Below are positions 1 to 64,000 of a stretch of 64,000 nucleotides of DNA, piece by piece. Source of the stretch: Clostridia bacterium (lineage in GTDB: Bacteria > Bacillota > Clostridia > TANB77 > CAG-465). The position numbers and the translations under genes were made by a program. The notes under the pieces are model-generated. The model did not search any database. It saw nothing but the letters and a program-made list of their open reading frames with translations, and was not told the origin of the DNA. The stretch's first letter is position 1. The number at the start of each line of letters is the position of its first letter. The stretch lies in assembly GCA_045534225.1 (NCBI GenBank), contig JAZSJJ010000001.1, positions 54,800 to 118,799 on the forward strand, read 5' to 3'.

Positions 1-10
1 TTGCGGCTGT

Positions 11-28
11 ACACACACACACACACAC
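11..28. repeat. (AC)9 dinucleotide microsatellite about 135 bp upstream of the first pilin-like gene
   Basis: Read directly: acacacacacacacacac at 11-28, which is unusual in an AT-rich genome. Confidence 0.9.
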
Positions 29-162
29 AAGTGCACTTACTAATGAAAAAACATTAGTAGCGTTTTCGTACCCTAAAATAATAAGTTAAAACAAGCAAAG
101 TAACATACATAGAAATATGTGTGCGGCTTTGCTTTTTTGCATGCAAAAAGGAGGAATGAGAA

Positions 163-963
163 ATGCAAAAGAAACAAGGTATATCCTTAATAGTTTTAGT
201 CATTACAATAATAGTAATGATAATTTTAGCAGCTAGTGTAGTAATAACACTTAGCAATACTGGTGTAATAAACAGAGCTAGTAACGCAGTGGATTTAACA
301 AATGAAAGACAAGTACAAGATATGGCTGCGTTGATTTGGGCGGATGCGTACATGGATAATTTAAGAGGAACTGCTTTAGTGACTAAAGTAATAGAGGAAT
401 TAGGAAAACAAGGTGTAACAGAAACTGATTGGAATATAACAGTAACTGATAGTGGGATTAGCATAAATAAACCAAATAATATTGAAATCAGAGCTGCTGG
501 ACTGTACAAATCAAATGGTGAATATGTTTCGTGGGAAACATTAATTTCAAATGATGTTATTAGAGTATCTGGAACTGGATTAGTTAGCGGCTTCGATGGT
601 GATGGAAATAATAGAATGAGTTCATATCTAGATGGAGAACTTGTGCTACCAAACGATGGAAGCATAACAGAAATATTAGGTCAAGCATTTTGTTGCTGTG
701 AAAATTTAACTGGACTTGTTGTACCAGAAGGTGTTACCGAAATACCAATGAATATGCTATTTGAAACACAAAAATTAACAACGTTAACACTACCAACAAC
801 AATAACTAGAATAGAAGCATACATTTTTTATAGCCCAAATCTAACAACTATTAACTACAATGGAACTAAAGCACAATGGAATGCAATAGAAAAAGACGAA
901 CTTTGGGATGATTCAACTGGAGAATATATAATTTATTGTTCAGATGGAAATGTAGAAAAATAA
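163..963 (+). CDS. Surface or secreted protein. The N-terminus resembles a class-III (type IV pilin-like) signal peptide (KKQGISLIVLVITIIVMIILA), followed by a conserved helical module and a C-terminal BspA-type leucine-rich repeat region. Paralogue 1 of 3.
   Basis: GGAGG RBS 8 nt before ATG 163. Basic residues then Gly then a 20-aa hydrophobic run, as in prepilins but with no Glu at +5. C-terminal LTxLxxPxxVTxI-type repeats. The N-terminal 65 aa are conserved with ORFs at 23748 and 59496. Confidence 0.6.
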   Translation: MQKKQGISLIVLVITIIVMIILAASVVITLSNTGVINRASNAVDLTNERQVQDMAALIWADAYMDNLRGTALVTKVIEELGKQGVTETDWNITVTDSGISINKPNNIEIRAAGLYKSNGEYVSWETLISNDVIRVSGTGLVSGFDGDGNNRMSSYLDGELVLPNDGSITEILGQAFCCCENLTGLVVPEGVTEIPMNMLFETQKLTTLTLPTTITRIEAYIFYSPNLTTINYNGTKAQWNAIEKDELWDDSTGEYIIYCSDGNVEK

Positions 964-1095
964 TAAATAAAACAAAGGTGGTAAATATACTACCTTTGTT
1001 TTTATATATTTATTTGGTAAAATTTCACATATTTTAGTTTTAGTGTTTATTTTTTTGTCGTAATATGGTATAATGAACTTGTTGGAGGTAAATTA

Positions 1096-2418
1096 ATGAA
1101 GACAGCGTTAGTTATATTAGGGTGTAGCAAAAACGAAGTAGATAGTGAAATGATTTTAGGTTATCTAGGAAGTATTGGTTTTGAGCTTACACAAAATTTA
1201 GATGAAGCAGAATGTATTGTAGTAAATACATGCGGTTTTATAAAATCTGCTAAGGAAGAAGCAATAAGCGTTATTCTAGATATGGCAGAATACAAAAAAA
1301 TAGGAAATCTTAAACATTTAATCGTAGTAGGATGTTTAGCAAAAAGATATAAGCAGGATATAATAAGAGAATTCAAAGAAGTAGATTTAGTCATTGGTGT
1401 AGATGAATATGATAATCTTAACAACATTTTTTCAGAATATTTCAAATTAAATAAAAGCAAAAATGGATTAGACTTTAATAATAGAATTGTATCAACAACT
1501 TTCCCAACAGCGTATATAAGAATTGCAGATGGATGTAATAATAATTGTCATTATTGCGCTATTCCCCTTATTAGAGGACATTTAAAGTCTAGAAAGATTG
1601 AAGATATTGTAGTTGAAGCTAAAGGTTTAGTAGATAAAGGTATACGTGAACTTGTTGTTATAGCTCAAGACACAACATCATATGGCATAGATATATATGG
1701 TAAACCAATGTTATTTAAGCTAATTCAGGAACTATCTAAATTAGAAGATTTGAAATGGATAAGAGTGTTATATATGTATCCAGGAAAGATAACAGATGAA
1801 CTTATTGAGGAATTTAAGACAAATCCTAAACTTGTGACATATTTCGACATACCTTTACAACATATTTCAGATAATATGTTAAAGGCTATGAATAGACATA
1901 CAAGTAAACAAGAAGTTTATGATTTAGTTGCTAAAATAAGAAAAGAGTTACCAGATGCTGTTTTAAGAACAACTTTAATGGTTGGATATCAAGGAGAAAC
2001 TGAACAGGATTTTGAAGAACTATTACAATGTGTAAGAGACTTTAAATTTGAGCGTTTAGGTGCTTTTACATTCTCTAAAGAAGATGATACTAAAGCTTGG
2101 GATATGCCAGGAGACGTACCAGAGAAAACAAAGAAACAAAGATATAAACTTCTTATGGAAGAACAACAAAAGGTTGTAGCAGAATATATGAAGTCTAATA
2201 TAGGAAGAAAAGTAGAAGTTCTTGTATGCGATGTAGACGATGAAGAAAAATATTTTGTATGTAGATCATATATGGATGCACCAGATGTAGATCCAAAAAT
2301 GTTAATTAAGATTAATAAAGAAAGTATATCAAGAGTTGTAGTTGGTGAATGGACTACAGTAGAAATAACAGGAATAAAGAAATACGATTATATATGTAAA
2401 GTAGTGAAGGGAGAATAG
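1096..2418 (+). CDS. rimO: Ribosomal protein S12 methylthiotransferase RimO (radical SAM MTTase with a TRAM domain)
   Basis: MTTase N-terminal domain (LGCSKNEVDSE), a CxxxCxxC radical SAM motif (CNNNCHYC) and a C-terminal TRAM. Extended -10 TGGTATAAT upstream. Confidence 0.75.
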   Translation: MKTALVILGCSKNEVDSEMILGYLGSIGFELTQNLDEAECIVVNTCGFIKSAKEEAISVILDMAEYKKIGNLKHLIVVGCLAKRYKQDIIREFKEVDLVIGVDEYDNLNNIFSEYFKLNKSKNGLDFNNRIVSTTFPTAYIRIADGCNNNCHYCAIPLIRGHLKSRKIEDIVVEAKGLVDKGIRELVVIAQDTTSYGIDIYGKPMLFKLIQELSKLEDLKWIRVLYMYPGKITDELIEEFKTNPKLVTYFDIPLQHISDNMLKAMNRHTSKQEVYDLVAKIRKELPDAVLRTTLMVGYQGETEQDFEELLQCVRDFKFERLGAFTFSKEDDTKAWDMPGDVPEKTKKQRYKLLMEEQQKVVAEYMKSNIGRKVEVLVCDVDDEEKYFVCRSYMDAPDVDPKMLIKINKESISRVVVGEWTTVEITGIKKYDYICKVVKGE

Positions 2419-2419
2419 A

Positions 2420-3754
2420 ATGTACAGTAAAGAAGATTTAAAAGCAAGTACACTTACAGAGCTAAGAGAAATTGCAGATAAAATAAAATTAGATGGATAT
2501 GAAAGATTAAAGAAAGAATATCTAATAGAAGAAATAGCAAATAAACTTGAAGAGAAAAAAGAACTTGAAGTTAAAAACGATATGCAAATAGAGAATCCAG
2601 AAACAGACTTCATAACTGAAGGAATACTTGAAGTATTAAACGATGGATATGGCTTTTTAAGAAGCGATAATTTATTATCTGGTAATAGAGATGTTTATGT
2701 ATCTCAAGTTCAAATAAGAAGATTTAATTTATCTACAGGAGATAAATTAAGAGGTATTGCGAGATTTACAACAGAACCAGCAAACAAATTCCCTTCTATG
2801 ATATTTGTAGAAAGTATAAATGGAGATAGAATAGATGTAGCTTTAAAGAGAAAAAGCTTTGATGCGTTAATACCAATTTATCCAAATGAGAAACTTAAAT
2901 TAGAAACCGAATCTGGAAGCGCTACAATGAGAATTTTAGACATTTTAGCTCCAATAGGTAAAGGAAGCCGTGGTATGATTGTTGCGCCGCCTAAAGCTGG
3001 TAAAACAACAATATTAAAACAAATAGCAACAAGTATTAGAAGAAATAACCCTGAAGTTACGCTTCTCGTATTGTTAATAGATGAAAGACCAGAAGAAGTA
3101 ACAGACATAGAACGTTCTATAGATGCGGAAGTTATTTCATCTACATTTGATGAATCACCAGAACATCATATAAGAGTTGCTAGAATGGTTTTAGAAAGAG
3201 CTAAGAGATTAGTAGAACATAATAAAGATGTTGTCATACTTCTAGATAGTATTACTAGACTTGCCAGAGCAAACAACTTAACAGTTGAACCATCTGGTAG
3301 AACATTATCTGGTGGTATAGATCCAGCATGTTTACATTTTCCTAAGAAATTCTTCGGAGCTGCAAGAAATATAGAAAAAGGCGGAAGCTTAACTATTCTT
3401 GGTACTGCATTAATAGAAACTGGTAGCAGAATGGATGATATTATCTTTGAAGAATTCAAAGGTACAGGTAATATGGAAATACACTTAGATAGAAAACTAA
3501 GTGAAAGAAGAATATTCCCAGCAGTAGATATAATTAAATCTTCAAGTAGAAGAGAAGAATTACTTCTTTCTAATGAAGAAATTGAAGCTAGTACAATTAT
3601 ACGTAAGCTAATAGGAAATCAAGTAGCAAATAGTATGCAAGCAATTGAAACAATAGAAAAAATATTTAATATGTTCGCTAAAACTACAACAAATAAAGAA
3701 TTTATGACATTACTTAAAACACAAGTTGTAAAGAAAAGCAAAGATAAAGAATAA
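2420..3754 (+). CDS. rho: Transcription termination factor Rho
   Basis: N-terminal RNA-binding domain, Walker A GKGSRGMIVAPPKAGKT and the RecA-like core. The start is 1 nt after the rimO stop. Confidence 0.95.
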   Translation: MYSKEDLKASTLTELREIADKIKLDGYERLKKEYLIEEIANKLEEKKELEVKNDMQIENPETDFITEGILEVLNDGYGFLRSDNLLSGNRDVYVSQVQIRRFNLSTGDKLRGIARFTTEPANKFPSMIFVESINGDRIDVALKRKSFDALIPIYPNEKLKLETESGSATMRILDILAPIGKGSRGMIVAPPKAGKTTILKQIATSIRRNNPEVTLLVLLIDERPEEVTDIERSIDAEVISSTFDESPEHHIRVARMVLERAKRLVEHNKDVVILLDSITRLARANNLTVEPSGRTLSGGIDPACLHFPKKFFGAARNIEKGGSLTILGTALIETGSRMDDIIFEEFKGTGNMEIHLDRKLSERRIFPAVDIIKSSSRREELLLSNEEIEASTIIRKLIGNQVANSMQAIETIEKIFNMFAKTTTNKEFMTLLKTQVVKKSKDKE

Positions 3755-4058
3755 TATATAAATAAGGCGGTAGATTAAATAATGTCTATCGCTTTATTTT
3801 TGATTCAGTATTTTATAATATATTGAATATGCAAATAAACCTAATGAAGTAAAGTGACAAGAGGTAAATTCAAGAGATATGTATAGGCAAAGACAAAATA
3901 AATTACATTTTTTTAACAAGAAATTAGAAAAACATGCACAAATTACCAAAATGAGACAAAATTATTTACAAAAAATGTAAATTGTATTATTATATAAATG
4001 ATTTTAGAATTGTGCTGAGTTAAGTAACAAAGCGGTTAGACTGAAAGGAGATATGTTT

Positions 4059-4826
4059 ATGTCTAAGAAAATACTTTCAACGATTTTGGTAATTGGGATG
4101 CTCTTTGCTTTTGGAGCAATGCCGATTAGTGCGTCAGCAAATTTTGTTGTGGAATATGCATATGATACAGCAAGTGATGAAGTAAAAGAGGTTATTACCG
4201 AAGAAGAATATAATGCTCTTGAGCTTTGGCTTAAAAAAAGCTTGTGGAAATATGGCATTCCTAATGCTGAAGAGTGTGAAAATATGGGCAACTCTCGAGC
4301 GGTTACAGACTCGCATTTTATTCCTAATTTTGCATCATTCACATTTTATACAAATGCAAGTTTTTCACAAACTCAAAACGTATGTGTGCCTCTTGCGATG
4401 ACAAATTGTATTTCATATTTTGATTACTTGGGCCGCTCACGCCTAGTATCTGGTAGTAGTGTGTCACAGTCTGAGTTCGATCAAATGTGCAATCTTACTG
4501 GTTGGTCGAACATAGATGGAAGCACACTTAAAGAAGGTGTAAATGGTTTGGCGTCTTACTGTAGATTGAGAAACTATACGGCGACAGATTTTGCACATTA
4601 TTTACAACATTGGGGAGGTGTGAAAGGCAATTTGGATTCCAACTATCCTGTATTTGTAACGCAAGATGTTGCTGGACAAACAAATGGTCATATTAATTTT
4701 GCAGTAGGATACAAAATTGAAGATGGAGAGAAACTTCTGTATGTTTATACTGGAGAATCAACTGCACCTATTGCTTGGCTTAATTTTGATGATGTGAAGC
4801 TTTACGACCGAATTTGGATCGAATAA
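4059..4826 (+). CDS. Secreted papain-like (C39/C1-like) cysteine peptidase candidate with a signal peptide; GC-elevated
   Basis: Signal peptide ending ISASA. Q-x5-C (QTQNVCV) and GHINFAVGY motifs resemble the papain-fold Cys/His dyad. About 40% GC in a roughly 27% GC background. An alternative start is ATG 4053. Confidence 0.45.
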   Translation: MSKKILSTILVIGMLFAFGAMPISASANFVVEYAYDTASDEVKEVITEEEYNALELWLKKSLWKYGIPNAEECENMGNSRAVTDSHFIPNFASFTFYTNASFSQTQNVCVPLAMTNCISYFDYLGRSRLVSGSSVSQSEFDQMCNLTGWSNIDGSTLKEGVNGLASYCRLRNYTATDFAHYLQHWGGVKGNLDSNYPVFVTQDVAGQTNGHINFAVGYKIEDGEKLLYVYTGESTAPIAWLNFDDVKLYDRIWIE

Positions 4827-4881
4827 TTGGCTTACGAAAATGTTAAATAAGTAAAAGTCTCGGCGCAATTTCTAAAATTAT

Positions 4882-4910
4882 ACTCCACAAAGCAAATTGC
4901 TTTGTGGAGT
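4882..4910. terminator. Bidirectional intrinsic terminator hairpin between convergent genes
   Basis: Perfect 12-bp stem actccacaaagc/gctttgtggagt with an AAAT loop. Confidence 0.7.
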
Positions 4911-4921
4911 ATCTATATATC

Positions 4922-5395
4922 TTATGTTAGAAGTTCAGTATAGTTTGTACTTGTATAATAATATGAATTATTTATAAGTATATTAAGTGTATTAATTTTT
5001 ATTGAAAGACTTATATCGTTTGAATGTAATAAGATAGTCACATGTTTTGGACCTAGTTGTAATTTATCACTAGAAATTCTATTGCCTTTAAAATTACCAA
5101 TTTTGTCAAGAAAAGCTTGTATTTTCAAAGTGTTAGTTATAGTTATAATTTCATCTTGCCCTAATTCATTAGAACAAAATTCTGCAGGGATATATACATC
5201 AATTTTTGTAATTTTCTTATTTATAATCTTTTTATAATCTTTGTTATCTGAAATAAATGATATTTTATCACTTTTAAAAGGTATGAATAAAATTCCTTCA
5301 TTAAATAAATAACACAATACTGAGAAGAAAATAATAAAAAATATAGTTAATATAATGGTTGTTATGACAATTATTTTTAACGTTTTGTTTTTCAT
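4922..5395 (-). CDS. Hypothetical membrane-anchored protein
   Basis: AGGAGGTG RBS before ATG at 5395 (MKNKTLKIIVITTII..). One N-terminal TM helix and no recognisable domain. Confidence 0.4.
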   Translation of the reverse strand: MKNKTLKIIVITTIILTIFFIIFFSVLCYLFNEGILFIPFKSDKISFISDNKDYKKIINKKITKIDVYIPAEFCSNELGQDEIITITNTLKIQAFLDKIGNFKGNRISSDKLQLGPKHVTILLHSNDISLSIKINTLNILINNSYYYTSTNYTELLT

Positions 5396-5781
5396 AAAGC
5401 ACCTCCTATTCAAGTATAATTCATAGTTCATATTAATACAATACAAATTAGATAAATTTTAGCTTTAATGGTAAAAAATACAAAATAATGACGTTGTCCG
5501 ACAAATTGCGTAATGGTAAAGCGATATTGTATGTGCAATAAGAAAATTAATATATCAATTTAGCAATGTTAGTATATTTGCGATATAAAGTATACCTCAT
5601 GTAGTATGTTTAAAAACGAGCATGTCAGCAACAGTTGGTGCAACAACAGATTTTAGCCTAGGGAAATAATAAATTTTAATAAAAGATTTAAGAAAAGGTT
5701 AATCTAGCTGTTAATATTTTTATTTATTTTCAAAATATACTTGCTTTTTATAATATAATTATAGTATAATAATTTTCGCAT

Positions 5782-5855
5782 AGGGGTATAGTTCATTGGT
5801 AGAATAAGAGTCTCCAAAACTCCAGAGCTTGGTTCGATTCCAAGTACCCCTGCCA
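5782..5855 (+). tRNA. trnW: tRNA-Trp (anticodon CCA)
   Basis: Folds by hand into a cloverleaf. Acceptor AGGGGTA/TACCCCT, D-arm GTTC..GAAT, anticodon loop CTCCAAA, T-arm CTTGG-TTCGATT-CCAAG, discriminator G and an encoded CCA. Confidence 0.85.
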
Positions 5856-5914
5856 AAGATAGACCCGATAGCAATCGGGTTTTATTATTATACAAAAGAT
5901 ATGAGGTATAACGT

Positions 5915-6532
5915 ATGAAAAAGAATTCATTTTATTATTCAGTTATTTTAATCATAGTATTATTATTAGTATCAACACTTCTTTTGGAAGAACAAATTGC
6001 TTCAAGAATTACAACAATAATTACAGTGTCTACCGCCTTGATAGGTGCAGTTGCTTTGTTTATTCAATATAAAAGGGATAAAGATGTAAATCAAGCAAGT
6101 TTCATAGTAGAATATGCCAAATATTTTTATAGTCTCAACGGTACAGAAGAATTAGTTATGCAGCTTGATGAATATCGTTTGGGAAATAAAGACGTTGTCA
6201 AAGATGTTTCGTATACAGCTATTGTTAACTATTTGTTTTGGTGTGAAGAATTAGCTACACTAGTACAAAAGAATATAATAGATATAGAAACAATAGATAA
6301 TTTATTTGCATATCTATTCTTTCTAATTACAAATAATAAATACATACAAGAAAAGGAACTTATCCCGCAAGCAGAGTTCTATAAAGGGACGTATTATCTT
6401 CATAAAGTTTGGACGGAATATAAGCTTAAGACAAAACAACCAATAATTACACCAGAAGAGAGTTTGGATAGAGTTCCAAAATATGATGAATATGCTAGAA
6501 AAGGAGATATATTCAACAAGAAAGAATATTAG
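5915..6532 (+). CDS. Hypothetical membrane protein: two N-terminal TM helices plus a cytoplasmic domain
   Basis: ORF with an RBS. The hydrophobic N-terminus was read directly; no family recognised. Confidence 0.4.
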   Translation: MKKNSFYYSVILIIVLLLVSTLLLEEQIASRITTIITVSTALIGAVALFIQYKRDKDVNQASFIVEYAKYFYSLNGTEELVMQLDEYRLGNKDVVKDVSYTAIVNYLFWCEELATLVQKNIIDIETIDNLFAYLFFLITNNKYIQEKELIPQAEFYKGTYYLHKVWTEYKLKTKQPIITPEESLDRVPKYDEYARKGDIFNKKEY

Positions 6533-6541
6533 GAGAAACAT

Positions 6542-7222
6542 ATGAAAAAATATTTACATGAGATGTGGATGGGAACAGCGGTAACGCTAATTATAATACT
6601 ATCTATAATAGCAAAAACAGAATTAATAAAAATTATAGCTTCAGTATGTGGAGTAATATATATATTAGGAATAGATAAAGAAAACAGAACAAGTCAAATA
6701 TTTGGTTTCATAAATACGGCAATATATGCGTATCTTATGCTTAAAGATGGAGTATATGGAAGCGCAATATATAACGGTCTTTATTGTCTTCCTATGTTAG
6801 TTTATACATATATAAACTGGGGTAAGAATAGTAATGATAAAGATAACAAAAAATTAAAGGTAGCAACATATTCTGTAAAGACAAGATGTTATCTTATAAT
6901 GGCGGCAATAGCAATAATTACAACATATTATGCAATAGCTGTTAAACTAGGAGTAAATTATGCATTAGTAGATGCTATAGTAATAACATGTGGAGCATTT
7001 GGCATGTATGCTATATCTAAGAAACACATAGAACAATGGTATGCATTTATAATAGTAAATATAGCAAATATTGCTATGTGGACAGTTGAAAGCATAAAAG
7101 ATCCATCAAATGCCACAATGGTTCTTATGTTTGTAATCTATATGATAAACAATATATATGGATTAAAGACATGGAGAGTCAGTAGAAAATACGATAGAAA
7201 TAAGGCTAAAAAAGAGGTTTAA
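6542..7222 (+). CDS. pnuC: PnuC-family nicotinamide riboside transporter-like membrane protein
   Basis: About 225 aa, multi-TM, with a conserved YxYINWGK tryptophan motif typical of PnuC; weak. Confidence 0.4.
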   Translation: MKKYLHEMWMGTAVTLIIILSIIAKTELIKIIASVCGVIYILGIDKENRTSQIFGFINTAIYAYLMLKDGVYGSAIYNGLYCLPMLVYTYINWGKNSNDKDNKKLKVATYSVKTRCYLIMAAIAIITTYYAIAVKLGVNYALVDAIVITCGAFGMYAISKKHIEQWYAFIIVNIANIAMWTVESIKDPSNATMVLMFVIYMINNIYGLKTWRVSRKYDRNKAKKEV

Positions 7223-7413
7223 GCAAATTAACGTCACACGCTAAATTGTGTGGCGTTTTTCTTGACTTTAATACCCCTTAATAGTATAATATATGAGAAT
7301 TGGTATGTATTTAATATACTAAGATTTGTACGGTTATTTATATATATAAAAATATTTAGAAACGGGGATAAAATTTAATATTGGTTTAATAACAAAGAAA
7401 GGATGATAAATGA

Positions 7414-9312
7414 ATGAATAAAACGGATAATGCCGTCTATGAAGAAGGCGTAAGTATGCTTCTTAATAAAGACATTAAGAAGAAACTAGAAAAAGAATCT
7501 AATATAGATATAGATAATATAAGTATAATGAAAACAGAAGAAATTTCTGAAAAAAGAAGAATGAAGAAAAATTTAACTGAAAAGAAGGTAGAAAAACCTG
7601 CTAAACATAACAGTACAAAAGAAAGTATATTTGAAAAGAATAAACTAAAAATAATTCCACTTGGTGGATTACAAGAAGTAGGAAAAAATATAACAGTATT
7701 TGAGTACGGAAACGATATCATAATTGTAGACTGTGGATTAGGATTCCCAGAAGATGATATGTTAGGTGTTGACCTTGTTATACCTGACACAACATATCTA
7801 GAAAAGAATATAACAAAAGTTAAAGGTTTATTTATAACTCACGGTCACGAAGATCATATAGGGGCTATACCATATTTCTTAAAGAAAATGAATGTACCAA
7901 TTTATGCAACAAAGCTTACAGCTGGATTAATTACAGCTAAGCTTGAGGAACATGGTTTAGATAAAACAGCAAAAATAAAAGTAATAGAACCAAGACAAAC
8001 AGTAACACTTGGTAAATTTAAGGTAGAGTTTATACGTACAACTCACTCAATAGCAGACTCAGTAGCGTTTGCTATAACAACACCAGTAGGAGTAGTAGTT
8101 CATACAGGAGACTTTAAGGTAGATTACACTCCAATAGATGGTCAAGTTATGGACTTTGCAAGATTTGCAGAACTTGGAACAAAAGGAGTAACACTTCTTT
8201 TATCTGATTCAACAAACGTTGAAAGACCAGGATATACAATGTCTGAAAGAAATGTTGGCGCGGAGTTTGATAAAATATTTATGAACTCTAACAAGAGAAT
8301 AATAGTTGCAACATTTGCATCTAACATACATAGAATGCAACAAATTGTATCTTCTGCAGCTAAGTTTGGAAGAAAAGTAGCTATAGTTGGACGTAGTATG
8401 ATAAGAGTTATGGGAGTTGCTCAAGAACTTGGATACTTAACAGCACCAGAAGGAACAATAATAGACATAGATAAGATAGGAATATATAACCCAGAACAAT
8501 TAGTAATAATAACTACTGGTTCTCAGGGCGAAACGATGTCTGGTCTTGCCAGAATGTCTCAAGGGGAACACAGAAAAGTAACTATTACAGAAAACGATCT
8601 TGTAATATTCTCATCTTCATCAATACCAGGAAATGAAAAATCTATTGGTAAAGTAATAGATGAGCTTCAAAAAATAGGAGCAGAAGTAATATATAATCAA
8701 CTTGCAGATGTTCACGTTTCAGGACACGCTTGCCAAGAAGAATTAAAATTAATGCTTATGCTTACTAAGCCAAAATACTTTATGCCAGTACACGGTGAAT
8801 ATAGATTCTTAAGACATCATAAAGAACTTGCTAAACAAGTCGGAATGCCATCAGATAATATATTCATATCTCAAAATGGTAGAGTATTAGAAATAGACGA
8901 TAAGTCTGCTAAATTAACTGGTCAAGTTCCATCAGGAGTTGTACTTGTAGATGGTCTTGGAGTAGGAGATGTTGGAAACATAGTTCTAAGAGACAGACAA
9001 ATGCTTTCAGAAAATGGTATGATACTTGTAGTATTCTCTCTTGAAAGTACAACAGGAGCGCTTGTAGGAGGCCCAGACATAATTACAAGAGGTTTTGTAT
9101 ATGTTCGTGAATCTGAAGACCTTGTTGATGAAATAAGAGAATATGCAAAAGAACAAATAGAGAAGCTAATACATGCACATGTTACAGAATGGTCAAGTAT
9201 AAAAGCCGGATTAAGACAAAATCTATGCGACTTTGTATACAAAAAGACTAAACGTAATCCAATGATACTTCCAATAATTACAGAAGTAAAATTAGCTAAA
9301 CCAAAACAATAA
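7414..9312 (+). CDS. rnj: Ribonuclease J (metallo-beta-lactamase/beta-CASP) with a Lys/Glu-rich N-terminal extension of about 75 aa
   Basis: KIIPLGGLQEVGKN, HGHEDHIG (HxHxDH) and beta-CASP motifs. The conserved RNase J core begins near residue 78 of the ORF. Confidence 0.9.
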   Translation: MNKTDNAVYEEGVSMLLNKDIKKKLEKESNIDIDNISIMKTEEISEKRRMKKNLTEKKVEKPAKHNSTKESIFEKNKLKIIPLGGLQEVGKNITVFEYGNDIIIVDCGLGFPEDDMLGVDLVIPDTTYLEKNITKVKGLFITHGHEDHIGAIPYFLKKMNVPIYATKLTAGLITAKLEEHGLDKTAKIKVIEPRQTVTLGKFKVEFIRTTHSIADSVAFAITTPVGVVVHTGDFKVDYTPIDGQVMDFARFAELGTKGVTLLLSDSTNVERPGYTMSERNVGAEFDKIFMNSNKRIIVATFASNIHRMQQIVSSAAKFGRKVAIVGRSMIRVMGVAQELGYLTAPEGTIIDIDKIGIYNPEQLVIITTGSQGETMSGLARMSQGEHRKVTITENDLVIFSSSSIPGNEKSIGKVIDELQKIGAEVIYNQLADVHVSGHACQEELKLMLMLTKPKYFMPVHGEYRFLRHHKELAKQVGMPSDNIFISQNGRVLEIDDKSAKLTGQVPSGVVLVDGLGVGDVGNIVLRDRQMLSENGMILVVFSLESTTGALVGGPDIITRGFVYVRESEDLVDEIREYAKEQIEKLIHAHVTEWSSIKAGLRQNLCDFVYKKTKRNPMILPIITEVKLAKPKQ

Positions 9313-9365
9313 AGAATATATTAATTAAAATATAAAATAAATGTAGACTAGAAGGAGAATATAAA

Positions 9366-11042
9366 ATGGAAGAACTAAATGTAAAACTTGCAAATTTAAT
9401 ATTTCCAGAAATAACTGAAACAATAGAAGACCTAGAAAAAAGATTTCCTAAAAGAAATCTTCCTGAAGGTGCAGAGGTAACTCGTTTCGCACCTTCTCCA
9501 ACAGGTTTCTTACACATTGGTGGACTATTTGGTTCATTAATAGATATGAGAGTTGCCAACCAATCTGGTGGTAAATTCATACTAAGAATAGAAGACACAG
9601 ATAAAAAACGTGAAGTAGAAAATGGAATAACATTACTTGTTAAAGAATTAAAAGCTTTCAATATAAATAATGACGAAGGTGTAACAGGTGAGGATACTGA
9701 AATAGGAGAATACGGTCCTTACAAACAAAGCGCAAGAGAATACATATATAAAGTATGTGCTAAAGAGCTTATTAAACGCGGTAGAGCTTATCCTTGTTTC
9801 TGTACTGCAGAAGAATTAGACAAGCTTCGTGAAGCTCAAGAAAGAAGCAAACAAATACCAGGATATTATGGTACATTTGCTAGATGCAGAAACTATACTG
9901 TAGAAGAAGCAATAGCTAAAATAGAAGCTGGAGATAAATATGTTGTTAGATTTAGATCTTTAGGTTCTCATATGAGAAAAGTTAAAGTTCAAGATATAAT
10001 ACGTGGTAAAATTGAAATGGCAGAAAATGATCAAGATATCGTAATAATAAAATCTGATGGATTACCAACATATCACTTTGCACACGCAGTAGATGATCAC
10101 TTTATGAGAACAACTATTGCAGTAAGAGGAGAAGAATGGATACCATCATCTGCACTTCACTTAGACCTGTTTAATGCTTTAGGATTTGAACAAGTTAAAT
10201 ATGCTCATACTCCAACTATTATGAAAAACGATAATGGTTCTAAGAGAAAGTTGAGTAAAAGAAAAGATCCTGAATCAGCAGTATCATACTTTATAGAAGA
10301 AGGATATCCTGCAGACTCAGTTATAGAATATCTTCTTACAATAATTAACTCAGACTATGAGCTTTGGAGAAAAGCAAACAAAACAGCTAACTGGAGAGAA
10401 TTTGAAGTTAAATTAAACAAACTAAACAGTTCAGGCGCCCTATTTGATATGGTAAAACTTACAGACGTATCTAAAGAAGTAATATCTAGACTAAATAGCG
10501 CAGAACTTTTAGAATTAGTTTTAGCATGGGCTAAGGTTTATGACAATTCTTTATATGAATTATTAAATAACGACCTAGCTTACGCAAAACAAATACTAGG
10601 TATTGAAAGAGACAACGCAACAAAGATTAGAAAAGATATAGCTAAATACAAAGATATATTACCAAATATATTCTATATGTATGATGAATTATTTGAAAAA
10701 GATATAAAAGAAGGATATAACTTTAACCTTAATAATGGTAAATTAACAATGGATGATGTAAAACAAGTTATATCTAACTATATAGAACTTCACAAACAAG
10801 GATTAACAAAGGAAACTTGGTTTGAAGAAGTTAAGAAAGCGGCAGAAGGATTAGGCTATGTGGTTAATATGAAAGAATATAAAGCAAATCCAGATGCATA
10901 TAAAGGAAGTATAGCAGACGTTACAGGAATTATACGTGTAGCTATAACAAATAGACAAAACACACCAGATATATTCTTAATAATGGATGTGTTAGGAAGC
11001 GAGAAGTCGCTTGCAAGACTTGAAAAAGTTTTAAGTATATAA
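9366..11042 (+). CDS. gltX: Glutamyl-tRNA synthetase (unusually long at about 558 aa)
   Basis: Class I HIGH motif (PSPTGFLHIGG), a KLSKR (KMSKS-like) motif and a long C-terminal anticodon-binding extension. Confidence 0.9.
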   Translation: MEELNVKLANLIFPEITETIEDLEKRFPKRNLPEGAEVTRFAPSPTGFLHIGGLFGSLIDMRVANQSGGKFILRIEDTDKKREVENGITLLVKELKAFNINNDEGVTGEDTEIGEYGPYKQSAREYIYKVCAKELIKRGRAYPCFCTAEELDKLREAQERSKQIPGYYGTFARCRNYTVEEAIAKIEAGDKYVVRFRSLGSHMRKVKVQDIIRGKIEMAENDQDIVIIKSDGLPTYHFAHAVDDHFMRTTIAVRGEEWIPSSALHLDLFNALGFEQVKYAHTPTIMKNDNGSKRKLSKRKDPESAVSYFIEEGYPADSVIEYLLTIINSDYELWRKANKTANWREFEVKLNKLNSSGALFDMVKLTDVSKEVISRLNSAELLELVLAWAKVYDNSLYELLNNDLAYAKQILGIERDNATKIRKDIAKYKDILPNIFYMYDELFEKDIKEGYNFNLNNGKLTMDDVKQVISNYIELHKQGLTKETWFEEVKKAAEGLGYVVNMKEYKANPDAYKGSIADVTGIIRVAITNRQNTPDIFLIMDVLGSEKSLARLEKVLSI

Positions 11043-11078
11043 TAATGAATTTAGTATTAAAAAGAGAGGTAGAAAGAA

Positions 11079-13862
11079 ATGGAAAATGAGAAAAAGAACT
11101 ATTCTGAAACACTAAATCTTCCAAAAACTGAATTCCCAATGAGAGGGAATCTTCCAGAAAGAGAACCAGCTGTTTTAGAAAAACAAAATGAAGTAAACGT
11201 ATACAAAAAATTATTAGAGAAAAACAAGAATACAGGTAAGACATTTATGTTACACGATGGACCACCATATGCAAACGGTAACATACATTTAGGTCATGCC
11301 TTTAATAAGATACTAAAAGACATTATTATAAAATACAAAAATATGTCAGGATATTATGCACCATTTATCCCAGGATGGGACACACATGGTCTTCCAATCG
11401 AAAAGAAAGTAGAACAAGTACTTAAAATAAGCAAAGATATGGTTGGAGTTCCTGAGTTTAGAAGAAAATGTGAAGCTTATGCTTTAGAACAAGTTGCTCT
11501 TCAAGAGGGTGGATTCAAACGCCTTGGAGTATTAGCAGATTACGAAAACAAATATGTAACTCTAGCTCACGATTTTGAAGTAGAACAAATTAAAGTATTT
11601 GCAGATATGTACAAAAAAGGATATATCTACAGAGACTTAAAACCAGTTTATTGGTGTGAAGACTGTAGAACAGCCTTAGCAGAAGCAGAAATCGAATACG
11701 AAGACGATACTGCAACAAGTATATTCGTTAAATTCAATGTTGTAGATGACAAAGGATTATTTACAGGAGTAGTAGATTTAAGCACACTATACTTTGTAAT
11801 TTGGACTACAACACCTTGGACAATGCCTGGTAACCAAGCAGTTACTGTAAATCCAGAATTTGATTATAGCATTGTTAAAGTAGGAGAAGAACACTATGTA
11901 CTTGCAACTGAAATGGTAGAATCAGTAATGAAAGAAGCTGGAATTGAAGCTTACACAGTACTAGATAAAACATTTAAAGGTGCTGAGCTAGAAAATATTT
12001 GGTTGAAACATCCAATGTTAGATAAAAAATCTAGAGTAATCTTAGGTTCAGATAATGATCTATTAGTTACACTTGATGCTGGTACTGGTCTAGTACATAC
12101 AGCTCCAGGACATGGACATGAAGACTATCTTGCATGTAAACGTTATGGAGATATAGAAATCATATGCCCAGTAGATGAAAAAGGATATATGACAGCTGAA
12201 GCTGGCGAACTAGAAGGCATGAAATATACTGATGCTAACAAAAGAGTAATCGAAGCTCTAGGTGAGTCTGGCGCGTTACTAGCTTCAAAACAATTAACTC
12301 ACCCATACCCACACTGTTGGAGATGTCACAAACCAGTTATATACAGAGCTAAAACTCAATGGTTTGCATCTGTTAAAGAATTTAGAGATGAAGCACTAGA
12401 AGCTGCAAAAACAGTTAAGTGGTATCCAAAATGGGGAGAAGACAGAATGCTTAACATGCTTAAAGACAGAGGAGACTGGTGTATTTCTCGTCAAAGAGTA
12501 TGGGGTGTTCCAATTCCAATATTCTATTGCGCAGACTGTGGTAAAGAATTAATTAATGAACAAACAATAGAGTTATTAAACAAGATATTTAAAGAACAAG
12601 GAACAAACGCTTGGTATGAATTATCTCCTGAAGAATTACTTAAGGGATATACTCATACTTGCGAATGTGGATGTAAAGAACTTGTTAAAGAAACAGATAT
12701 CATGGACGTTTGGTTCGACTCTGGTTCAAGCCATTTTGCAGTTCTAAACGATAAATTTGGTTTAACTTGGCCTGCAGACCTTTACTTAGAAGGAAATGAC
12801 CAATATAGAGGATGGTTCCAATCATCACTTCTTACATCAGTTGCTGTTAATGGAAAAGCACCATACAGAGAAAACGTAACACACGGATTCCTAATTGATG
12901 AAGATAAGAGAAAAATGTCTAAGAGTCTTGGTAATGGTGTAGATCCACTTAAAGTTTGTAACGAATTTGGCGCAGACATATTAAGATTATGGACAGTATC
13001 ATCAGACTACCATGCAGACGTTAAAGTATCTAACGATATCATAAAAGGTGTTGCAGAAGTATACAAGAAGATAAGAAATACAGCAAGATTTATGCTAGGA
13101 AACTTATCAGACTTTGAACCAAATACAGAATATGTAGAATATAGCTCAAGAGATGAACTAGACAAATACATTATGTACAAAACAAATAATCTTGTAAAAG
13201 ACTGTCTAGCTGGATATGACGAATACTCATTCCATACAGTATTTAATGCAATCCATAAATTCTGTACAGCAGATTTAAGTTCTAGATACTTAGATGTTGT
13301 TAAAGACAGATTATATACATTAAACGCTAAAGATGAACTTCGTAAGAGCATTCAATCCACAATGTATGATGTATTAAAAACTATGACAGCACTTTTAACA
13401 CCAATACTTTCATTTACAACAGAAGAAATCTGGGGTTATATGACTCTTAAAGATGAAGATAAAGTTGAATCTGTACTTCTTGCAGATATGCCTAAGGTAA
13501 ATGATATGTATGATGATGAAGCTTTAGCAGCTAAATGGGATGAAATATATGAATTAAGAGATGCTATACTTGTAGATCTTGAAAAAGCAAGAGCTGAAAA
13601 GATAGTAGGACACCCACTAGATGCTATGGTTACAATCTATGATAATGAAGCTAAGGTAGCTAAATTAACAGAGCTTAAAGATATTATTGAAATGATATTA
13701 ATAGTATCTAAAGTGGAAGTTAAAGTTGGAGATAGACGCGTTGAAGTTACAAAAGCACCTGGAACTAAATGTGAAAGATGCTGGAAGTATAGCGAGGAAG
13801 TAGGAAATCATAAAGAACACAGTACAATCTGTCCAAGATGTATAGACGCTATAACTAAATAA
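11079..13862 (+). CDS. ileS: Isoleucyl-tRNA synthetase
   Basis: TLNLPKTEFPMRGNLP N-terminus, HIGH (NGNIHLGHA), KMSKS and a C-terminal Zn finger CERCW..CPRC. Only 36 nt separate it from gltX, so there is no room for a T-box leader. Confidence 0.9.
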   Translation: MENEKKNYSETLNLPKTEFPMRGNLPEREPAVLEKQNEVNVYKKLLEKNKNTGKTFMLHDGPPYANGNIHLGHAFNKILKDIIIKYKNMSGYYAPFIPGWDTHGLPIEKKVEQVLKISKDMVGVPEFRRKCEAYALEQVALQEGGFKRLGVLADYENKYVTLAHDFEVEQIKVFADMYKKGYIYRDLKPVYWCEDCRTALAEAEIEYEDDTATSIFVKFNVVDDKGLFTGVVDLSTLYFVIWTTTPWTMPGNQAVTVNPEFDYSIVKVGEEHYVLATEMVESVMKEAGIEAYTVLDKTFKGAELENIWLKHPMLDKKSRVILGSDNDLLVTLDAGTGLVHTAPGHGHEDYLACKRYGDIEIICPVDEKGYMTAEAGELEGMKYTDANKRVIEALGESGALLASKQLTHPYPHCWRCHKPVIYRAKTQWFASVKEFRDEALEAAKTVKWYPKWGEDRMLNMLKDRGDWCISRQRVWGVPIPIFYCADCGKELINEQTIELLNKIFKEQGTNAWYELSPEELLKGYTHTCECGCKELVKETDIMDVWFDSGSSHFAVLNDKFGLTWPADLYLEGNDQYRGWFQSSLLTSVAVNGKAPYRENVTHGFLIDEDKRKMSKSLGNGVDPLKVCNEFGADILRLWTVSSDYHADVKVSNDIIKGVAEVYKKIRNTARFMLGNLSDFEPNTEYVEYSSRDELDKYIMYKTNNLVKDCLAGYDEYSFHTVFNAIHKFCTADLSSRYLDVVKDRLYTLNAKDELRKSIQSTMYDVLKTMTALLTPILSFTTEEIWGYMTLKDEDKVESVLLADMPKVNDMYDDEALAAKWDEIYELRDAILVDLEKARAEKIVGHPLDAMVTIYDNEAKVAKLTELKDIIEMILIVSKVEVKVGDRRVEVTKAPGTKCERCWKYSEEVGNHKEHSTICPRCIDAITK

Positions 13863-13921
13863 ATATAACAAAATTATTTTCTGGACATAATATATATAAA
13901 GGATAATAGGTGAAAATATTA

Positions 13922-15091
13922 ATGGACAAAATTATATATGTAGACCATAGTGCTACAACATATGTAAAAAAAGAAGTTTTAGATGAAATGTTACCATACT
14001 TTACAGAGAAGTATGGTAATGCTTCATCACCATATAAAATAGGTGGAGATTCTAGAGAAGCTGTAGAAAAAGCAAGAGAACAAGTAGCAAAAGCAATTAA
14101 TGCAAAAGCGAATGAAATCTACTTTACTGCGGGCGGAAGTGAATCAGATAATATGATAATCCGTGGTATTGCTTATGCAAACAAAAACAAAGGCAATCAT
14201 ATTATAACTTGTAAAATAGAGCATCCAGCAGTTCTAGAAACTTGTAAAGCTTTAGAAAAAGAAGGCTTTGAAGTAACATATCTATCTGTAGATGAAAATG
14301 GCTTTATATCTCTAGATGAACTTAGAAATAGTATTAAGGATACAACTATTCTTGTTTCTATTATGTTTGTAAATAACGAAATAGGAACAATACAAAATAT
14401 TTCAGAAATAACTAAAATAACTAAGTTTAAAGGTATATATTTCCATACAGACGCTGTTCAAGCAGTAGGAAATGTAAATATTGATGTAGACGCATTAGGA
14501 ATAGATGCATTATCTATGTCTGCACACAAATTCTATGGACCAAAGGGAATAGGAGCAGCTTACATAAAAAAGACAGTTAAGTTTACTCCAATTATTACTG
14601 GCGGACACCAAGAAAAAGGTAAACGTGCTGGTACAGAAAATGTTCCTGCTATAGTGGGTATGGGTAAAGCAATAGAGCTTGCCGCAGCCAATATTGAATC
14701 ATACAACAAAAAGCTAATGGAACTTAGAGATTATACAATAGATAGAATTCTAAATGAAATTCCATATGTTAAGCTAAATGGGGATAGAAATTCTCGCCTT
14801 GCAGGTAGCGTAAATATATCTTTCAAAGGGATAGAAGGAGAATCTTTACTTCTTATGCTAGATATGAAGGGAATAGAGGCTTCTAGCGGAAGTGCTTGTA
14901 CATCTGGTTCTTTGGATCCATCGCATGTGCTTTTAGCTATCGGGCTTAAACATGAAATAGCGCACGGTTCATTAAGACTTTCTTATGGTGAATGCAATAC
15001 AATGGAAGATGCAAAGTATATTGTAGATTCTTTAATAGAAATTGTAGCAAGACTTAGAGAAATGTCTCCACTTGATGCAAGCGAAATGTAA
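13922..15091 (+). CDS. nifS: Cysteine desulfurase (NifS/IscS class V aminotransferase)
   Basis: MDKIIYVDHSATT start, PLP-Lys motif SMSAHKFYGPKG and the catalytic Cys loop SSGSACTSG. Confidence 0.85.
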   Translation: MDKIIYVDHSATTYVKKEVLDEMLPYFTEKYGNASSPYKIGGDSREAVEKAREQVAKAINAKANEIYFTAGGSESDNMIIRGIAYANKNKGNHIITCKIEHPAVLETCKALEKEGFEVTYLSVDENGFISLDELRNSIKDTTILVSIMFVNNEIGTIQNISEITKITKFKGIYFHTDAVQAVGNVNIDVDALGIDALSMSAHKFYGPKGIGAAYIKKTVKFTPIITGGHQEKGKRAGTENVPAIVGMGKAIELAAANIESYNKKLMELRDYTIDRILNEIPYVKLNGDRNSRLAGSVNISFKGIEGESLLLMLDMKGIEASSGSACTSGSLDPSHVLLAIGLKHEIAHGSLRLSYGECNTMEDAKYIVDSLIEIVARLREMSPLDASEM

Positions 15092-15190
15092 TAAAACATA
15101 AATTAAAATTGAAAATAATCCGAGAATGTGTTATAATATTTCTCGGATGTTTTTTAGTCCAAATAATAATTTATTTGAAAGGAGATAGTT

Positions 15191-15460
15191 ATGAAAAAAG
15201 CTATCGTTGTCTCGCTCGCTGTAATCGGAGGAATTACTGTTGCTTGTACCGCATTTGTGGGAATCGCAAGTGCTGTACAAGCAGCAAGAGCAAAAAAGCG
15301 TTATGAAAGCATGACTCCCGAAGAACGTGAGGCTCATAACAAGAGGATGGATGGCGTATTGGCAGCCATTTTCGATGCTTATGGCTTTGATAAGGCTAAA
15401 ACAGAGGCTCCAGTGGAAGCTGAAACAGAATCTGCTTTGGCAGAAGAAGTAACGGCTTAA
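15191..15460 (+). CDS. Small membrane protein (N-terminal TM, charged Ala/Glu-rich tail); GC-elevated (about 45%)
   Basis: AGGAGA RBS. The -10 TGTTATAAT is flanked by a perfect inverted repeat CCGAGAA..TTCTCGG. A terminator hairpin follows. Confidence 0.5.
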   Translation: MKKAIVVSLAVIGGITVACTAFVGIASAVQAARAKKRYESMTPEEREAHNKRMDGVLAAIFDAYGFDKAKTEAPVEAETESALAEEVTA

Positions 15461-15470
15461 TGCAAATTAA

Positions 15471-15498
15471 AGGCACAGAAAATTCTGTGCCTTTTTCT
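15471..15498 (+). terminator. Intrinsic terminator
   Basis: aggcacagaaaattctgtgcct hairpin followed by TTTTT. Confidence 0.75.
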
Positions 15499-15583
15499 TT
15501 ATTTGATTTGAAAAATAAACTATTTATATGATATAATCTAGTTCGAAGATATTATATATCTAAATAATAATTTATTTGAAGGG

Positions 15584-15799
15584 ATGGTGGCTTGTTTGAA
15601 AACAGCTATCAAAATTGGATGCGTAGCATTTGGCACATTGGCACTTGCAACAGTTACTGCGTATTTTATGCGTAGAAGAAAAAAAGTTGTGGCAAAGATT
15701 GAACCTGAGACTAGAACAAACTTTTTGACTAAAACGGGAGTTTTGGACAGTAAAGAGTTTGTTGCGAAACTTAAAGAGAGGAAGAAAAAGAGCGTGTAA
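15584..15799 (+). CDS. Small membrane protein (TM plus RRRKK and a basic tail), in tandem with the previous one
   Basis: It shares a roughly 22-nt leader motif (aaataataatttatttgaaRgga) with the upstream small gene. A terminator hairpin agagcgtg..cacgctct overlaps the stop. Confidence 0.4.
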   Translation: MVACLKTAIKIGCVAFGTLALATVTAYFMRRRKKVVAKIEPETRTNFLTKTGVLDSKEFVAKLKERKKKSV

Positions 15800-15965
15800 T
15801 CCACGCTCTTTTTCATGTCTATTAACAGGTTACATAAAAAACCTTGAAACCCTTGTAAATAGCGACTTTTTGAGGTGTATAAAATAACGCTAAAAACACT
15901 TGCAAAAGGTCGTATTTTGGTATATAATGATGTCGTGACAAATCGATTAAAATATGAGGTGTAAA

Positions 15966-18900
15966 ATGCAAGAATATTTATTTGAAATTGATAGCGAGGT
16001 CAAACGTAATTTTAAGTTTATAAAATCAACTTATGATTTACTAAACATGAATAATGAACTTAAAATACCTTCGCATTCAGCAGGTCAATGGTTACTAGAT
16101 AACTTATATATTGTAGAACAAGAATATAATAATGCTAGATTATCATTGGAACACGGAATAAGAGTTGGATTACCAACTGTTAAGCCGGCAGACGGAAAGG
16201 AAACACTAAGAGTAATGTTTATGGCAAATGAGATCGTAAACAGAAACAATGGTGTTGTAGATGACGGTATAGTTAGTAATTACATACGCGAATTCCAAAA
16301 ACATACATATGTCACTTTTGAAGAATTATCTGTTTTACCAATTATGCTAAGAATAGCAGTAATAAGATATATTAAAAGAATATGTGTAAACATTTCTAAC
16401 GCAGAAATGCAGAAATTGAAAGTAGAGAAGAGAATAAACAAATCTATCTCTAAAAATGCAGACAAGGTAACTACAAAAACACTTAAAGGTTTAGGTGGTA
16501 TGAAAGAAGAACTTACTATGGCAAATGGTGTTAAAACAAGCAACACTGCTTACATAGAGTATATGGCATACAAACTAAAAGACTTTGGTGCAGGTGGAGA
16601 AGAATACCTTGAAGAATTAAAAGAGGAAACAAACAAAGCGGGATTTACTATCGATGAAGCTATAGAGAAAGAACATGATGAAATAGCAAAAACAACAAGC
16701 TTAATTGCTAATGCTATTACATCAATGAAAACAATCTCAACTACTAACTGGGGAGATGTTATAGTTCACGTTAACAGAATAGACGAAATCCTAAAAGAAG
16801 ATTACACTAAAGAATATAAAAAGTGTGATCATAAAACAAAATCTAGATATAGAGCAACAGTTATTAAACTGGCTAAAAAATATAAAGTTTCTGAAATGTA
16901 TGTAGCTAAAAAAGCAGTAGAGTGTTCATTTAAATATGAAAAACACGTAGGTCATTTCTTAATAGGAGATGATAAAATACTTCTTATTAAGCTAATGAAA
17001 AAGAATCCTACAGGACTTTGGTTATACAACAATGTTGTTAAACCTCTTAAGGCATATATATACATACTATTAATACTTGGATTCGCAGCAACATTTACTA
17101 TAATAGTAGATAAGTTATTTATAGATAATTATTCTATAGGATTTAGAATAACGCTTAACATAATATTATTTGCGTTCGGTATGGAACTTGCAGATAAGTT
17201 GTATTCATACTTAATAGGAAAGTTTGTTCATCCAGAGCCACTTCCTAGATTTAACTTTGCTAAAACTATAGATGAAGAAACAAGTACAATAATCGCTATG
17301 CCAACAGTTATTAATTCAACTGAAAAGCTAGATAAGATGATTAAGAAGATGGAAACTACATATCTTGCAAATAGATCACAAAATATGTATTACATGCTTT
17401 TAGGTGACTGTACATCTACACAAAAAGAATATATTGACCTTGACGAAAAGGTTGTTAAATATGGTAAAAAATTAATTGATGACCTTAATGCAAAATATCC
17501 AGCAGAACCTAAATTATTCAACTTCTTATATAGAAAAAGAGTATATTCAGAATCTGAAGGATGCTATATGGGTTGGGAAAGAAAACGTGGTGCGTTAACA
17601 CAACTTAACCTATTACTTTTAGGAAAACTTTCTAAAGGACAAATAGCAAACTCAATGTATTTAGTACATAATGAAATACCTAAGGTTAAATACCTTATAA
17701 CAATAGACGAAGATACTGCATTATCTTTAAACTCTGCAAAAGAGCTTGTTGCGATTATTTCGCACCCATTAAATAAAGCAGTACTTGCTAAGAATAAAAA
17801 GATAGTTAAATCTGGTTACGGATTAATCCAACCAGCAGTTGGACTAGACATTGAAGCTGCAAACAGCAGTATATTCTCTAAAGTTTTCGGAGGATTTGGT
17901 GGTCTAGACATATATACAAATGCTATTTCAAATATGTATCAAGACATATTTAAAGAAGCTATATATACAGGTAAAGGTATATATGATATAGGACTATTCG
18001 AACAACTAATAGGAGATAAAGTTCCAGAGAACTTAATTCTAAGTCACGACCTATTAGAAGGAAGCTTTATGAGAACAGGTCTTGCATCTGACGTTGAAGT
18101 ACAAGATGGATTCCCATCAAACTTTATAGCATATATGAAGAGAAATCATAGATGGTATAGAGGAGATATGCAAATCATATCTTGGATATTTAGACCTAAG
18201 AGCGGACTAAACTTACTATCTCGTTTCAAAATATTTGATAACTTAAGAAGAGAAATGCTAGATGTATTCTCGTTATTGTTATTAATAGTATCTATGTTCA
18301 TAAAGGGTAATACATTCGTATATGCGTTTGTTGTTACATTCTGTGTAATGAACTTTGGATATCTTTTATCTACATTTGACCAAATAGTATTTGGTAGAAA
18401 TGCAGAGAGAAAACAAAAACAATATATTCCGGTTATATATGGATTAAGAGCAAACTTACTTAAAATGGTGTTTAATATTATAACGCTTCCATATAAAGCA
18501 TGGATAACAATTCACGCTTTCTGTACGTCAATATATAGAATGCTTGTTTCTAAAAAGAAACTTCTAGAATGGGCAACTGCAGAAACTATAGAAAAAGGCG
18601 CTAAAGAAAAAATGTCATATGTTTACAGAAACATGTGGCCAAACACAATATTTGGTTCTGTTATGTTACTATACGCATTATTACATGGTGTAACAACAGG
18701 TAAAGGTATATTTGTATTAATTATGGGTATATTTATGCTAATAGCTCCGTTTGCAGCATATATAATGAGTAAGAAAGTAATATTCGATGGCGGAAATAAA
18801 TTAGACAAGAAAGAAATAGATTTAGTTAAAGAAGTAGGAGAAAAGACTTGGAAATTCTTCGAACATACAATGACAGATCTTAATAATTACTTACCACCAG

Positions 18901-21500
18901 ATAACTACCAAGAAAATAGAAGACCAAAGATAGTAAATAGAACTTCATCAACAAATATTGGTTATGGTGTACTTGCAATAATAAACGCCTATGACCTTGG
19001 ATATATTCCAGTTGAAGAAGCGGTAAATAAACTATATAACACATTAAAAACAGTAGAAAAACTAGAAAAGTGGAATGGTCACTTATATAACTGGTATAAC
19101 ATTAAAACATTAGAGCCATTAAAGCCTAGATTTGTATCTACAGTAGACAGCGGTAACTTTATAGCATGTATATATGTAACAATATCATTACTTAAAAAGC
19201 TATCAGCTTCTAAAATAGTAATGGAAAAATTATCAGACAAGATAATAGAATTACAAAGAATTTGTAATGAATTAGTAGCAGGAGTGGACTTTACTAAATT
19301 ATATGTAAAATCTAAAAACATATTCTCAATAGGGTTTGATGTAGAGGCAAATAAATGTGTAGACAGTTATTACGATATGTTAATGTCTGAATCAAGATTA
19401 ACAAGCTTAATTGCTATTTCAACATCTCAAATAACTTCAAAACACTGGTTTGCGCTTGCAAGACAACTTGTTAAAGTTGGAAACCTAAAAGGTCTTATTT
19501 CATGGAGTGGTACATCGTTTGAATACTTTATGCCAAACCTATTTACTAAGACACACAAATATACATTGATAGACGAAGCATTAAGTTTTGCATTAAACAG
19601 CCAAATAGATTATGCTAAAACAGCTGGTGTGCCTTGGGGTGTATCTGAATCTGCATTTGCGGTACAAGATAACGAACAACATTACCAATATAAAGCATTT
19701 GGTATTCCATGGCTTGGACTTAAGAGAGGTTTAAATGATAATATGGTAATTTCACCTTATTCATCATTAATTTGCTTACCTTATGCTCCTAAAAAAGTTG
19801 TTAACAACATTAAGCACTTAAAGAAATATAATTCATATTCTCACTATGGTTTCTATGAAGCAATAGACTTCACAAAGAGACATATTGGAAGAGATAGAAA
19901 ATATGAAGTAGTAAGAACATATATGGCTCACCACCAAGGTATGGCTCTTACAGCAATAAATAACTTTATAAATAACGGAATAATACAAACAAGATTCCAC
20001 GAGAATCCAAACATAAATGCTTGTGATATTCTATTAAAAGAAAGAGTGCCGTTATCTGTGCCATTAAAAGAAAGCAAGAACTCAATAGACAACAAATTTG
20101 TAGAACCTGCTAAAGAAGCGTTTACAAGTGGTGTTGCATATGAAGATTTTGCTAAATTTAAGAACAGAACTACAGCTATGATTAATACTCATACTAACGG
20201 TAGACTTTCAACTATAATTAAAGACACTGGTGCAAACTTTATGTACTACAAGAACAATGCAATTACTAAGAACAGATTTGTTAAGGATGAAACTTTAGGA
20301 AATGTTGTAGTATTTACAGATAAAACAAGTGGTAAAGTTTGGTCATCAACATACCATCCATTCTATTCTGAGCCTGAAGAATATTCAGTATCTTACTCAT
20401 TATCTTCAAGTGACTTTAGAAGAAAGGATGGACCAATAGAAACAATAACTAAAATATTAGTAGCTCCTAAATTAGATATGGAAATACGTAAATATACGCT
20501 ATTTAATTCATCTAATGAAAGACGTGAAATACTAATAAATACAGAACTAGAACTTGCAATGGCAGACGAAAACGCAAACATAATACATCCTTCATTTAAT
20601 AATTTATTAATAGAAGAATATTATGATGAAAACTTAGAAGCGTTAGTTGCAAGAAAACGTCCTAGAGGAAACCCAGAAGACGATTTCTATGTATTTACTA
20701 AATTAGTAGGTATAGATTTAGCTTATGAAATAGAAACAGAAAAAACTAAGCTATTAAAGGATAATGCTATGCATGCATATGACGGCAAGGTAACCAAATA
20801 TCCATTATGGCCAGTAATGTCATATAGAGCAAGAATTCTTTTAGATCCTGGCGAATCACAAACATTCTATTACTTAACTGGTGCGGCAGATACTAAATAT
20901 AATGTATCTCACGCAATAGTAAATGCAGATAAAGAAACAATAGAAAAAGAAATTCTATTCTCATTACAAAAAGAAAATGTAAATGCTAAATATCAAAAAC
21001 TTGTTCCAAATAGAGCAGCTGCATATAATGATATACTTTCTAAGATACTATTTGAGCATGATAAAGATATGGATGTAAACAAATATTGGGATTCTAAATA
21101 TAGTCAAGCAATGTTATGGAGATTTGGTATTTCTGGAGATTTACCAATTATAACAGTTCCAATAGGAAGATTAGAAGATTCAGCGTTAATTACAGAAGTT
21201 GTAGAATTTATGGATTACGTTAAATCTAGAAAAGTTGACCTAGATATTATCGTTGTAATGGACGAAGAACTATATAGTGGAGAACCTATCAAAACGCATA
21301 TTGACAAAGTGTTAAGTAAAGTGGTATATATGACTTATACAAGAGGAAATATATATACAGTAAACGTAAATACAATGCCTGAAAATGAAAGAGGAATCTT
21401 TGATTTTGTAAGCAGATTAAAAATTGATGGCGTAGATATATTTATGCCAAAGAAAACAAAAGAAAAACCTATGAGTGAGGTGGATGTGAATGAACTATAA
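15966..21500 (+). CDS. Cyclic beta-1,2-glucan synthase-like protein, part 1: N-terminal TM region, a GT84 glycosyltransferase domain, a second TM cluster and an alpha/alpha cyclisation-type domain
   Basis: LLGDCTST (GT84 DxD region), multi-TM blocks and a RTSSTNIGYGVLAI..KWNGHLYNWYN region like the Cgs/NdvB middle domain. GAGGTG RBS before ATG 15966. A TTGCAA-17-TATAAT promoter lies upstream. Confidence 0.7.
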   Translation: MQEYLFEIDSEVKRNFKFIKSTYDLLNMNNELKIPSHSAGQWLLDNLYIVEQEYNNARLSLEHGIRVGLPTVKPADGKETLRVMFMANEIVNRNNGVVDDGIVSNYIREFQKHTYVTFEELSVLPIMLRIAVIRYIKRICVNISNAEMQKLKVEKRINKSISKNADKVTTKTLKGLGGMKEELTMANGVKTSNTAYIEYMAYKLKDFGAGGEEYLEELKEETNKAGFTIDEAIEKEHDEIAKTTSLIANAITSMKTISTTNWGDVIVHVNRIDEILKEDYTKEYKKCDHKTKSRYRATVIKLAKKYKVSEMYVAKKAVECSFKYEKHVGHFLIGDDKILLIKLMKKNPTGLWLYNNVVKPLKAYIYILLILGFAATFTIIVDKLFIDNYSIGFRITLNIILFAFGMELADKLYSYLIGKFVHPEPLPRFNFAKTIDEETSTIIAMPTVINSTEKLDKMIKKMETTYLANRSQNMYYMLLGDCTSTQKEYIDLDEKVVKYGKKLIDDLNAKYPAEPKLFNFLYRKRVYSESEGCYMGWERKRGALTQLNLLLLGKLSKGQIANSMYLVHNEIPKVKYLITIDEDTALSLNSAKELVAIISHPLNKAVLAKNKKIVKSGYGLIQPAVGLDIEAANSSIFSKVFGGFGGLDIYTNAISNMYQDIFKEAIYTGKGIYDIGLFEQLIGDKVPENLILSHDLLEGSFMRTGLASDVEVQDGFPSNFIAYMKRNHRWYRGDMQIISWIFRPKSGLNLLSRFKIFDNLRREMLDVFSLLLLIVSMFIKGNTFVYAFVVTFCVMNFGYLLSTFDQIVFGRNAERKQKQYIPVIYGLRANLLKMVFNIITLPYKAWITIHAFCTSIYRMLVSKKKLLEWATAETIEKGAKEKMSYVYRNMWPNTIFGSVMLLYALLHGVTTGKGIFVLIMGIFMLIAPFAAYIMSKKVIFDGGNKLDKKEIDLVKEVGEKTWKFFEHTMTDLNNYLPPDNYQENRRPKIVNRTSSTNIGYGVLAIINAYDLGYIPVEEAVNKLYNTLKTVEKLEKWNGHLYNWYNIKTLEPLKPRFVSTVDSGNFIACIYVTISLLKKLSASKIVMEKLSDKIIELQRICNELVAGVDFTKLYVKSKNIFSIGFDVEANKCVDSYYDMLMSESRLTSLIAISTSQITSKHWFALARQLVKVGNLKGLISWSGTSFEYFMPNLFTKTHKYTLIDEALSFALNSQIDYAKTAGVPWGVSESAFAVQDNEQHYQYKAFGIPWLGLKRGLNDNMVISPYSSLICLPYAPKKVVNNIKHLKKYNSYSHYGFYEAIDFTKRHIGRDRKYEVVRTYMAHHQGMALTAINNFINNGIIQTRFHENPNINACDILLKERVPLSVPLKESKNSIDNKFVEPAKEAFTSGVAYEDFAKFKNRTTAMINTHTNGRLSTIIKDTGANFMYYKNNAITKNRFVKDETLGNVVVFTDKTSGKVWSSTYHPFYSEPEEYSVSYSLSSSDFRRKDGPIETITKILVAPKLDMEIRKYTLFNSSNERREILINTELELAMADENANIIHPSFNNLLIEEYYDENLEALVARKRPRGNPEDDFYVFTKLVGIDLAYEIETEKTKLLKDNAMHAYDGKVTKYPLWPVMSYRARILLDPGESQTFYYLTGAADTKYNVSHAIVNADKETIEKEILFSLQKENVNAKYQKLVPNRAAAYNDILSKILFEHDKDMDVNKYWDSKYSQAMLWRFGISGDLPIITVPIGRLEDSALITEVVEFMDYVKSRKVDLDIIVVMDEELYSGEPIKTHIDKVLSKVVYMTYTRGNIYTVNVNTMPENERGIFDFVSRLKIDGVDIFMPKKTKEKPMSEVDVNEL

Positions 21501-23646
21501 AGCATATAATGGATATGGTGGTTTTAATATAACAGGAGACGAGTATGAGGTGTTAAACACCCATACTCCTGTCCCTTGGTGTAATGTATTAACAAACGAG
21601 AGATTCGGTACCTTAGTATCTACATATGGAACGGTTTATTCATTCTATAAAAATGCTGGTGAATTTAAATTAACTCACTGGTGTAATGACTGGGCAGATT
21701 TTGTACCAGGTGAAAAATTTAGAGGTATATATGATACAGGGTATAATCTAACTTTTGGTTTTGGTTATACTAAAGTAAGAGAAGAACACGGCAATATTGA
21801 AAGAAATATGGATATATTTGTTCCAATAGATGATGATGTAAAAGTACATTATATAGAAATTAAGAATAATAGAGCTATAGACAAAGAAGTAACTATAGAA
21901 TACACTCCAGATATGGTTATGGGTGTTGCTAAAGAGAAATCTAGTCCATACGTATTATGCAAATTAGAAGATGATGCAATGTACTTTAAGAATCCATATA
22001 ACGAGTTCTTTGGTGGTGTTACTACATATGTCAAAGGTGTTCTGTTAGAAGGCACAGAAGGCGCTGTGGAATATGACGAAGAAACACATACGGTTAGAGT
22101 AAGATGTATTGCAAAGAAGGATGAAGTAAGAAGCATAGCGATTCTATTTGGCGCTACTGATGAAGGAATAGAAAAGGCTAAGCATGTACTTGAAAAATAT
22201 TCTAGCGAGGCCAATATATTAGCTGAATACGAAAAAACAAAAGCGTACTGGAGAAGTAAAGTTGTACGTAATTTCAAAACTGGAAATGAGTACGTAGATA
22301 TCTTAGCTAATGGGTGGTTAATGTATCAAACATTAGCATCTAGACTATTTGCTAGAACTGGACTTTACCAAGCTGGTGGAGCTTTTGGGTATAGAGATCA
22401 ATTACAAGATACATTAGCATTAATTTCATCTTGGCCAGAAAGAACAAGAGCGCAAATAATAAAACACGCACACAAACAATTTGAAAAAGGTGATGTTTTG
22501 CACTGGTGGCACGAACATAATTCAAGAGGAATTAGAACTCGCTTTAGCGATGACTATCTATGGCTACCATATGTTCTTAGTGAATATATATTTAAGACTA
22601 AAGATATGACTGTATTAAATGAGACAGCTTCATTTTTAGAAGATAAACCTTTAGGCGAACACAAGGAACTTTATGATTACTTTGCGCCTACTGGAGTCTA
22701 TGCTACTGTTTATGAACATGCGGTAAGAGCTATAAAATACGGCTTGTCTAGAAAAGGTAGACATGGGTTGTTAGAAATAGGCGATGGAGATTGGAATGAC
22801 GGTTTCAGCAATATAAACGGTGAATCTGTATGGCTAACATTCTTTATGATAGACATATTAGATAGATTTATTAAACTAGCAGATATGATGAAAAACGAAG
22901 AAGATTCTAAATATTTTGCAAACGAAAGACATATTCTAAAACATACAGTTATAGATTATGCATGGACGGGAGAATACTTTGCAAGGGCATTCTATCCAGA
23001 TGGAACTCCAATAGGAACACCAGATAGTCCAGATTGCAAAATAGACTTAATATCTCAAGCTTGGGCGGCTATAGCTCTTAAAGAATATATAGACTGCAAA
23101 GAAGAGATAGATTTAAGCTTAGAGAGTGCAGAAAAGTATCTAGTAGATAGAGAACATGGAGTAATAAAACTTCTTTATCCACCATTTGATAGTCCTAAGA
23201 ATAACCCAGGGTACATTAAAGCATATGTTCCTGGTGTTAGAGAAAATGGAGGACAATATACACACGCGGCAATATGGCTTGCAAAAGCATATTTTGAAAT
23301 AAATAAGCCAGAAAAAGCGTTAGATATATTAAGTATATTAAACCCAATAAATCATAGCAACGATAAAGAAAGAGCTGAGATTTATCAAGTAGAACCTTAT
23401 GTTGTTGCTGCTGATGTTTATGCAAATCCAGATCATGTTGGACGTGGCGGATGGACTTGGTATACAGGTTCTTCAGGTTGGATGTATAAAGTAATAGAAG
23501 ACAATTTTAATCAAGTAGGAACAGAAACTACTGAACTTAAGGAAGAAAAGAAACCAGTTAAAAGAACTACTAGAAAGAAAAAAGTAGAACCGGTTGCAGA
23601 AGAAGTAAAAGAAGAAACTACTACAGAAGTAGAAAATGTAGAATAA
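21490..23646 (+). CDS. GH94 (cellobiose phosphorylase-like) domain protein, equivalent to the C-terminal part of cyclic beta-1,2-glucan synthase. The ATG overlaps the upstream stop.
   Basis: GAFGYRDQLQD and GDGDWNDG GH94 catalytic-region motifs. The start ATGAACTATAA overlaps the TAA of the preceding ORF. Lys/Glu-rich C-terminal tail. Confidence 0.75.
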   Translation: MNYKAYNGYGGFNITGDEYEVLNTHTPVPWCNVLTNERFGTLVSTYGTVYSFYKNAGEFKLTHWCNDWADFVPGEKFRGIYDTGYNLTFGFGYTKVREEHGNIERNMDIFVPIDDDVKVHYIEIKNNRAIDKEVTIEYTPDMVMGVAKEKSSPYVLCKLEDDAMYFKNPYNEFFGGVTTYVKGVLLEGTEGAVEYDEETHTVRVRCIAKKDEVRSIAILFGATDEGIEKAKHVLEKYSSEANILAEYEKTKAYWRSKVVRNFKTGNEYVDILANGWLMYQTLASRLFARTGLYQAGGAFGYRDQLQDTLALISSWPERTRAQIIKHAHKQFEKGDVLHWWHEHNSRGIRTRFSDDYLWLPYVLSEYIFKTKDMTVLNETASFLEDKPLGEHKELYDYFAPTGVYATVYEHAVRAIKYGLSRKGRHGLLEIGDGDWNDGFSNINGESVWLTFFMIDILDRFIKLADMMKNEEDSKYFANERHILKHTVIDYAWTGEYFARAFYPDGTPIGTPDSPDCKIDLISQAWAAIALKEYIDCKEEIDLSLESAEKYLVDREHGVIKLLYPPFDSPKNNPGYIKAYVPGVRENGGQYTHAAIWLAKAYFEINKPEKALDILSILNPINHSNDKERAEIYQVEPYVVAADVYANPDHVGRGGWTWYTGSSGWMYKVIEDNFNQVGTETTELKEEKKPVKRTTRKKKVEPVAEEVKEETTTEVENVE

Positions 23647-23652
23647 TATTTT

Positions 23653-23683
23653 TAAGAGTGCATAGAAATATGTGCTCTTTTTA
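23653..23683 (+). terminator. Terminator hairpin, copy 1 of an identical 31-bp direct repeat
   Basis: taagagtgcatagaaatatgtgctcttttta; it is repeated exactly at 24913-24943. Confidence 0.7.
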
Positions 23684-23747
23684 TGTTTTTATTGACTAAA
23701 GGCAAAATATAAAATATACTATGTATATATGTGCAAAGGAGAAAAAA

Positions 23748-24902
23748 GTGAACAAGAAACAAGGAATATCATTAATAGTATTAGTAATAACTATAATAGT
23801 TATGATAATATTAGCGTCTGTAGTTGTTATTTCAATAAGCGATACAGGAATAATAAACAGAGCGAATCAAGCAGTAGACGAATCAAACGAGAAGCAGGTA
23901 CAAGATTTAGCTGCGTTGGTTTGGGCTGATTCTTTTATGACTGGAAAAAGGGGTGCTGAGTTAGAAGAAGATGTCTTAGACAAACTAAAAGACTATGTAG
24001 ATAAATATGAGATAATAGTTACAGATACAGGAGCTAGTGTAGTTAACAAAGATTCATTATTAAATACAACACTAGGACACTTAATTACAAGTGCCAAAGA
24101 CTATGGAAAAACTATAAATTATGAAGCGAACGGAGTAACAGATTGGAAAGTATTTTATCATACAGAAAACTATGTATATTTAATAGCCACTGAAGCATTA
24201 GCCATGGATCAACTGCCAATACAAAAGATGGCTGCAGAACATAAAATTCCGTTAGTAACAAAGCTTGTAACTAAACCGAATGGAACAACAAAAGTAATTG
24301 GACATATAAATCTTCAAAGCAGTGCTACCCACAGAGATGTGATAGCGGCAACAATACAACGCCCAGAATTATGGATGGCCAATTTTGGGGATTATTCAAA
24401 AAATTATGGCAAGCTAATATCTTGTTATTTAGATGAAACAATATGGGATTTATATAAGAATACAACATCAAGATACAGTGAGTACATAGAAGGAGCTATA
24501 GGCACTCCCACTGTCGAAATGTTTGTAGCAAGTTGGAATGCTAAAAGAGAAGCAACTGGAGATTTTGAAACGTATAACAAGAAACTTGCATTAGTATCTG
24601 ATGGTAGTAAAGGATACTATGTAAATGATATAACTTCTGGTGAGCCTGCTACAAGTAATACGTCTTACCAATATATCACGCCAACCGATACTTTATATAC
24701 ATGGGATTATTCAAGCCACAATTCGGATATATATTTAGCGGGAATGTCTACCTTCGATAACGGTTCGCAAATGATATTACAAATGGGGTATGGTATTAGA
24801 TATTTCGGAAATAATGGTGCAACAGGTGGATTAAGACCTGTAATTTGCTTAAGAGCAGATGTGCCAGCAGGAACAGGAATAAAAACAGATTTTATAATAT
24901 AA
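23748..24902 (+). CDS. Pilin-like N-terminal module protein, paralogue 2 of 3. The C-terminal domain differs from paralogue 1 and is related to paralogue 3.
   Basis: AAAGGAG RBS then GTG 23748 (NKKQGISLIVLVITIIVMIILA). The N-terminal 65 aa are conserved with 163 and 59496. C-terminal PVICLRA..AGTG..TDF motif shared with paralogue 3. Confidence 0.55.
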   Translation: MNKKQGISLIVLVITIIVMIILASVVVISISDTGIINRANQAVDESNEKQVQDLAALVWADSFMTGKRGAELEEDVLDKLKDYVDKYEIIVTDTGASVVNKDSLLNTTLGHLITSAKDYGKTINYEANGVTDWKVFYHTENYVYLIATEALAMDQLPIQKMAAEHKIPLVTKLVTKPNGTTKVIGHINLQSSATHRDVIAATIQRPELWMANFGDYSKNYGKLISCYLDETIWDLYKNTTSRYSEYIEGAIGTPTVEMFVASWNAKREATGDFETYNKKLALVSDGSKGYYVNDITSGEPATSNTSYQYITPTDTLYTWDYSSHNSDIYLAGMSTFDNGSQMILQMGYGIRYFGNNGATGGLRPVICLRADVPAGTGIKTDFII

Positions 24903-24912
24903 ATTTAATATA

Positions 24913-24943
24913 TAAGAGTGCATAGAAATATGTGCTCTTTTTA
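24913..24943 (+). terminator. Terminator hairpin, copy 2 of the identical 31-bp direct repeat
   Basis: Exact repeat of 23653-23683, immediately after the stop of the 23748 gene. Confidence 0.7.
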
Positions 24944-25083
24944 CACTCCCGTTGATTAAGATGTAAAAGTAATCGTTTTAGACATAAAAACTCCTTATTT
25001 GACCTTTTAGAGCCTTTGTGCTATAATTTTATGTGTAAGATATATGTAAATAAATTATAATTATATATTAGGAGAATTAGCAC

Positions 25084-25377
25084 ATGATGGAAAAAATTGA
25101 AAGCCTATGGAGAGTAGGAATTCGGTTTAATGAAGTTCAGTTTATTGGAATAGCGCCAAGGCTTGGTGGGATATTCGGTAACGCAACTGAGCAAGCTCTT
25201 TTAACCAAAGCTGTAGATTATATTGAACAAGCTCAAAAGTTTGCAGAATGTATACCGGTATCCAAGCTGCCTGACGGAATGGAAGTCGTAAGCAAAAACG
25301 ATGTAATGGTGGGTTTTACGCTAATGTTTAAGGAAGCAGAAAAAGCAAAATTATTCCTTGAAAGCATTAAGCAGTAA
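25084..25377 (+). CDS. Hypothetical small protein, GC-elevated (about 40%)
   Basis: ORF with an AGGAGAA RBS and a downstream hairpin plus T7 terminator (attgtcaca..tgtggcaat). No family recognised. Confidence 0.4.
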   Translation: MMEKIESLWRVGIRFNEVQFIGIAPRLGGIFGNATEQALLTKAVDYIEQAQKFAECIPVSKLPDGMEVVSKNDVMVGFTLMFKEAEKAKLFLESIKQ

Positions 25378-25521
25378 CCATAAAAAGATTGTCACATAAA
25401 TTGTGGCAATTTTTTTGTATATATTCCAATTTTTGTAGTATAAATATTACATAATTGCTTGTAAATAACTTTATTTGTGATATAATTTAGTAGTTACATG
25501 TGAAGAAAGGAAGATATAAAC

Positions 25522-26805
25522 ATGAGTGTTAAAATAGAAAAATTAGAAGGATCAAAAGTAAAATTAGATTTTACAGTAGAATCAGCAAAATTTAATGAAG
25601 CATTAGACCAAGCTTTTAAAGAAAATTCAGGAAAATTCAAAATGCCTGGTTTTAGAAATGGTAAAGTACCAAGAAACGTTATAGAAAAAACATATGGCGA
25701 AAATGTGTTATTTGAAGAAGCTTTTGGAATATTAGCTGAAAAAGAATATATGGCAGCAGTTATAGAAAACAATCTAGAAGTTGTTTCTGAACCAAGACTA
25801 GCTAAAATGGATAAATTAAGCAAAACTGAGGACATAACATTCTCTATCGAAGTATTTGTTAAACCAGAAGCAAAACTTAAAAAATATAAAGGATTAACAA
25901 TAGAAAAAGTAAATACTGAAGTAACAGACGCAGATGTAGATGCTGAACTAGAAAATATGAGAAATAAAAACGCTAGAATAGTAGCTAAAGAAGAAGGCAC
26001 TGTAGAAAAAGGAGATATAGCTAATATAGATTTCGAAGGATTCTTAGATGGCGTAGCATTTGATGGCGGAAAAGCTGAAAAATATGATCTTGAAATAGGA
26101 TCTGGATCATTTATACCGGGATTTGAGGAACAAATCGTTGGAATGAAAGTTGGAGATGAAAAAGATATTACAACTACATTCCCTGAAGAATATGGTAACC
26201 AAGATTTAGCTGGCAAAGAAACAATATTCAAAATCAAATTACATGAAATAAAGAAAAAAGAGTTACCAGCTCTTGATGATGAATTTGCAAAAGACGTATC
26301 AGAATTTGATACATTAGCTGAATACAAAAATTCATTAAAAGAAAAATTAGCTAAAAACAAAGAAACTCAAGCTAAAGCCGAAAGAGAATCTAAAGCAGTA
26401 GAAGCTTTAATTAAAGAATTAGATGTTGAAATACCAGAAGTTATGATTCACAATCAAATTCACAACATGATTCATGAATTTGAACAAAATCTAGCATACC
26501 AAGGTATGACACTTGATCAATATATGGAAATATTAAATATTGACCATAAAGCATTACATGATCAATTCGAAGAACCAGCAGTAAGAGATATCAAATTAAA
26601 TCTTGCTATGGAAGAAGTAGTTAAAGCTGAAAACGTTGAAGTAACTGACGAAGAAGTTATAGCTAAAGTTGAAGAATTATGCGCAGCTTATGGTCAAGAT
26701 GCAACTTCTATGAAAGAAAATGAAAACGTAAAAGAATACATGAGAACTAAATTAAAACAAGAAAAAGCTATGAATGTTGTAGTAGAAAACGTTAAAGAAA
26801 AATAG
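25522..26805 (+). CDS. tig: Trigger factor
   Basis: N-terminal ribosome-binding motif GFRNGKVPR and an FKBP-type PPIase domain. Promoter TTGTAA..TGTGATATAAT. Confidence 0.95.
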   Translation: MSVKIEKLEGSKVKLDFTVESAKFNEALDQAFKENSGKFKMPGFRNGKVPRNVIEKTYGENVLFEEAFGILAEKEYMAAVIENNLEVVSEPRLAKMDKLSKTEDITFSIEVFVKPEAKLKKYKGLTIEKVNTEVTDADVDAELENMRNKNARIVAKEEGTVEKGDIANIDFEGFLDGVAFDGGKAEKYDLEIGSGSFIPGFEEQIVGMKVGDEKDITTTFPEEYGNQDLAGKETIFKIKLHEIKKKELPALDDEFAKDVSEFDTLAEYKNSLKEKLAKNKETQAKAERESKAVEALIKELDVEIPEVMIHNQIHNMIHEFEQNLAYQGMTLDQYMEILNIDHKALHDQFEEPAVRDIKLNLAMEEVVKAENVEVTDEEVIAKVEELCAAYGQDATSMKENENVKEYMRTKLKQEKAMNVVVENVKEK

Positions 26806-26829
26806 TTTTTATTGGAGGTAAAAATATAT

Positions 26830-27426
26830 ATGAAAAATAGTTTAGTACCAATGGTTGTTGAACAAACAAGCAAAGGTGAAAGATCATATGACATTTACTC
26901 AAGACTTCTAAAAGAAAGAATAATATTCTTATCTGAAGAAGTAAATGATGTAACAGCCTCTTTAGTAGTAGCTCAATTACTATTCTTAGATGCTGAAGAT
27001 CCAGGTAAAGATATACATTTATATATCAATAGCCCTGGCGGTAGTGTAACAGCTGGTATGGCTATATATGATACAATGCAATACATCAAATCTGATGTAT
27101 GTACAATATGTATTGGTATGGCAGCAAGTATGGGAGCGTTCCTATTAGCAGCTGGTAAAAAAGGTAAAAGATTTGCATTACCAAATAGTACAATAATGAT
27201 TCACCAACCTTTAGGTGGTGTTCAAGGTCAAGCTAGTGATATTAAAATTCATACAGATTATTTATTAATGATTAAAGATAAATTAAACAGAATTTTAAGC
27301 GAAAATACTGGCAAGCCATTAGAGCAAATTGAAAAAGATACAGATAGAGATAACTTCCTGTCTAGCAAAGAAGCTAAAGAATATGGCTTAATTGATGAAG
27401 TTATGACAAGTATTAACGAGTTATAA
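26830..27426 (+). CDS. clpP: ATP-dependent Clp protease proteolytic subunit
   Basis: Catalytic triad context GMAASMGAF and HQPLGG. GGAGG RBS 10 nt before ATG 26830. Confidence 0.95.
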
Positions 27427-27441
27427 TATAAGGAGATTAAA

Positions 27442-28773
27442 ATGGCAAAGAAAACAAATAATGGTAACAATGATTATGATATATTTTGTTCTTTTTGTGG
27501 AAGATTTAAAGATGAGGTCGGCAAGATGATTGCCGGCCCTAATGGCATCTTTATATGTGAAGACTGTATAGATGTTTGTAATAAGGTAATATTAGAAGAT
27601 TTAATGCTTGGTGAACAAGAGGAAATGGAAAGAGCCGGTTCTAATGGTAAGGCGAAAGCAAAACCTGAAACAAGTGCTTCTTTAACAAGCAAAAAAGAAC
27701 TAATAGAAAACACAGAGCTTCCTACACCAGAACAAATAAAGAAAATACTAGATGAATATGTAGTAGGACAAGATTCTGCTAAAAAGATACTTGCAGTTGC
27801 TGTATATAACCATTATAAAAGAATAAGAAATCTAGATAAAATAGATGATGTAGAAATACAAAAGAGTAATATATTAATGCTAGGACCTACTGGATGTGGT
27901 AAAACACTTATGGCACAAACACTTGCTAAAGTATTAAGAGTACCATTTGCAATAGCAGACGCTACAACCCTTACTGAAGCTGGTTATGTAGGTGAAGACG
28001 TAGAAAACATATTACTTCGTCTAATACAAGCGGCGGACTGGGATATATCTAAAGCAGAAAAAGGTATCATATATATAGATGAGTTAGATAAGATTACAAG
28101 AAAATCTGAAAACCCATCTATAACAAGAGATGTTAGTGGAGAAGGCGTACAACAAGCACTTCTTAAAATAATAGAAGGAACAACTGCTAATGTTCCTCCG
28201 GGGGGCGGAAGAAAACATCCTCAACAAGAATATTTAAAGATAGATACTACAAACATATTATTTATATGTGGTGGTGCATTCGAAGGCTTAGATAAGATTA
28301 TAGAAGCTAGAGTTGGTGAAAAATCTATGGGATTTGGATCTAAACTTGAAGACAAGAAAGATATAGATTATGGAACAATATTTAGTAAGGTATTACCAAA
28401 TGATATTATTAAATTTGGTCTTATACCAGAATTAGTAGGACGTCTTCCAATAATAACATCTTTATCTCAATTAGATGAAAAAGCATTGGTAGATATTCTA
28501 ACTAAACCTAAGAATTCTATACTTAAGCAATATAAAAAACTACTTAAAATGGATAATGTTGAATTAGACTTTAGAAAAGATGCTTTAGAAGAAATAGTAA
28601 GTCTTGCAATAGAAAGAAAAACTGGAGCAAGAGGTCTTAGAGCAATACTTGAAGAGACTATGCTTAATGCAATGTATGATATACCATCTAATAAGAATAT
28701 TAGTAAATGTATAATTACTAAAGAAGTGGTTACAAAAGAATTAGGACCTATATATGAATATAGAAATCAATAA
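27442..28773 (+). CDS. clpX: ATP-dependent Clp protease ATP-binding subunit ClpX
   Basis: Zn-binding C4 N-terminus (CSFCGR..CEDC), Walker A GPTGCGKT and the pore loop GYVGEDV. Confidence 0.95.
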
Positions 28774-28814
28774 TTAATAGTATAATAATTAATAATATTT
28801 AGATATGAAAGAAC

Positions 28815-28845
28815 CCGTAAATTAATACGGGCTCTTATTTTTTTA
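28815..28845. terminator. Bidirectional terminator after clpX
   Basis: cccgtaaattaatacggg hairpin followed by a T-run. Confidence 0.7.
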
Positions 28846-29187
28846 CTCAAAAGCTTCGCTCATGTGAGCAAGTCTTTTAGCATTCCATGAGATGTTTTTG
28901 GCCAAAATTGTCTTAGCTAAAGGAAGGAAGATATCATCATCCTTGATAGCATCGAAGAAACCTTTGAAGTTTGAAAAACTGGTATCTTCACACATAAATC
29001 GGAATACTCTTTCGAAATATTCTGTTGTAAGTTCTAGTTGTCCCTTGCCGGGTTTACGGTATCTGCAGTTTGGCAGATCATCGCTTAAATATTCCTTCCA
29101 AGCCAACATTACAATCTTGCCGTCTAAGCAAGTAAAAGTGTAATGGGTGGGGTTTTTCTTCGAATCAACACATGAAAAGGTCTGCAT
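28843..29187 (-). CDS. Hypothetical small protein, paralogue A of a tandem pair; GC-elevated (about 40%)
   Basis: Shares an FxxxC-DxxF-x-KGF...D-xF scaffold with the 29315 ORF. Has its own RBS (AAAAGGAGAAAC) and terminator. Confidence 0.45.
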   Translation of the reverse strand: MQTFSCVDSKKNPTHYTFTCLDGKIVMLAWKEYLSDDLPNCRYRKPGKGQLELTTEYFERVFRFMCEDTSFSNFKGFFDAIKDDDIFLPLAKTILAKNISWNAKRLAHMSEAFE

Positions 29188-29314
29188 TTTGTTTCTCCTT
29201 TTAAATTATTAATAAGATTTTTTGAAAATGTATATGAATTATATCACAAAACATAAGATTTATCAAATTAGACATATATAAAAAGAGCTCACAGATTACT
29301 GCGAGCCCTTGTTT

Positions 29315-29671
29315 TTACGCTTCTTCGAGCGCAAGTGACATTCTACGGATTTTATTTGCCATGGAACCAATGTATCCAGCAATAATTCTTTCTGCATCCT
29401 TTCTAAATGTCTCATCCATATTCAGTTGTTCAAGAAATCCCTTATAGTCAGTAAAGACAGGATCGGTGCAGACCACTCTAAATGCCTTATCAAACAAAGG
29501 CTTGGAGATAGGGTGCTGCCCTTTTGTGGGATTGGCGTACGCTTCTACGGCAACTACTTTGCTGGAAGCTTTACATACAGAAAGCTTTACCAGTTTGCCT
29601 TCGGAAAATTTGAAGTCGTACCTAATTTTACTGTGATGGTCGGTTGCTTGAAAAGTCTTCAATCTAAACAC
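29315..29671 (-). CDS. Hypothetical small protein, paralogue B of the tandem pair; GC-elevated
   Basis: RBS TTAAGGAG before the ATG. The terminator is a gagctcacag..gcgagccc hairpin. Similar to 28843. Confidence 0.45.
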   Translation of the reverse strand: MFRLKTFQATDHHSKIRYDFKFSEGKLVKLSVCKASSKVVAVEAYANPTKGQHPISKPLFDKAFRVVCTDPVFTDYKGFLEQLNMDETFRKDAERIIAGYIGSMANKIRRMSLALEEA

Positions 29672-29806
29672 TCCTTAAATTATTATAGTGGCTTATAATA
29701 CTGACCATATTTATTATAACATATAAATAGAGCAGAGGTCAAGGAAAATAGTAGACATAATTTCGCTAAATAGATATTTTTGTAAAAACGAGAGGAAAGA
29801 AAAAAA

Positions 29807-29867
29807 GAACAAATATTCGATAATTTTAGCAAAAAGTGTTGACAAACAATTGTTCTTTATATATAAT
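29807..29867 (+). promoter_or_regulatory. Consensus sigma-A promoter (TTGACA-17-TATAAT) with two one-mismatch LexA (Cheo-box-like GAAC-N4-GTTC) dyads
   Basis: TTGACA at 29839-29844 and TATAAT at 29862-29867. Dyads GAACAAATATTC (29807-29818) and AACAATTGTTC (29845-29855, inside the spacer). Confidence 0.45.
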
Positions 29868-29898
29868 TAAAGCAGAACAAAGGTTCGGAGGTAATATT

Positions 29899-30195
29899 AT
29901 GAAAAGATATAGAGTAAATTATAAAAGAGTATGTACAAATATAATAGTATTAGCAGTTATATTCATGATATTTAACGCTTTTACCAATATTACATTTGGT
30001 TCAAGAAATATACAAACTAAAACAATACGTGTAGAACGCAATGATACTTTATGGAGCATCGCTTCAGATATATGCAAAGCTTCTACCGAAGAATTAAACG
30101 TACAAAATGTTATTATACAAATTAAGCATATAAACAACTTAACAGAAAGTACAATATATTGTGGTCAAGAATTGAATGTTCCTATATATATGTAG
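29899..30195 (+). CDS. Small TM-LysM protein, a candidate YneA-like SOS cell-division inhibitor
   Basis: GGAGG RBS. Basic N-terminus then one TM helix then a C-terminal LysM (IRVERNDTLWSIASDI..LNVP). About 98 aa, the same architecture as B. subtilis YneA. Confidence 0.5.
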   Translation: MKRYRVNYKRVCTNIIVLAVIFMIFNAFTNITFGSRNIQTKTIRVERNDTLWSIASDICKASTEELNVQNVIIQIKHINNLTESTIYCGQELNVPIYM

Positions 30196-30293
30196 AAATA
30201 ATATATAATTCCCTTTAGGCAGCTATTAATTTAGTTGCCTTATTTTTATACATATGATAATATGTATTTGTAACACATATATGAGGTGATTGT

Positions 30294-31538
30294 ATGGATG
30301 AAAATAAGAAAAAAGTTGTAGAAAATGATATAAATATAGAAAACCAAGAAAATAATACCAATACTGAAAATACTGAGATAAATCGACTTCCTAAAAGGCC
30401 AAATAAGGCGTTTTTTATTTCAATAGGTGTAATATGTGGTCTGTTATTATGTGCAATTTATATGATTATTCGTCTACCAGATGAAATTCCAACTACATTA
30501 GCTAATACGAGAATTGAGAGGTTTAAGGGTAAAGATTATTACATTTATACATACAATGGTGTATATAGCGGTGAACATCAAAATGTAACATACTTATTAG
30601 ATGCAGAAAATAAAAATGCAAATGAGCATCTTAAAGAAGTTATGACATATGATCAATACGTAGAGTTTTGTACAGAAAGAAATATAGATATTAAATATAC
30701 TGACACAAACAAAAATTATATTGTATTATCTTATACTAGTTATAGCCATTGTTATGGTAGACTTGCAGATGTTGAAAATCTAGGTAAAGTAATAGCACTA
30801 TATGTTTGGGATCAAATAAAAGGAGTTCCTAGTCCTTCTATAGTACATGGATATGCTATAATAATACCTACAGATGCTAGTACACAAACTATAGTTAATG
30901 TTGTACCTATGTATATTGAGCAAGAATTTGAAAAGATTACTAATGCAATAGAGTTCCCCAATATATTAAATCAAGGAGATATGATGGTTAAAAAACCTGT
31001 TATATATCTATACCCTACAAAAGATACTAAAGTAGATGTAAAACTTGTAAATAAGGAGCTGTTAACTTGTACATATCCAAAATACACAAATGGATGGTCT
31101 GTACTTGCTAAACCGAATGGAGATTTAACATATATAGAAACAGGAAGAAGCTTGTATTCGTTATATTATGAGGCGGATAGTTTAATAGACTTTAAAGTTA
31201 CAGATGAAGGCTTTGTAATTAAAGGTGAAGATTCTGCTACATTCTTAGAAGAAAAACTAGAAATATTAGGTTTAAACGCGCATGAAACAGAAGAATTCAT
31301 TATATACTGGTTACCTAAATTAGAAGCTAATGAATATAATTATATAAGATTTGCTACTAAAGAGGAAATTGATGCTAATATGCCTTTAGAGGTTACTCCA
31401 AATCCAGATAGTGTAATTAGAGTCCTAATGACATTTAAAGGCTTAAATTCGCCTATAAGCGTCAAGGAACAAGTATTAGAAACACCTAAAAGAGATGGAT
31501 TTGTTTTAGTAGAGTGGGGCGGTACAGAAATTAAGTAA
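30294..31538 (+). CDS. Hypothetical membrane-anchored protein with a large extracytoplasmic domain
   Basis: Polar Asn/Glu-rich N-terminus, a single TM helix and then about 340 aa with no recognised family. A hairpin terminator lies at about 31588-31615. Confidence 0.4.
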   Translation: MDENKKKVVENDINIENQENNTNTENTEINRLPKRPNKAFFISIGVICGLLLCAIYMIIRLPDEIPTTLANTRIERFKGKDYYIYTYNGVYSGEHQNVTYLLDAENKNANEHLKEVMTYDQYVEFCTERNIDIKYTDTNKNYIVLSYTSYSHCYGRLADVENLGKVIALYVWDQIKGVPSPSIVHGYAIIIPTDASTQTIVNVVPMYIEQEFEKITNAIEFPNILNQGDMMVKKPVIYLYPTKDTKVDVKLVNKELLTCTYPKYTNGWSVLAKPNGDLTYIETGRSLYSLYYEADSLIDFKVTDEGFVIKGEDSATFLEEKLEILGLNAHETEEFIIYWLPKLEANEYNYIRFATKEEIDANMPLEVTPNPDSVIRVLMTFKGLNSPISVKEQVLETPKRDGFVLVEWGGTEIK

Positions 31539-31636
31539 TTATACTTATATAATGTATGATATATATAATAAAATATAAAATAATAAAGAGGTGCTTAAAA
31601 ATATAAGCATCTCTAACTATATATATAATATGTATA

Positions 31637-32596
31637 TTATTTTAATTTATTTAATGGATTATTATCTATAGCAGATTTAACTTCATCACTATCTATATGA
31701 GTATATATTTGAGTTGTAGCTATTGTTTCATGTCCTAATACTTGTTGTAATGTTCTAATATCTACACCAGCGTGTTTATGCATTAATGTAGCTGCAGTGT
31801 GTCTAAGCTTATGTGGTGTATATTTTTTGGGATCAAGCCCAGCACTTATTATATATTGTTTAACCATTATTTCTACCATTCTAGGAGATATACGTTTATA
31901 CTTTTTACTTATAAATAATGCGCGTCTATCGTCGCCTTTAACCTTATCAACCGGTCTAACCTTAAGATAAGCTTCAATAGCGTCTAAACAGGCCTTATTT
32001 AGGTGCACAGAGCGTTCTTTGTTACCTTTACCAATAACGGACAATGTATCGCCTTTAATATGTTCTAAATTGATTCCTACAAGCTCAGAAAGACGCAAAC
32101 CACAGTTTAGAAAGACTGTAAGGATAGCATAATCTCTTTCTTTGAACTCGCCTTGGACAGAGTGGAGTAGGGCAAGTGACTCATCTAGATTTAAATATTT
32201 TGGTAATCTTTTTTCTAATTTTGGTGCTTCAAGCCCAGAAGTTGGATTTCTTTCAATTTTTTTAGAAATATCACATAAATATTTATAAAATGATTTAATT
32301 GATGAAATTTTACGAGCTCTTGAAATTGCTTTAGTATTTTTATCATATAAATAATTATATATATCTGAAGTTTCTACAGATTTAAAAAAATTTAAATCTA
32401 AATCTGAAATATCAATTTCTTTATAATTTTCAATTTTAATATTATATTTATCACGTTTAATAAATTGAAAAATATCTCTAAGATCATAATAATATTCATT
32501 AACAGTATTTTTAGATCTGTTTTTAGTAATGATTAGATAATTCTTAAGGTAATCTTGCAAAATTACCGGCAAATCGTCATAAGACGGATGTTTCAT
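31637..32596 (-). CDS. Tyrosine site-specific recombinase (XerC/XerD-like integrase)
   Basis: C-terminal catalytic motifs R..HxxR..Y (RHTAATLM..LGHETIATTQIYTHI) and an N-terminal SAM-like core-binding domain. GGAGGT RBS before ATG 32596. Confidence 0.8.
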   Translation of the reverse strand: MKHPSYDDLPVILQDYLKNYLIITKNRSKNTVNEYYYDLRDIFQFIKRDKYNIKIENYKEIDISDLDLNFFKSVETSDIYNYLYDKNTKAISRARKISSIKSFYKYLCDISKKIERNPTSGLEAPKLEKRLPKYLNLDESLALLHSVQGEFKERDYAILTVFLNCGLRLSELVGINLEHIKGDTLSVIGKGNKERSVHLNKACLDAIEAYLKVRPVDKVKGDDRRALFISKKYKRISPRMVEIMVKQYIISAGLDPKKYTPHKLRHTAATLMHKHAGVDIRTLQQVLGHETIATTQIYTHIDSDEVKSAIDNNPLNKLK

Positions 32597-33060
32597 AAAT
32601 ACCTCCAAAAAGTGACGCTCTAGAATCGATTTTAAGACGTTTTTATTAATGGGGCCATATAGTTTGACCTTGAAAAAAAGGCCCCTAAAACGCCAAAATG
32701 GAAAATAGGGCTAAAATGACTAATTTTGTATATAGACACATATATAATGTATAAAATTTTATAAAATGTATATACAGATATATAATTATGTAGTAGAATA
32801 ATTAGAGTAAGACAAGTAAGAGAATATATATGTATAAATAAATAAAAAATATATATACGTAATTAGTCAAAGAGCCTAGAAAGGCTTAATATACATATAT
32901 AATATCAGAAGAGGGCTTCATATGCAATAGTTCCTTCTCCAAAATACACAAAATATCTATTTTGCGAAATAACACATAACAAAATAAGAGCCTTTCTTCT
33001 TATGGACTACTTCTTCTATTATGTGTTAATTTCGTTTTTTTAATTTTGTATTCTACTTTA

Positions 33061-33336
33061 CTAATCTATTATTTTTAGTTCTTTATACTCTTCAAATGTT
33101 TCTTTACTTTTATTTATTAAATAAAATAATAACATTCTTAATTCTGAATAATAATTTTCAAAATTATCTGTATCATAAAATTCTTGTATGTCCATATGCT
33201 CTACCTTACCGTAATACATGAACCTACACAGGAGCCCTATACTACATATTAAGACACTTGCATTATGCATATTGAGTTTCAGTATTATATGAACATTTCC
33301 TTGTTTTTTACCGCGTTTAACGCCAATCTCAGCCAT
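33061..33336 (-). CDS. Hypothetical small protein with an apparently chimeric composition
   Basis: Strong RBS AAAGGAGGGAT. The N-terminal 45 aa have moderate GC and the C-terminal half is very AT-rich. Confidence 0.3.
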   Translation of the reverse strand: MAEIGVKRGKKQGNVHIILKLNMHNASVLICSIGLLCRFMYYGKVEHMDIQEFYDTDNFENYYSELRMLLFYLINKSKETFEEYKELKIID

Positions 33337-33472
33337 TTTATCCCTCCTTTCTACTGCAGTTTTAGATATATTATGTATACTTTGTTGTTGAAAGCAGCTT
33401 ATATTTATGATATAATAATCTCCGTAATTAATATTTTATTCCAATAAATAAATTTAAAGGAGATTTAATCGT

Positions 33473-33979
33473 ATGACCTCAAACAAGCAATTCTCACTCA
33501 TCCAGACAGGCAATTTTACAAAAAAGCCTTCTGCTAATCCTTTTAGGATCAAAAATTTCTTTTTGAATGTTGAGTTTAATTATATGGGCTCAAAGGAATT
33601 TTTGATATCTGCTCTTCGTTTAGCTGCAGCTCGTATAATGCACAATAAACATAGGTATGCTATAAGACATACTGGTATCTATGTAAACGATACTGAGGAG
33701 CTTCTTCTCTACTGCGATGTAGAAAATTCTATTACAATTACTAATATGCTAAAAGAATACGTTGCTAAGCCGTATGAACTTGTAGGGCAATCTGCTCCAA
33801 AGCTTACTTCAGATTTATTCTGGTGGTGTATAGACAAATCTCCTATGTTTGGTGATTGGTTTGCATTTACCTCTAATAATATTAGTAGCTTTAAGGAAAG
33901 CCTGGATGCAGCAGATGGAATTTGGATGATGATGCCTAACTATGAACGCGAAATCGCATATCGTAAAGCAGTTTTGTAA
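33473..33979 (+). CDS. Hypothetical protein (168 aa), divergent from the 33061 ORF; GC-elevated
   Basis: AAAGGAG RBS. A TTGAAA/GATATAAT promoter lies in the shared intergenic region. No family recognised. Confidence 0.4.
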   Translation: MTSNKQFSLIQTGNFTKKPSANPFRIKNFFLNVEFNYMGSKEFLISALRLAAARIMHNKHRYAIRHTGIYVNDTEELLLYCDVENSITITNMLKEYVAKPYELVGQSAPKLTSDLFWWCIDKSPMFGDWFAFTSNNISSFKESLDAADGIWMMMPNYEREIAYRKAVL

Positions 33980-34128
33980 TAACAAAAAGCTCACTCATAA
34001 CAATGGGTGGGCTCTTTTTATGTTCATATATATGATATAAATAAAATCAAACCCCTACTAAAAGTAGAGGCTGATATAAGAGGTTATATATGAAAACTAA
34101 AGTTTTCTCTAGTCTGCATTCTGTTTAA

Positions 34129-34659
34129 TTAGTTCCAGATACCTAAACCTTGGTTTCTAGCACTTATTTGAGCTTTTGCTAATACATCTAATTTATTTAT
34201 GTTATTTCTTTCTGCTCTAAGGTTTGCTAAACCATCTTCTAATAATGTTTCATTATAGAAATCATTTTCGATATATAAGTATCCATAAGTTTTACCTTTT
34301 TCTGATTTAACTGTATCGAAGTCTACTATAACATTTTTACCAGTTAAGTCTAATGACATTCTCTTAGTTAATTTTTCAGTATTTTTTGTAGATTCTATAC
34401 CAATTAGATTAATTTCATGTTCTTCACCGTTTGATACTAAAGTTACTGTTATACCATTTACTTCTTTTACTGTCCCTTTTATAGCTTGCTTTGTATATGT
34501 GTATGCATCTTTTTCTACGGGAGTAACGCTAGCTACTTTGTTCTCTGGAGTAAATCCTATAACTAATCCAGTAACTATTAATGCTATTGATATAATAATG
34601 ACCGCTACTGCTGGTCCATATTGTTTAATATAAAACATTTTCTTATTTTCATAATACAT
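34129..34659 (-). CDS. Membrane-anchored staphylococcal-nuclease (SNase/thermonuclease) family protein
   Basis: N-terminal TM helix and an SNase-like core (LIGIE..YGYLYIENDFYNETLLEDGLANL..). GGAGGTAG RBS before ATG 34659. Confidence 0.65.
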   Translation of the reverse strand: MYYENKKMFYIKQYGPAVAVIIISIALIVTGLVIGFTPENKVASVTPVEKDAYTYTKQAIKGTVKEVNGITVTLVSNGEEHEINLIGIESTKNTEKLTKRMSLDLTGKNVIVDFDTVKSEKGKTYGYLYIENDFYNETLLEDGLANLRAERNNINKLDVLAKAQISARNQGLGIWN

Positions 34660-34827
34660 ATTTACTACCTCCATAAAAAATAAAGTCACATAATTTGAGC
34701 CATACTATAATATTATGATACCATAAATATTATGTAAAGTCAATATTATGTAACCAATTATCTATTATTTTCTTCATTTATGTTATATATATTGTTGCGT
34801 TTTTATAAATTATATTGCAATTTTATG

Positions 34828-35547
34828 TTAAATATCTGCGTTGTGCCATACATTTTGGACATCATCATTAGCTTCTAATTTGTCTATAAAGTTTTCAAAT
34901 TTTTCTGCTTCTTCATCAGATAGTTCTTTCTTTAATGTAGGAACCATTTTAATTTCAGCTTCTACTGTAGTATAACCATTCTTTTCTAAGTATTCGCTTA
35001 TCTTAAAGTATGATTCTGGTGCTGCAGTTATTTCTATATATCCATCTTCACTTACAAAATCTTCTGCTCCAACATCTAATACTTCAAGCATTAGTGTATC
35101 TTCATCTATACCAGCGCTTTCTAGTACAAATACAGATTTCTTAGTGAACATGTAACCTACAGAACCTGTTTGTCCCATGCTACCACCGCTTCTATCAAAT
35201 ATGCATCTGATATCTGCTGCAGCTCTATTTTTGTTATCTGTCATAGCGTCAACTATTACAGCTACACCACAAGGACCAAATCCTTCATAAGATATTTCTT
35301 CATAATTTGTTGCATCAGCTGCTCCTGAAGCTTTTTGAATACATCTATTAATGTTATCGTTTGGCATATTATTTGATTTAGCCTTAGCTATAACATCTCT
35401 TAATTTTGCGTTACTTGCCGGATCAGGACCACCTTGCTTTACAGCAACTGTTATTTCTTTACCTAATTTTGAATAAATTTGGGCTTTTTTACCGTCAACG
35501 GCTTCTTTTCTTCTTTTTATATTTGCCCATTTACTATGTCCACTCAT
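34828..35547 (-). CDS. yebC: YebC/PmpR family DNA-binding transcriptional regulator
   Basis: MSGHSKWANIKRRKEAVDGKKAQIYSKL N-terminus. Confidence 0.9.
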   Translation of the reverse strand: MSGHSKWANIKRRKEAVDGKKAQIYSKLGKEITVAVKQGGPDPASNAKLRDVIAKAKSNNMPNDNINRCIQKASGAADATNYEEISYEGFGPCGVAVIVDAMTDNKNRAAADIRCIFDRSGGSMGQTGSVGYMFTKKSVFVLESAGIDEDTLMLEVLDVGAEDFVSEDGYIEITAAPESYFKISEYLEKNGYTTVEAEIKMVPTLKKELSDEEAEKFENFIDKLEANDDVQNVWHNADI

Positions 35548-35661
35548 ATATCCTTCTCCTCCTTCATATGTTTGGTTTATTAACCTTTAATATTGTAACA
35601 CAAATTTACTTATTTGTGTAGTCTTTTTTACTCCAAAATGCGTATTTTAAGCACTTTTTTG

Positions 35662-36702
35662 TTAAAGTGTGTCATTTATTATACCATCAAATAGCTCTAT
35701 ATACTTTTCTACTGTACATTTAGAAGAGTTTTTAGCACCTTCTTTGATGTTTTCTTCTGACAATACTTTTAATAATTCTCTATTGTTATATAATTCTCTT
35801 ATTTTTTCTTTTAATTCTTCTTTATTTCTTTCTTTTAGAATGAATTCTTGACCTTTTTTACCTAAAACTTCATAAGCCAAGCCTACATCAGTTGTTATTA
35901 CTGGTACGCCGCAGCTCATTGATTCTAGAAGCGGTCTTGGAGTTCCTTCTATTAACGATACACATACATATATATCTATATGACTATAGTATTCTTGCAT
36001 TTCTACTGCATTTCTATATTTATCATTTACATCAGCGTAGAAAGGTACAATGTTATATCCTTCCGCCTTAAGCTCTTCTATAGCTGGTTTTAATATTGTA
36101 TGTAGACCTTTATAGTCTATATCGTCTTCAGATTTCTTGTTCCATTTACTATTTCCAACCCAACCAATTACTAATGGTCTATTTTCTACATTTTCACTAT
36201 CAAATCTTTCAAGTTTTGCTGGTACAAATAGATCTGTGTCTATTGTATCTGGTATTTCTGCCCAAGGTAATGGACAATTTGGAACAGCTGCATATATATC
36301 ATATAACTTTTTAGAACATACTAAATATGCTTTAGAATACAGTCTATATAGCTTTGTATAGTCTATTTCAGGATCATTTATTGCTAAATGATCATATACG
36401 CATGTAGTAATTTTTCTTACCATAGATTTTAAGTATTCATCATAGTTATATCCTTTAAGAGCCACTCTTTCTTTGAAACTTTCATCTTCAAATTGAAGTA
36501 AAAGTTTTCTTGCAAGGAAATGTATTACATCATATTCCTTTGTAGCTTCTAAAATGTCAAATAAGTCTTTATTAAAGTCTGTTACACAATAAAATACGTC
36601 TATATCATATTTATCGCTTAATTCCTTTTTTAATAATTGTGCAATTATATCAAAAGACCAATTAGGTATATCTGCAATAATTGCAATTTTATTTTTGCTC
36701 AT
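35662..36702 (-). CDS. Glycosyltransferase family 4 (GT-B)
   Basis: C-terminal EGTPRPLLESMSCGVPVITTDVG motif. AGGAGG RBS before ATG 36702. Overlaps the upstream gene by about 14 nt. Confidence 0.7.
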   Translation of the reverse strand: MSKNKIAIIADIPNWSFDIIAQLLKKELSDKYDIDVFYCVTDFNKDLFDILEATKEYDVIHFLARKLLLQFEDESFKERVALKGYNYDEYLKSMVRKITTCVYDHLAINDPEIDYTKLYRLYSKAYLVCSKKLYDIYAAVPNCPLPWAEIPDTIDTDLFVPAKLERFDSENVENRPLVIGWVGNSKWNKKSEDDIDYKGLHTILKPAIEELKAEGYNIVPFYADVNDKYRNAVEMQEYYSHIDIYVCVSLIEGTPRPLLESMSCGVPVITTDVGLAYEVLGKKGQEFILKERNKEELKEKIRELYNNRELLKVLSEENIKEGAKNSSKCTVEKYIELFDGIINDTL

Positions 36703-38833
36703 TATTCTTTTTAACCTCCTCTTCAAAGGATCTGTTTAATGATTCTAGCATACTGTTTAATAATAAGTATCTTTCTGCGAATTCTATATTGTTACAATAG
36801 TTCTTATCTGTAGTTGAACCTGTTTTAATAAGTTTTGTTAGGTACTTATCCATATCACTTATCATTTTCTCTATAGAGAATAATGTAACAATTTTGTTTC
36901 TACATAATTCTTTATAATCTACTTTATCTTTATTTACTAGTACTTTTTCAATTGCAGCTCTATATTCTTCTATTTCATTTTCAGAATAATCGAACTCAAA
37001 TTGTTGTTCTGGTACTTGATATGGTCTAATTAAGTAACCACAATCTGTTTGTATAAGCTCTTTTTGGCCGCCTATATCACAAGATACTACAGGTACACCC
37101 ATAGACATAGATTCATATGTAGTAAGTGTTAAACCTTCTCTTAAAGAACATACAAGCGTAACCTTAGCTACTTTATAGAAACGTCTAACATCTTCTTGCA
37201 TACCATAAAGGTCGACATATTCTTCTAGATGCTCTTCTGCAATTTTCTTTTTCATATCTTCAAACGCAGGACCATCTCCAACAAATGCTAACCTTACATT
37301 AGGTCTGGTCTTAATAAGTTGTTTTAACACTTCAATTGCAAATAATGGACGCTTGTAATGAACCATACGACCTACAAATAGTATAACTTCTTTACCTTTG
37401 TATTTCTTTTTAAGTTCATCTTCGCCTTCATATTTCTTATTTAAATCATAGAAATCCGGATCAGTACCTATATATACAGGTTTAATGTTCTTAATATTTC
37501 TATTCATAATATTGTACATTATATGTCTTAAATGTTTTGTACAAGTATATGTATTATCTAAGTACATTGCAACCGAGTTGGAATCTTTAGGGAATCCACC
37601 ATTTCTTAACGTCCAGTTTTCTGCGTGTATATAGTCTACGAATGGTATTTCTTTGAAATGGAATTTTAACCATGGTAATACGTAGTATCCGTAGAAACTA
37701 TTTGAAAGAACAACCGCATTTATCTTTCTAGATTTGATTATATGATAAATAAAACTTGCCCAATCTTTTTCTTTTAAGAACGATGTTAAATCGAAATATT
37801 CGTCAACATATTGTTCTACTTTTTGCCTTAAAACATAATCACATTTCTTAGTGGTGATTACACTAATTTCATATCCTTTTGCTCTTAGTCCTTTAATTAG
37901 GTTTAATGCAAATATATCTGCACCACCTACAACAAACCAAGGGACTATGAATAAAAGTCTTTTCTTCTCAGCTAATGGAAAGATGTCTTTTTTAGTTAAT
38001 TCTATCTTTTGTGGTATATCTTTATAGTCTATTTTATAGATTTTATCGAATTCTATAATGTTAGTATCTAATTTTATTTCAGACTTCATTTTATCTATGT
38101 ATTCATCAGAAATCTTAGATTTTTCTTCACTATTTTCTACCATTACATATTTCTCATCAGCTAGTTTTCTATGCCAATATCCATAGTAGTCCATTTTAAT
38201 TGGAACATACTTTTTACTTAAGAAATATAGCCACATATACCAGTCTTCATGTACTTCTGTTGGAAGCGACATAAAGCTATCTAATTCCAAGAATTTATCT
38301 TTTCTAATAAAAGCACATCTAGATATAATGTTCTTTTTAGCCATTTCATAAATAGCTAGTTTCTTGTTAAATAGACCTTGTTTATCGTGGAAATTTACCA
38401 TTCTAGAATATGCCCAAACACCTTCTGGGTTTGTTAGCATAGTAAAATAACCACACTCTAACATTGTTTTGTCTATTAAATCCGATTCGCAAAGAAGTAA
38501 TAACAAATCACTCTTTGCTTCTTTTGCAGCGATGTATTGAGCTTTTGCAACACTATCGTCTTCTTCTAATTTTACAATTCTAATTCTTTTATCTATCTTA
38601 GTTAATTCTTTTAACGTATCATCAATTTCATCTGTTGCTATCAACCATTCCCAATGAGGGAAAGTTTGGTTTAATAATGAGTTATATGTTTGTTTAATAT
38701 AACCCTGGTTTTCATAGTGTGTTATAACACTTACATATATATTATCTACATATGTACTTAATCTAGACTCTTTGTTTTTGCCTGGTTCTAATGTAAAGTC
38801 GAAGTAGTCTAATTCTGTCTTTGGATTATTCAT
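36689..38833 (-). CDS. Fused bifunctional glycosyltransferase (N-terminal GT2 plus C-terminal GT4)
   Basis: N-terminal GT2 signature (YVSVITHYENQGYIKQTYNSLLNQTF..ATDE). C-terminal GT4 (REGLTLTTYESMSMGVPVVSCDIGG). AGGAGGT RBS before ATG 38833. Confidence 0.7.
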   Translation of the reverse strand: MNNPKTELDYFDFTLEPGKNKESRLSTYVDNIYVSVITHYENQGYIKQTYNSLLNQTFPHWEWLIATDEIDDTLKELTKIDKRIRIVKLEEDDSVAKAQYIAAKEAKSDLLLLLCESDLIDKTMLECGYFTMLTNPEGVWAYSRMVNFHDKQGLFNKKLAIYEMAKKNIISRCAFIRKDKFLELDSFMSLPTEVHEDWYMWLYFLSKKYVPIKMDYYGYWHRKLADEKYVMVENSEEKSKISDEYIDKMKSEIKLDTNIIEFDKIYKIDYKDIPQKIELTKKDIFPLAEKKRLLFIVPWFVVGGADIFALNLIKGLRAKGYEISVITTKKCDYVLRQKVEQYVDEYFDLTSFLKEKDWASFIYHIIKSRKINAVVLSNSFYGYYVLPWLKFHFKEIPFVDYIHAENWTLRNGGFPKDSNSVAMYLDNTYTCTKHLRHIMYNIMNRNIKNIKPVYIGTDPDFYDLNKKYEGEDELKKKYKGKEVILFVGRMVHYKRPLFAIEVLKQLIKTRPNVRLAFVGDGPAFEDMKKKIAEEHLEEYVDLYGMQEDVRRFYKVAKVTLVCSLREGLTLTTYESMSMGVPVVSCDIGGQKELIQTDCGYLIRPYQVPEQQFEFDYSENEIEEYRAAIEKVLVNKDKVDYKELCRNKIVTLFSIEKMISDMDKYLTKLIKTGSTTDKNYCNNIEFAERYLLLNSMLESLNRSFEEEVKKNNEQK

Positions 38834-39030
38834 TTTACCTCCTAAAATTTTTAAGGCTACATTTCCATTATACCATTTTTGATATAATAAGTAAAGCTTT
38901 AAGAGCCCTGAAACCCTTGCTATAACTAGCACCTAGTACTAATTATAACAAAGAAACGCTAGTCCCCACTTGAGGTTTAGCGTTTCTGTTTTTACTAAAA
39001 TTTCTTTGAATTTTTTAATATTTTCTTTAA

Positions 39031-39612
39031 TTAATTATATAGTTTTGTATAAATATTATAATAATTTAATACCTTTTCAAAATATGTTTTTGTTTCATTA
39101 TATTCTATATTTTCTAAAAGCTTTGTATAATCTGTATATTCGTTATATTCTGCGTCAAGCCATGTATCTACCCTACCCATTCCTGCGTTATATGCTATTA
39201 TTGCAAGATAATAATTGCCATCAAAATATTTAATAAGATAAGATAAATACTTTGTTCCTATATGTATATTGGTATATGGTTCGAACACATCGTAGTTCTT
39301 ATCATCTATTGAATCTATTCTTTTAGCCATTTGTTTTGATGTAGGATCCATTATTTGCATTAAACCTTTTGCTCCAGCTCCAGATACAGCATTTTTATTG
39401 AAGTTGCTTTCTTGTTTTATTACAGCATATATTAAATTAGGATCTACATTATATATACTTGCCGCCTGTTCTACTATATCTTTATATTTTCTAGGATATA
39501 TTAAATTTATAGCTATAAAGTATATTATAACAGTTACTAATAATATTAACGAAACAATTATACTTAAGCGTATATTATTCTTTTTTCCTTTGTTGTTGTT
39601 TTTCTTTTTCAA
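39031..39612 (-). CDS. Membrane-anchored lytic transglycosylase (SLT domain)
   Basis: SLT catalytic motif AVIKQESNFN and GAKGLMQI; N-terminal TM. Confidence 0.8.
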   Translation of the reverse strand: MKKKNNNKGKKNNIRLSIIVSLILLVTVIIYFIAINLIYPRKYKDIVEQAASIYNVDPNLIYAVIKQESNFNKNAVSGAGAKGLMQIMDPTSKQMAKRIDSIDDKNYDVFEPYTNIHIGTKYLSYLIKYFDGNYYLAIIAYNAGMGRVDTWLDAEYNEYTDYTKLLENIEYNETKTYFEKVLNYYNIYTKLYN

Positions 39613-39629
39613 TTTGCCTCTCCTTAATA

Positions 39630-42365
39630 TTATTTAGCTTCCATCCAGCTTAAGCCAACATTTACATCAGCTTCTAGTGGTAAATTTAGCTTAACCGCAG
39701 ATTCCATTACTTCTTTCATAGTGTTTTTAACTGTTTCTACTTCGCTATCTTTAGCTTCTACTAAAAGTTCGTCATGTACTTGCATTATTATTTTAGCTTC
39801 AAGATTTAATTCTTTGAATTTCTTATATAAATTGTTCATCGCAATTTTCATAATATCTGCAGCAGTACCTTGTATTGGCATATTCATAGCAACTCTTTCA
39901 CCAAACATTCTAGTATTGTAGTTTGCAGATTTTAATTCTAATACTTTTCTTTTACGTCCATATTTAGTAGTTGCATATCCTGTTTCTAAGCCACTTTCAA
40001 TAAGACCTTTCATATATTTTTCTACGCTAGAATAATGTTTAAAGTAGTTTTCTATATATTCTTTAGCCTCATATCTAGAAACATTTATGTTTTTAGCAAG
40101 TCCAAAATCACTTATACCATATACTATACCAAAGTTTACTGCTTTAGCTTTAGAACGAAGTTCTTTTGTTACTTCTGCAAGAGGCACATTAAATACTTGA
40201 GAAGCAGTTATACTATGGATATCTTCTCCATTTGTATATGCATTTATCATAGTAGGATCACCAGACATATCTGCTAGAACTCTTAATTCTATTTGGCTAT
40301 AGTCTGCGTCTACTATTTTGTATCCTTCTTTTTCTGCTACAAAACATTCTCTAATTCTAGAGCCTAAATCTGTTCTTACAGGTATATTTTGAAGGTTTGG
40401 CTCTACACTAGAAAGTCTACCTGTCGCTGTAACTGTTTGCATAAATGTTGTATGTATTCTACCATCTGTATCTATTACATCTATTAAACTATCTATATAT
40501 GTAGATTTAAGTTTAGCAAGTGTTCTATATTCTAATACTAAAGGTACTATTTCGTGTTTATCTTGTACGCTTTCTAGTATTTCCTTATCTGTAGAATAGT
40601 TAGATTTAGTCTTTTTAGGATATTCTATTTCAAGCTTCTCAAATAGGATTTTGCCTAGTTGCATAGGTGAATTTACATTAAATTCTTCACCTGCAAATTC
40701 ATATATTTTAGTCGTTAATTCTGCAATATTCTTTTCTATGTATTCCCCAAATTCTTTAAGCTTAACTTTATCTACATACATTCCATTAGCTTCTATATTA
40801 GCTAGAGTCTCAACTAATGGCATTTCTACTTCGTTATATAGATAATCTAAGCCCATTTCATGAAGAGTTTCTTTTAACTTAGCTTCAGTTTTTACAATTA
40901 CATTTATATATGCAAAAAGTACTTCTTTTTCATTGTCTGTTAAATCTTCTAAAGTTTCCTCTTTAACAGGTGAGTCTAACATATCTAACATGTCAAACAT
41001 CGAAGTTTGCTCTACCTTTTTAGCCTCTTTATTAAGAGACGGGAAATTTGCATTTAACACTTCATAAGTTATCTTATCTATAGATTGGTTATTGTCCGCT
41101 GTATTAATTAAGTAATACATAATCATAAGGTCATCATTAAAACCATATATATCCTTCACATCGTTCCTAAAAGCCAAATTTAAGACGCTTTTTATGTTGT
41201 AACCAATCTTTTCACATCTGCAACCACAAAACTCTTCTAAAATGCTTTTAGCATTTGCATCTGTAAGCTTAATAGTATATATGTTATTTGCTATACTAAA
41301 TATTAATGTATTCTTTAATTTATTTGATTCAAATTTAGAATCTAAGAATATAAATGGGAGTTTTGTATTGTTAATAGGGCTTAATGTATTAAGCGCCACT
41401 TTAACATCCTCTTTAGTGGTAAGGTTAATAAATTTTGTATTACCAAGTTCACTAAAGAAGTCTCCGTTTACATTAACTACTTCTTTGCCTTCTGTATATC
41501 TATCTAAGAACTTCTTAAATTCAAGTCTAGTAAATAACTTAGTAACTTCCTCTAAATTTACATCTTTAACTCTTAATACTTCATAGTCTAAATCTATAGG
41601 CACATTTGTATTAATAGTTGCTAGTGTTTTAGATAAGAATGCCATTTCTTTATTCTCTATTAGATTTGCTCTTAATTTATCTGATACATCTATAGTATCT
41701 ATATTGTTATATAGGTTTTCTATGTTGTCGCACATATTAAGTAATGTAAGTGCTGTCTTCTCTCCTACCTTTGGTACGCCAGGTATATTATCTGATTTAT
41801 CTCCCATTAATGCTTTAAGCTCAATTATTTGGTAAGGTTTAACTCCCATAGCTTCCATTAAAGTTTCGGGATTATATATAGTGTACTCTGTCTTAGCACC
41901 ATTCTTACCAGGCATAACTACATTGCTCATTTCAGATACTAATTGAAGAGTATCTTTATCACCTGTTAGTATATATGTAACTATATCTTTAGTGCTACTC
42001 ACTTTAGCAACTGTACCTAATATATCATCTGCTTCATATCCTTCTAATTCTAATATAGGGATATTCATTGCTCTTAATACATCTTTAATTAGACTCATTT
42101 GTGGTCTAAGTTCATCTGGCATAGATCTACGTCCTGCTTTATATGCATCATACATCTTATGTCTAAATGTTGGTGCAGATATATCAAAAGCCACAGCTAC
42201 ATAGTCTGGCTTTAACATACTTTCCATCATATAGAATATGTTTAAGAAGCCATATACCGCATTTGTATATGTTCCATCTTTTACAGATAGTAATCTTATA
42301 CCATAGAATGCTCTATTCATTATACTATTACCATCTATAACAAGTATTTTCTCTTTGTTCTCCAT
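39630..42365 (-). CDS. polA: DNA polymerase I
   Basis: N-terminal 5'-3' exonuclease (ILVIDGNSIMNRAFYG), the polymerase motif A (DYSQIELR) and motif C (QVHDEL). Confidence 0.95.
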   Translation of the reverse strand: MENKEKILVIDGNSIMNRAFYGIRLLSVKDGTYTNAVYGFLNIFYMMESMLKPDYVAVAFDISAPTFRHKMYDAYKAGRRSMPDELRPQMSLIKDVLRAMNIPILELEGYEADDILGTVAKVSSTKDIVTYILTGDKDTLQLVSEMSNVVMPGKNGAKTEYTIYNPETLMEAMGVKPYQIIELKALMGDKSDNIPGVPKVGEKTALTLLNMCDNIENLYNNIDTIDVSDKLRANLIENKEMAFLSKTLATINTNVPIDLDYEVLRVKDVNLEEVTKLFTRLEFKKFLDRYTEGKEVVNVNGDFFSELGNTKFINLTTKEDVKVALNTLSPINNTKLPFIFLDSKFESNKLKNTLIFSIANNIYTIKLTDANAKSILEEFCGCRCEKIGYNIKSVLNLAFRNDVKDIYGFNDDLMIMYYLINTADNNQSIDKITYEVLNANFPSLNKEAKKVEQTSMFDMLDMLDSPVKEETLEDLTDNEKEVLFAYINVIVKTEAKLKETLHEMGLDYLYNEVEMPLVETLANIEANGMYVDKVKLKEFGEYIEKNIAELTTKIYEFAGEEFNVNSPMQLGKILFEKLEIEYPKKTKSNYSTDKEILESVQDKHEIVPLVLEYRTLAKLKSTYIDSLIDVIDTDGRIHTTFMQTVTATGRLSSVEPNLQNIPVRTDLGSRIRECFVAEKEGYKIVDADYSQIELRVLADMSGDPTMINAYTNGEDIHSITASQVFNVPLAEVTKELRSKAKAVNFGIVYGISDFGLAKNINVSRYEAKEYIENYFKHYSSVEKYMKGLIESGLETGYATTKYGRKRKVLELKSANYNTRMFGERVAMNMPIQGTAADIMKIAMNNLYKKFKELNLEAKIIMQVHDELLVEAKDSEVETVKNTMKEVMESAVKLNLPLEADVNVGLSWMEAK

Positions 42366-42403
42366 TATAACCTCCGTTTGTAGTGTAATTTGTAAATTAT
42401 ACT

Positions 42404-42667
42404 TTACTCTTTAACAATAAAATAACCTTTTTCAAATATATCTTCTATATTGCAATTATTATCCATTAAATATTGTATCACCGCTCCTGCGACTGCGGAT
42501 AATAATATTTTTGCTGTTATTGATAAATTATCTAATGATTCTATTTGATTTGCTGCCATCTCGTTTATCTTAAATTTTTTACCCGTTAATTCGCCAAAAT
42601 ATTCTGATAAAGCCCATTCTATTTTATAATCATTATCTCCTAGCTTTATTTCTATAATTTGTGCCAT
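42404..42667 (-). CDS. Hypothetical small protein (87 aa)
   Basis: ORF with an RBS between polA and hemW; unknown. Confidence 0.3.
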   Translation of the reverse strand: MAQIIEIKLGDNDYKIEWALSEYFGELTGKKFKINEMAANQIESLDNLSITAKILLSAVAGAVIQYLMDNNCNIEDIFEKGYFIVKE

Positions 42668-42700
42668 ATAATTCTCCTTTTCATCTTGTTAAATCAATTA

Positions 42701-43834
42701 TTATATAAACTCTTGCCATACTATATTGGCTAAATCTTCGCCTTTATATGTAAGTCTTATTCCTACATCATCTTTTTCTAGAAGTCCTTCTTCAACTAAT
42801 TTATCTATTTGTACTTTATACATATCTAATACATCTTTCTTAAACTTTAGTTTAAACTCATTAAAATTTAGTCCTTCTTTAAGTCTAAGTCTAAGAATTA
42901 TATATTCTTTCATAGTATCTAGCAAGTCCATTTCTTCTATATCTTGTTTTACACTTATACCTTGTTTCATATATTGTATATACTTAGCCATATCTGGTAT
43001 ATTTGTATATCTAGTACTATTTATGAAGCTGGATGCAGCCGCACCTAATCCTAAATACTCTTGCTGATTCCAATATCCAGTATTATGCTTAGATTCATAT
43101 TTAGGTTTAGCATAATTAGATATTTCGTATCTATTGAAGCCTTTTTCTTCTAACATTTTATCTAAAGTGTATTTCATTTCTCTTTCAGCGTTTTCATCTG
43201 GCAATGTTAAAAAACCACTGTTAAGTAGAAAGTCTAGTTTTGTTCCTTCATGTACTTCTAAGCTATATGCAGATATATGTTTAATCTTATCTAGACTAAG
43301 AATGTATTCTACGGTCTTCTTAAAGTCTTCTAATGTTTCATCTGGAAGACCAATTATTACATCTGTAGAAATATTACTAAATCCAGCTTCTATAGCATCC
43401 ATATATGCTTTTTCAAACATTTCTTTAGTTGCAATACGACCTATTTTCTTTAACATATCGTTATTTGCAGATTGCAAACCTAAACTTAATCTATTTACTC
43501 CTGCTTCTAGATATGCAGTAAGCTTTTCTTTAGTTAAGCTTTCTGGATTCGCTTCTATTGTTATTTCTTCTATACTGTTATTAAATAACCTTATTATATC
43601 TAATATTTTAGCTATATGTTTTGCGTCTATTAAAGAGGGAGTTCCACCACCAAAATATACAGTAGTTATATTTCTTTCTTGTAATAATTCTGAGTTGGCT
43701 AAAAGTTCCATACATATTGTATCTATGTATTCTTCTATGTTGCTATTTGTACATTCTGGTTTAGAATAAAAGTCGCAATAGAAACATTTAGATTTGCAAA
43801 ATGGTATATGTATATATATTCCTAAGTCTTTCAT
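42701..43834 (-). CDS. hemW: Radical SAM heme chaperone HemW (HemN-like oxygen-independent coproporphyrinogen oxidase family)
   Basis: CxxxCxxC radical-SAM cluster (CKSKCFYCDF) and a HemN C-terminal domain. Confidence 0.85.
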   Translation of the reverse strand: MKDLGIYIHIPFCKSKCFYCDFYSKPECTNSNIEEYIDTICMELLANSELLQERNITTVYFGGGTPSLIDAKHIAKILDIIRLFNNSIEEITIEANPESLTKEKLTAYLEAGVNRLSLGLQSANNDMLKKIGRIATKEMFEKAYMDAIEAGFSNISTDVIIGLPDETLEDFKKTVEYILSLDKIKHISAYSLEVHEGTKLDFLLNSGFLTLPDENAEREMKYTLDKMLEEKGFNRYEISNYAKPKYESKHNTGYWNQQEYLGLGAAASSFINSTRYTNIPDMAKYIQYMKQGISVKQDIEEMDLLDTMKEYIILRLRLKEGLNFNEFKLKFKKDVLDMYKVQIDKLVEEGLLEKDDVGIRLTYKGEDLANIVWQEFI

Positions 43835-44529
43835 TCTTCCTCCGCTATTTTTACTATCTTATTTAATCTATGATATACACCAGATTTACTTATTTCATAC
43901 GAGCATTTAGCTGCAAGTTCTTCTAGAGATGCTGCAGGATCATCTTCTCTAAGTTCAGCTATTTCTCTTAGTTTAGCATTTAGAGTATCAAATCTGCCGT
44001 CTGCTTTTAATTTGTTTATTGCTTCTATATGCTTGTATGAAGCTTTGGCTATTTTATTTAAATTAGCTGTCTCACAGTTTACTGTACGATTTATATCATT
44101 TTTAATGCTTTTGTTTATACGAACATCCTCAAACTTAAAGACTGCTTTATTCGCTTCAAATATTCTAAGCATAGTAGCAATTTGTTCCGATTCTTTTATA
44201 TATACCACATAATCTTGATTTCTTTTAATTGTCTTAGGTAAAAGGCCAAATTCTTCCATTATTTTCATAACATAGTTTGCATGTGTTTTACCTTTTAGGG
44301 ATACTTCAAAATGGTAATCTGATTCTGGGTTCACTAAACAACCACTACCTAAAAACACTCCTTTTAGGAATGCTTTTTTGCAGCAGGATTTAGTTATTAG
44401 CTTCTTTAATTCTGTTACAGTTATATCTTTAGATTCCGTAATTAACTCACCATATCTTAAAGGTATAACACAACATTTTTTGTTCTTAGTTTCTAGTATT
44501 TCGTTTTTTATTTCTTCTGAAAACGACAT
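43831..44529 (-). CDS. whiA: WhiA-family DNA-binding protein, a short form (232 aa) lacking the first LAGLIDADG-like domain
   Basis: MSFSEEIKNEI N-terminus, KKAFLKGVFLGSG..NPESDYHFEV and a C-terminal HTH (VNCETANLNK..ISKSGVYHRL). Canonical WhiA is about 315 aa. Confidence 0.6.
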   Translation of the reverse strand: MSFSEEIKNEILETKNKKCCVIPLRYGELITESKDITVTELKKLITKSCCKKAFLKGVFLGSGCLVNPESDYHFEVSLKGKTHANYVMKIMEEFGLLPKTIKRNQDYVVYIKESEQIATMLRIFEANKAVFKFEDVRINKSIKNDINRTVNCETANLNKIAKASYKHIEAINKLKADGRFDTLNAKLREIAELREDDPAASLEELAAKCSYEISKSGVYHRLNKIVKIAEEE

Positions 44530-45380
44530 TTTACCACCCTATCTTTTGAATTAATATCTTTAATTATCTTAATATCTGTATATTCTTTATGTTCCTTAAT
44601 GATGTTTACAACATCTTCACCCTGAAGGTGTCCTATTTCTACAAGAATACTTCCACCATCATTTAAGAAGTTTTTAGCTTCGTTATATATAACTCTATAT
44701 GGTTCTAAACCGTCTTTTCCGCCTCTTAATGCTAGTTCTGGTTCTTGTTTTACAAAGTCTGAAATTTCATTCATTTCATCATCTGTTAAGTACGGCGGAT
44801 TTGACGTTATTATATCATACTTGTTTGTAGTTTTGTATAGTGATTCAAACATATCTGATTTAATTACTTCGCATTTGTCTTTTACATCATTTATATCTAT
44901 ATTTTTAGTAGCTACTCTAATCGCTACGTCCGAAATATCTATTAGCGTTGCACTTTCAATATTTGAATTCTTCATTACGGATATTGCAACACATCCTGTG
45001 CCCGTACAAAGGTCTAGAAGGCTTAAATAACCGTTTTCTTTTATACAGTTAATACTTTCTTCTATTAATGTTTCAGTGTCTTGTCTTGGTATTAAAACAC
45101 CGTCTTCTATATAGTATTCCTCGTTATATATATATGCTTTATGTGTTAGATACTGTGGTGGCATTTTATCCACAGCTATTTTTTCCATCATTCGATCTAA
45201 TACTTGTATGTCTTCATCTGTTATTTCTACCATATTAAGCTTTATATCTGATAATTTTACACATTTTATCTCAGCAAGTAATAAAACAACAAGTTCCCTA
45301 GGGGTACTTGTTATATCTAGGGAATCTATATTGTACTTATTTATATATTCTTCTGTTAGTTTATTTAATATATTACTCAT
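44508..45380 (-). CDS. prmC: Release factor glutamine N5-methyltransferase
   Basis: SAM-binding DLCTGTGC and the NPPY catalytic motif. Confidence 0.85.
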   Translation of the reverse strand: MSNILNKLTEEYINKYNIDSLDITSTPRELVVLLLAEIKCVKLSDIKLNMVEITDEDIQVLDRMMEKIAVDKMPPQYLTHKAYIYNEEYYIEDGVLIPRQDTETLIEESINCIKENGYLSLLDLCTGTGCVAISVMKNSNIESATLIDISDVAIRVATKNIDINDVKDKCEVIKSDMFESLYKTTNKYDIITSNPPYLTDDEMNEISDFVKQEPELALRGGKDGLEPYRVIYNEAKNFLNDGGSILVEIGHLQGEDVVNIIKEHKEYTDIKIIKDINSKDRVVKCRFQKK

Positions 45381-46173
45381 TATTTCTTTCCTTTATATTA
45401 TCTAAAACTTTCTTTATTTCTATATCTAGGTTACTTCCTTCTTCGTAATTTGCAGGTACCGTTAAATTAACACGTCCGTCCGCAAACAACTTAGTAGAAA
45501 GTCTATCACTATCTTTATGTACAGCCACTGCTACTCCGCCGTTATCCTTTACAAGTTTCATGCATGGTACATCTGTAAGGCCATCGCCGAAGTATACCAT
45601 ATTGTTAAATGGAATTGCTTTCTTATCTTCTTCCATTTTATCGTTTATTGCTTCATCATACACCTCAAATATGCCTTTGTTTATTCTATATAAAAATTGT
45701 GTCTTGTTAGTATAGTTTACGCATACTGCAGGCCATTTTGCGATATCGTCTATGTTGTATAAAAAGCTACAAGCATATATTCTTTCAAACTTATCTTTTA
45801 TACTTGTTCCTTCAATCATTTCCTTTATACCAGATGATACTATATAATGGTGTATATTAAGGCCTAATGCAGCACCATAGTTGTTTATTCTATCAAACCA
45901 GTCTTCTACACCCGGATAAAAAGTAACGCTTTTTCCATACTCTACAAACGCACTTTTCTTAACAGATATATTCTTTTCTTCTGCTTTCTTTAGCATTAAA
46001 TACATATATGCTAGAACGCCTTCCATATTGTTTTTAATTTTAAGTTCATTTGCTTCTTCCCAAAACTCTTTAGATGTCATTTTAAGAGCTGGTATAAAGT
46101 TATATTCTTGTATATTGCCATGAGCTAATGTTCCGTCAAAGTCATATATAAATGCTACATTATTGTTTTTCAT
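45373..46173 (-). CDS. HAD-superfamily hydrolase
   Basis: Motif I FIYDFDGTL and a later GDGLTD (motif IV). Confidence 0.6.
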   Translation of the reverse strand: MKNNNVAFIYDFDGTLAHGNIQEYNFIPALKMTSKEFWEEANELKIKNNMEGVLAYMYLMLKKAEEKNISVKKSAFVEYGKSVTFYPGVEDWFDRINNYGAALGLNIHHYIVSSGIKEMIEGTSIKDKFERIYACSFLYNIDDIAKWPAVCVNYTNKTQFLYRINKGIFEVYDEAINDKMEEDKKAIPFNNMVYFGDGLTDVPCMKLVKDNGGVAVAVHKDSDRLSTKLFADGRVNLTVPANYEEGSNLDIEIKKVLDNIKERNNE

Positions 46174-46228
46174 ATATCCTCCTTATTTTGAGTAAAATAA
46201 AAGTGCTACATTATGCAGCACCGTTATA

Positions 46229-46432
46229 TTACTTATTTGTTCCGTATTTTTCCATGAATTTTGCGGCTCTACCTTTAGAAGAAACTGCTTGTTTTAATCC
46301 AGTAAAGAATGGATGACATGCGCTACAAGTATCAGTCTTCATATCTTTCTTAGTTGAACCTACTTCAATTACGTTACCGCAAGCGCAAGTAATTGTTGTT
46401 TTTTCATATTTTGGTTGTATTTCGCTTTTCAT
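46229..46432 (-). CDS. rpmE: 50S ribosomal protein L31
   Basis: Zn-ribbon form, with CxC..C..C (CACGNV..CSACHPF) and a KFMEKYG tail. Confidence 0.9.
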   Translation of the reverse strand: MKSEIQPKYEKTTITCACGNVIEVGSTKKDMKTDTCSACHPFFTGLKQAVSSKGRAAKFMEKYGTNK

Positions 46433-46545
46433 TATTTGTCCCTCCTTATTAATAAGATTCGCTTTTACCTAATATATTCTAACATAAGTTTATTTAAATT
46501 ACAACTTTTTTATGATATTTATGCAAATATTTTTTTATTAAGAGA

Positions 46546-46935
46546 TTACTTAATCCAAGCTCCTAACATCCACTTATTAAATAGCTTAAATTCACCGCTT
46601 ACTATATTGTTGTTTGATATAGCTTCTGTTGAGTTTTGATATTCCTCAAATTTTTTGTCATACTTATATGAAACTGTATAGCCAATTCCGGAATATATAA
46701 CAGTGTCATCTGTATATGTCTCTCCAGTTATTTTGCCAGGTAATACACCTAAATTTTTATTAAATCTAACAAGCTCCATGATTATAAAAAGAATAAATGC
46801 AACTAATAATATAACTGCTATTTTTATTGTTGCTTTTAAGAATCTTTTTGTTTCCTTTTTTATTGCCTCTTTTTTAGCTATTTTCATGTCTCTTTCTATT
46901 GCTTTTCTTGTTCTTACGTTCATTTTACCTTCCAT
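46546..46935 (-). CDS. Hypothetical membrane-anchored protein
   Basis: Basic N-terminus, a single TM helix and then about 70 extracytoplasmic aa; unknown. Confidence 0.35.
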   Translation of the reverse strand: MEGKMNVRTRKAIERDMKIAKKEAIKKETKRFLKATIKIAVILLVAFILFIIMELVRFNKNLGVLPGKITGETYTDDTVIYSGIGYTVSYKYDKKFEEYQNSTEAISNNNIVSGEFKLFNKWMLGAWIK

Positions 46936-46997
46936 ATATTATCCCTCGATATGTGTATTATATCACATTAAGAATATATTGCAAGAAATCTAATAGA

Positions 46998-47324
46998 TTA
47001 AACCGCATAAATTAAGCTTACTGTTTCGTTTACTTCAAGGCTATTATTTTTCATGCGACCATCTAAAAAATACAACATATGTATTTCGTCACCATCAATT
47101 TTATATATTATTGCAAATTTGTTTTTTATAACAAACCTTCTAACATTTTTGTTTGAATTATACTTAGGAGCCAAGTATGGAAATTTAGAAATTATATTAA
47201 TAACTGCTTTTAGCTCATCTATAATAGTTTTTACATAACTTTCACTATATAAATAATAATATTCTAACCTGTTATAAAACATATTTTTAAAGTCATGAGT
47301 TAAAATTATTTTGAATTTATTCAT
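46998..47324 (-). CDS. Type II toxin, ParE/RelE family
   Basis: 108 aa. C-terminal IYKIDGDEIHMLYFLDGR matches the ParE/RelE fold signature. Its ATG overlaps the upstream stop by 1 nt (TAATG). Confidence 0.65.
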   Translation of the reverse strand: MNKFKIILTHDFKNMFYNRLEYYYLYSESYVKTIIDELKAVINIISKFPYLAPKYNSNKNVRRFVIKNKFAIIYKIDGDEIHMLYFLDGRMKNNSLEVNETVSLIYAV

Positions 47325-47527
47325 TAACGTGCCTCCTTTTTTATAAAAATTTGCTCTAATTCTGCAATTGCAACATCAGCAGGTATTCCTTTCCCATCAC
47401 GTATTTGTTTTTCCCCATTTCGTATAACTTCAATCATTTTATCGATATCTGTATATGGCATTGTTCCTTGCATCATATCGTTTAATAAACGTTCTTTTAA
47501 ATCCTCATAATCAATTTTATTGTCCAT
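47324..47527 (-). CDS. Cognate antitoxin (small helical protein)
   Basis: 67 aa. Strong RBS AAAGGGGGGG before ATG 47527. Position and size fit the antitoxin of the TA pair. Confidence 0.55.
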   Translation of the reverse strand: MDNKIDYEDLKERLLNDMMQGTMPYTDIDKMIEVIRNGEKQIRDGKGIPADVAIAELEQIFIKKEAR

Positions 47528-47627
47528 AATATTTTCGCCCCCCTTTTCAACACTGCAAGTATACCAAATCACACAGTGATTGTCAATCGTTTTTGAAAAC
47601 GTTTGTTCTTTTTGCTAAAAATATATT

Positions 47628-47660
47628 ACGGTACCTTTATATATAAATATATCGGTACCG
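47628..47660. promoter_or_regulatory. Near-palindromic operator candidate upstream of the TA operon
   Basis: ACGGTACC-N17 (AT-only)-CGGTACCG. The two GGTACC cores flank a TATATATAAATATAT spacer. Confidence 0.4.
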
Positions 47661-47684
47661 TTTTATCATTTAATTATTAAATTT

Positions 47685-48446
47685 CTATGATCCTGTACTC
47701 TTGTATTTCTTCATTCCGGCATTAAATGTTAAACATGCTGGAATTAGTGTTATTAGACTTAGTATTGGTAGTAGTATGTACCACCATCTGTCCGATGAGC
47801 CAGTTATATATAGCATTGGATAGTATGATGTAAGTCCTATTGGAACTATATATGTAAAGAATGTTTTTACTATTTTGTTATATATTCCTATAGGATATTG
47901 AGCGAAGTCTCTTGTTCCATATATGAATATGTTTATTACTTCAAGTCCCTCTATTGTTACAAAACACATTGCGGCGCTTAGTATTAGAAATGCTCCAAAT
48001 ACTATTGTGCTTCCTATCATCATCATAAGTATTACAGGATAATATATTAATTTAATTTTTAGATTTATTAGTGCATATCCTAATATTATTAAAGATATTA
48101 CACATTTAATTAATTTAGATAGCTCTATCTTATACCCTATTATTTGTAGGTATATATTTTGTGGCCTTACTAGAAGTTGATCTAAATGTCCGTGCTTAAT
48201 TATTTCGGAAAATTTATCAAAACCTCTAAGTATTCCTTCAGCTAAATTCTCTCCAAATTGCACTACTGCAAAGCAAAGTATTACTTGATAAATATTAAAT
48301 GATTTAACAAGTCCAAACTTTGCAAATAGCGAATAGAATACTACGCAGTAGCCAAAAAACGCAGCTATTTGAGCTATTATTAGGAATATAAAGGAGCTTT
48401 TATATTCCATTTGCGATTTCAAATGCATTGAAATATATTTAAACAT
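47685..48446 (-). CDS. ABC-2 family transporter permease
   Basis: Six-TM ABC-2 type permease, in an operon with the next two genes. Confidence 0.7.
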   Translation of the reverse strand: MFKYISMHLKSQMEYKSSFIFLIIAQIAAFFGYCVVFYSLFAKFGLVKSFNIYQVILCFAVVQFGENLAEGILRGFDKFSEIIKHGHLDQLLVRPQNIYLQIIGYKIELSKLIKCVISLIILGYALINLKIKLIYYPVILMMMIGSTIVFGAFLILSAAMCFVTIEGLEVINIFIYGTRDFAQYPIGIYNKIVKTFFTYIVPIGLTSYYPMLYITGSSDRWWYILLPILSLITLIPACLTFNAGMKKYKSTGS

Positions 48447-48447
48447 T

Positions 48448-49251
48448 TTAACCTCCTTGTATATATACTTTCTTCATGGCGTACTTTAATATTTTTGCTC
48501 CTATGAATATTAAAGCTACTACCCAGAATATTTGTAATCCTAAATATTTTAATCCATCTGCAACTGGTATATCTCCTGAGTAAATTCTAAATGGGAAATC
48601 TCCTATTAGCCAGAATGGAAAGATTAAGCATATATTTTGTACAATCGTTGGTAATAATGGTAGCGGCAAGCTTGTCCCACTTAATATTTCAGCAAAGTTA
48701 TATATTACAGTTGCTATTCCCTTATCTTCGTACGTAAAGAACGCTATTGAGTGTATTATTACCATTATAGCAGTCACTATTAATGCTCCTAAGAATAGAT
48801 TTAATAGGAACAATAAGAATGCTCCAAACGATATTGGCAAAGACAAATTGTATGGCGCTGGTAAAAATAACGTTACAGCTATTAGAACTCCCGAACGTAA
48901 TGTTACTGCTGCAAGTCTTCCAGCAATACATTTAATAAACCACCATATATATAGGTTATATGGTCTTACAAGTTCATATGCTACGGTGCCATTTTTAATG
49001 CTTTTTGCTATACTCTCATCTCTTATTCTTACAAATACAAGCGTTAGTAGTGCCTGTTGTAGCCATATATACGTTACTAATTTTTCAAAGTCCATTGGAA
49101 CATTTTGTCCTGTTCCTGCATAAAATGCTTGATAGATAAATATTTGTAGAAAGCCCCAGAAAAATTGAGTACATATTCCAGCTATTGCAGCTGTCTTGTA
49201 TTGGAGTCCTGAAACGAGAGTAGTCTTAAAATAACTTAAATATCCCTTCAT
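48448..49251 (-). CDS. ABC-2 family transporter permease
   Basis: Multi-TM protein; its stop is 1 nt from the next start. Confidence 0.7.
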   Translation of the reverse strand: MKGYLSYFKTTLVSGLQYKTAAIAGICTQFFWGFLQIFIYQAFYAGTGQNVPMDFEKLVTYIWLQQALLTLVFVRIRDESIAKSIKNGTVAYELVRPYNLYIWWFIKCIAGRLAAVTLRSGVLIAVTLFLPAPYNLSLPISFGAFLLFLLNLFLGALIVTAIMVIIHSIAFFTYEDKGIATVIYNFAEILSGTSLPLPLLPTIVQNICLIFPFWLIGDFPFRIYSGDIPVADGLKYLGLQIFWVVALIFIGAKILKYAMKKVYIQGG

Positions 49252-50225
49252 AACTCATACTCCTTATACATTTCTAGAATAATATTATCTATATTATTTT
49301 CATGTATGTTTACATCTTCTATTTGACATACTCTACTATATTTTTCTATTATGCTAGATATACTTTCTTTCTTAGTATTTACTTCTATTAATACTTTCTT
49401 ATTATCTTTTTCTAGAATCTTTGATTCTATTTTTGGAGCGGCTTGTAATTTTTTATATATTATTTCTAATTTTTTAGTTGATTGAAATTTGTGTTTGATT
49501 TTTTCTAAGCTTCCATCATACAATAGTTTTCCTTTACCTATTACTACTACTCTTGAGGCTAATTCTTCGATATCTGTCATATCGTGTGTTGTAAGAATTA
49601 TGGTCGTCTTTTTCTCTTTGTTTAGTTCTTTAATAAATTCTCTTAATTGTACTTTTGAAACTGCATCGAGCCCAATTGTCGGCTCATCCAAGAATAAAAT
49701 ATCTGGATCATGTAACAGTGCTGCGGCTAATTCGCATCTCATCCTCTGGCCTAAGCTTAATTGTCTAACTGGTACATCTAACAAATCTTGCAGATTTAAT
49801 TTTGTGATTAATTGTTGTTTTGTCTTTTGGTATTTCTCTTCAGGTATCTTGTATATTGCTTTTAGTAGTTCAAATGATTCGATAACCGGTATGTCCCACC
49901 ATAATTGAGATTTCTGTCCGAATACAACGCCAATGTTAGCAACATATTCTTTCCTGTTCTTAAATGGATTAATGTTTCCTACTACGCATGTGCCACTATC
50001 TGGTTGCATTATTCCGCATAGCATTTTAATTGTCGTTGATTTACCGGCTCCATTCGGCCCTATAAATCCAAGGATTTCTCCTTTTTCAATACCGAATGAT
50101 ATGTTGTCTACTGCTTTAATCGTTCGGTATTTCGGTTTAACAAATGCTTTAATTGCATTTACTAACCCTTTGTCTCTTACCTTGATCTTAAAGTGTTTGG
50201 TAAGATTCTGTACGTTAATATACAT
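49248..50225 (-). CDS. ABC transporter ATP-binding protein with a C-terminal accessory domain
   Basis: Walker A GPNGAGKST, signature LSLGQRMR, Walker B ILFLDEPT. The likely start is ATG 50225 (MYINVQNLTKHF). Confidence 0.85.
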   Translation of the reverse strand: MYINVQNLTKHFKIKVRDKGLVNAIKAFVKPKYRTIKAVDNISFGIEKGEILGFIGPNGAGKSTTIKMLCGIMQPDSGTCVVGNINPFKNRKEYVANIGVVFGQKSQLWWDIPVIESFELLKAIYKIPEEKYQKTKQQLITKLNLQDLLDVPVRQLSLGQRMRCELAAALLHDPDILFLDEPTIGLDAVSKVQLREFIKELNKEKKTTIILTTHDMTDIEELASRVVVIGKGKLLYDGSLEKIKHKFQSTKKLEIIYKKLQAAPKIESKILEKDNKKVLIEVNTKKESISSIIEKYSRVCQIEDVNIHENNIDNIILEMYKEYEL

Positions 50226-50467
50226 AAAAACACCTACCTTTCTACGCGCAAAAAAATACATTACCTGAGGTAACTTAAAGATTAAAGATTCTTTGTATTT
50301 TTCCTTTCTTCTTTTTACTCTACTGTAATGTATTTTTGTAACGTATGCCACAGACTATATCACAAACAGAATTATTTGTAAATAGTTTTTTATAAAATAT
50401 TTTAGAAAAATTAAAATATTGTATATTGTCTACTTTTATGTTAATATTTTCATATGAGGTGTATACT

Positions 50468-50890
50468 ATGAAGAAAAATGAAATGTTTAGATATATAATA
50501 ATAGCCGTTCTAATATGTGTGTTAGTATTTATAATTCCATTACTGATGATTAATAGATATCTAAATGTAAATAACACAGGAGCATTAGGCGTTACTTTTA
50601 AGGACTTATACGAATCTAATCTTACTAATGATCAAAAAACAACCCTTACTATATTAAGGAACTCTTGTAATAGCAACTTAATTATTATGAAAAAAGGATT
50701 TCAGCTTATGTTTATATATTTTGTAACATTGATAAGCATGATTTTATTAATTTCAGGTGTATCTTTAATGAAAGAACAGCCTGTTAGATTCAAAGTTTAT
50801 TTATGCTTGTTTTTTGCATTGATAATCGGTGTAATTGTTTTTACTTTACTCTTCCCTTCAATGTTACAATCAACATTTAAACTTTATTAA
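50468..50890 (+). CDS. Hypothetical membrane protein
   Basis: GAGGTG RBS before ATG 50468. Several TM helices. Confidence 0.4.
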   Translation: MKKNEMFRYIIIAVLICVLVFIIPLLMINRYLNVNNTGALGVTFKDLYESNLTNDQKTTLTILRNSCNSNLIIMKKGFQLMFIYFVTLISMILLISGVSLMKEQPVRFKVYLCLFFALIIGVIVFTLLFPSMLQSTFKLY

Positions 50891-50934
50891 TGTAAAAAGG
50901 AACCTTGAATTTCTTCTTGGCTCCTTCTTTTTTA

Positions 50935-51621
50935 TTAATTCAACTTACTAAGTTCAAACTTTGTATAATCTCCACTAACCATTTTGTATTCTACTCCATC
51001 TATGTTACCCTCTTTTATCATGTAGTGTCCATCTCCGTGCAGATGTCCATAGATACATAGTTTTACATTGTATTTCTTAAACATTTCTTTTATCTCATAT
51101 CTAAATGGCGGGAAGTGTGTCATTACTATTATTGGTTTGTCTTTATCCTCTTCTTTAATACTGTTTAAAGATAATTCTAAACGTACCAATTCTCTTTTAT
51201 ATACCTTGCTGTCATCTACAGTATCATCATCTGTATTTCCCCAGCCTCTAAAACCACATATATTGTATCCTTCTACTAGATATGAATCATTGTTTAATAC
51301 AGTTATTGTGTCAAAGTTATTATCCTTTAAGAATTTGTTTACTTTAGTTAGTGTTGAGAAATAATAATCATGGTTTCCTTTAATTATTATTTTCTTTCCG
51401 GGTAGGCTATTTAAATAGCTAAAATCTTCATATGCGGCTTCTAGTGTTAATGCCCAAGATATATCTCCTGGAATTAAAACAGTATCATCATCTGTTACAG
51501 TCTTTTTCCAATTCTCATCTATTTTAGCTTCATAGTCTTTCCATTCTTCTCCAAAGACTTCCATAGATTTATTCTTTATCGCTTTGGATAAATGTAAATC
51601 TGATAGTGCATATATAGCCAT
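50935..51621 (-). CDS. Metallophosphoesterase (calcineurin-like)
   Basis: DLHLS, GDISW and GNHDYY motifs. Confidence 0.75.
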   Translation of the reverse strand: MAIYALSDLHLSKAIKNKSMEVFGEEWKDYEAKIDENWKKTVTDDDTVLIPGDISWALTLEAAYEDFSYLNSLPGKKIIIKGNHDYYFSTLTKVNKFLKDNNFDTITVLNNDSYLVEGYNICGFRGWGNTDDDTVDDSKVYKRELVRLELSLNSIKEEDKDKPIIVMTHFPPFRYEIKEMFKKYNVKLCIYGHLHGDGHYMIKEGNIDGVEYKMVSGDYTKFELSKLN

Positions 51622-51662
51622 TTAAATCCCCTCCTTTTCTTTCTTCTTTGTTTTCTTTCTAT

Positions 51663-52676
51663 TTATTCATTTTCTATATTCATACTTGCTTTTGCATTTA
51701 AGCTTAGATCGTTTGTGAAGTTTCCTTCTCTAAACTTAAATATACCTGCTGCAGTTATCATAGCAGCGTTGTCTGTGCAGTATTTCATTTCAGGTAAATA
51801 TATATCTATGTTGTTTTCTTTACCTTTATTTTGTAATTCTTCTCTAAGTCTTGTATTTGCAGATACACCACCTGCTAATACTATCTGTTTGATACCTTTT
51901 TCTTTAGCTATTGCAAGCGTGTGATCTACTAATACTTCTGCTACATTGTTTTCAAAGCTACGACACATATCTGCAATTCTTAGCTTGTCCTTCTCTTTAT
52001 TTGCAATGTTAAGTACAGCTGTCTTTACTCCACTAAAGCTAAAGTCATAATTTTCTTCAAATCTAGTTTTAGGTAATTTGTATGTGTCTTGTCCATCCTT
52101 TGCCATTTTGCTTACTTCAGGGCCACCTGGATAGCCTAAGCCTAATACTCTTGCCACTTTGTCAAACGCTTCTCCTACTGCATCATCACGTGTTTTAGCT
52201 AGTATTCTAAATTTTGTATAATCGCTAACTTCTATAACATGAGAATGCCCTCCAGAGACTACTAGAGCCAAAAATGGAGGTTTTAACTCTGGATGAGTTA
52301 AATAATTCGCTGCAATATGTCCAGCTATGTGATGAACTGGTACAAGCGGAATATCTAGTGCATACGCTATTGCTTTTGCAAAAGACACACCTACTAGAAG
52401 TGCCCCTACAAGACCTGGTCCTACTGTAACTGCTACAGCAGAAATATCTTCTAATTTAATATCCGCTGTAGATAACGCTTCATCTAACACCCATCCTATG
52501 TTTTTTACATGATGCCTAGATGCTATTTCTGGTACAACTCCACCAAAAGCTTTATGTATATCTATTTGTGAAGATACTGTATTAGCTAGCACCTTAAAGT
52601 TGTTATTGTTTTCCTCAAATTCTAATATAGCTATTGATGTTTCATCACAGCTACTTTCTATTCCTAATATATACAT
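51663..52676 (-). CDS. tsaD: tRNA N6-adenosine threonylcarbamoyltransferase TsaD
   Basis: MYILGIESSCDETS N-terminus and the HxxxH Fe-binding motifs (HHIAGH). Confidence 0.9.
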   Translation of the reverse strand: MYILGIESSCDETSIAILEFEENNNNFKVLANTVSSQIDIHKAFGGVVPEIASRHHVKNIGWVLDEALSTADIKLEDISAVAVTVGPGLVGALLVGVSFAKAIAYALDIPLVPVHHIAGHIAANYLTHPELKPPFLALVVSGGHSHVIEVSDYTKFRILAKTRDDAVGEAFDKVARVLGLGYPGGPEVSKMAKDGQDTYKLPKTRFEENYDFSFSGVKTAVLNIANKEKDKLRIADMCRSFENNVAEVLVDHTLAIAKEKGIKQIVLAGGVSANTRLREELQNKGKENNIDIYLPEMKYCTDNAAMITAAGIFKFREGNFTNDLSLNAKASMNIENE

Positions 52677-52688
52677 TTTATATCCCTT

Positions 52689-53342
52689 CTAAATACTTAG
52701 TATTAATCCTAGTACAAAGTATATTGCCATACTCGCTGGCACCATTATATAGTCTATTAAATCTGTAAAGAATAATATTGCTAGAAATATAAACGAATAT
52801 TCTTCCATCTTCGCCATTATATTTTTAGCGTTATATGGTAAGAAATAATATAATATCTTTGAACCATCTAAAGGCGGAAATGGTATTAAGTTAAACACTG
52901 CAAAACTTACATTAAACATTATTGTATACATTAATATTTCTAATATTATTGAACCAGTGCTATTAGATATTAGCCATGCATCTAATCCAAATACCATACA
53001 TAGTTTTAACAATACTGTTATTACTATTGCAAGTATAACGTTAAAGGCTGGTCCAGCAAGTGCAACTAGCATATTCCCCTTGCCTCTTTTTTCGAAGTTT
53101 CTATCATCTACCATAACAGGTTTACCCCAACCAATACCTATTAACGCAATTGCTGCAAAGCCTATAGGATCTATATGCGCCCAAGGCGTGAGCGTAAGTC
53201 TTCCTCTTGCCTTTTGTGAATTATCTCCTAGTTTATATGCTACCCACGCATGTCCAAATTCATGTATAGATAGTGAAAGTAGTAATGCTGGTAGAAAATA
53301 CAAGAATTGTATTAGTCCACCTTCCTCAAATATACTTATCAT
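52689..53342 (-). CDS. Site-2 protease family (M50) membrane metalloprotease
   Basis: HEFGH zinc motif inside a TM helix and NLIPFPPLDG. Confidence 0.75.
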   Translation of the reverse strand: MISIFEEGGLIQFLYFLPALLLSLSIHEFGHAWVAYKLGDNSQKARGRLTLTPWAHIDPIGFAAIALIGIGWGKPVMVDDRNFEKRGKGNMLVALAGPAFNVILAIVITVLLKLCMVFGLDAWLISNSTGSIILEILMYTIMFNVSFAVFNLIPFPPLDGSKILYYFLPYNAKNIMAKMEEYSFIFLAILFFTDLIDYIMVPASMAIYFVLGLILSI

Positions 53343-53366
53343 TTATATCTCCTTTTATTTAATTAT

Positions 53367-53855
53367 TTAAGAATTTATTATTTCATCTAATATATTCTTA
53401 ACTCCTTTTATAAAGTTATCTGTATTACTAGTATATACTTTAGGTTCAAAATTTGCAATCTCTTTAATCTTATCTACAATTAGATTTTCATCTTCTGTAC
53501 TTAGTATATACCCATCATCTGTCATCTTTTTAATTACTTGTAACTGATGATCATTTACGTGTTCGTTATATTTTGCAAGTCTTGGTACTGCAATTACCTT
53601 TTTGCCAAGTTTAACTGCATTTAGTATAGAACCCACTCCACCGTGAGTTATTATTATGTCTGCTTTTTCCATAAAGCCTGCAAATTCTTCAAACGGAATA
53701 TAATTTAATATTTTTACATATTCAGATTCATACTTAGTGTTTCCTGCTTGCACAATAACTTCATCAGTTATCTTTTTATCTATTACTGCTTTTTCAACAG
53801 CTTCTATAAGTCTCTTAAAAGACCAATCTTGTGTTCCTACTGTAACAAATATCAT
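53367..53855 (-). CDS. Alg13-like glycosyltransferase subunit (GT28 C-terminal-domain-like; PssE/Cps14G type)
   Basis: MIFVTVGTQDWSFKRL N-terminus; about 160 aa. Confidence 0.7.
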   Translation of the reverse strand: MIFVTVGTQDWSFKRLIEAVEKAVIDKKITDEVIVQAGNTKYESEYVKILNYIPFEEFAGFMEKADIIITHGGVGSILNAVKLGKKVIAVPRLAKYNEHVNDHQLQVIKKMTDDGYILSTEDENLIVDKIKEIANFEPKVYTSNTDNFIKGVKNILDEIINS

Positions 53856-54334
53856 TAAAAGGCACCTCCTAAATGTATACCATTAGGATATACTTCTCTT
53901 AATTCTTCCCATTGGATTATGAACTTATCTGCATATTTGTATAAAAATTTACCTGTTCCGGTTGGTGTATATACATTTGCAAACGTTTCTATAAACACAA
54001 GTTTTGCGCCAAATAGCTTTCCTATAATACATAAAGGCATTGCTGTATGAGCGCCTGTTGTAACTATTACTTTTGGTCTAATTTTAATATACAATCCAAG
54101 TAATTTAATTGTATTTAATATTACCTTAAATACATATTCAATCTTTTTAGTTCTTATACCTAATATAACATAGTGTATACGCTTGCCATATTCTTTTTTA
54201 AGTGATTTTGTAGAGCCTGTCTTCTCTGTTACTATATGATAATCATAATCCTTAAAAATTGGTTTTAGAACCATTAATTCAGATAAATGTCCACCTGTGC
54301 TAGAGATAAATATTACTCTATTATTTTTCTTCAT
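53855..54334 (-). CDS. Alg14-like glycosyltransferase membrane-associated subunit (PssD/Cps14F type)
   Basis: About 159 aa. Its position, paired with the Alg13-like gene with a 1-nt stop/start overlap, fits the split UDP-GlcNAc transferase arrangement. Confidence 0.6.
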   Translation of the reverse strand: MKKNNRVIFISSTGGHLSELMVLKPIFKDYDYHIVTEKTGSTKSLKKEYGKRIHYVILGIRTKKIEYVFKVILNTIKLLGLYIKIRPKVIVTTGAHTAMPLCIIGKLFGAKLVFIETFANVYTPTGTGKFLYKYADKFIIQWEELREVYPNGIHLGGAF

Positions 54335-54347
54335 ATGTCCTCCGTTT

Positions 54348-55325
54348 TTATTTACTAACGATGTAGTTTATATTAGCAATGAATTTATTAAAGCTTTTTA
54401 TATATCTTCCCTTTATGCCCATAGTCTTAAAGTATCTATTCTTTTTATATTCTGGGAAGTTTTCGTTCACTTTATTTATTGCAAAGTTAATTCCCTCTTT
54501 ATATTTTTTCTTGTCTTTACACTTAGCAAGTCTTTTAGGGAATGTTGCATAGGCATATCTTAAATATAGATACTCAAGCTCCTCTTTATATTCTTCGTAT
54601 ATACCTTGCTCTTTGTAATACCTAATTACTGTATCCATATTTGTAATTATATCATAAAGCTTATCGTTATATGTGTATGTTATAGAGTTTCCTCTTTGAA
54701 GATAATTATATAAAGGTTCTTTTACTACACCTATACTATTTATTCTTGGATACACCTTAAGGTTGAACTCCATATCCTCATACCATACACCTTTAGAAAA
54801 TTCTACACAATCAAGTATGCTCTTTTTATATATTTTATTCCATACTACAGGATAATATACAAGCATTGTTTGTTTAATTTCATCTTTACTAAAGAGGTCT
54901 TTCTCATATGCTGAAGAGACTATCTTTTCCTTATCACTATTTTCATAAACAAGTCTTACATCACATGCTACTATATCATAATCTTTTTCTAAAGCTTTAT
55001 TCATCATAAGCTCATACATATTAGGTTCAATATAGTCATCGCTATCTACAAAAGCTATGTACTCCCCTTTTGCTTTAGACATACCAAGATTTCTAGTATC
55101 ACTTAAGCCAGTATTTTCTTTAGATATATATGTTATTTTATCTTTGTATTCTTCTTTTTCTAAATATTTAGTTATAATTTGTTCAGAATTGTCTTTAGTA
55201 CCATCATTTATTACTATAAGTTCAAAATCTTTATATGTACTATTTAATATTCTATCTAAACATTTATCCAAATATTTTTCTACATTGTATACTGGTACAA
55301 TGATACTAAGTTTTGGTAAACTCAT
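54348..55325 (-). CDS. Glycosyltransferase family 2
   Basis: LSIIVPVYNVEKYLDKCLDSI-type N-terminus and a DSDD (DxD) motif. Confidence 0.8.
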   Translation of the reverse strand: MSLPKLSIIVPVYNVEKYLDKCLDRILNSTYKDFELIVINDGTKDNSEQIITKYLEKEEYKDKITYISKENTGLSDTRNLGMSKAKGEYIAFVDSDDYIEPNMYELMMNKALEKDYDIVACDVRLVYENSDKEKIVSSAYEKDLFSKDEIKQTMLVYYPVVWNKIYKKSILDCVEFSKGVWYEDMEFNLKVYPRINSIGVVKEPLYNYLQRGNSITYTYNDKLYDIITNMDTVIRYYKEQGIYEEYKEELEYLYLRYAYATFPKRLAKCKDKKKYKEGINFAINKVNENFPEYKKNRYFKTMGIKGRYIKSFNKFIANINYIVSK

Positions 55326-56942
55326 TTATTTTCCCTCTTTTCTTGTTAACTTGTTAAATTCATTTATTAAGGCTCCTGTCATAATAGCCATATATATTGT
55401 AACTATATATTCATCTATTACATGTCCAGCAAAGAAACCAATTACATACATCATAAATATCGCTAAAACATACGCCATTATTCTTGCATTAAATAACATT
55501 TTAATTTTCCTTAAACCTGCTACTACTACATAAAGCACTGCAATAGCATATGGTGATACAAATAATATAATTCCTATTACACCTATATTGTAATAATGAG
55601 ATATTAAATCGTTTTCAATCATATACTCTCTTTGATTCATAGGTGTTGCGCCCATTCCAACAAGAGTATCTTTCAATGTATTGTTATTTAATTCCTTAAT
55701 TCTTTTAATAATAACTGATTGTCTTGAACGATTATCTCCTTTTACAGAAATAGGTTGTTCAAACAAATTAACCCAAAACTCTGGATCTTCTGTATAAGGA
55801 TATATATTCATAACATACTTTTTAGCAATAGCGTGTTGTCTGTAATTTGTTTCAATATATTTACACATTGTTCGATATGTCAATTCATCCAAAGTAATAT
55901 TCTTATTCTTTTTGGCTTTCAAATATTCTCTCATCTTAGCTTCATCTGAAACAATTTCATTATACGCTTCAATCGTTATATATTCATTTTTTGCAGCTTC
56001 TTCATCAGATAGTTCTACATACATTTCGCTATTAACTGATGCAAATGTTCTGCTATTTGATGGCGAATATTTATATATTAAAATACCCACGGCTAATATA
56101 CTCAATATCGCTAATATTCTTTCAAAATGTATTTTACGTTTCTTTATTATAGATATTACTATATAACCTAAAACCATTGCAACTATACACAACACACATC
56201 CATATGTTGCAACTCTTGTTCCTACAAGCACCATAGATATCACTTGTAATAACAAAACAATATATACTAGTGTTTTATTATATTTTACGACATAAAGCAG
56301 TGTTATTGGTAACAGTACCACAAGCAATGCGCCTATTTGATTTGCAGATACAAAGTATCCCTTAGATAAGGTTTCTCTATACGAAAGCTCATCATATTTA
56401 AACCAGTCAAAAACATTATATTCAATAAAAGCATTTGTTGGTGAATATGATGCATATGAAATCTTGAATACATTTGTTGTAACTATTATTAATGCTATTA
56501 TAGCAACTGATACTAGTATTGCTTTTTCTATGCGCTCTTTCTTTGGTTTGGTTATAACAACAACATACATTAGAATTATTGGCACTACCAAACGTAATAC
56601 ATACATTAGCTCAGTAGTAAAGCTATATAACCCGTTTGTTATATAATATCCACCACTATTTACTATGTTCATGTGATGGAAAGTTGCATATATTCCAACT
56701 ACTGCTAAATAGCCAATAAGGGTGTATAACCAATTTAATTTGTATTTGTATATAATTTGGCTTATACCAACTATAATAACCAAAGCTACTATTGTTATTG
56801 TTCTTGTGAAAGTTACTATTGAGATTCCTAATATATCTAAATCTTCACCTATAACTCCCATATATATATCGCAAAGAGGCTGCATAATTAAAAATATAAC
56901 TAGTATAACATTTATTATTCTATTTATCTTTTTATTTTTCAC
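55326..56942 (-). CDS. Wzy-type polysaccharide polymerase or O-antigen ligase-like multi-TM protein
   Basis: 538 aa with more than 10 TM helices and a large loop; sits inside the EPS operon. Confidence 0.5.
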   Translation of the reverse strand: MKNKKINRIINVILVIFLIMQPLCDIYMGVIGEDLDILGISIVTFTRTITIVALVIIVGISQIIYKYKLNWLYTLIGYLAVVGIYATFHHMNIVNSGGYYITNGLYSFTTELMYVLRLVVPIILMYVVVITKPKKERIEKAILVSVAIIALIIVTTNVFKISYASYSPTNAFIEYNVFDWFKYDELSYRETLSKGYFVSANQIGALLVVLLPITLLYVVKYNKTLVYIVLLLQVISMVLVGTRVATYGCVLCIVAMVLGYIVISIIKKRKIHFERILAILSILAVGILIYKYSPSNSRTFASVNSEMYVELSDEEAAKNEYITIEAYNEIVSDEAKMREYLKAKKNKNITLDELTYRTMCKYIETNYRQHAIAKKYVMNIYPYTEDPEFWVNLFEQPISVKGDNRSRQSVIIKRIKELNNNTLKDTLVGMGATPMNQREYMIENDLISHYYNIGVIGIILFVSPYAIAVLYVVVAGLRKIKMLFNARIMAYVLAIFMMYVIGFFAGHVIDEYIVTIYMAIMTGALINEFNKLTRKEGK

Positions 56943-58125
56943 AGTCTACCTCCAGTACTTCCTTTATCTTATTTATTATTCTCTTGTTCTCTCCTTCATA
57001 TGTATAGTACTTGGCGTTTTCTGTTAATTTCATCACCATTTCATCGTTAGTTAATATTTTTTTAATTCCCAAATATACACCTTCGTCTGTATTATCTACA
57101 ACTATGCCTAAATCTTTAGTTACCATCTTATTCGTATTGGCAACATTAGTTGTAATTACCGGAAGTCCTAGCACTAAGGCTTCTATTCTAACCATACCAA
57201 AAGATTCGCTTCTAGACGGCATAATATATAAATCACAATTTTTCATAAATGAATAAGGATTGTTTTCTAGTTCAGACATTGTAATTAATTCTATATTATC
57301 TTTTAAGTTATATTCTTCAATTTGTCTATTAAGTTTATCTTGCTCTTTTCCATAGCCTAAAATATATATCTTTAACTTGTCTATTTTTATATTATCTTCT
57401 TTTAACTTATTTAATGCAGTTATTATTCTGTCAAAACCTTTTTCATAGCAAAATCTCCCTAGTGTTACAACATTTAATTTATTTTTGTTAACAGCTATAT
57501 CCGATTCACATTTTGCTCTTTCTAATATACCTACTTCATCTATATAATTTTCTATAACTTCTGTTCTATCTTTTAGTCCATATATATCATTAAAAGATTT
57601 TGCTGCATCTTCAGACACAATAATATGCTTATTAAAAGCATTAAAAACGATTCTAAAGAATTTTTCGTATCTTTTGGTCATATTATATGTCTTATAATCT
57701 TCATGCACCCAATTTATCTTATATTTTGCATTACCACTTGCAACAAACACAGAACATATTCCAGCCTTAAATGCCACTTCTACGTCATATTCTTCAAGCT
57801 TCATATCTTTTCTTATCTTCGCCATGTATTTAGTTGCTTGGGCAGTCTTCATAAGAAATGATAGATATAACTTTCTTAGAGCACCAAATATATTTCCAGA
57901 TAAAAGCAACTCTTTTACCCCTATATCTACTATGTTTAATTTTTTAGGCCCATAAATAACCCTTATTTCTGGTCTTAGATTAGAAAGTCTTGTTCCGTTG
58001 TTGTGCAACACAAGAACTGTTATATCTAATCTTTTTAGATCTATTTTGTTTAATATGTTTTCTAGAACTATACTTACGCCGCCTAATTTTCTTTCATCAA
58101 CAACGAACAACACTTTTTTCTTCAT
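56932..58125 (-). CDS. Glycosyltransferase family 4
   Basis: GT-B C-terminal motif (SRSESFGMVRIEALVLGLPVITT). Confidence 0.75.
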   Translation of the reverse strand: MKKKVLFVVDERKLGGVSIVLENILNKIDLKRLDITVLVLHNNGTRLSNLRPEIRVIYGPKKLNIVDIGVKELLLSGNIFGALRKLYLSFLMKTAQATKYMAKIRKDMKLEEYDVEVAFKAGICSVFVASGNAKYKINWVHEDYKTYNMTKRYEKFFRIVFNAFNKHIIVSEDAAKSFNDIYGLKDRTEVIENYIDEVGILERAKCESDIAVNKNKLNVVTLGRFCYEKGFDRIITALNKLKEDNIKIDKLKIYILGYGKEQDKLNRQIEEYNLKDNIELITMSELENNPYSFMKNCDLYIMPSRSESFGMVRIEALVLGLPVITTNVANTNKMVTKDLGIVVDNTDEGVYLGIKKILTNDEMVMKLTENAKYYTYEGENKRIINKIKEVLEVDCEK

Positions 58126-58165
58126 ACATTTCTCCTTTCTAATCTAATATATTTTGTACAAATAT

Positions 58166-59371
58166 TTATTTAATTATCTTTATTCTTTTAAGAAATCTTC
58201 TTAAAAATCTTTCTTTAGACATGTTATTTATTAATTTGATAACATCTTTATCTTCAACTTTGTCCAATCTATTGAAGAACTTTTCTCTATTTCTGTGTTC
58301 TTTTACAGGTGCATGATGGTTATACATCAAATAGTTTAGATTTTCGTCTAGTTCATGTTTTGTTACACCTTTTAGTTTATTTATTTTATCTAGTCCTTTT
58401 TTAGTATTTGCATACACTAAAGATATTCCATTTTCTATTTTTGAAATGTTTGTTAATTTTTCCACACCCCAAAAATCTCCCATTGTTATATCTGCTACTT
58501 TATATGGTTCTGTAAATTTGCAGTCACTGCAACTTGGTCTAGATATTAATGTGCGCGAAAACGCTTTTGCGAATGTATCTTCTTCAAACTTAACGCCGTT
58601 TTCTAATTCTATAACTGGAGTTGCATTTCTCCAACCCGTTTCTTTTGCTCTAAATGTTACAGACCTAACTTTATTTCCTTTAGTTAATTCCAAACATTTA
58701 ATATATTTATTAAACACCTTTGGAGATGGGTTAGAATGACAGATTATGTTACATGTAAGCAAATTATCTGCATCTCTTTTTAGATATGTATAAAGTCCCG
58801 CTGTCATACAAGGGGTTCCTGTAAATAATACATTCATACCGGCAAGCAAATCTTTTTTCACAAGTTCATATACACCTTCTATGTTACTTCTTACATATTT
58901 AGATCCCATAAATTTCACTGCTTCTTCTAATGTTTCTGCCCTCATGTGTTTTACTTCTAACGCATCATCATATGCGGCACCGTAACACACTGAGTTTGGT
59001 TTGGTAAATAAATCTGTTATTAAAGCATAGAACACTCCGCCAGAAGTGCTTTTGTTTAATATTTCTTTATTATTGTGTACTATACCAAAAGGAGTTATTT
59101 TTCTTTTTTCGTCTTGTTTATATGTATTACTACATACCGTTAAGCATTTATTACAATGAACGCAATTGGTTTCATCTATTACAGGATATATAAATCCTTC
59201 ATTATCTTCCTTCATTGTAATACAATTTTTAGGACAAACATATACGCATGCTGTACATCCGTTGCATTCTTTTTTGTTTTTAGTTTTAAGATAAATATTC
59301 TCCAATTTATTTACTCCTTTAGCTCCAAAATGGCTTCTATTTATTATATCAAAAAAGTGGCGATATATCAA
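58166..59371 (-). CDS. Coenzyme F420 hydrogenase/dehydrogenase beta-subunit-like Fe-S protein, the kind found next to polysaccharide pyruvyl transferases
   Basis: Two 4Fe-4S ferredoxin motifs (CNGCTACVYVCP and CVHCNKCLTVC) and a FrhB-like C-terminal domain. Confidence 0.6.
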   Translation of the reverse strand: MIYRHFFDIINRSHFGAKGVNKLENIYLKTKNKKECNGCTACVYVCPKNCITMKEDNEGFIYPVIDETNCVHCNKCLTVCSNTYKQDEKRKITPFGIVHNNKEILNKSTSGGVFYALITDLFTKPNSVCYGAAYDDALEVKHMRAETLEEAVKFMGSKYVRSNIEGVYELVKKDLLAGMNVLFTGTPCMTAGLYTYLKRDADNLLTCNIICHSNPSPKVFNKYIKCLELTKGNKVRSVTFRAKETGWRNATPVIELENGVKFEEDTFAKAFSRTLISRPSCSDCKFTEPYKVADITMGDFWGVEKLTNISKIENGISLVYANTKKGLDKINKLKGVTKHELDENLNYLMYNHHAPVKEHRNREKFFNRLDKVEDKDVIKLINNMSKERFLRRFLKRIKIIK

Positions 59372-59455
59372 GGAAAGGTGGTGTTTTTTTGTTGCATCTT
59401 TTTTATTAATTTATCCACACACAAATTTATGCAAAAATGTTATAGAAAATATTAA

Positions 59456-59476
59456 AGAGGGACTTAAAATCCCTCT
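59456..59476. terminator. Hairpin (perfect 7-bp stem) between the pilin-like gene 3 and the downstream EPS genes
   Basis: agaggga-cttaaaa-tccctct. Confidence 0.45.
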
Positions 59477-59495
59477 TATATTTGTTTTATTTTAA

Positions 59496-60515
59496 TTATT
59501 TTATTAAAGAAAAATCTGTTGTTGTTCCTGCTTTAGCAAGTATTGAAGCTTTTAAGCACACAACAGGATATATACCATAAGCTTCAGTATTAGTATATGA
59601 CGACTCATGCTTTATAGCCGAATCACCCGCTACCAGCACGCCAGTATTGCTATTACCCACAGGCGAAGTTGTCCAACAATAACCACTTTTAGGTATATAT
59701 AAGCCGTCATTCATAAATCCTGATCCGTTTATATTATAACCCCATTTAGTATCACTTAAAACCGGTGTTATGCGTGGCATATAACCCTTAGCGTTCCAGC
59801 CAGCAGCTAGTAATTCTATAGGCGGACCACCTATCGCACCAACAACATTATCCCCATAGTCTGTATAATTAGCAAATGTCGAATATGTTCTTATTAAATA
59901 TGCAACTCCTCGTGCGCTATATGTATATGGATCTGTTATATCAACTTTTTCATTATTGCCTACTCTAAACACATCGTAAAGTTCTAATTCTGCCGCCGTA
60001 AGTTCGTCTGGTGAAACTCCAAGCGAATTAACGTTTCCAAAGGTGCCATAATGTCCAACCTTCTCGCCAGCTATTAAATACACATATTCTTCGTTGTGAT
60101 AATATATTCGCCAATTATTATATGTAGCGCCATTCACAGTTACCGTATAGTCTATCGTATCACCATAATTATCTGGTGTGATTAGTGAGCCTAAAGGTGT
60201 TCTATTTTTAACGCTTGAAATTGATATATTTGTGTTAGAAATACTAATATCCCAGTTAGCATCTGTTATGCCTTGTTCGTCAAGTCGTAATTTTACCTCA
60301 TTTACTAGTTCTTGATCTGTTAGTCCCTTCATATACGAATCCGCCCATATTAATGCCGCTAAATCTTGCACTTGCTTTTCATTAGTTAATTCTACCGCTT
60401 GATTAGCTCTCTCTATTATACCGGTATTACTAAGCGTTATTAATATACTCACTGATAGTATTATCATAACTATTATTGTTATTACTAATACTATTAAAGA
60501 TATTCCTTTTTTCAT
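59496..60515 (-). CDS. Pilin-like N-terminal module protein, paralogue 3 of 3, embedded in the EPS operon
   Basis: MKKGISLIVLVITIIVMIIL.. The N-terminal 65 aa are conserved with 163 and 23748. The C-terminal region is related to paralogue 2 (YVYLIA, PVVCLKA..AGT..TDF). AAGGAGAAAC RBS. Confidence 0.55.
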   Translation of the reverse strand: MKKGISLIVLVITIIVMIILSVSILITLSNTGIIERANQAVELTNEKQVQDLAALIWADSYMKGLTDQELVNEVKLRLDEQGITDANWDISISNTNISISSVKNRTPLGSLITPDNYGDTIDYTVTVNGATYNNWRIYYHNEEYVYLIAGEKVGHYGTFGNVNSLGVSPDELTAAELELYDVFRVGNNEKVDITDPYTYSARGVAYLIRTYSTFANYTDYGDNVVGAIGGPPIELLAAGWNAKGYMPRITPVLSDTKWGYNINGSGFMNDGLYIPKSGYCWTTSPVGNSNTGVLVAGDSAIKHESSYTNTEAYGIYPVVCLKASILAKAGTTTDFSLIK

Positions 60516-60572
60516 CTTCTGTTTCTCCTTAATAAAAATATAGCATTATATATTTAATATTTTTACAATACC

Positions 60573-61982
60573 TTATTCTTTTGACTTCCTATTCTTTATT
60601 ATTCTAATTATCTTTTTGAATCCGTTTTTGTTATATATAACTGTAAATGCTAATACACCTACTAACATTAATATATTTGTAACTATGTTATTTATATAGA
60701 ATGCTACAAATGTTAGTACAAACATTATAGCAAGTTTTATAAGCATTCTTATATCCATTTTGAAATTTACATATTTTTTACAATCTACCGCTCTATATAT
60801 AAACATTGCAAGATATGCAACTATTGTAGATATTGATGCTGCATAAAGCCCTATATGTTTAATTAACAATAAATTAACCACTACATTTATTATAGCAGAT
60901 ATAAATGATGTTTTCGATATATCTAAAGAACGTTTTTTAGCTATATATATAACACTTACAAGTCCTACTCCAACATTAAATAACGATGCTAACATTAAAA
61001 GCGGTATTTGATTATATGCTTCTCCAAACTTAGCATTTATTATTAATGGGAATAAGAATGGTGTTAACGCTATTACAAGAAGTGCTATGCTTCCAAATAC
61101 TTGAAATCCCGTATTTATTATATTTGTAAAGTATCTATCTCTATCTTCACTATCTATATTTACTGCAGCAGATTCTGTCCATGCTATATTAAATATATTA
61201 TATGCATTTATATATACTCCTGAAAATTTATTTGCAGCTGCATATATACCATTTGCCCCTATGCTTAATAAACTAGATATTATTGCCCTATCTGATACAT
61301 TTATTACCCACCAAGATATAGCATTTGGTATTAACGCTATAGAATATTTTAACATTGTTTTTAATGCACTAAATCTAAATCCTGTACGTTTAATGTATTT
61401 ATATGTTTTACAAGCAAAGAATAAATAAATACTTGCTAACATATTTGCTATAAAGATAGATAGGAACATTCCTTCTACTCTAAACTTTAATACAACTATT
61501 AATAAAACATTTAATATTACTGTAAAACCAGCGACTATAAAGCTACCAATAGAATATTCCTTATTCTTTCCAAGACCTCTAGCTAATTGCAACATTAATC
61601 CAGAAGACATATTTGCTATTACATTTAGCAGCAAGAAGTGCTTATATTCACTATTTATATAATTTTGTATTATGCTATATAGTCCAACATAAATTAGTGT
61701 TTGAAATATAAATAATATAGCTGTGCTTGTTATTAATTTTGTTTTACCAGTATCATCATCACGTGCATCTATAAGGAATCTAAATAATCCTTGTTCAATT
61801 TGTAATGTTACTATAGGTAATATACACGCTACTATCGTATTAAATAAATCTACTATACCGTATTCATCTGTACTAAATATAGCAGTATATAACGGTAATA
61901 GGAAAAAGCTAATAAACTGCGTACAAACCTTACCTATTGTGATAATAGCCGTATTCTTCATGAGTTGTTTTTCTTTCGACAT
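60573..61982 (-). CDS. wzx: Wzx-type polysaccharide flippase (MOP superfamily)
   Basis: 469 aa, about 12-14 TM helices and the typical N-terminus MKNTAIITIGKVCTQFISFFLLPLYT. Confidence 0.75.
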   Translation of the reverse strand: MSKEKQLMKNTAIITIGKVCTQFISFFLLPLYTAIFSTDEYGIVDLFNTIVACILPIVTLQIEQGLFRFLIDARDDDTGKTKLITSTAILFIFQTLIYVGLYSIIQNYINSEYKHFLLLNVIANMSSGLMLQLARGLGKNKEYSIGSFIVAGFTVILNVLLIVVLKFRVEGMFLSIFIANMLASIYLFFACKTYKYIKRTGFRFSALKTMLKYSIALIPNAISWWVINVSDRAIISSLLSIGANGIYAAANKFSGVYINAYNIFNIAWTESAAVNIDSEDRDRYFTNIINTGFQVFGSIALLVIALTPFLFPLIINAKFGEAYNQIPLLMLASLFNVGVGLVSVIYIAKKRSLDISKTSFISAIINVVVNLLLIKHIGLYAASISTIVAYLAMFIYRAVDCKKYVNFKMDIRMLIKLAIMFVLTFVAFYINNIVTNILMLVGVLAFTVIYNKNGFKKIIRIIKNRKSKE

Positions 61983-61999
61983 TTATATATTTACCCTTT

Positions 62000-62503
62000 C
62001 TAAATTCTTTCTTTAATTTCTTTTATTTTTTCTTCATCATGTATGTATTCTTGTCTTTCTTTTACAAAATTTTTAGAACCTCTTTTTTCAAAATCATATC
62101 TAGGTATTAGTTGTATGTGGAAGTGATTCCTAGGTCCATCACACATAGTACATAAATATACACTTTCAGAACCATATACTTCTTTTAGTATGTTCATCAT
62201 TTTCTTTGCAAAAACAAATATCTTATTACATAAATCATCTGGAATATCCATCATATCTTTATAATGTGCCTTAGAAGATATTGCGGTATGTCCCTTTGCT
62301 CTTGGATTGCCTACTAAAAAGCATTCTATTTCCTCATCTTCATATATCACTTTATCTGTGTTCTCTCCGTATAGACAATTATTATGAGTCCTATCAAAGC
62401 AAGTAGGACAAATGCCGTTATCTACTAAATCTGGCATTTTAACTTCACCTTTAATTATTAGTTCTTCTAATTCTTTATCAGATAGTCCCTTTAGCCCTTG
62501 CAT
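62000..62503 (-). CDS. HIT-superfamily protein of the GalT-like H-x-H-x-Q branch, a putative nucleotidyl transferase or phosphorylase
   Basis: HFHIQLIP motif, a CxxC near the N-terminus, and a setting inside the EPS operon. Confidence 0.5.
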   Translation of the reverse strand: MQGLKGLSDKELEELIIKGEVKMPDLVDNGICPTCFDRTHNNCLYGENTDKVIYEDEEIECFLVGNPRAKGHTAISSKAHYKDMMDIPDDLCNKIFVFAKKMMNILKEVYGSESVYLCTMCDGPRNHFHIQLIPRYDFEKRGSKNFVKERQEYIHDEEKIKEIKERI

Positions 62504-63594
62504 ACTCCACCTCTTAAATATTTTATAGACTTTTCTTTTTCAACATTTAACTTATCTTTTACTGGTGCGTATTCTATTTCTTCATCTATTTTTTTGCTTG
62601 TAACATCGTCTAATGAATTTACAGCCCTTTTCTCTAGTCCAGTAAGACTAATTAAGTCTTTTAATCGTCCACCTCTAGATTTAGGCATTACGGCATAAAA
62701 TTTTCTTTCGAATATTATACTAAATACCAAGCCGTGGAATGAGTTTGTAACAATATACTCTGCGTTCTTAAAAGCATTTATAAAATCCGCAGGCCCTTTT
62801 GTATACATAGACATCAGTTCATTTTTATATGCATTATATTTTCTAAAATGAATAACTCTAATACCAGTTTTTTGAGATAAATAATCTGCTATTTTAGTTA
62901 TTTCTGGATTTTCAAACAACGTGTATACAAGTATATATTTTGTATTATCTAACTCTACCGTTTTTTCTTTACTAACCAGTTCTTCCCACTTATCTTTTTC
63001 AAGAAGCAGTGTGGGATCAAGTACTTTCTCTACTTTTTTGCTAAGAATACTTTCTAAACCTTTTGCAATATTTTCTTCTCTTACAGATATATATTCTAAG
63101 TCTTTTAATTTATCCTTAAACTTATCTTTATTTACTTCTAAAAGTTCATCGTTTCCAACACTTGCACCATATATTATTTTATTTTCATTTTCTTTCTTTA
63201 GATTTAAGGTATATATATCTGAAAGTCCGCCTGTAAGGTCTGGATTAAATATTTGATCGCTTCCAGCAACAAGTGTGTACTCATTAGTTATATCTTTTTC
63301 TATATCTTCTTTTGTATAATATTTTTTAGTGTTTCCATCTAGATATCTACCACAAAAGCTCTTAAAACTTTTCTTCCTTTTTAAGTTCCTTGGCATATAC
63401 CATAAACTAGAGAAAAAAGATTTAAGAGAGTTAGTTCTTATTAATTTGTAATCCTTAAGAATATGCTTATCTTGATAGTTAATAAACGATGGTTCTGTGT
63501 CCATATCCTTTAGCACCTCTTTTAATGCATACGCTTGAAGATTTGCTCCATAATTTTCTGCGTTATGGAATGTTAAAATCTTTACTTTTTTCAT
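62491..63594 (-). CDS. Polysaccharide pyruvyl transferase
   Basis: MKKVKILTFHNAENYGANLQAYAL N-terminus typical of the PS_pyruv_trans family. First gene of the minus-strand EPS operon. Confidence 0.7.
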   Translation of the reverse strand: MKKVKILTFHNAENYGANLQAYALKEVLKDMDTEPSFINYQDKHILKDYKLIRTNSLKSFFSSLWYMPRNLKRKKSFKSFCGRYLDGNTKKYYTKEDIEKDITNEYTLVAGSDQIFNPDLTGGLSDIYTLNLKKENENKIIYGASVGNDELLEVNKDKFKDKLKDLEYISVREENIAKGLESILSKKVEKVLDPTLLLEKDKWEELVSKEKTVELDNTKYILVYTLFENPEITKIADYLSQKTGIRVIHFRKYNAYKNELMSMYTKGPADFINAFKNAEYIVTNSFHGLVFSIIFERKFYAVMPKSRGGRLKDLISLTGLEKRAVNSLDDVTSKKIDEEIEYAPVKDKLNVEKEKSIKYLRGGVCKG

Positions 63595-63772
63595 AAAAAT
63601 CTCCTTTTTTAATTATACCAAAATACATATGTTTTAGCAATATATTAAGTGTATTTTGCCATGTTTTATGTCTACCTATACTTGATGAATTTGCAATTAT
63701 ATATTTTTTGTGATATAATCCATTTGCGTTATACCCCAAAAATTTATTCATAATTATGAGAAAGGACAGCCT

Positions 63773-64000
63773 ATGAAGTATGTAGTAGGAAAAATCGGTA
63801 GCATGTTAGGTGATGAATTCCGAGTTCGTTACACTAATCCCAAACCAATCGAAGCCAATTCCGAAAGCGAAGCAATTGACTTCTACAACAAAAATTATCT
63901 TCTCTCATCTGATGGTCGCCCCAAATTTTCGCTGAAGGCAGCAATGGAATTTTCAAGATGCATAGGTTATATGGATGATGACGGCAGATTGCTCATCCCC
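63773..64000 (+). CDS. Hypothetical protein, 5' part only (it continues beyond the window); GC-elevated (about 42%)
   Basis: GAAAGGA RBS and a GATATAAT -10 upstream. No family recognised. Confidence 0.35.
   Translation, partial: MKYVVGKIGSMLGDEFRVRYTNPKPIEANSESEAIDFYNKNYLLSSDGRPKFSLKAAMEFSRCIGYMDDDGRLLIP

Follow-up and report, generated by a model that had tools for sequence, protein, structure and literature searches.

The segment between clpX and yebC is best read as the terminus of replication in the chromosome of an uncultured, low-GC member of the Clostridia, as seen in 64 kb of genome (hereafter the window, meaning the whole stretch of DNA that was analysed). At this terminus, a Xer-type recombinase gene and an adjacent candidate dif-type site appear to form a module that is exploited by phages and is able to flip its own cassette, a joint reading to which a probability of about 0.8 was assigned. 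An earlier note on the same DNA had described the segment as an integrated or decaying mobile island of about 6 kb with its own integrase; that interpretation is partly supported.

GC skew stands at about +0.2 from 1 to 31 kb and at about -0.2 from 33 to 64 kb, and long ORFs lie nearly all on the plus strand before 31.5 kb and nearly all on the minus strand after 33 kb. Both the GC and the AT skew are reversed within the segment, as is the coding strand, a point that the earlier note had overlooked. The changeover of GC skew and gene strand, at about 32.9 kb, puts a replication terminus at the centre of the window. The cumulative G-C maximum falls at 32915, 28 bp from the candidate dif (site A), and a skew flip at the xer locus was also observed in eight other loci. 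With 64 kb of genome covered, the breakpoint of a large rearrangement could in principle account for the switch in place of a terminus, and other Xer paralogues or a canonical dif could in principle lie outside the 64-kb window.

The previously proposed gene list (p1/p2, TM-LysM protein, 414-aa protein, recombinase, divergent pair, SNase and yebC) was confirmed at all its coordinates by the ORF list and profile searches, as was the AT-rich non-coding stretch upstream of xer (Table 1). The two small minus-strand genes are indeed paralogous (30.7% identity, E 3e-16). They are also GC-richer than their surroundings, but the claimed shift of 40% against 27% was overstated, the values being 36-37.5% versus 21-30% nearby in 400-bp windows. 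Because a similar GC of 34-38% is found elsewhere within the 64-kb window, composition alone is not anomalous.

Table 1. Features of the terminus segment and its borders (window coordinates).
Feature	Position	Strand	Remarks
clpX	27442..28773	+	ORF; last conserved housekeeping gene of left (plus-strand, G-rich) replichore
p1, 114 aa	28843..29187	-	p2 paralogue; only in window, L001 and L002
p2, 118 aa	29315..29671	-	promoter-like TTGACC-18-TATAAT at 29742-29713, just outside site B
site B, second dif-type core	29760..29787	+	ATTTCGCTAAA TAGATA TTTTTGTAAAA; inverted relative to site A; inverted repeat I13
yneA-like promoter region	29807..29886	+	TTGACA-17-TATAAT at 29839-29867; 12/12 promoter match
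YneA-like TM+LysM protein, 98 aa	29899..30195	+	true ATG 29899; Pfam LysM
m414, membrane-anchored, 414 aa	30294..31538	+	predicted N-terminal TM helix, residues 38-59
xer, 319-aa Xer-type tyrosine recombinase	31637..32596	-	Pfam Phage_integrase + SAM_1
non-coding stretch	32609-33060		AT-rich, GC 0.22-0.27
near-palindrome	32621..32634	.	TAGAATCGATTTTA; just 5' of xer ribosome-binding site
promoter-like element	32899..32927	-	TTGCAT-17-TATTAT (with TG); directed at xer, ~300 nt upstream of start codon
site A, candidate dif, 28 bp	32943..32970	-	ATTTCGCAAAA TAGATA TTTTGTGTATT
variable spot beside site A	32975..33995	.	~1 kb, differs between species
orf91	33061..33336	-	small protein adjoining site A
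orf168	33473..33979	+	function unknown, varies between species
SNase-family nuclease, membrane-anchored	34129..34689	-	Pfam SNase; first conserved gene of right (minus-strand) replichore
yebC	34828..35547	-	NCBIfam YebC/PmpR 321 bits, above cut-off; housekeeping, right replichore

The order around the segment is tig-clpP-clpX-(x)-yneA-like-(x)-xer-site-(variable)-SNase-yebC. The side from clpX to the site is kept in all relatives examined, with Xer identities of 58-100% and a yneA-like homologue between clpX and xer in every one; clpX holds its position before these two genes in L005, L007, L008, L009, L019 and L022. On the other side, SNase adjoining yebC was found in most relatives (L007, L009, L019/L020, L022). 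The flank beyond the site differs in L008, which is without the SNase-yebC order, and the L005 contig stops before this flank.

The recombinase scores 232 bits against the NCBIfam model of XerC, 204 against XerD, 197 against XerA and 148 against XerS, all below the respective cut-offs. Among PDB entries it matches E. coli XerD best (9e-36), and the full catalytic set (R, K, H-x-x-R, H and Y) lines up between the two proteins; its homologues carry the NCBI name 'tyrosine recombinase XerC'. On the best reading of these comparisons, it would be neither XerS nor XerH. Site A lies upstream of the gene at a distance of about 350 bp, and this linkage was found in every relative examined (gap about 240-375 bp; about 930 bp in L022). 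Linkage and family membership suggest that the adjacent Xer is the enzyme acting at site A. The promoter-like element directed at xer was read from sequence, and L005 and L007-L009 show the same arrangement after the site. In the same intergenic region, the near-palindrome, a possible operator, lies within a block (...CTTAAAATCGATT(C/T)TAGAGCGTC...) that is invariant in 7/7 aligned sequences as well as in L007-L009.

Site A has a 6-bp centre flanked by two 11-bp arms of inverted symmetry. A search allowing up to 3 mismatches found it once in the window, against a chance expectation of 0. Its 24-bp core, ATTTCGCAAAATAGATATTTTGTG, is identical in the 11 close contigs that reach it (L001-L004, L006, L024, L029-L031, L019, L020). 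In L005, L007, L008, L009 and L022, the arms are kept and the centre varies (TAGATA, TATCTA, TAATAA, TATAAA), being flipped in L008; the arm motifs CGCAAAA/TTTTGT are conserved across five lineages. Fixed arms with a varying centre are typical of recombinase core sites. Canonical dif was found neither within 9 mismatches in the window nor within 8 in the loci of relatives. Site A is accordingly best described as a candidate dif-type recombination site, distinct from canonical dif. An integrase-less inovirus is inserted at this site in L019/L020, and an inversion has its crossover there.

The spot next to site A is missing or replaced in L001, L002, L004 and L006, carries a different phage-like flank in L030/L031, and is occupied in the sister species (L019/L020) by a 6.65-kb inovirus. 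The genes of this prophage include those for a Zot-like pI and a rolling-circle Rep, and none for a recombinase or integrase. It is inserted exactly at the site and flanked by direct copies of the 21-bp core TATTTCGCAAAATAGATATTT, while the chromosomal flanks match the empty site of the window. The prophage attP keeps one arm and the centre, the second arm being degenerate. In the window, orf91 shares 46% identity with the final, 109-aa gene of the L019 prophage, which adjoins attR, 56% with an 86-aa chromosomal gene on the left of attL and 36% with a 119-aa gene of L008, and gave a weak Pfam hint of HTH_52 (E 0.029); it is probably the remnant of a dif-integrating phage. Its divergent neighbour orf168 is 35-87% identical in L002-L004 and L006, had no tblastn match in L001, L005 and L007-L009, was not matched by blastp to the 107-aa gene that occupies the corresponding position in L019, and gave no family match in Pfam, NCBIfam, PHROG or PADLOC. 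The earlier idea of mobile DNA is thus partly right, applying to this spot and failing for the segment as a whole: on the best reading, the true landing pad for mobile, Xer-exploiting DNA is limited to about 1 kb (33.0-34.0 kb).

The second dif-type core, site B, occupies the same place and orientation in L001-L004, L006, L021, L024 and L029-L031, and is absent from the compared loci of L005, L007-L009, L019 and L022. Its outer arm positions drift between species, so it may be weakly active. In three contigs from three samples (L023, L025, L028), the left arm of site A, TAGATA and the right arm of site B are joined and lead to the yneA promoter, which is exactly the hybrid junction expected from an inversion of the yneA-m414-xer block. 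Alignment of L023 with its conspecific L024 (yebC 100%, SNase 99.6%, xer 98.8% identical) runs forward up to the site and reversed beyond. The same m412 allele type was found in both orientations. Eleven contigs have one orientation and three the other, conspecific contigs keeping the window's order. The inversion is known from one junction side, L023 ending about 120 bp short of the reciprocal junction. A flipping of the 3.2-kb block (yneA-like, m414, xer) between sites A and B is the best reading of these sequences.

These observations suggest a common mechanism. Xer monomers would bind the arms of the site and two sites would synapse; the catalytic tyrosine would then cut at the borders between arm and centre, with strand exchange through a Holliday junction. 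A chromosome dimer would carry site A twice, as direct repeats, and recombination between them would yield monomers. The same reaction with a phage attP sharing the left arm and centre would allow an integrase-less filamentous phage to integrate, a step whose junctions are seen in sister strains. Between site A and the inverted site B, it would flip the 3.2-kb block, as seen from the hybrid junction in conspecific contigs. The yneA-like gene with its LexA boxes, SNase and yebC are conserved neighbours of the module. Against this reading stand the scores of the recombinase, below every NCBIfam Xer equivalog cut-off, and the drift of the outer arms of site B.

Three LexA (Cheo)-type boxes (29807-29818, 29844-29855, 29875-29886), conserved out to L007, lie in the yneA-like promoter region, and GAACAAAGGTTC is the sole perfect GAACN4GTTC in 64 kb. 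The protein scores 53 bits against NCBIfam YneA (cut-off 60) and is probably an SOS-induced division inhibitor. The next gene, m414, is cargo of the invertible block and hypervariable: its L023 and L024 copies share 78% DNA identity, versus 98.8% for xer and 100% for yebC, and the gene is absent from L005, L007-L009, L019 and L022. None of its 4,396 homologues has a Pfam domain, and its AF2 model (pLDDT 83.6) had no fold match in the PDB. For p1, which has its own promoter-like site, no match was found in Pfam, NCBIfam, PHROG or PADLOC; p2, followed by a terminator-like hairpin, was found in the site-B subclade, with a distant homologue in L019. The genes p1/p2, m414, orf91 and orf168 are lineage-specific accessory genes.

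A 6-kb island inserted between clpX and its usual followers could account for the tyrosine recombinase, for the somewhat GC-richer small genes and for p1/p2, m414 and orf168, which are lineage-specific and without known function. It is nevertheless very unlikely. Down to 58% Xer identity, relatives keep both the recombinase and the yneA-like gene in their place after clpX, with SNase-yebC on the far side in several of them, and the flanks belong to opposite replichores, so that nothing was interrupted after clpX. The repeat search found no direct repeats bracketing 28.8-34.7 kb. PADLOC gave no defence match for the cargo proteins, and PHROG matches were generic rather than element hallmarks (the LysM protein to lysM-motif and endolysin, Xer to integrase, SNase weakly to a nuclease family); among the cargo, the homology of orf91 to a phage att-proximal gene and the lineage-specific p1/p2 and 414-aa gene went in favour of the idea of mobile DNA. 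The absence of repeats and defence matches and the generic PHROG hits leave an island with its own integrase unsupported, and the supposed integrase is a chromosomal enzyme of Xer type whose gene has a dif-type site 350 bp upstream, exactly at the GC-skew switch. Shared gene order in relatives and a chromosomal Xer near a dif-like site, the two findings that the earlier note had said would speak against its island, were both obtained for the segment as a whole.

The 28-bp element could instead serve the xer and yneA-like promoters as a transcription-factor operator, without recombination, as each copy precedes a promoter and has the same orientation towards the gene that follows. This has next to no chance of being correct: an integrase-less prophage interrupts precisely this element and is bordered by a duplicated core, the crossover of the inversion falls inside the element as well, and the centre varies, even flipped in L008, over fixed arms. 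An operator-only role is contradicted by the prophage and inversion junction sequences. A programmed DNA-inversion switch, in which flips of the cassette would alter expression of the yneA-like gene, m414, xer or p2/orf91 and dimer resolution would be secondary or absent, is better placed though still rather improbable. It would fit the two orientations among conspecific strains with a precise hybrid junction, the hypervariable m414, and the several metagenome contigs that stop within about 100 bp of a site, as expected with mixed orientations per sample. Moreover, no terminator-like hairpin separates orf91 from site A, and the genes reached by read-through would therefore differ between the two states. 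However, all promoters travel with their genes, leaving no obvious ON/OFF logic; orientations are uneven, and the outer arms of site B drift. Most of the clade (L005, L007-L009, L019, L022) has the terminus site A and xer without site B, which makes inversion a derived add-on to the terminus module.

Among known systems, canonical XerC/XerD-dif (E. coli; CodV/RipX of B. subtilis) is closest by sequence to the terminus module, with catalytic residues kept, a 28-bp site of 11 + 6 + 11, a terminus location and use by integrase-less filamentous phages. It differs in the equivalog scores, in the lack of a canonical dif in the window and in the inner arm motif (CAAAA-N6-TTTTG here versus CATAA-N6-TTATG). 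Moreover, xerC and xerD are normally unlinked to dif, whereas the window xer adjoins its site. In XerH-difH (Helicobacter, Campylobacter), the recombinase gene is also linked to the terminus site, but similarity to XerH is weak (5e-13 versus 9e-36 for XerD).

The filamentous phages CTXphi, VGJphi and TLCphi (IMEX) integrate at dif via host Xer (PMC5357621). The L019/L020 prophage resembles them in its inovirus hallmark genes, its lack of a recombinase, its attP with one degenerate arm and its position at the terminus site between direct dif/attP hybrids; unlike them, it has a Gram-positive-type uncultured Clostridia host and a non-canonical site, and the window itself has only the probable remnant orf91. 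In pdif modules of Acinetobacter plasmids, a gene block also lies between Xer-type sites (PMC11705084, PMC12907356). The window block is likewise bracketed by two inverted sites and found in either orientation, but it is chromosomal, at the terminus, includes xer itself, is without resistance cargo, and one of its sites is the chromosome's own dif candidate.

On the best reading, the module is similar to xerS-difSL of Streptococcus and Lactococcus (Le Bourgeois et al. 2007, PMC1914069; review PMC5357621). The differences are the XerS score (148 bits versus a cut-off of 267, C-terminal half only), the protein length (356 aa for XerS versus 319 aa), the centre (11 bp in difSL versus 6 bp) and the location of the site, about 240-930 bp upstream of xer here versus within a conserved block of about 50 bp directly before xerS. 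In both systems, a recombinase gene is linked to its own site at the terminus, and a short conserved sequence before that gene at the skew switch led to the discovery. The arms are similar (difSL TTTCCGAAAA / TTTTCTTGAAA versus window TTTCGCAAAA / TTTTGTGAAAA), the left one being better conserved than the right.

A replication-strand switch, overlooked by the earlier note, lies in the middle of the window. GC skew passes from about +0.2 (1-31 kb) to about -0.2 (33-64 kb), AT skew changes in the same way, and almost all long ORFs are plus-strand up to 31.5 kb and minus-strand beyond 33 kb. The cumulative G-C maximum falls beside site A, a candidate dif, where the gene strand flips. In the same way, a skew flip was observed at the xer locus in 8 of the 8 other loci tested, in 64-kb and 20-kb views. 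With the sign convention taken from the established strand bias of Firmicutes, the leading strands converge here and the locus is therefore a terminus, not an insertion into an operon. The segment is best read as an xer-dif module at the terminus, whose non-canonical site is exploited by inoviruses and to which one lineage adds an inverted site that flips a cassette. Regarding polar motifs that orient FtsK, no k-mer of the 64 kb survived multiple testing, and the 29:1 strand ratio of GAAGAAG is close to the base-skew expectation.

Coordinates of the features of the terminus region (positions in the window)
Feature	Position	Strand	Description
Site B	29760-29787	inverted relative to site A	second copy, in the window's subclade; ATTTCGCTAAA TAGATA TTTTTGTAAAA
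Cheo-type boxes	29807-29886		three LexA-type boxes
yneA-like gene	29899-30195	plus	TM+LysM protein
m414	30294-31538		414-aa membrane-anchored protein
xer	31637-32596	minus	tyrosine recombinase, 319 aa
Near-palindrome	32621-32634		TA(A/G)AATCGATT(T/C)TA
Cumulative G-C maximum	32915
Site A	32970-32943	minus	candidate dif; ATTTCGCAAAA TAGATA TTTTGTGTATT
Variable block	~32975-33995		differs between close species
orf91	33061-33336	minus	lineage-specific gene
orf168	33473-33979	plus	lineage-specific gene
SNase	34129-34689	minus	SNase-family nuclease
SNase-promoter repeats	34709-34755		three direct repeats of (T)TACATAATATT
yebC	34828-35547	minus	housekeeping gene
393-aa protein gene	23721-24902		pilin-like hydrophobic N-terminus
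Paralogues of the 393-aa protein	59511-60542; 178-465		34% and 59% identity

The earlier note had read about 6 kb after clpX as a mobile island with its own integrase. Its gene inventory is sound: an ORF check found every gene it named in place, domain and family searches returned the tyrosine recombinase, the SNase-family nuclease and YebC, the two minus-strand small genes (p1 and p2) are true paralogues (30.7% identity) and the 414-aa protein carries a membrane helix at its N-terminus. The island itself requires absence from related genomes, and the backbone is conserved across the clade. Six species-level relatives drawn from GTDB genomes, all uncultured 'Clostridia bacterium' MAGs, carry the segment with a DNA identity of about 88-92%; two of them bear the label sheep rectum. 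In distant relatives (Xer identity 78, 69, 60, 59 and 58%), the order tig-clpP-clpX-(0-1 gene)-LysM/YneA-like-(0-2 genes)-xer is kept on one side, and most of them show (variable)-SNase-yebC-SLT-polA on the other side, with genes converging on xer; this second flank differs in L008, and the contig of L005 stops short of it. Such a common order in relatives is what the earlier note had itself named as fatal to its reading. In favour of an island, the small genes do reach a GC of 36-37.5% in 400-bp windows, but the same values occur elsewhere in the window, so that the compositional shift was overstated. A search for direct repeats on either side of 28.8-34.7 kb found no match above chance level. 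The cargo yielded 0 matches in PADLOC and only generic ones in PHROG, namely lysM-motif and endolysin families for the LysM protein, integrase families for Xer and a weak nuclease family for SNase; p1, p2, m414, orf91 and orf168 found nothing in PHROGs. Pfam searches of the cargo proteins at E up to 10 added nothing beyond a weak HTH_52 hint for orf91, and Rfam gave nothing relevant on the non-coding stretch. As a reading of the whole 6-kb segment the island fails, and it survives only for about 1 kb beside site A. The lineage-specific genes are p1/p2, the 414-aa gene, orf91 and orf168. Of note, the relative L002 carries a 1.5-kb insertion right after clpX (13805-15328 of its locus) that is absent from the window.

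An alignment of seven genomes revealed a block upstream of xer that is conserved even in a species with 59% Xer identity. The arms ATT(T/G)CGCAAAA and TTTTGT(G/T) are kept across lineages around N6, and those of site A are near mirror images of each other (CGCAAAA against the reverse complement CACAAAA). Four different 6-bp centres were found: TAGATA, TATCTA (the reverse complement, in L008), TAATAA and TATAAA. With two imperfect inverted arms, a centre within the 6-8 bp range and conservation between species, site A is, as judged from its sequence, built like the core site of a tyrosine recombinase. It is unique within the 64-kb window at up to 3 mismatches, yet in the subclade a near-copy, site B, lies 3.2 kb away. 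In L008 (9647-9670), the centre is reversed while the arms keep their orientation to xer; given the near-symmetrical arms, the polarity of the site would effectively be reversed. The site is linked to xer in every relative examined, at about 240-375 bp except in L022 (about 930 bp). A triplet of ATATTATG over the SNase promoter was also considered as a dif and rejected, as it is a conserved direct-repeat element of that promoter.

The recombinase contains only two domains, core-binding and catalytic (Pfam SAM_1 and Phage_integrase). Its alignment to E. coli XerD matches all six catalytic residues (R-K-H-R-H-Y), with GLRLSEL, GKGNKER, HKLRH, LGH and IYTH in register. The NCBI label of its homologues is XerC, and its closest PDB match is E. 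coli XerD (9e-36), followed by archaeal XerA. Its scores lie below the equivalog cut-offs of canonical XerC and XerD (NCBIfam XerC, TIGR02224, 232 vs 335; XerD, TIGR02225, 204.5 vs 329.6), and no canonical dif (..CATAA-N6-TTATG..) accompanies it: the best match to known dif sequences (B. subtilis dif, E. coli dif, difSL, difH) has at least 9 mismatches in the window, and that to the canonical B. subtilis/E. coli dif at least 8 in the relatives' loci. Xer is also below the curated cut-off for XerA. As for XerS/difSL, the gene-site linkage is shared and the difSL arms (TTTCCGAAAA / TTTTCTTGAAA; PMC5357621) are nearer to site A than canonical dif is, but linkage is all that the two modules have in common; the XerS score is below its cut-off (148 vs 267), and a 6-bp centre is found here vs a 31-bp site with an 11-bp centre that sits directly upstream of xerS. 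XerH, whose xerH-difH module is likewise gene-linked, is a distant PDB match (5e-13 vs 9e-36 for XerD) and is rejected in turn. In several Clostridia, predicting a canonical dif is unsuccessful or points to implausible places (PMC3025954); one survey recovered no dif from either C. perfringens or C. beijerinckii, and its prediction for C. botulinum E3 (Alaska E43) lies about 174 degrees off the skew switch. No description of this site or module was found in the literature searched.

Recombination at the site has left traces in two forms, namely prophage attL/attR and a hybrid inversion junction in three contigs. In a species whose Xer is 89% identical (sister strains L019 and L020), a 6.65-kb element fills the variable spot. 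It encodes a rolling-circle Rep (Pfam Phage_CRI; PHROG replication protein), two coat-size proteins of about 45 aa, a 590-aa protein and a Zot-like pI ATPase, and contains no recombinase gene. The sole GenBank phage relatives of Rep are named filamentous phages (Ff-type, IKe, WC36-1) or similarly small phages of 6-8 kb. Direct copies of TATTTCGCAAAATAGATATTT are present at both ends; the left junction continues into a window-like chromosomal left flank, and the right one into the chromosomal right arm and the xer promoter. In the reconstructed attP, the left arm and centre are shared and the right arm is degenerate, the expected circular junction reading ...AAATGTATTTCGCAAAATAGATATTTCAACTAGCG... 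These junctions show that recombination happens at this site. An element without recombinase, at dif and bounded by direct dif/att hybrids bears the signature of an IMEX, which would integrate through the host Xer.

The last gene of the phage, next to attR, is 46% identical to orf91 and also matches a chromosomal gene left of attL. Since orf91, all that the window retains, is homologous to this att-proximal gene, it is probably the remnant of an earlier element. A different phage-like flank occupies the same site in L030 and L031. In L019, an extra left-arm-like half-site (TTTTATTTCGCAAATTT, at about 9562-9578) lies some 55 bp before attR and may be a candidate accessory binding site in the phage attP. 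The core 19-mer had 0 matches in viral_contigs, the orf91-like gene of the phage had no match among GenBank phages (tblastn), and Xer returned one short contig from metagenome_contigs. Few inovirus hosts among Gram-positive bacteria were reported up to 2023 (PMC10061712).

Site B lies between the p2 and yneA-like promoters, and sites A and B bracket the yneA-like gene, m414 and xer. Drift of its outer arms would fit a dead relic, an explanation that is rejected by the hybrid junctions. Indeed, contigs that share an identical orf91-family protein come in two forms: L024 has the order of the window, and L023 reads orf91, then the yneA-like gene and m412, an allele type of m414 (plus strand), and xer (minus strand). 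In L023, L025 and L028, which come from three samples, the left flank and left arm of site A (CGCAAAA) are joined through TAGATA to the right arm and flank of site B (TTTTGTA TAGAATAGGG), leading into the yneA promoter. L023 aligns with L024 in the forward direction as far as the site and in the opposite direction beyond it, and the two are conspecific (DNA identity of 100% for yebC, 99.6% for SNase and 98.8% for xer). The m412-type allele is seen in both orientations. Overall, the segment bracketed by the inverted repeats is oriented as in the window in 11 contigs (window, L001-L004, L006, L021, L024, L029-L031) and inverted in 3 (L023, L025, L028). All promoter-like elements travel with their genes, and only read-through from orf91 would differ between orientations. 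The inversion is a derived feature, because site B is absent from relatives outside the subclade. We infer that Xer acts at the site and is the enzyme behind its recombinant junctions; it may work as a single recombinase, under FtsK control and in dimer resolution.

For uncultured gut Clostridia, over a broad group with 58-100% Xer identity whose named sources include sheep rectum and human gut samples, these data provide a dif that can be tested, together with the enzyme that probably acts on it. The site marks the terminus in their MAGs and would explain contig breaks there. They also document filamentous prophages that exploit Xer in this group, in the way that IMEXs exploit XerCD-dif. Driven by an inverted second dif-type site, the inversion of a chromosomal segment with the xer gene inside is a natural case that bears on the control of Xer selectivity and on the origin of 'dif modules'; the inverted site pair recalls the Acinetobacter pdif modules. 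A far-reaching version, which we consider doubtful at about one chance in four, would see here a gene-linked Xer/dif machinery that possibly runs on a single recombinase, the third such type in bacteria next to XerS/difSL and XerH/difH, in a large clade of uncultured gut Clostridia. In the subclade, a second functional site would then make the dimer-resolution recombinase invert its own gene along with those of an SOS division inhibitor and of a hypervariable surface protein, the whole acting as a programmed switch at the terminus, and the Gram-positive inoviruses would be IMEXs at the same site.

Regarding the flipped genes, the TM+LysM protein scores 53 bits against an NCBIfam YneA cut-off of 60 and matches the small TM+LysM architecture. 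Its perfect sigma-70-type promoter is overlapped by the Cheo-type boxes, which include the window's single perfect GAACN4GTTC, immediately ahead of the RBS and conserved as far as the relative with 78% Xer identity; lexA is not a neighbour of the gene. The conserved neighbourhood of a putative SOS division inhibitor and xer/dif in the whole clade might link damage-induced division arrest to dimer resolution. The protein m414 has about 4,400 family members, all unannotated and membrane-anchored and mostly some 380-415 aa long; it gave a confident AF2 model (pLDDT 83.6), for which the PDB offered no significant fold match. It is hypervariable between conspecific strains, with 78% DNA identity vs 99-100% in the flanks.

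A conserved promoter-like element of xer follows right after the site, and the near-palindrome lies within an invariant block directly upstream of the xer RBS in all relatives (including L005 and L007-L009), a putative operator that could be autoregulatory or other. Its core AAAA-N4-TTTT echoes the dif arms. The SNase-promoter repeats overlap a promoter-like site (TTGACT-17-TATCAT) and are 97-100% conserved in close relatives, with a 29-bp core kept in the 78%-Xer relative; the element looks like a candidate operator for some regulator. At first it resembled a XerD half-site. Another variable locus was seen in the left replichore, where the gene of the 393-aa protein is missing or replaced in L001 and partly matched in L003. 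Finally, several metagenome contigs (L014, L021, L025, L026, L027, L028) break off no more than about 100 bp from site A or the hybrid junction, which would fit mixed populations and hints at strain-level or orientation heterogeneity within samples.

Follow-up and report, generated by a model that had tools for sequence, protein, structure and literature searches.

YneA of Bacillus subtilis, an SOS-induced inhibitor that holds up cell division during DNA repair, is a protein of about 100 residues with an N-terminal transmembrane (TM) segment and an extracellular C-terminal LysM domain that carries a D-T peptidoglycan-binding motif, and its promoter contains several Cheo-type LexA operators. 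The protein acts through FtsW and through peptidoglycan binding, D46 and T47 being peptidoglycan-binding residues, and it is turned over by CtpA/DdcP-type proteases (PMC13396833). Its specificity resides in residues of the TM segment; SpoIIIM cannot replace YneA, and exchanging either the LysM domain or the TM segment with that of SpoIIIM abolishes YneA activity (PMC13396833). Given this specificity, architecture alone does not prove function in a protein of this kind.

Related inhibitors have been described in other Gram-positive bacteria. YneA of Listeria monocytogenes and ChiZ (Rv2719c) of Mycobacterium tuberculosis are single-pass proteins with a LysM domain that are LexA-regulated and inhibit division after DNA damage (PMC6851548); ChiZ is larger, and hydrolase activity has been reported for it. 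Staphylococcus aureus SosA and Corynebacterium glutamicum DivS are small, SOS-induced, single-pass division inhibitors with an extracellular C-terminus (PMC6851548). A location divergent from lexA is common to all characterised Gram-positive SOS division inhibitors, namely YneA, ChiZ, DivS and SosA (PMC6851548). Among Clostridia, the C. thermocellum gene Clo1313_1450 encodes a YneA-like TM-LysM protein and is divergent from lexA (Clo1313_1449), with three LexA sites in the shared region (Hebdon et al. 2021, PMC8457756), and DAP-seq of C. thermocellum LexA gives the same motif as in B. subtilis (PMC8457756). In vitro, the LexA of C. difficile recognises operators of the form GAAC-N4-GTTT or GTTC (PMC4234289); a lexA mutant of this species forms filaments (PMC4689574), evidence that LexA controls a block to division in Clostridia. 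The logic is shared by Escherichia coli SulA, a LexA-repressed division inhibitor that is removed by proteolysis, although SulA is cytoplasmic, binds FtsZ, has an unrelated fold and is controlled through a LexA box of the form CTGT-N8-ACAG.

Here we describe a gene from an uncultured Clostridia bacterium (GCA_045534225.1) that compares closely with these systems in its product and promoter and differs from them in its location. It lies in a stretch of 64,000 nt, contig JAZSJJ010000001.1 positions 54,800–118,799 of the forward strand, which we refer to as the window; Table 1 gives the features discussed below in window coordinates. We consider it probable, at roughly 0.78, that the gene encodes a LexA-repressed SOS cell-division inhibitor of the YneA family, a prediction drawn from its sequence and from that of its relatives. 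Like B. subtilis YneA, the product is a small protein with an N-terminal TM helix and, at the C-terminus, a LysM domain with a D-T motif, and its gene follows a promoter with several Cheo-type operators. It likewise resembles, by description, Clo1313_1450, a clostridial TM-LysM gene behind LexA sites, as well as L. monocytogenes YneA and ChiZ. SosA and DivS, in contrast, lack a LysM domain, have no sequence similarity to the window protein and are lexA-adjacent.

Table 1. Positions of the yneA-like gene, its promoter elements and operators, and the neighbouring recombinase gene in the window.
Feature	Position	Strand	Remarks
LexA-type operator 1 (box 1), GAACAAATATTC	29807-29818		20 bp upstream of -35
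-35 hexamer, TTGACA	29839-29844	+	invariant in 10/10 orthologous promoters
LexA-type operator 2 (box 2), AAACAATTGTTC	29844-29855		within -35/-10 spacer
-10 hexamer, TATAAT	29862-29867	+	17-bp spacer after -35; invariant in orthologues
LexA-type operator 3 (box 3), GAACAAAGGTTC	29875-29886		about +1 to +12, between -10 and ribosome-binding site (RBS), abutting RBS
Ribosome-binding site, GGAGG	29887-29891	+	7 nt before ATG; invariant in orthologues
yneA-like TM-LysM gene, 98 aa	29899-30195	+	ATG 29899, stop 30193-30195
Terminator-like hairpin and T-run (intrinsic type)	30217-30250	+	directly after stop codon
Tyrosine recombinase gene, XerC/XerD-like	31637-32608	convergent	1.4 kb downstream of yneA-like gene

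The protein begins with a basic N-terminus (MKRYRVNYKR), reaches its highest mean hydropathy over 19 residues at positions 15–33 (2.26), and carries a LysM domain at residues 44–95 (Pfam E 4.9e-7). An AlphaFold2 model built on 84 relatives, with a mean pLDDT of 88.6, contains a long helix at residues 8–29, predicted with high confidence, and a beta-alpha-alpha-beta LysM fold at residues 40–95; PDB matches of the family profile were to LysM domains only. Every element of the architecture set out in a preliminary description of this DNA, a 98-residue protein with a basic N-terminus, one TM helix and a LysM domain at the C-terminus, is present. Within a DTLW motif, D49 and T50 are the counterparts of B. 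subtilis YneA D46 and T47; T50 hardly varies across the family. The FtsW-binding TM residues of B. subtilis YneA could not be mapped onto the 98-residue sequence.

As to family membership, the only strong match was to NCBIfam NF010723, 'cell division suppressor protein YneA' (E 1.2e-14, 54 bits, profile positions 5–86 of 87), a score that narrowly misses the curated equivalog cutoff of 60 bits. This match, which is shared by 22 of 22 close homologues at 49–54 bits, favours the YneA-like identity that had been proposed from the architecture; generic LysM families reach only about 1e-4 in the same homologues, and no other NCBIfam family, sporulation LysM families included, matched the window protein at E 1e-3 or better. 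At a threshold of E 1e-10, a HMMER search of 1.84 billion representatives yielded 86 proteins, of which many are about 95–105 residues long and align from end to end. On the YneA model, 28 of 84 short full-length relatives score at E 2e-16 or better (about 60 bits), and P0149, a relative encoded next to lexA, scores 57 bits. The window protein therefore falls in a continuum with proteins that the NCBI model would call YneA. It also aligns end to end with a relative located divergently beside lexA (35% identity, E 3e-19). No exact copy of the window protein is on record in the assembly index, and a scan of the genome collection recovered only close relatives of 87–98% identity plus a multi-LysM amidase (L015), which was set aside as a relative since it matched through its LysM repeats only. 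A sporulation LysM protein of the SpoIIIM or SafA type was also considered and rejected, given the lack of any match to those families and a promoter that is consensus sigma-A with LexA-type operators.

An exact TTGACA-N17-TATAAT sequence occurs once in the window, where 0.07 occurrences are expected, and this promoter alone matched at 12 of 12 positions in a local promoter scan; the rarity attributed to it earlier is borne out within the 64 kb. The preliminary description had listed two dyads, each one mismatch from GAAC-N4-GTTC, about 20 bp before the -35 hexamer and inside the spacer. Both are there (boxes 1 and 2), with the first A of box 2 being the last A of the -35 hexamer, but the count was one short: box 3, the sole perfect GAAC-N4-GTTC in the 64 kb, had been overlooked. 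When the window was searched with the 14-mer CGAACNNNNGTTCG, allowing up to two mismatches, three matches were found, all inside the 82 bp from 29806 to 29887. Such operator triples within 100 bp are expected about 1.6e-4 times, and 300 Markov simulations produced none. Boxes 2 and 3 each combine a LexA-dyad match with a position, in the spacer and at about +1 to +12 respectively, where a bound protein would interfere with RNA polymerase. The hairpin and T-run on the 3′ side of the stop codon make the gene look monocistronic.

An independent LexA motif was obtained from 80 lexA loci of other metagenomic Clostridia, of which 74 unique upstream regions were used for de novo, pattern-free learning by EM. 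Independent starts converged on tC[A/G]AAC-ATAT-GTT[T/C]Ga, a Cheo-type palindrome of 16.1 bits. When the corresponding PWM was run over the whole window, box 3 (14.7 bits), box 2 (13.9 bits) and box 1 (12.0 bits) took ranks 1 to 3, and the fourth-ranked position scored 9.7 bits. This ranking is in line with the LexA-type control of the promoter put forward in the preliminary description. For comparison, the best sites in the lexA promoters score 16.7 bits at the median and 13.1 bits at the 10th percentile, such that boxes 2 and 3 fall between the 10th and 25th percentiles and box 1 lies below the 10th. Sites of at least 12 bits are present in 69 of 74 lexA promoters, and only 8 were found outside lexA promoters in 448 kb. 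At the 'G' position of the half-site, the clostridial lexA motif has A in 63% and G in 36% of cases, so that AAAC, as in box 2, is the commoner clostridial half-site. Thus box 2 does depart from GAAC, as had been noted, yet calling this a mismatch fits clostridial lexA operators poorly. Since the training set has AT-rich spacers, the PWM under-scores box 2 variants whose spacers are GC-rich (the L002 group). Across about 300 kb of same-lineage sequence, GAAC-N4-GTTY is almost confined to the promoter of the yneA-like gene.

The conservation of the promoter was assessed in an alignment of 10 orthologous promoters. Half-site columns are invariant at 23 of 24 positions, as against 5 of 12 for the N4 spacers (Fisher 6e-4) and 21 of 67 for the other promoter columns (p 2e-8 versus the half-sites). 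The half-sites of box 3 are invariant across all 10; those of box 2, AAAC and GTTC, are also invariant while AATT in its N4 spacer is replaced by GCGC or GCAC; and those of box 1 are kept in 9 of 10, with a change of the spacer from AAAT to ATTT. Fixed half-sites with varying spacers are the mark left by a DNA-binding protein dimer, as opposed to an RNA stem. In more distant orthologues, identity is 36–42% upstream of box 1 versus 78–83% in the promoter core. An operator in the spacer, fused to the -35 hexamer, is found in relatives of 53% (L016), 45% (L017), 44% (L020) and 42% (L022) protein identity, an operator in the spacer is also present in L021 and L023 (34–35%), and a dyad between the -10 hexamer and the RBS was seen in every relative examined. 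Box 1 is the least conserved at distance, being present in L020 and L022 and missing from L017.

Two of these relatives connect the gene to lexA. In L021 and L023, which share the arrangement of Clo1313_1450, the yneA-like gene is divergent from lexA, and the promoter on its side likewise has one operator upstream of the -35 hexamer, one in the spacer and one after the -10 hexamer. This layout suggests that the three-operator promoter is ancestral and travelled with the gene. The gene of the window and of relatives of at least 42% identity is unlinked from lexA; on the sequence evidence, it appears to have been separated from lexA in this lineage and to have retained its three-operator promoter.

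The close relatives (64–98% protein identity) come from MAGs of uncultured 'Clostridia bacterium' and from gut metagenomes, for example of sheep rectum. The locus is the same in every relative of at least 42% and up to 98% identity, with no lexA nearby, and reads tig-clpP-clpX, a variable slot, the yneA-like gene, a second variable slot, the convergent recombinase gene, SNase, YebC, SLT and polA. It is located at the replication terminus, with the GC-skew switch and a dif-like site about 3 kb away from the yneA-like gene. Against the XerC model, the recombinase reaches 232 bits, which falls short of that model's cutoff. The downstream slot is empty in L002 and L006; it holds a 414-residue gene in the window and a 439-residue gene, not homologous to the former, in L020, and the 414-residue gene was accordingly dismissed as a conserved partner. 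On the other side, a divergent gene encodes a 118-residue protein without family match, next to which lies a 114-residue paralogue (31% identity). A separate promoter, TTGACC-18-TATAAT, belongs to the gene for the 118-residue protein and lies about 65 bp away from box 1; the three boxes therefore probably do not serve this gene, and box 1 in particular is unlikely to do so.

The locus thus departs from the synteny shared by the characterised inhibitors, a point that the preliminary description had missed. Unlike B. subtilis yneA, the window gene is not transcribed divergently from an adjacent lexA, has no partners resembling yneB or ynzC, is apparently monocistronic, having its own terminator, and has as neighbours at the replication terminus an Xer-type recombinase gene and a dif-like site; L. 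monocytogenes yneA and chiZ are both lexA-divergent as well. However, of the 69 clostridial lexA loci in the sample, no more than 30 had a YneA-like gene within 600 bp upstream of lexA, which makes a lexA-unlinked location less exotic than the literature suggests. Searches with a clostridial LexA query (tblastn) found no lexA, either in the 64-kb window or across the same-lineage loci, and neither recA nor uvr genes were found in the window or in the same-lineage syntenic loci. One lexA locus, L048, may belong to the same lineage (tetranucleotide similarity r = 0.815, GC 0.30), an assignment that is tentative since the lexA-coupled control L023 reaches r = 0.72 and the method therefore discriminates poorly. 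L048 has the site GAACTTTTGTTTGA (13.5 bits), which overlaps its -35 hexamer.

Several other readings of the gene were weighed. The protein might be LexA-controlled and act elsewhere in the SOS-linked biology of the envelope, in wall remodelling or anchoring, and not as a division inhibitor. Its sub-cutoff score (54 versus 60 bits), its identity of just 34–35% to the lexA-linked relatives and the occurrence of the same topology in B. subtilis SpoIIIM all leave room for such a role. We nonetheless regard it as unlikely: the YneA model is the sole strong match and spans both the TM segment and the LysM domain, P0149 scores nearly alike although it sits beside lexA, and the family forms a continuum in which a third of the relatives (28 of 84) pass about 60 bits. 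Moreover, a toxic product would call for just such repression of a consensus promoter by three operators, and in Gram-positive bacteria every characterised small SOS-induced protein of the TM or TM-LysM type inhibits division (PMC6851548). A different doubt concerns the regulator, as the dyads could be bound by a protein other than LexA, or be kept for reasons of promoter or mRNA function, with the gene standing outside the SOS regulon. The LexA of this organism was found neither in the window nor in the syntenic loci, and box 3, being self-complementary and in the 5′ UTR, could form a small RNA hairpin beside the RBS. Yet a motif learned from lexA promoters only picks precisely these three boxes as the best in 64 kb, relatives with the three-box layout share their intergenic region with lexA, half-sites are conserved while spacers drift, and GAAC-N4-GTTY is nearly exclusive to this promoter in the same-lineage sequence, which together render either alternative very improbable.

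The neighbourhood raises the further question of whether the gene belongs to the cargo of a mobile element or prophage remnant, encoding an SOS-inducible phage membrane or lysis-type protein and not a host checkpoint. The yneA-like gene is followed, at a distance of 1.4 kb, by a tyrosine recombinase gene; immediately past the latter, relatives carry integrated filamentous-phage-like prophages, and the slot separating the two genes is variable. The gene order from tig-clpP-clpX to polA is nevertheless the same throughout the range of 98% to 42% protein identity, and recombinase and yneA-like gene occur together with or without a prophage (L006 versus L002, L020 versus L019). The 21-bp repeat that bounds the prophage is on the far side of the recombinase, which is itself XerC/XerD-like and thus of host type, and we consider an origin as mobile cargo extremely unlikely. 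The same surroundings might bear on the placement of the gene at the terminus, which could be functional. If so, minimal gene dosage with less leaky expression of a toxic product is one possibility, and coupling of division arrest to termination and chromosome-dimer resolution is another. The gene's neighbours there are a single Xer-type recombinase and a dif-like site that filamentous prophages also use. A functional placement is unlikely.

For the preferred reading, a LexA-repressed inhibitor of the YneA family, we infer the following mechanism. In the repressed state, LexA dimers would occupy the three operators of the consensus sigma-A promoter; at box 2, which shares a base with the -35 hexamer, and box 3, at the start site, they would exclude RNA polymerase or block promoter escape. 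Upon DNA damage, RecA-stimulated self-cleavage of LexA would empty the operators and release a burst of short, monocistronic mRNA. Combining three operators with the strongest possible promoter may keep a toxic product tightly silent and then permit a steep burst of high amplitude. In the membrane, the product would be oriented so that the basic N-terminus faces the cytoplasm and the LysM domain lies outside. By analogy with B. subtilis YneA, the TM helix may dock on the septal peptidoglycan polymerase FtsW while the LysM domain binds peptidoglycan, and septal wall synthesis would then be blocked until repair is done and extracellular proteases remove the protein.

Taken together, our results describe a well-supported but ordinary case of the YneA type, unusual only in its lexA-unlinked location at the replication terminus. 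Their practical value lies in annotation and in reconstruction of the SOS regulon, and our understanding of the SOS checkpoint is left unchanged. A search for an SOS division inhibitor next to lexA would miss this gene. The promoter offers a clean regulatory case, a consensus promoter predicted to be silenced by three operators, and the gene would bring the YneA-type checkpoint, known in detail chiefly from Bacilli, into an uncultured, low-GC lineage of gut Clostridia.

The window contains the replication terminus, at about 31600-34000. GC skew ranges from +0.10 to +0.24 over 1-32 kb and from -0.13 to -0.26 over 32-64 kb, and across the whole window its cumulative value is maximal at about 32-34 kb. 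Large ORFs change orientation at 31.6 kb: nearly all of those to its left are on the + strand, and nearly all of those to its right are on the - strand. The yneA-like gene is located about 3 kb from the skew switch.

Within the terminus region, approximately 350 bp upstream of a gene for an XerC/XerD-like tyrosine recombinase, is a dif-like imperfect palindrome with the layout ATACACAAAA-TATCTA-TTTTGCGAAA. The window has a single copy of it, as do most relatives. Two related loci that carry yneA-like orthologues, L002 and L003, have two copies, one on each side of an inserted segment of 6.65 kb with genes for Zot and Phage_CRI proteins. The segment appears to be a prophage of the filamentous (inovirus-like) type that entered at an Xer/dif-type site. 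A similar prophage, also with Zot and Phage_CRI, occupies the same slot in a third relative, L019, and is missing from its sister locus, L020; a search of L019 and L020 for the core repeat of the dif-like site found it in neither.

Features of the window, and the dif-like copies of L002
Feature	Position	Strand	Remarks
114-aa gene	28843-29187	-	paralogue of 118-aa gene
118-aa gene	29315-29671	-	paralogue of 114-aa gene
414-aa protein gene	30294-31538	+	predicted membrane-anchored
XerC/XerD-like recombinase gene	31637-32608	-	
dif-like imperfect palindrome	32961-32981		core AAATATCTATTTTGCGAAATA; conserved
dif-like copies in L002	11669-11689 and 18339-18359		
Single GAAC-N4-GTTT dyad	47597-47608	-	- strand reads GAACAAACGTTT; 9.4 bits (lexA PWM)
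Two-gene small operon	~47526-47326 and 47324-46998		67 aa and 108 aa

The immediate neighbours of the yneA-like gene vary among relatives. Divergent to it run two small genes, each with its own near-consensus promoter, whose 118- and 114-aa products are tandem paralogues (31% identity, E 2e-17) and gave no match in Pfam or NCBIfam. Close relatives retain either a single copy or two; at greater distance, relatives have other genes in this position. On the other side, the slot between the yneA-like and recombinase genes, which in the window holds the gene for the 414-aa protein (no match in a family search), is likewise variable: it encodes an unrelated 439-aa protein in L020 and is empty in L002 and in another relative, L006.

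Farther to the right, a lone dyad scored with the matrix learned from clostridial lexA upstream regions is placed 10 bp upstream of the -35 element of a TTGACA-17-TATACT promoter, ahead of an operon of two small genes. The product of the second gene matches a ParE toxin weakly (E 6e-4, which falls short of the cutoff). The pair could be an SOS-linked toxin-antitoxin system; alternatively, the dyad could be a chance occurrence.

As a candidate lexA locus for the window's lineage we consider L048 (3860-3965), a tentative assignment based on a tetranucleotide correlation with the window of 0.815 and a GC content of 0.30. Here a 423-aa gene precedes lexA, and the sole operator, GAACTTTTGTTTGA, scores 13.5 bits; it overlaps the -35 element TTGACT and also lies inside the 13-bp-stem terminator hairpin of the gene upstream of lexA.

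Among the perfect dyads in the promoters of the metagenomic clostridial lexA loci, AAAC-N4-GTTT is the commonest (28 loci, versus 19 for GAAC-N4-GTTC). Sufficient upstream sequence for assessing linkage was available for 69 of the 80 loci, and low-GC loci (26-30%) mostly have no divergent YneA-like gene. Because such a gene lies within 600 bp of lexA in only 30 of these 69, the rule that a division inhibitor adjoins lexA is far from general in Clostridia.
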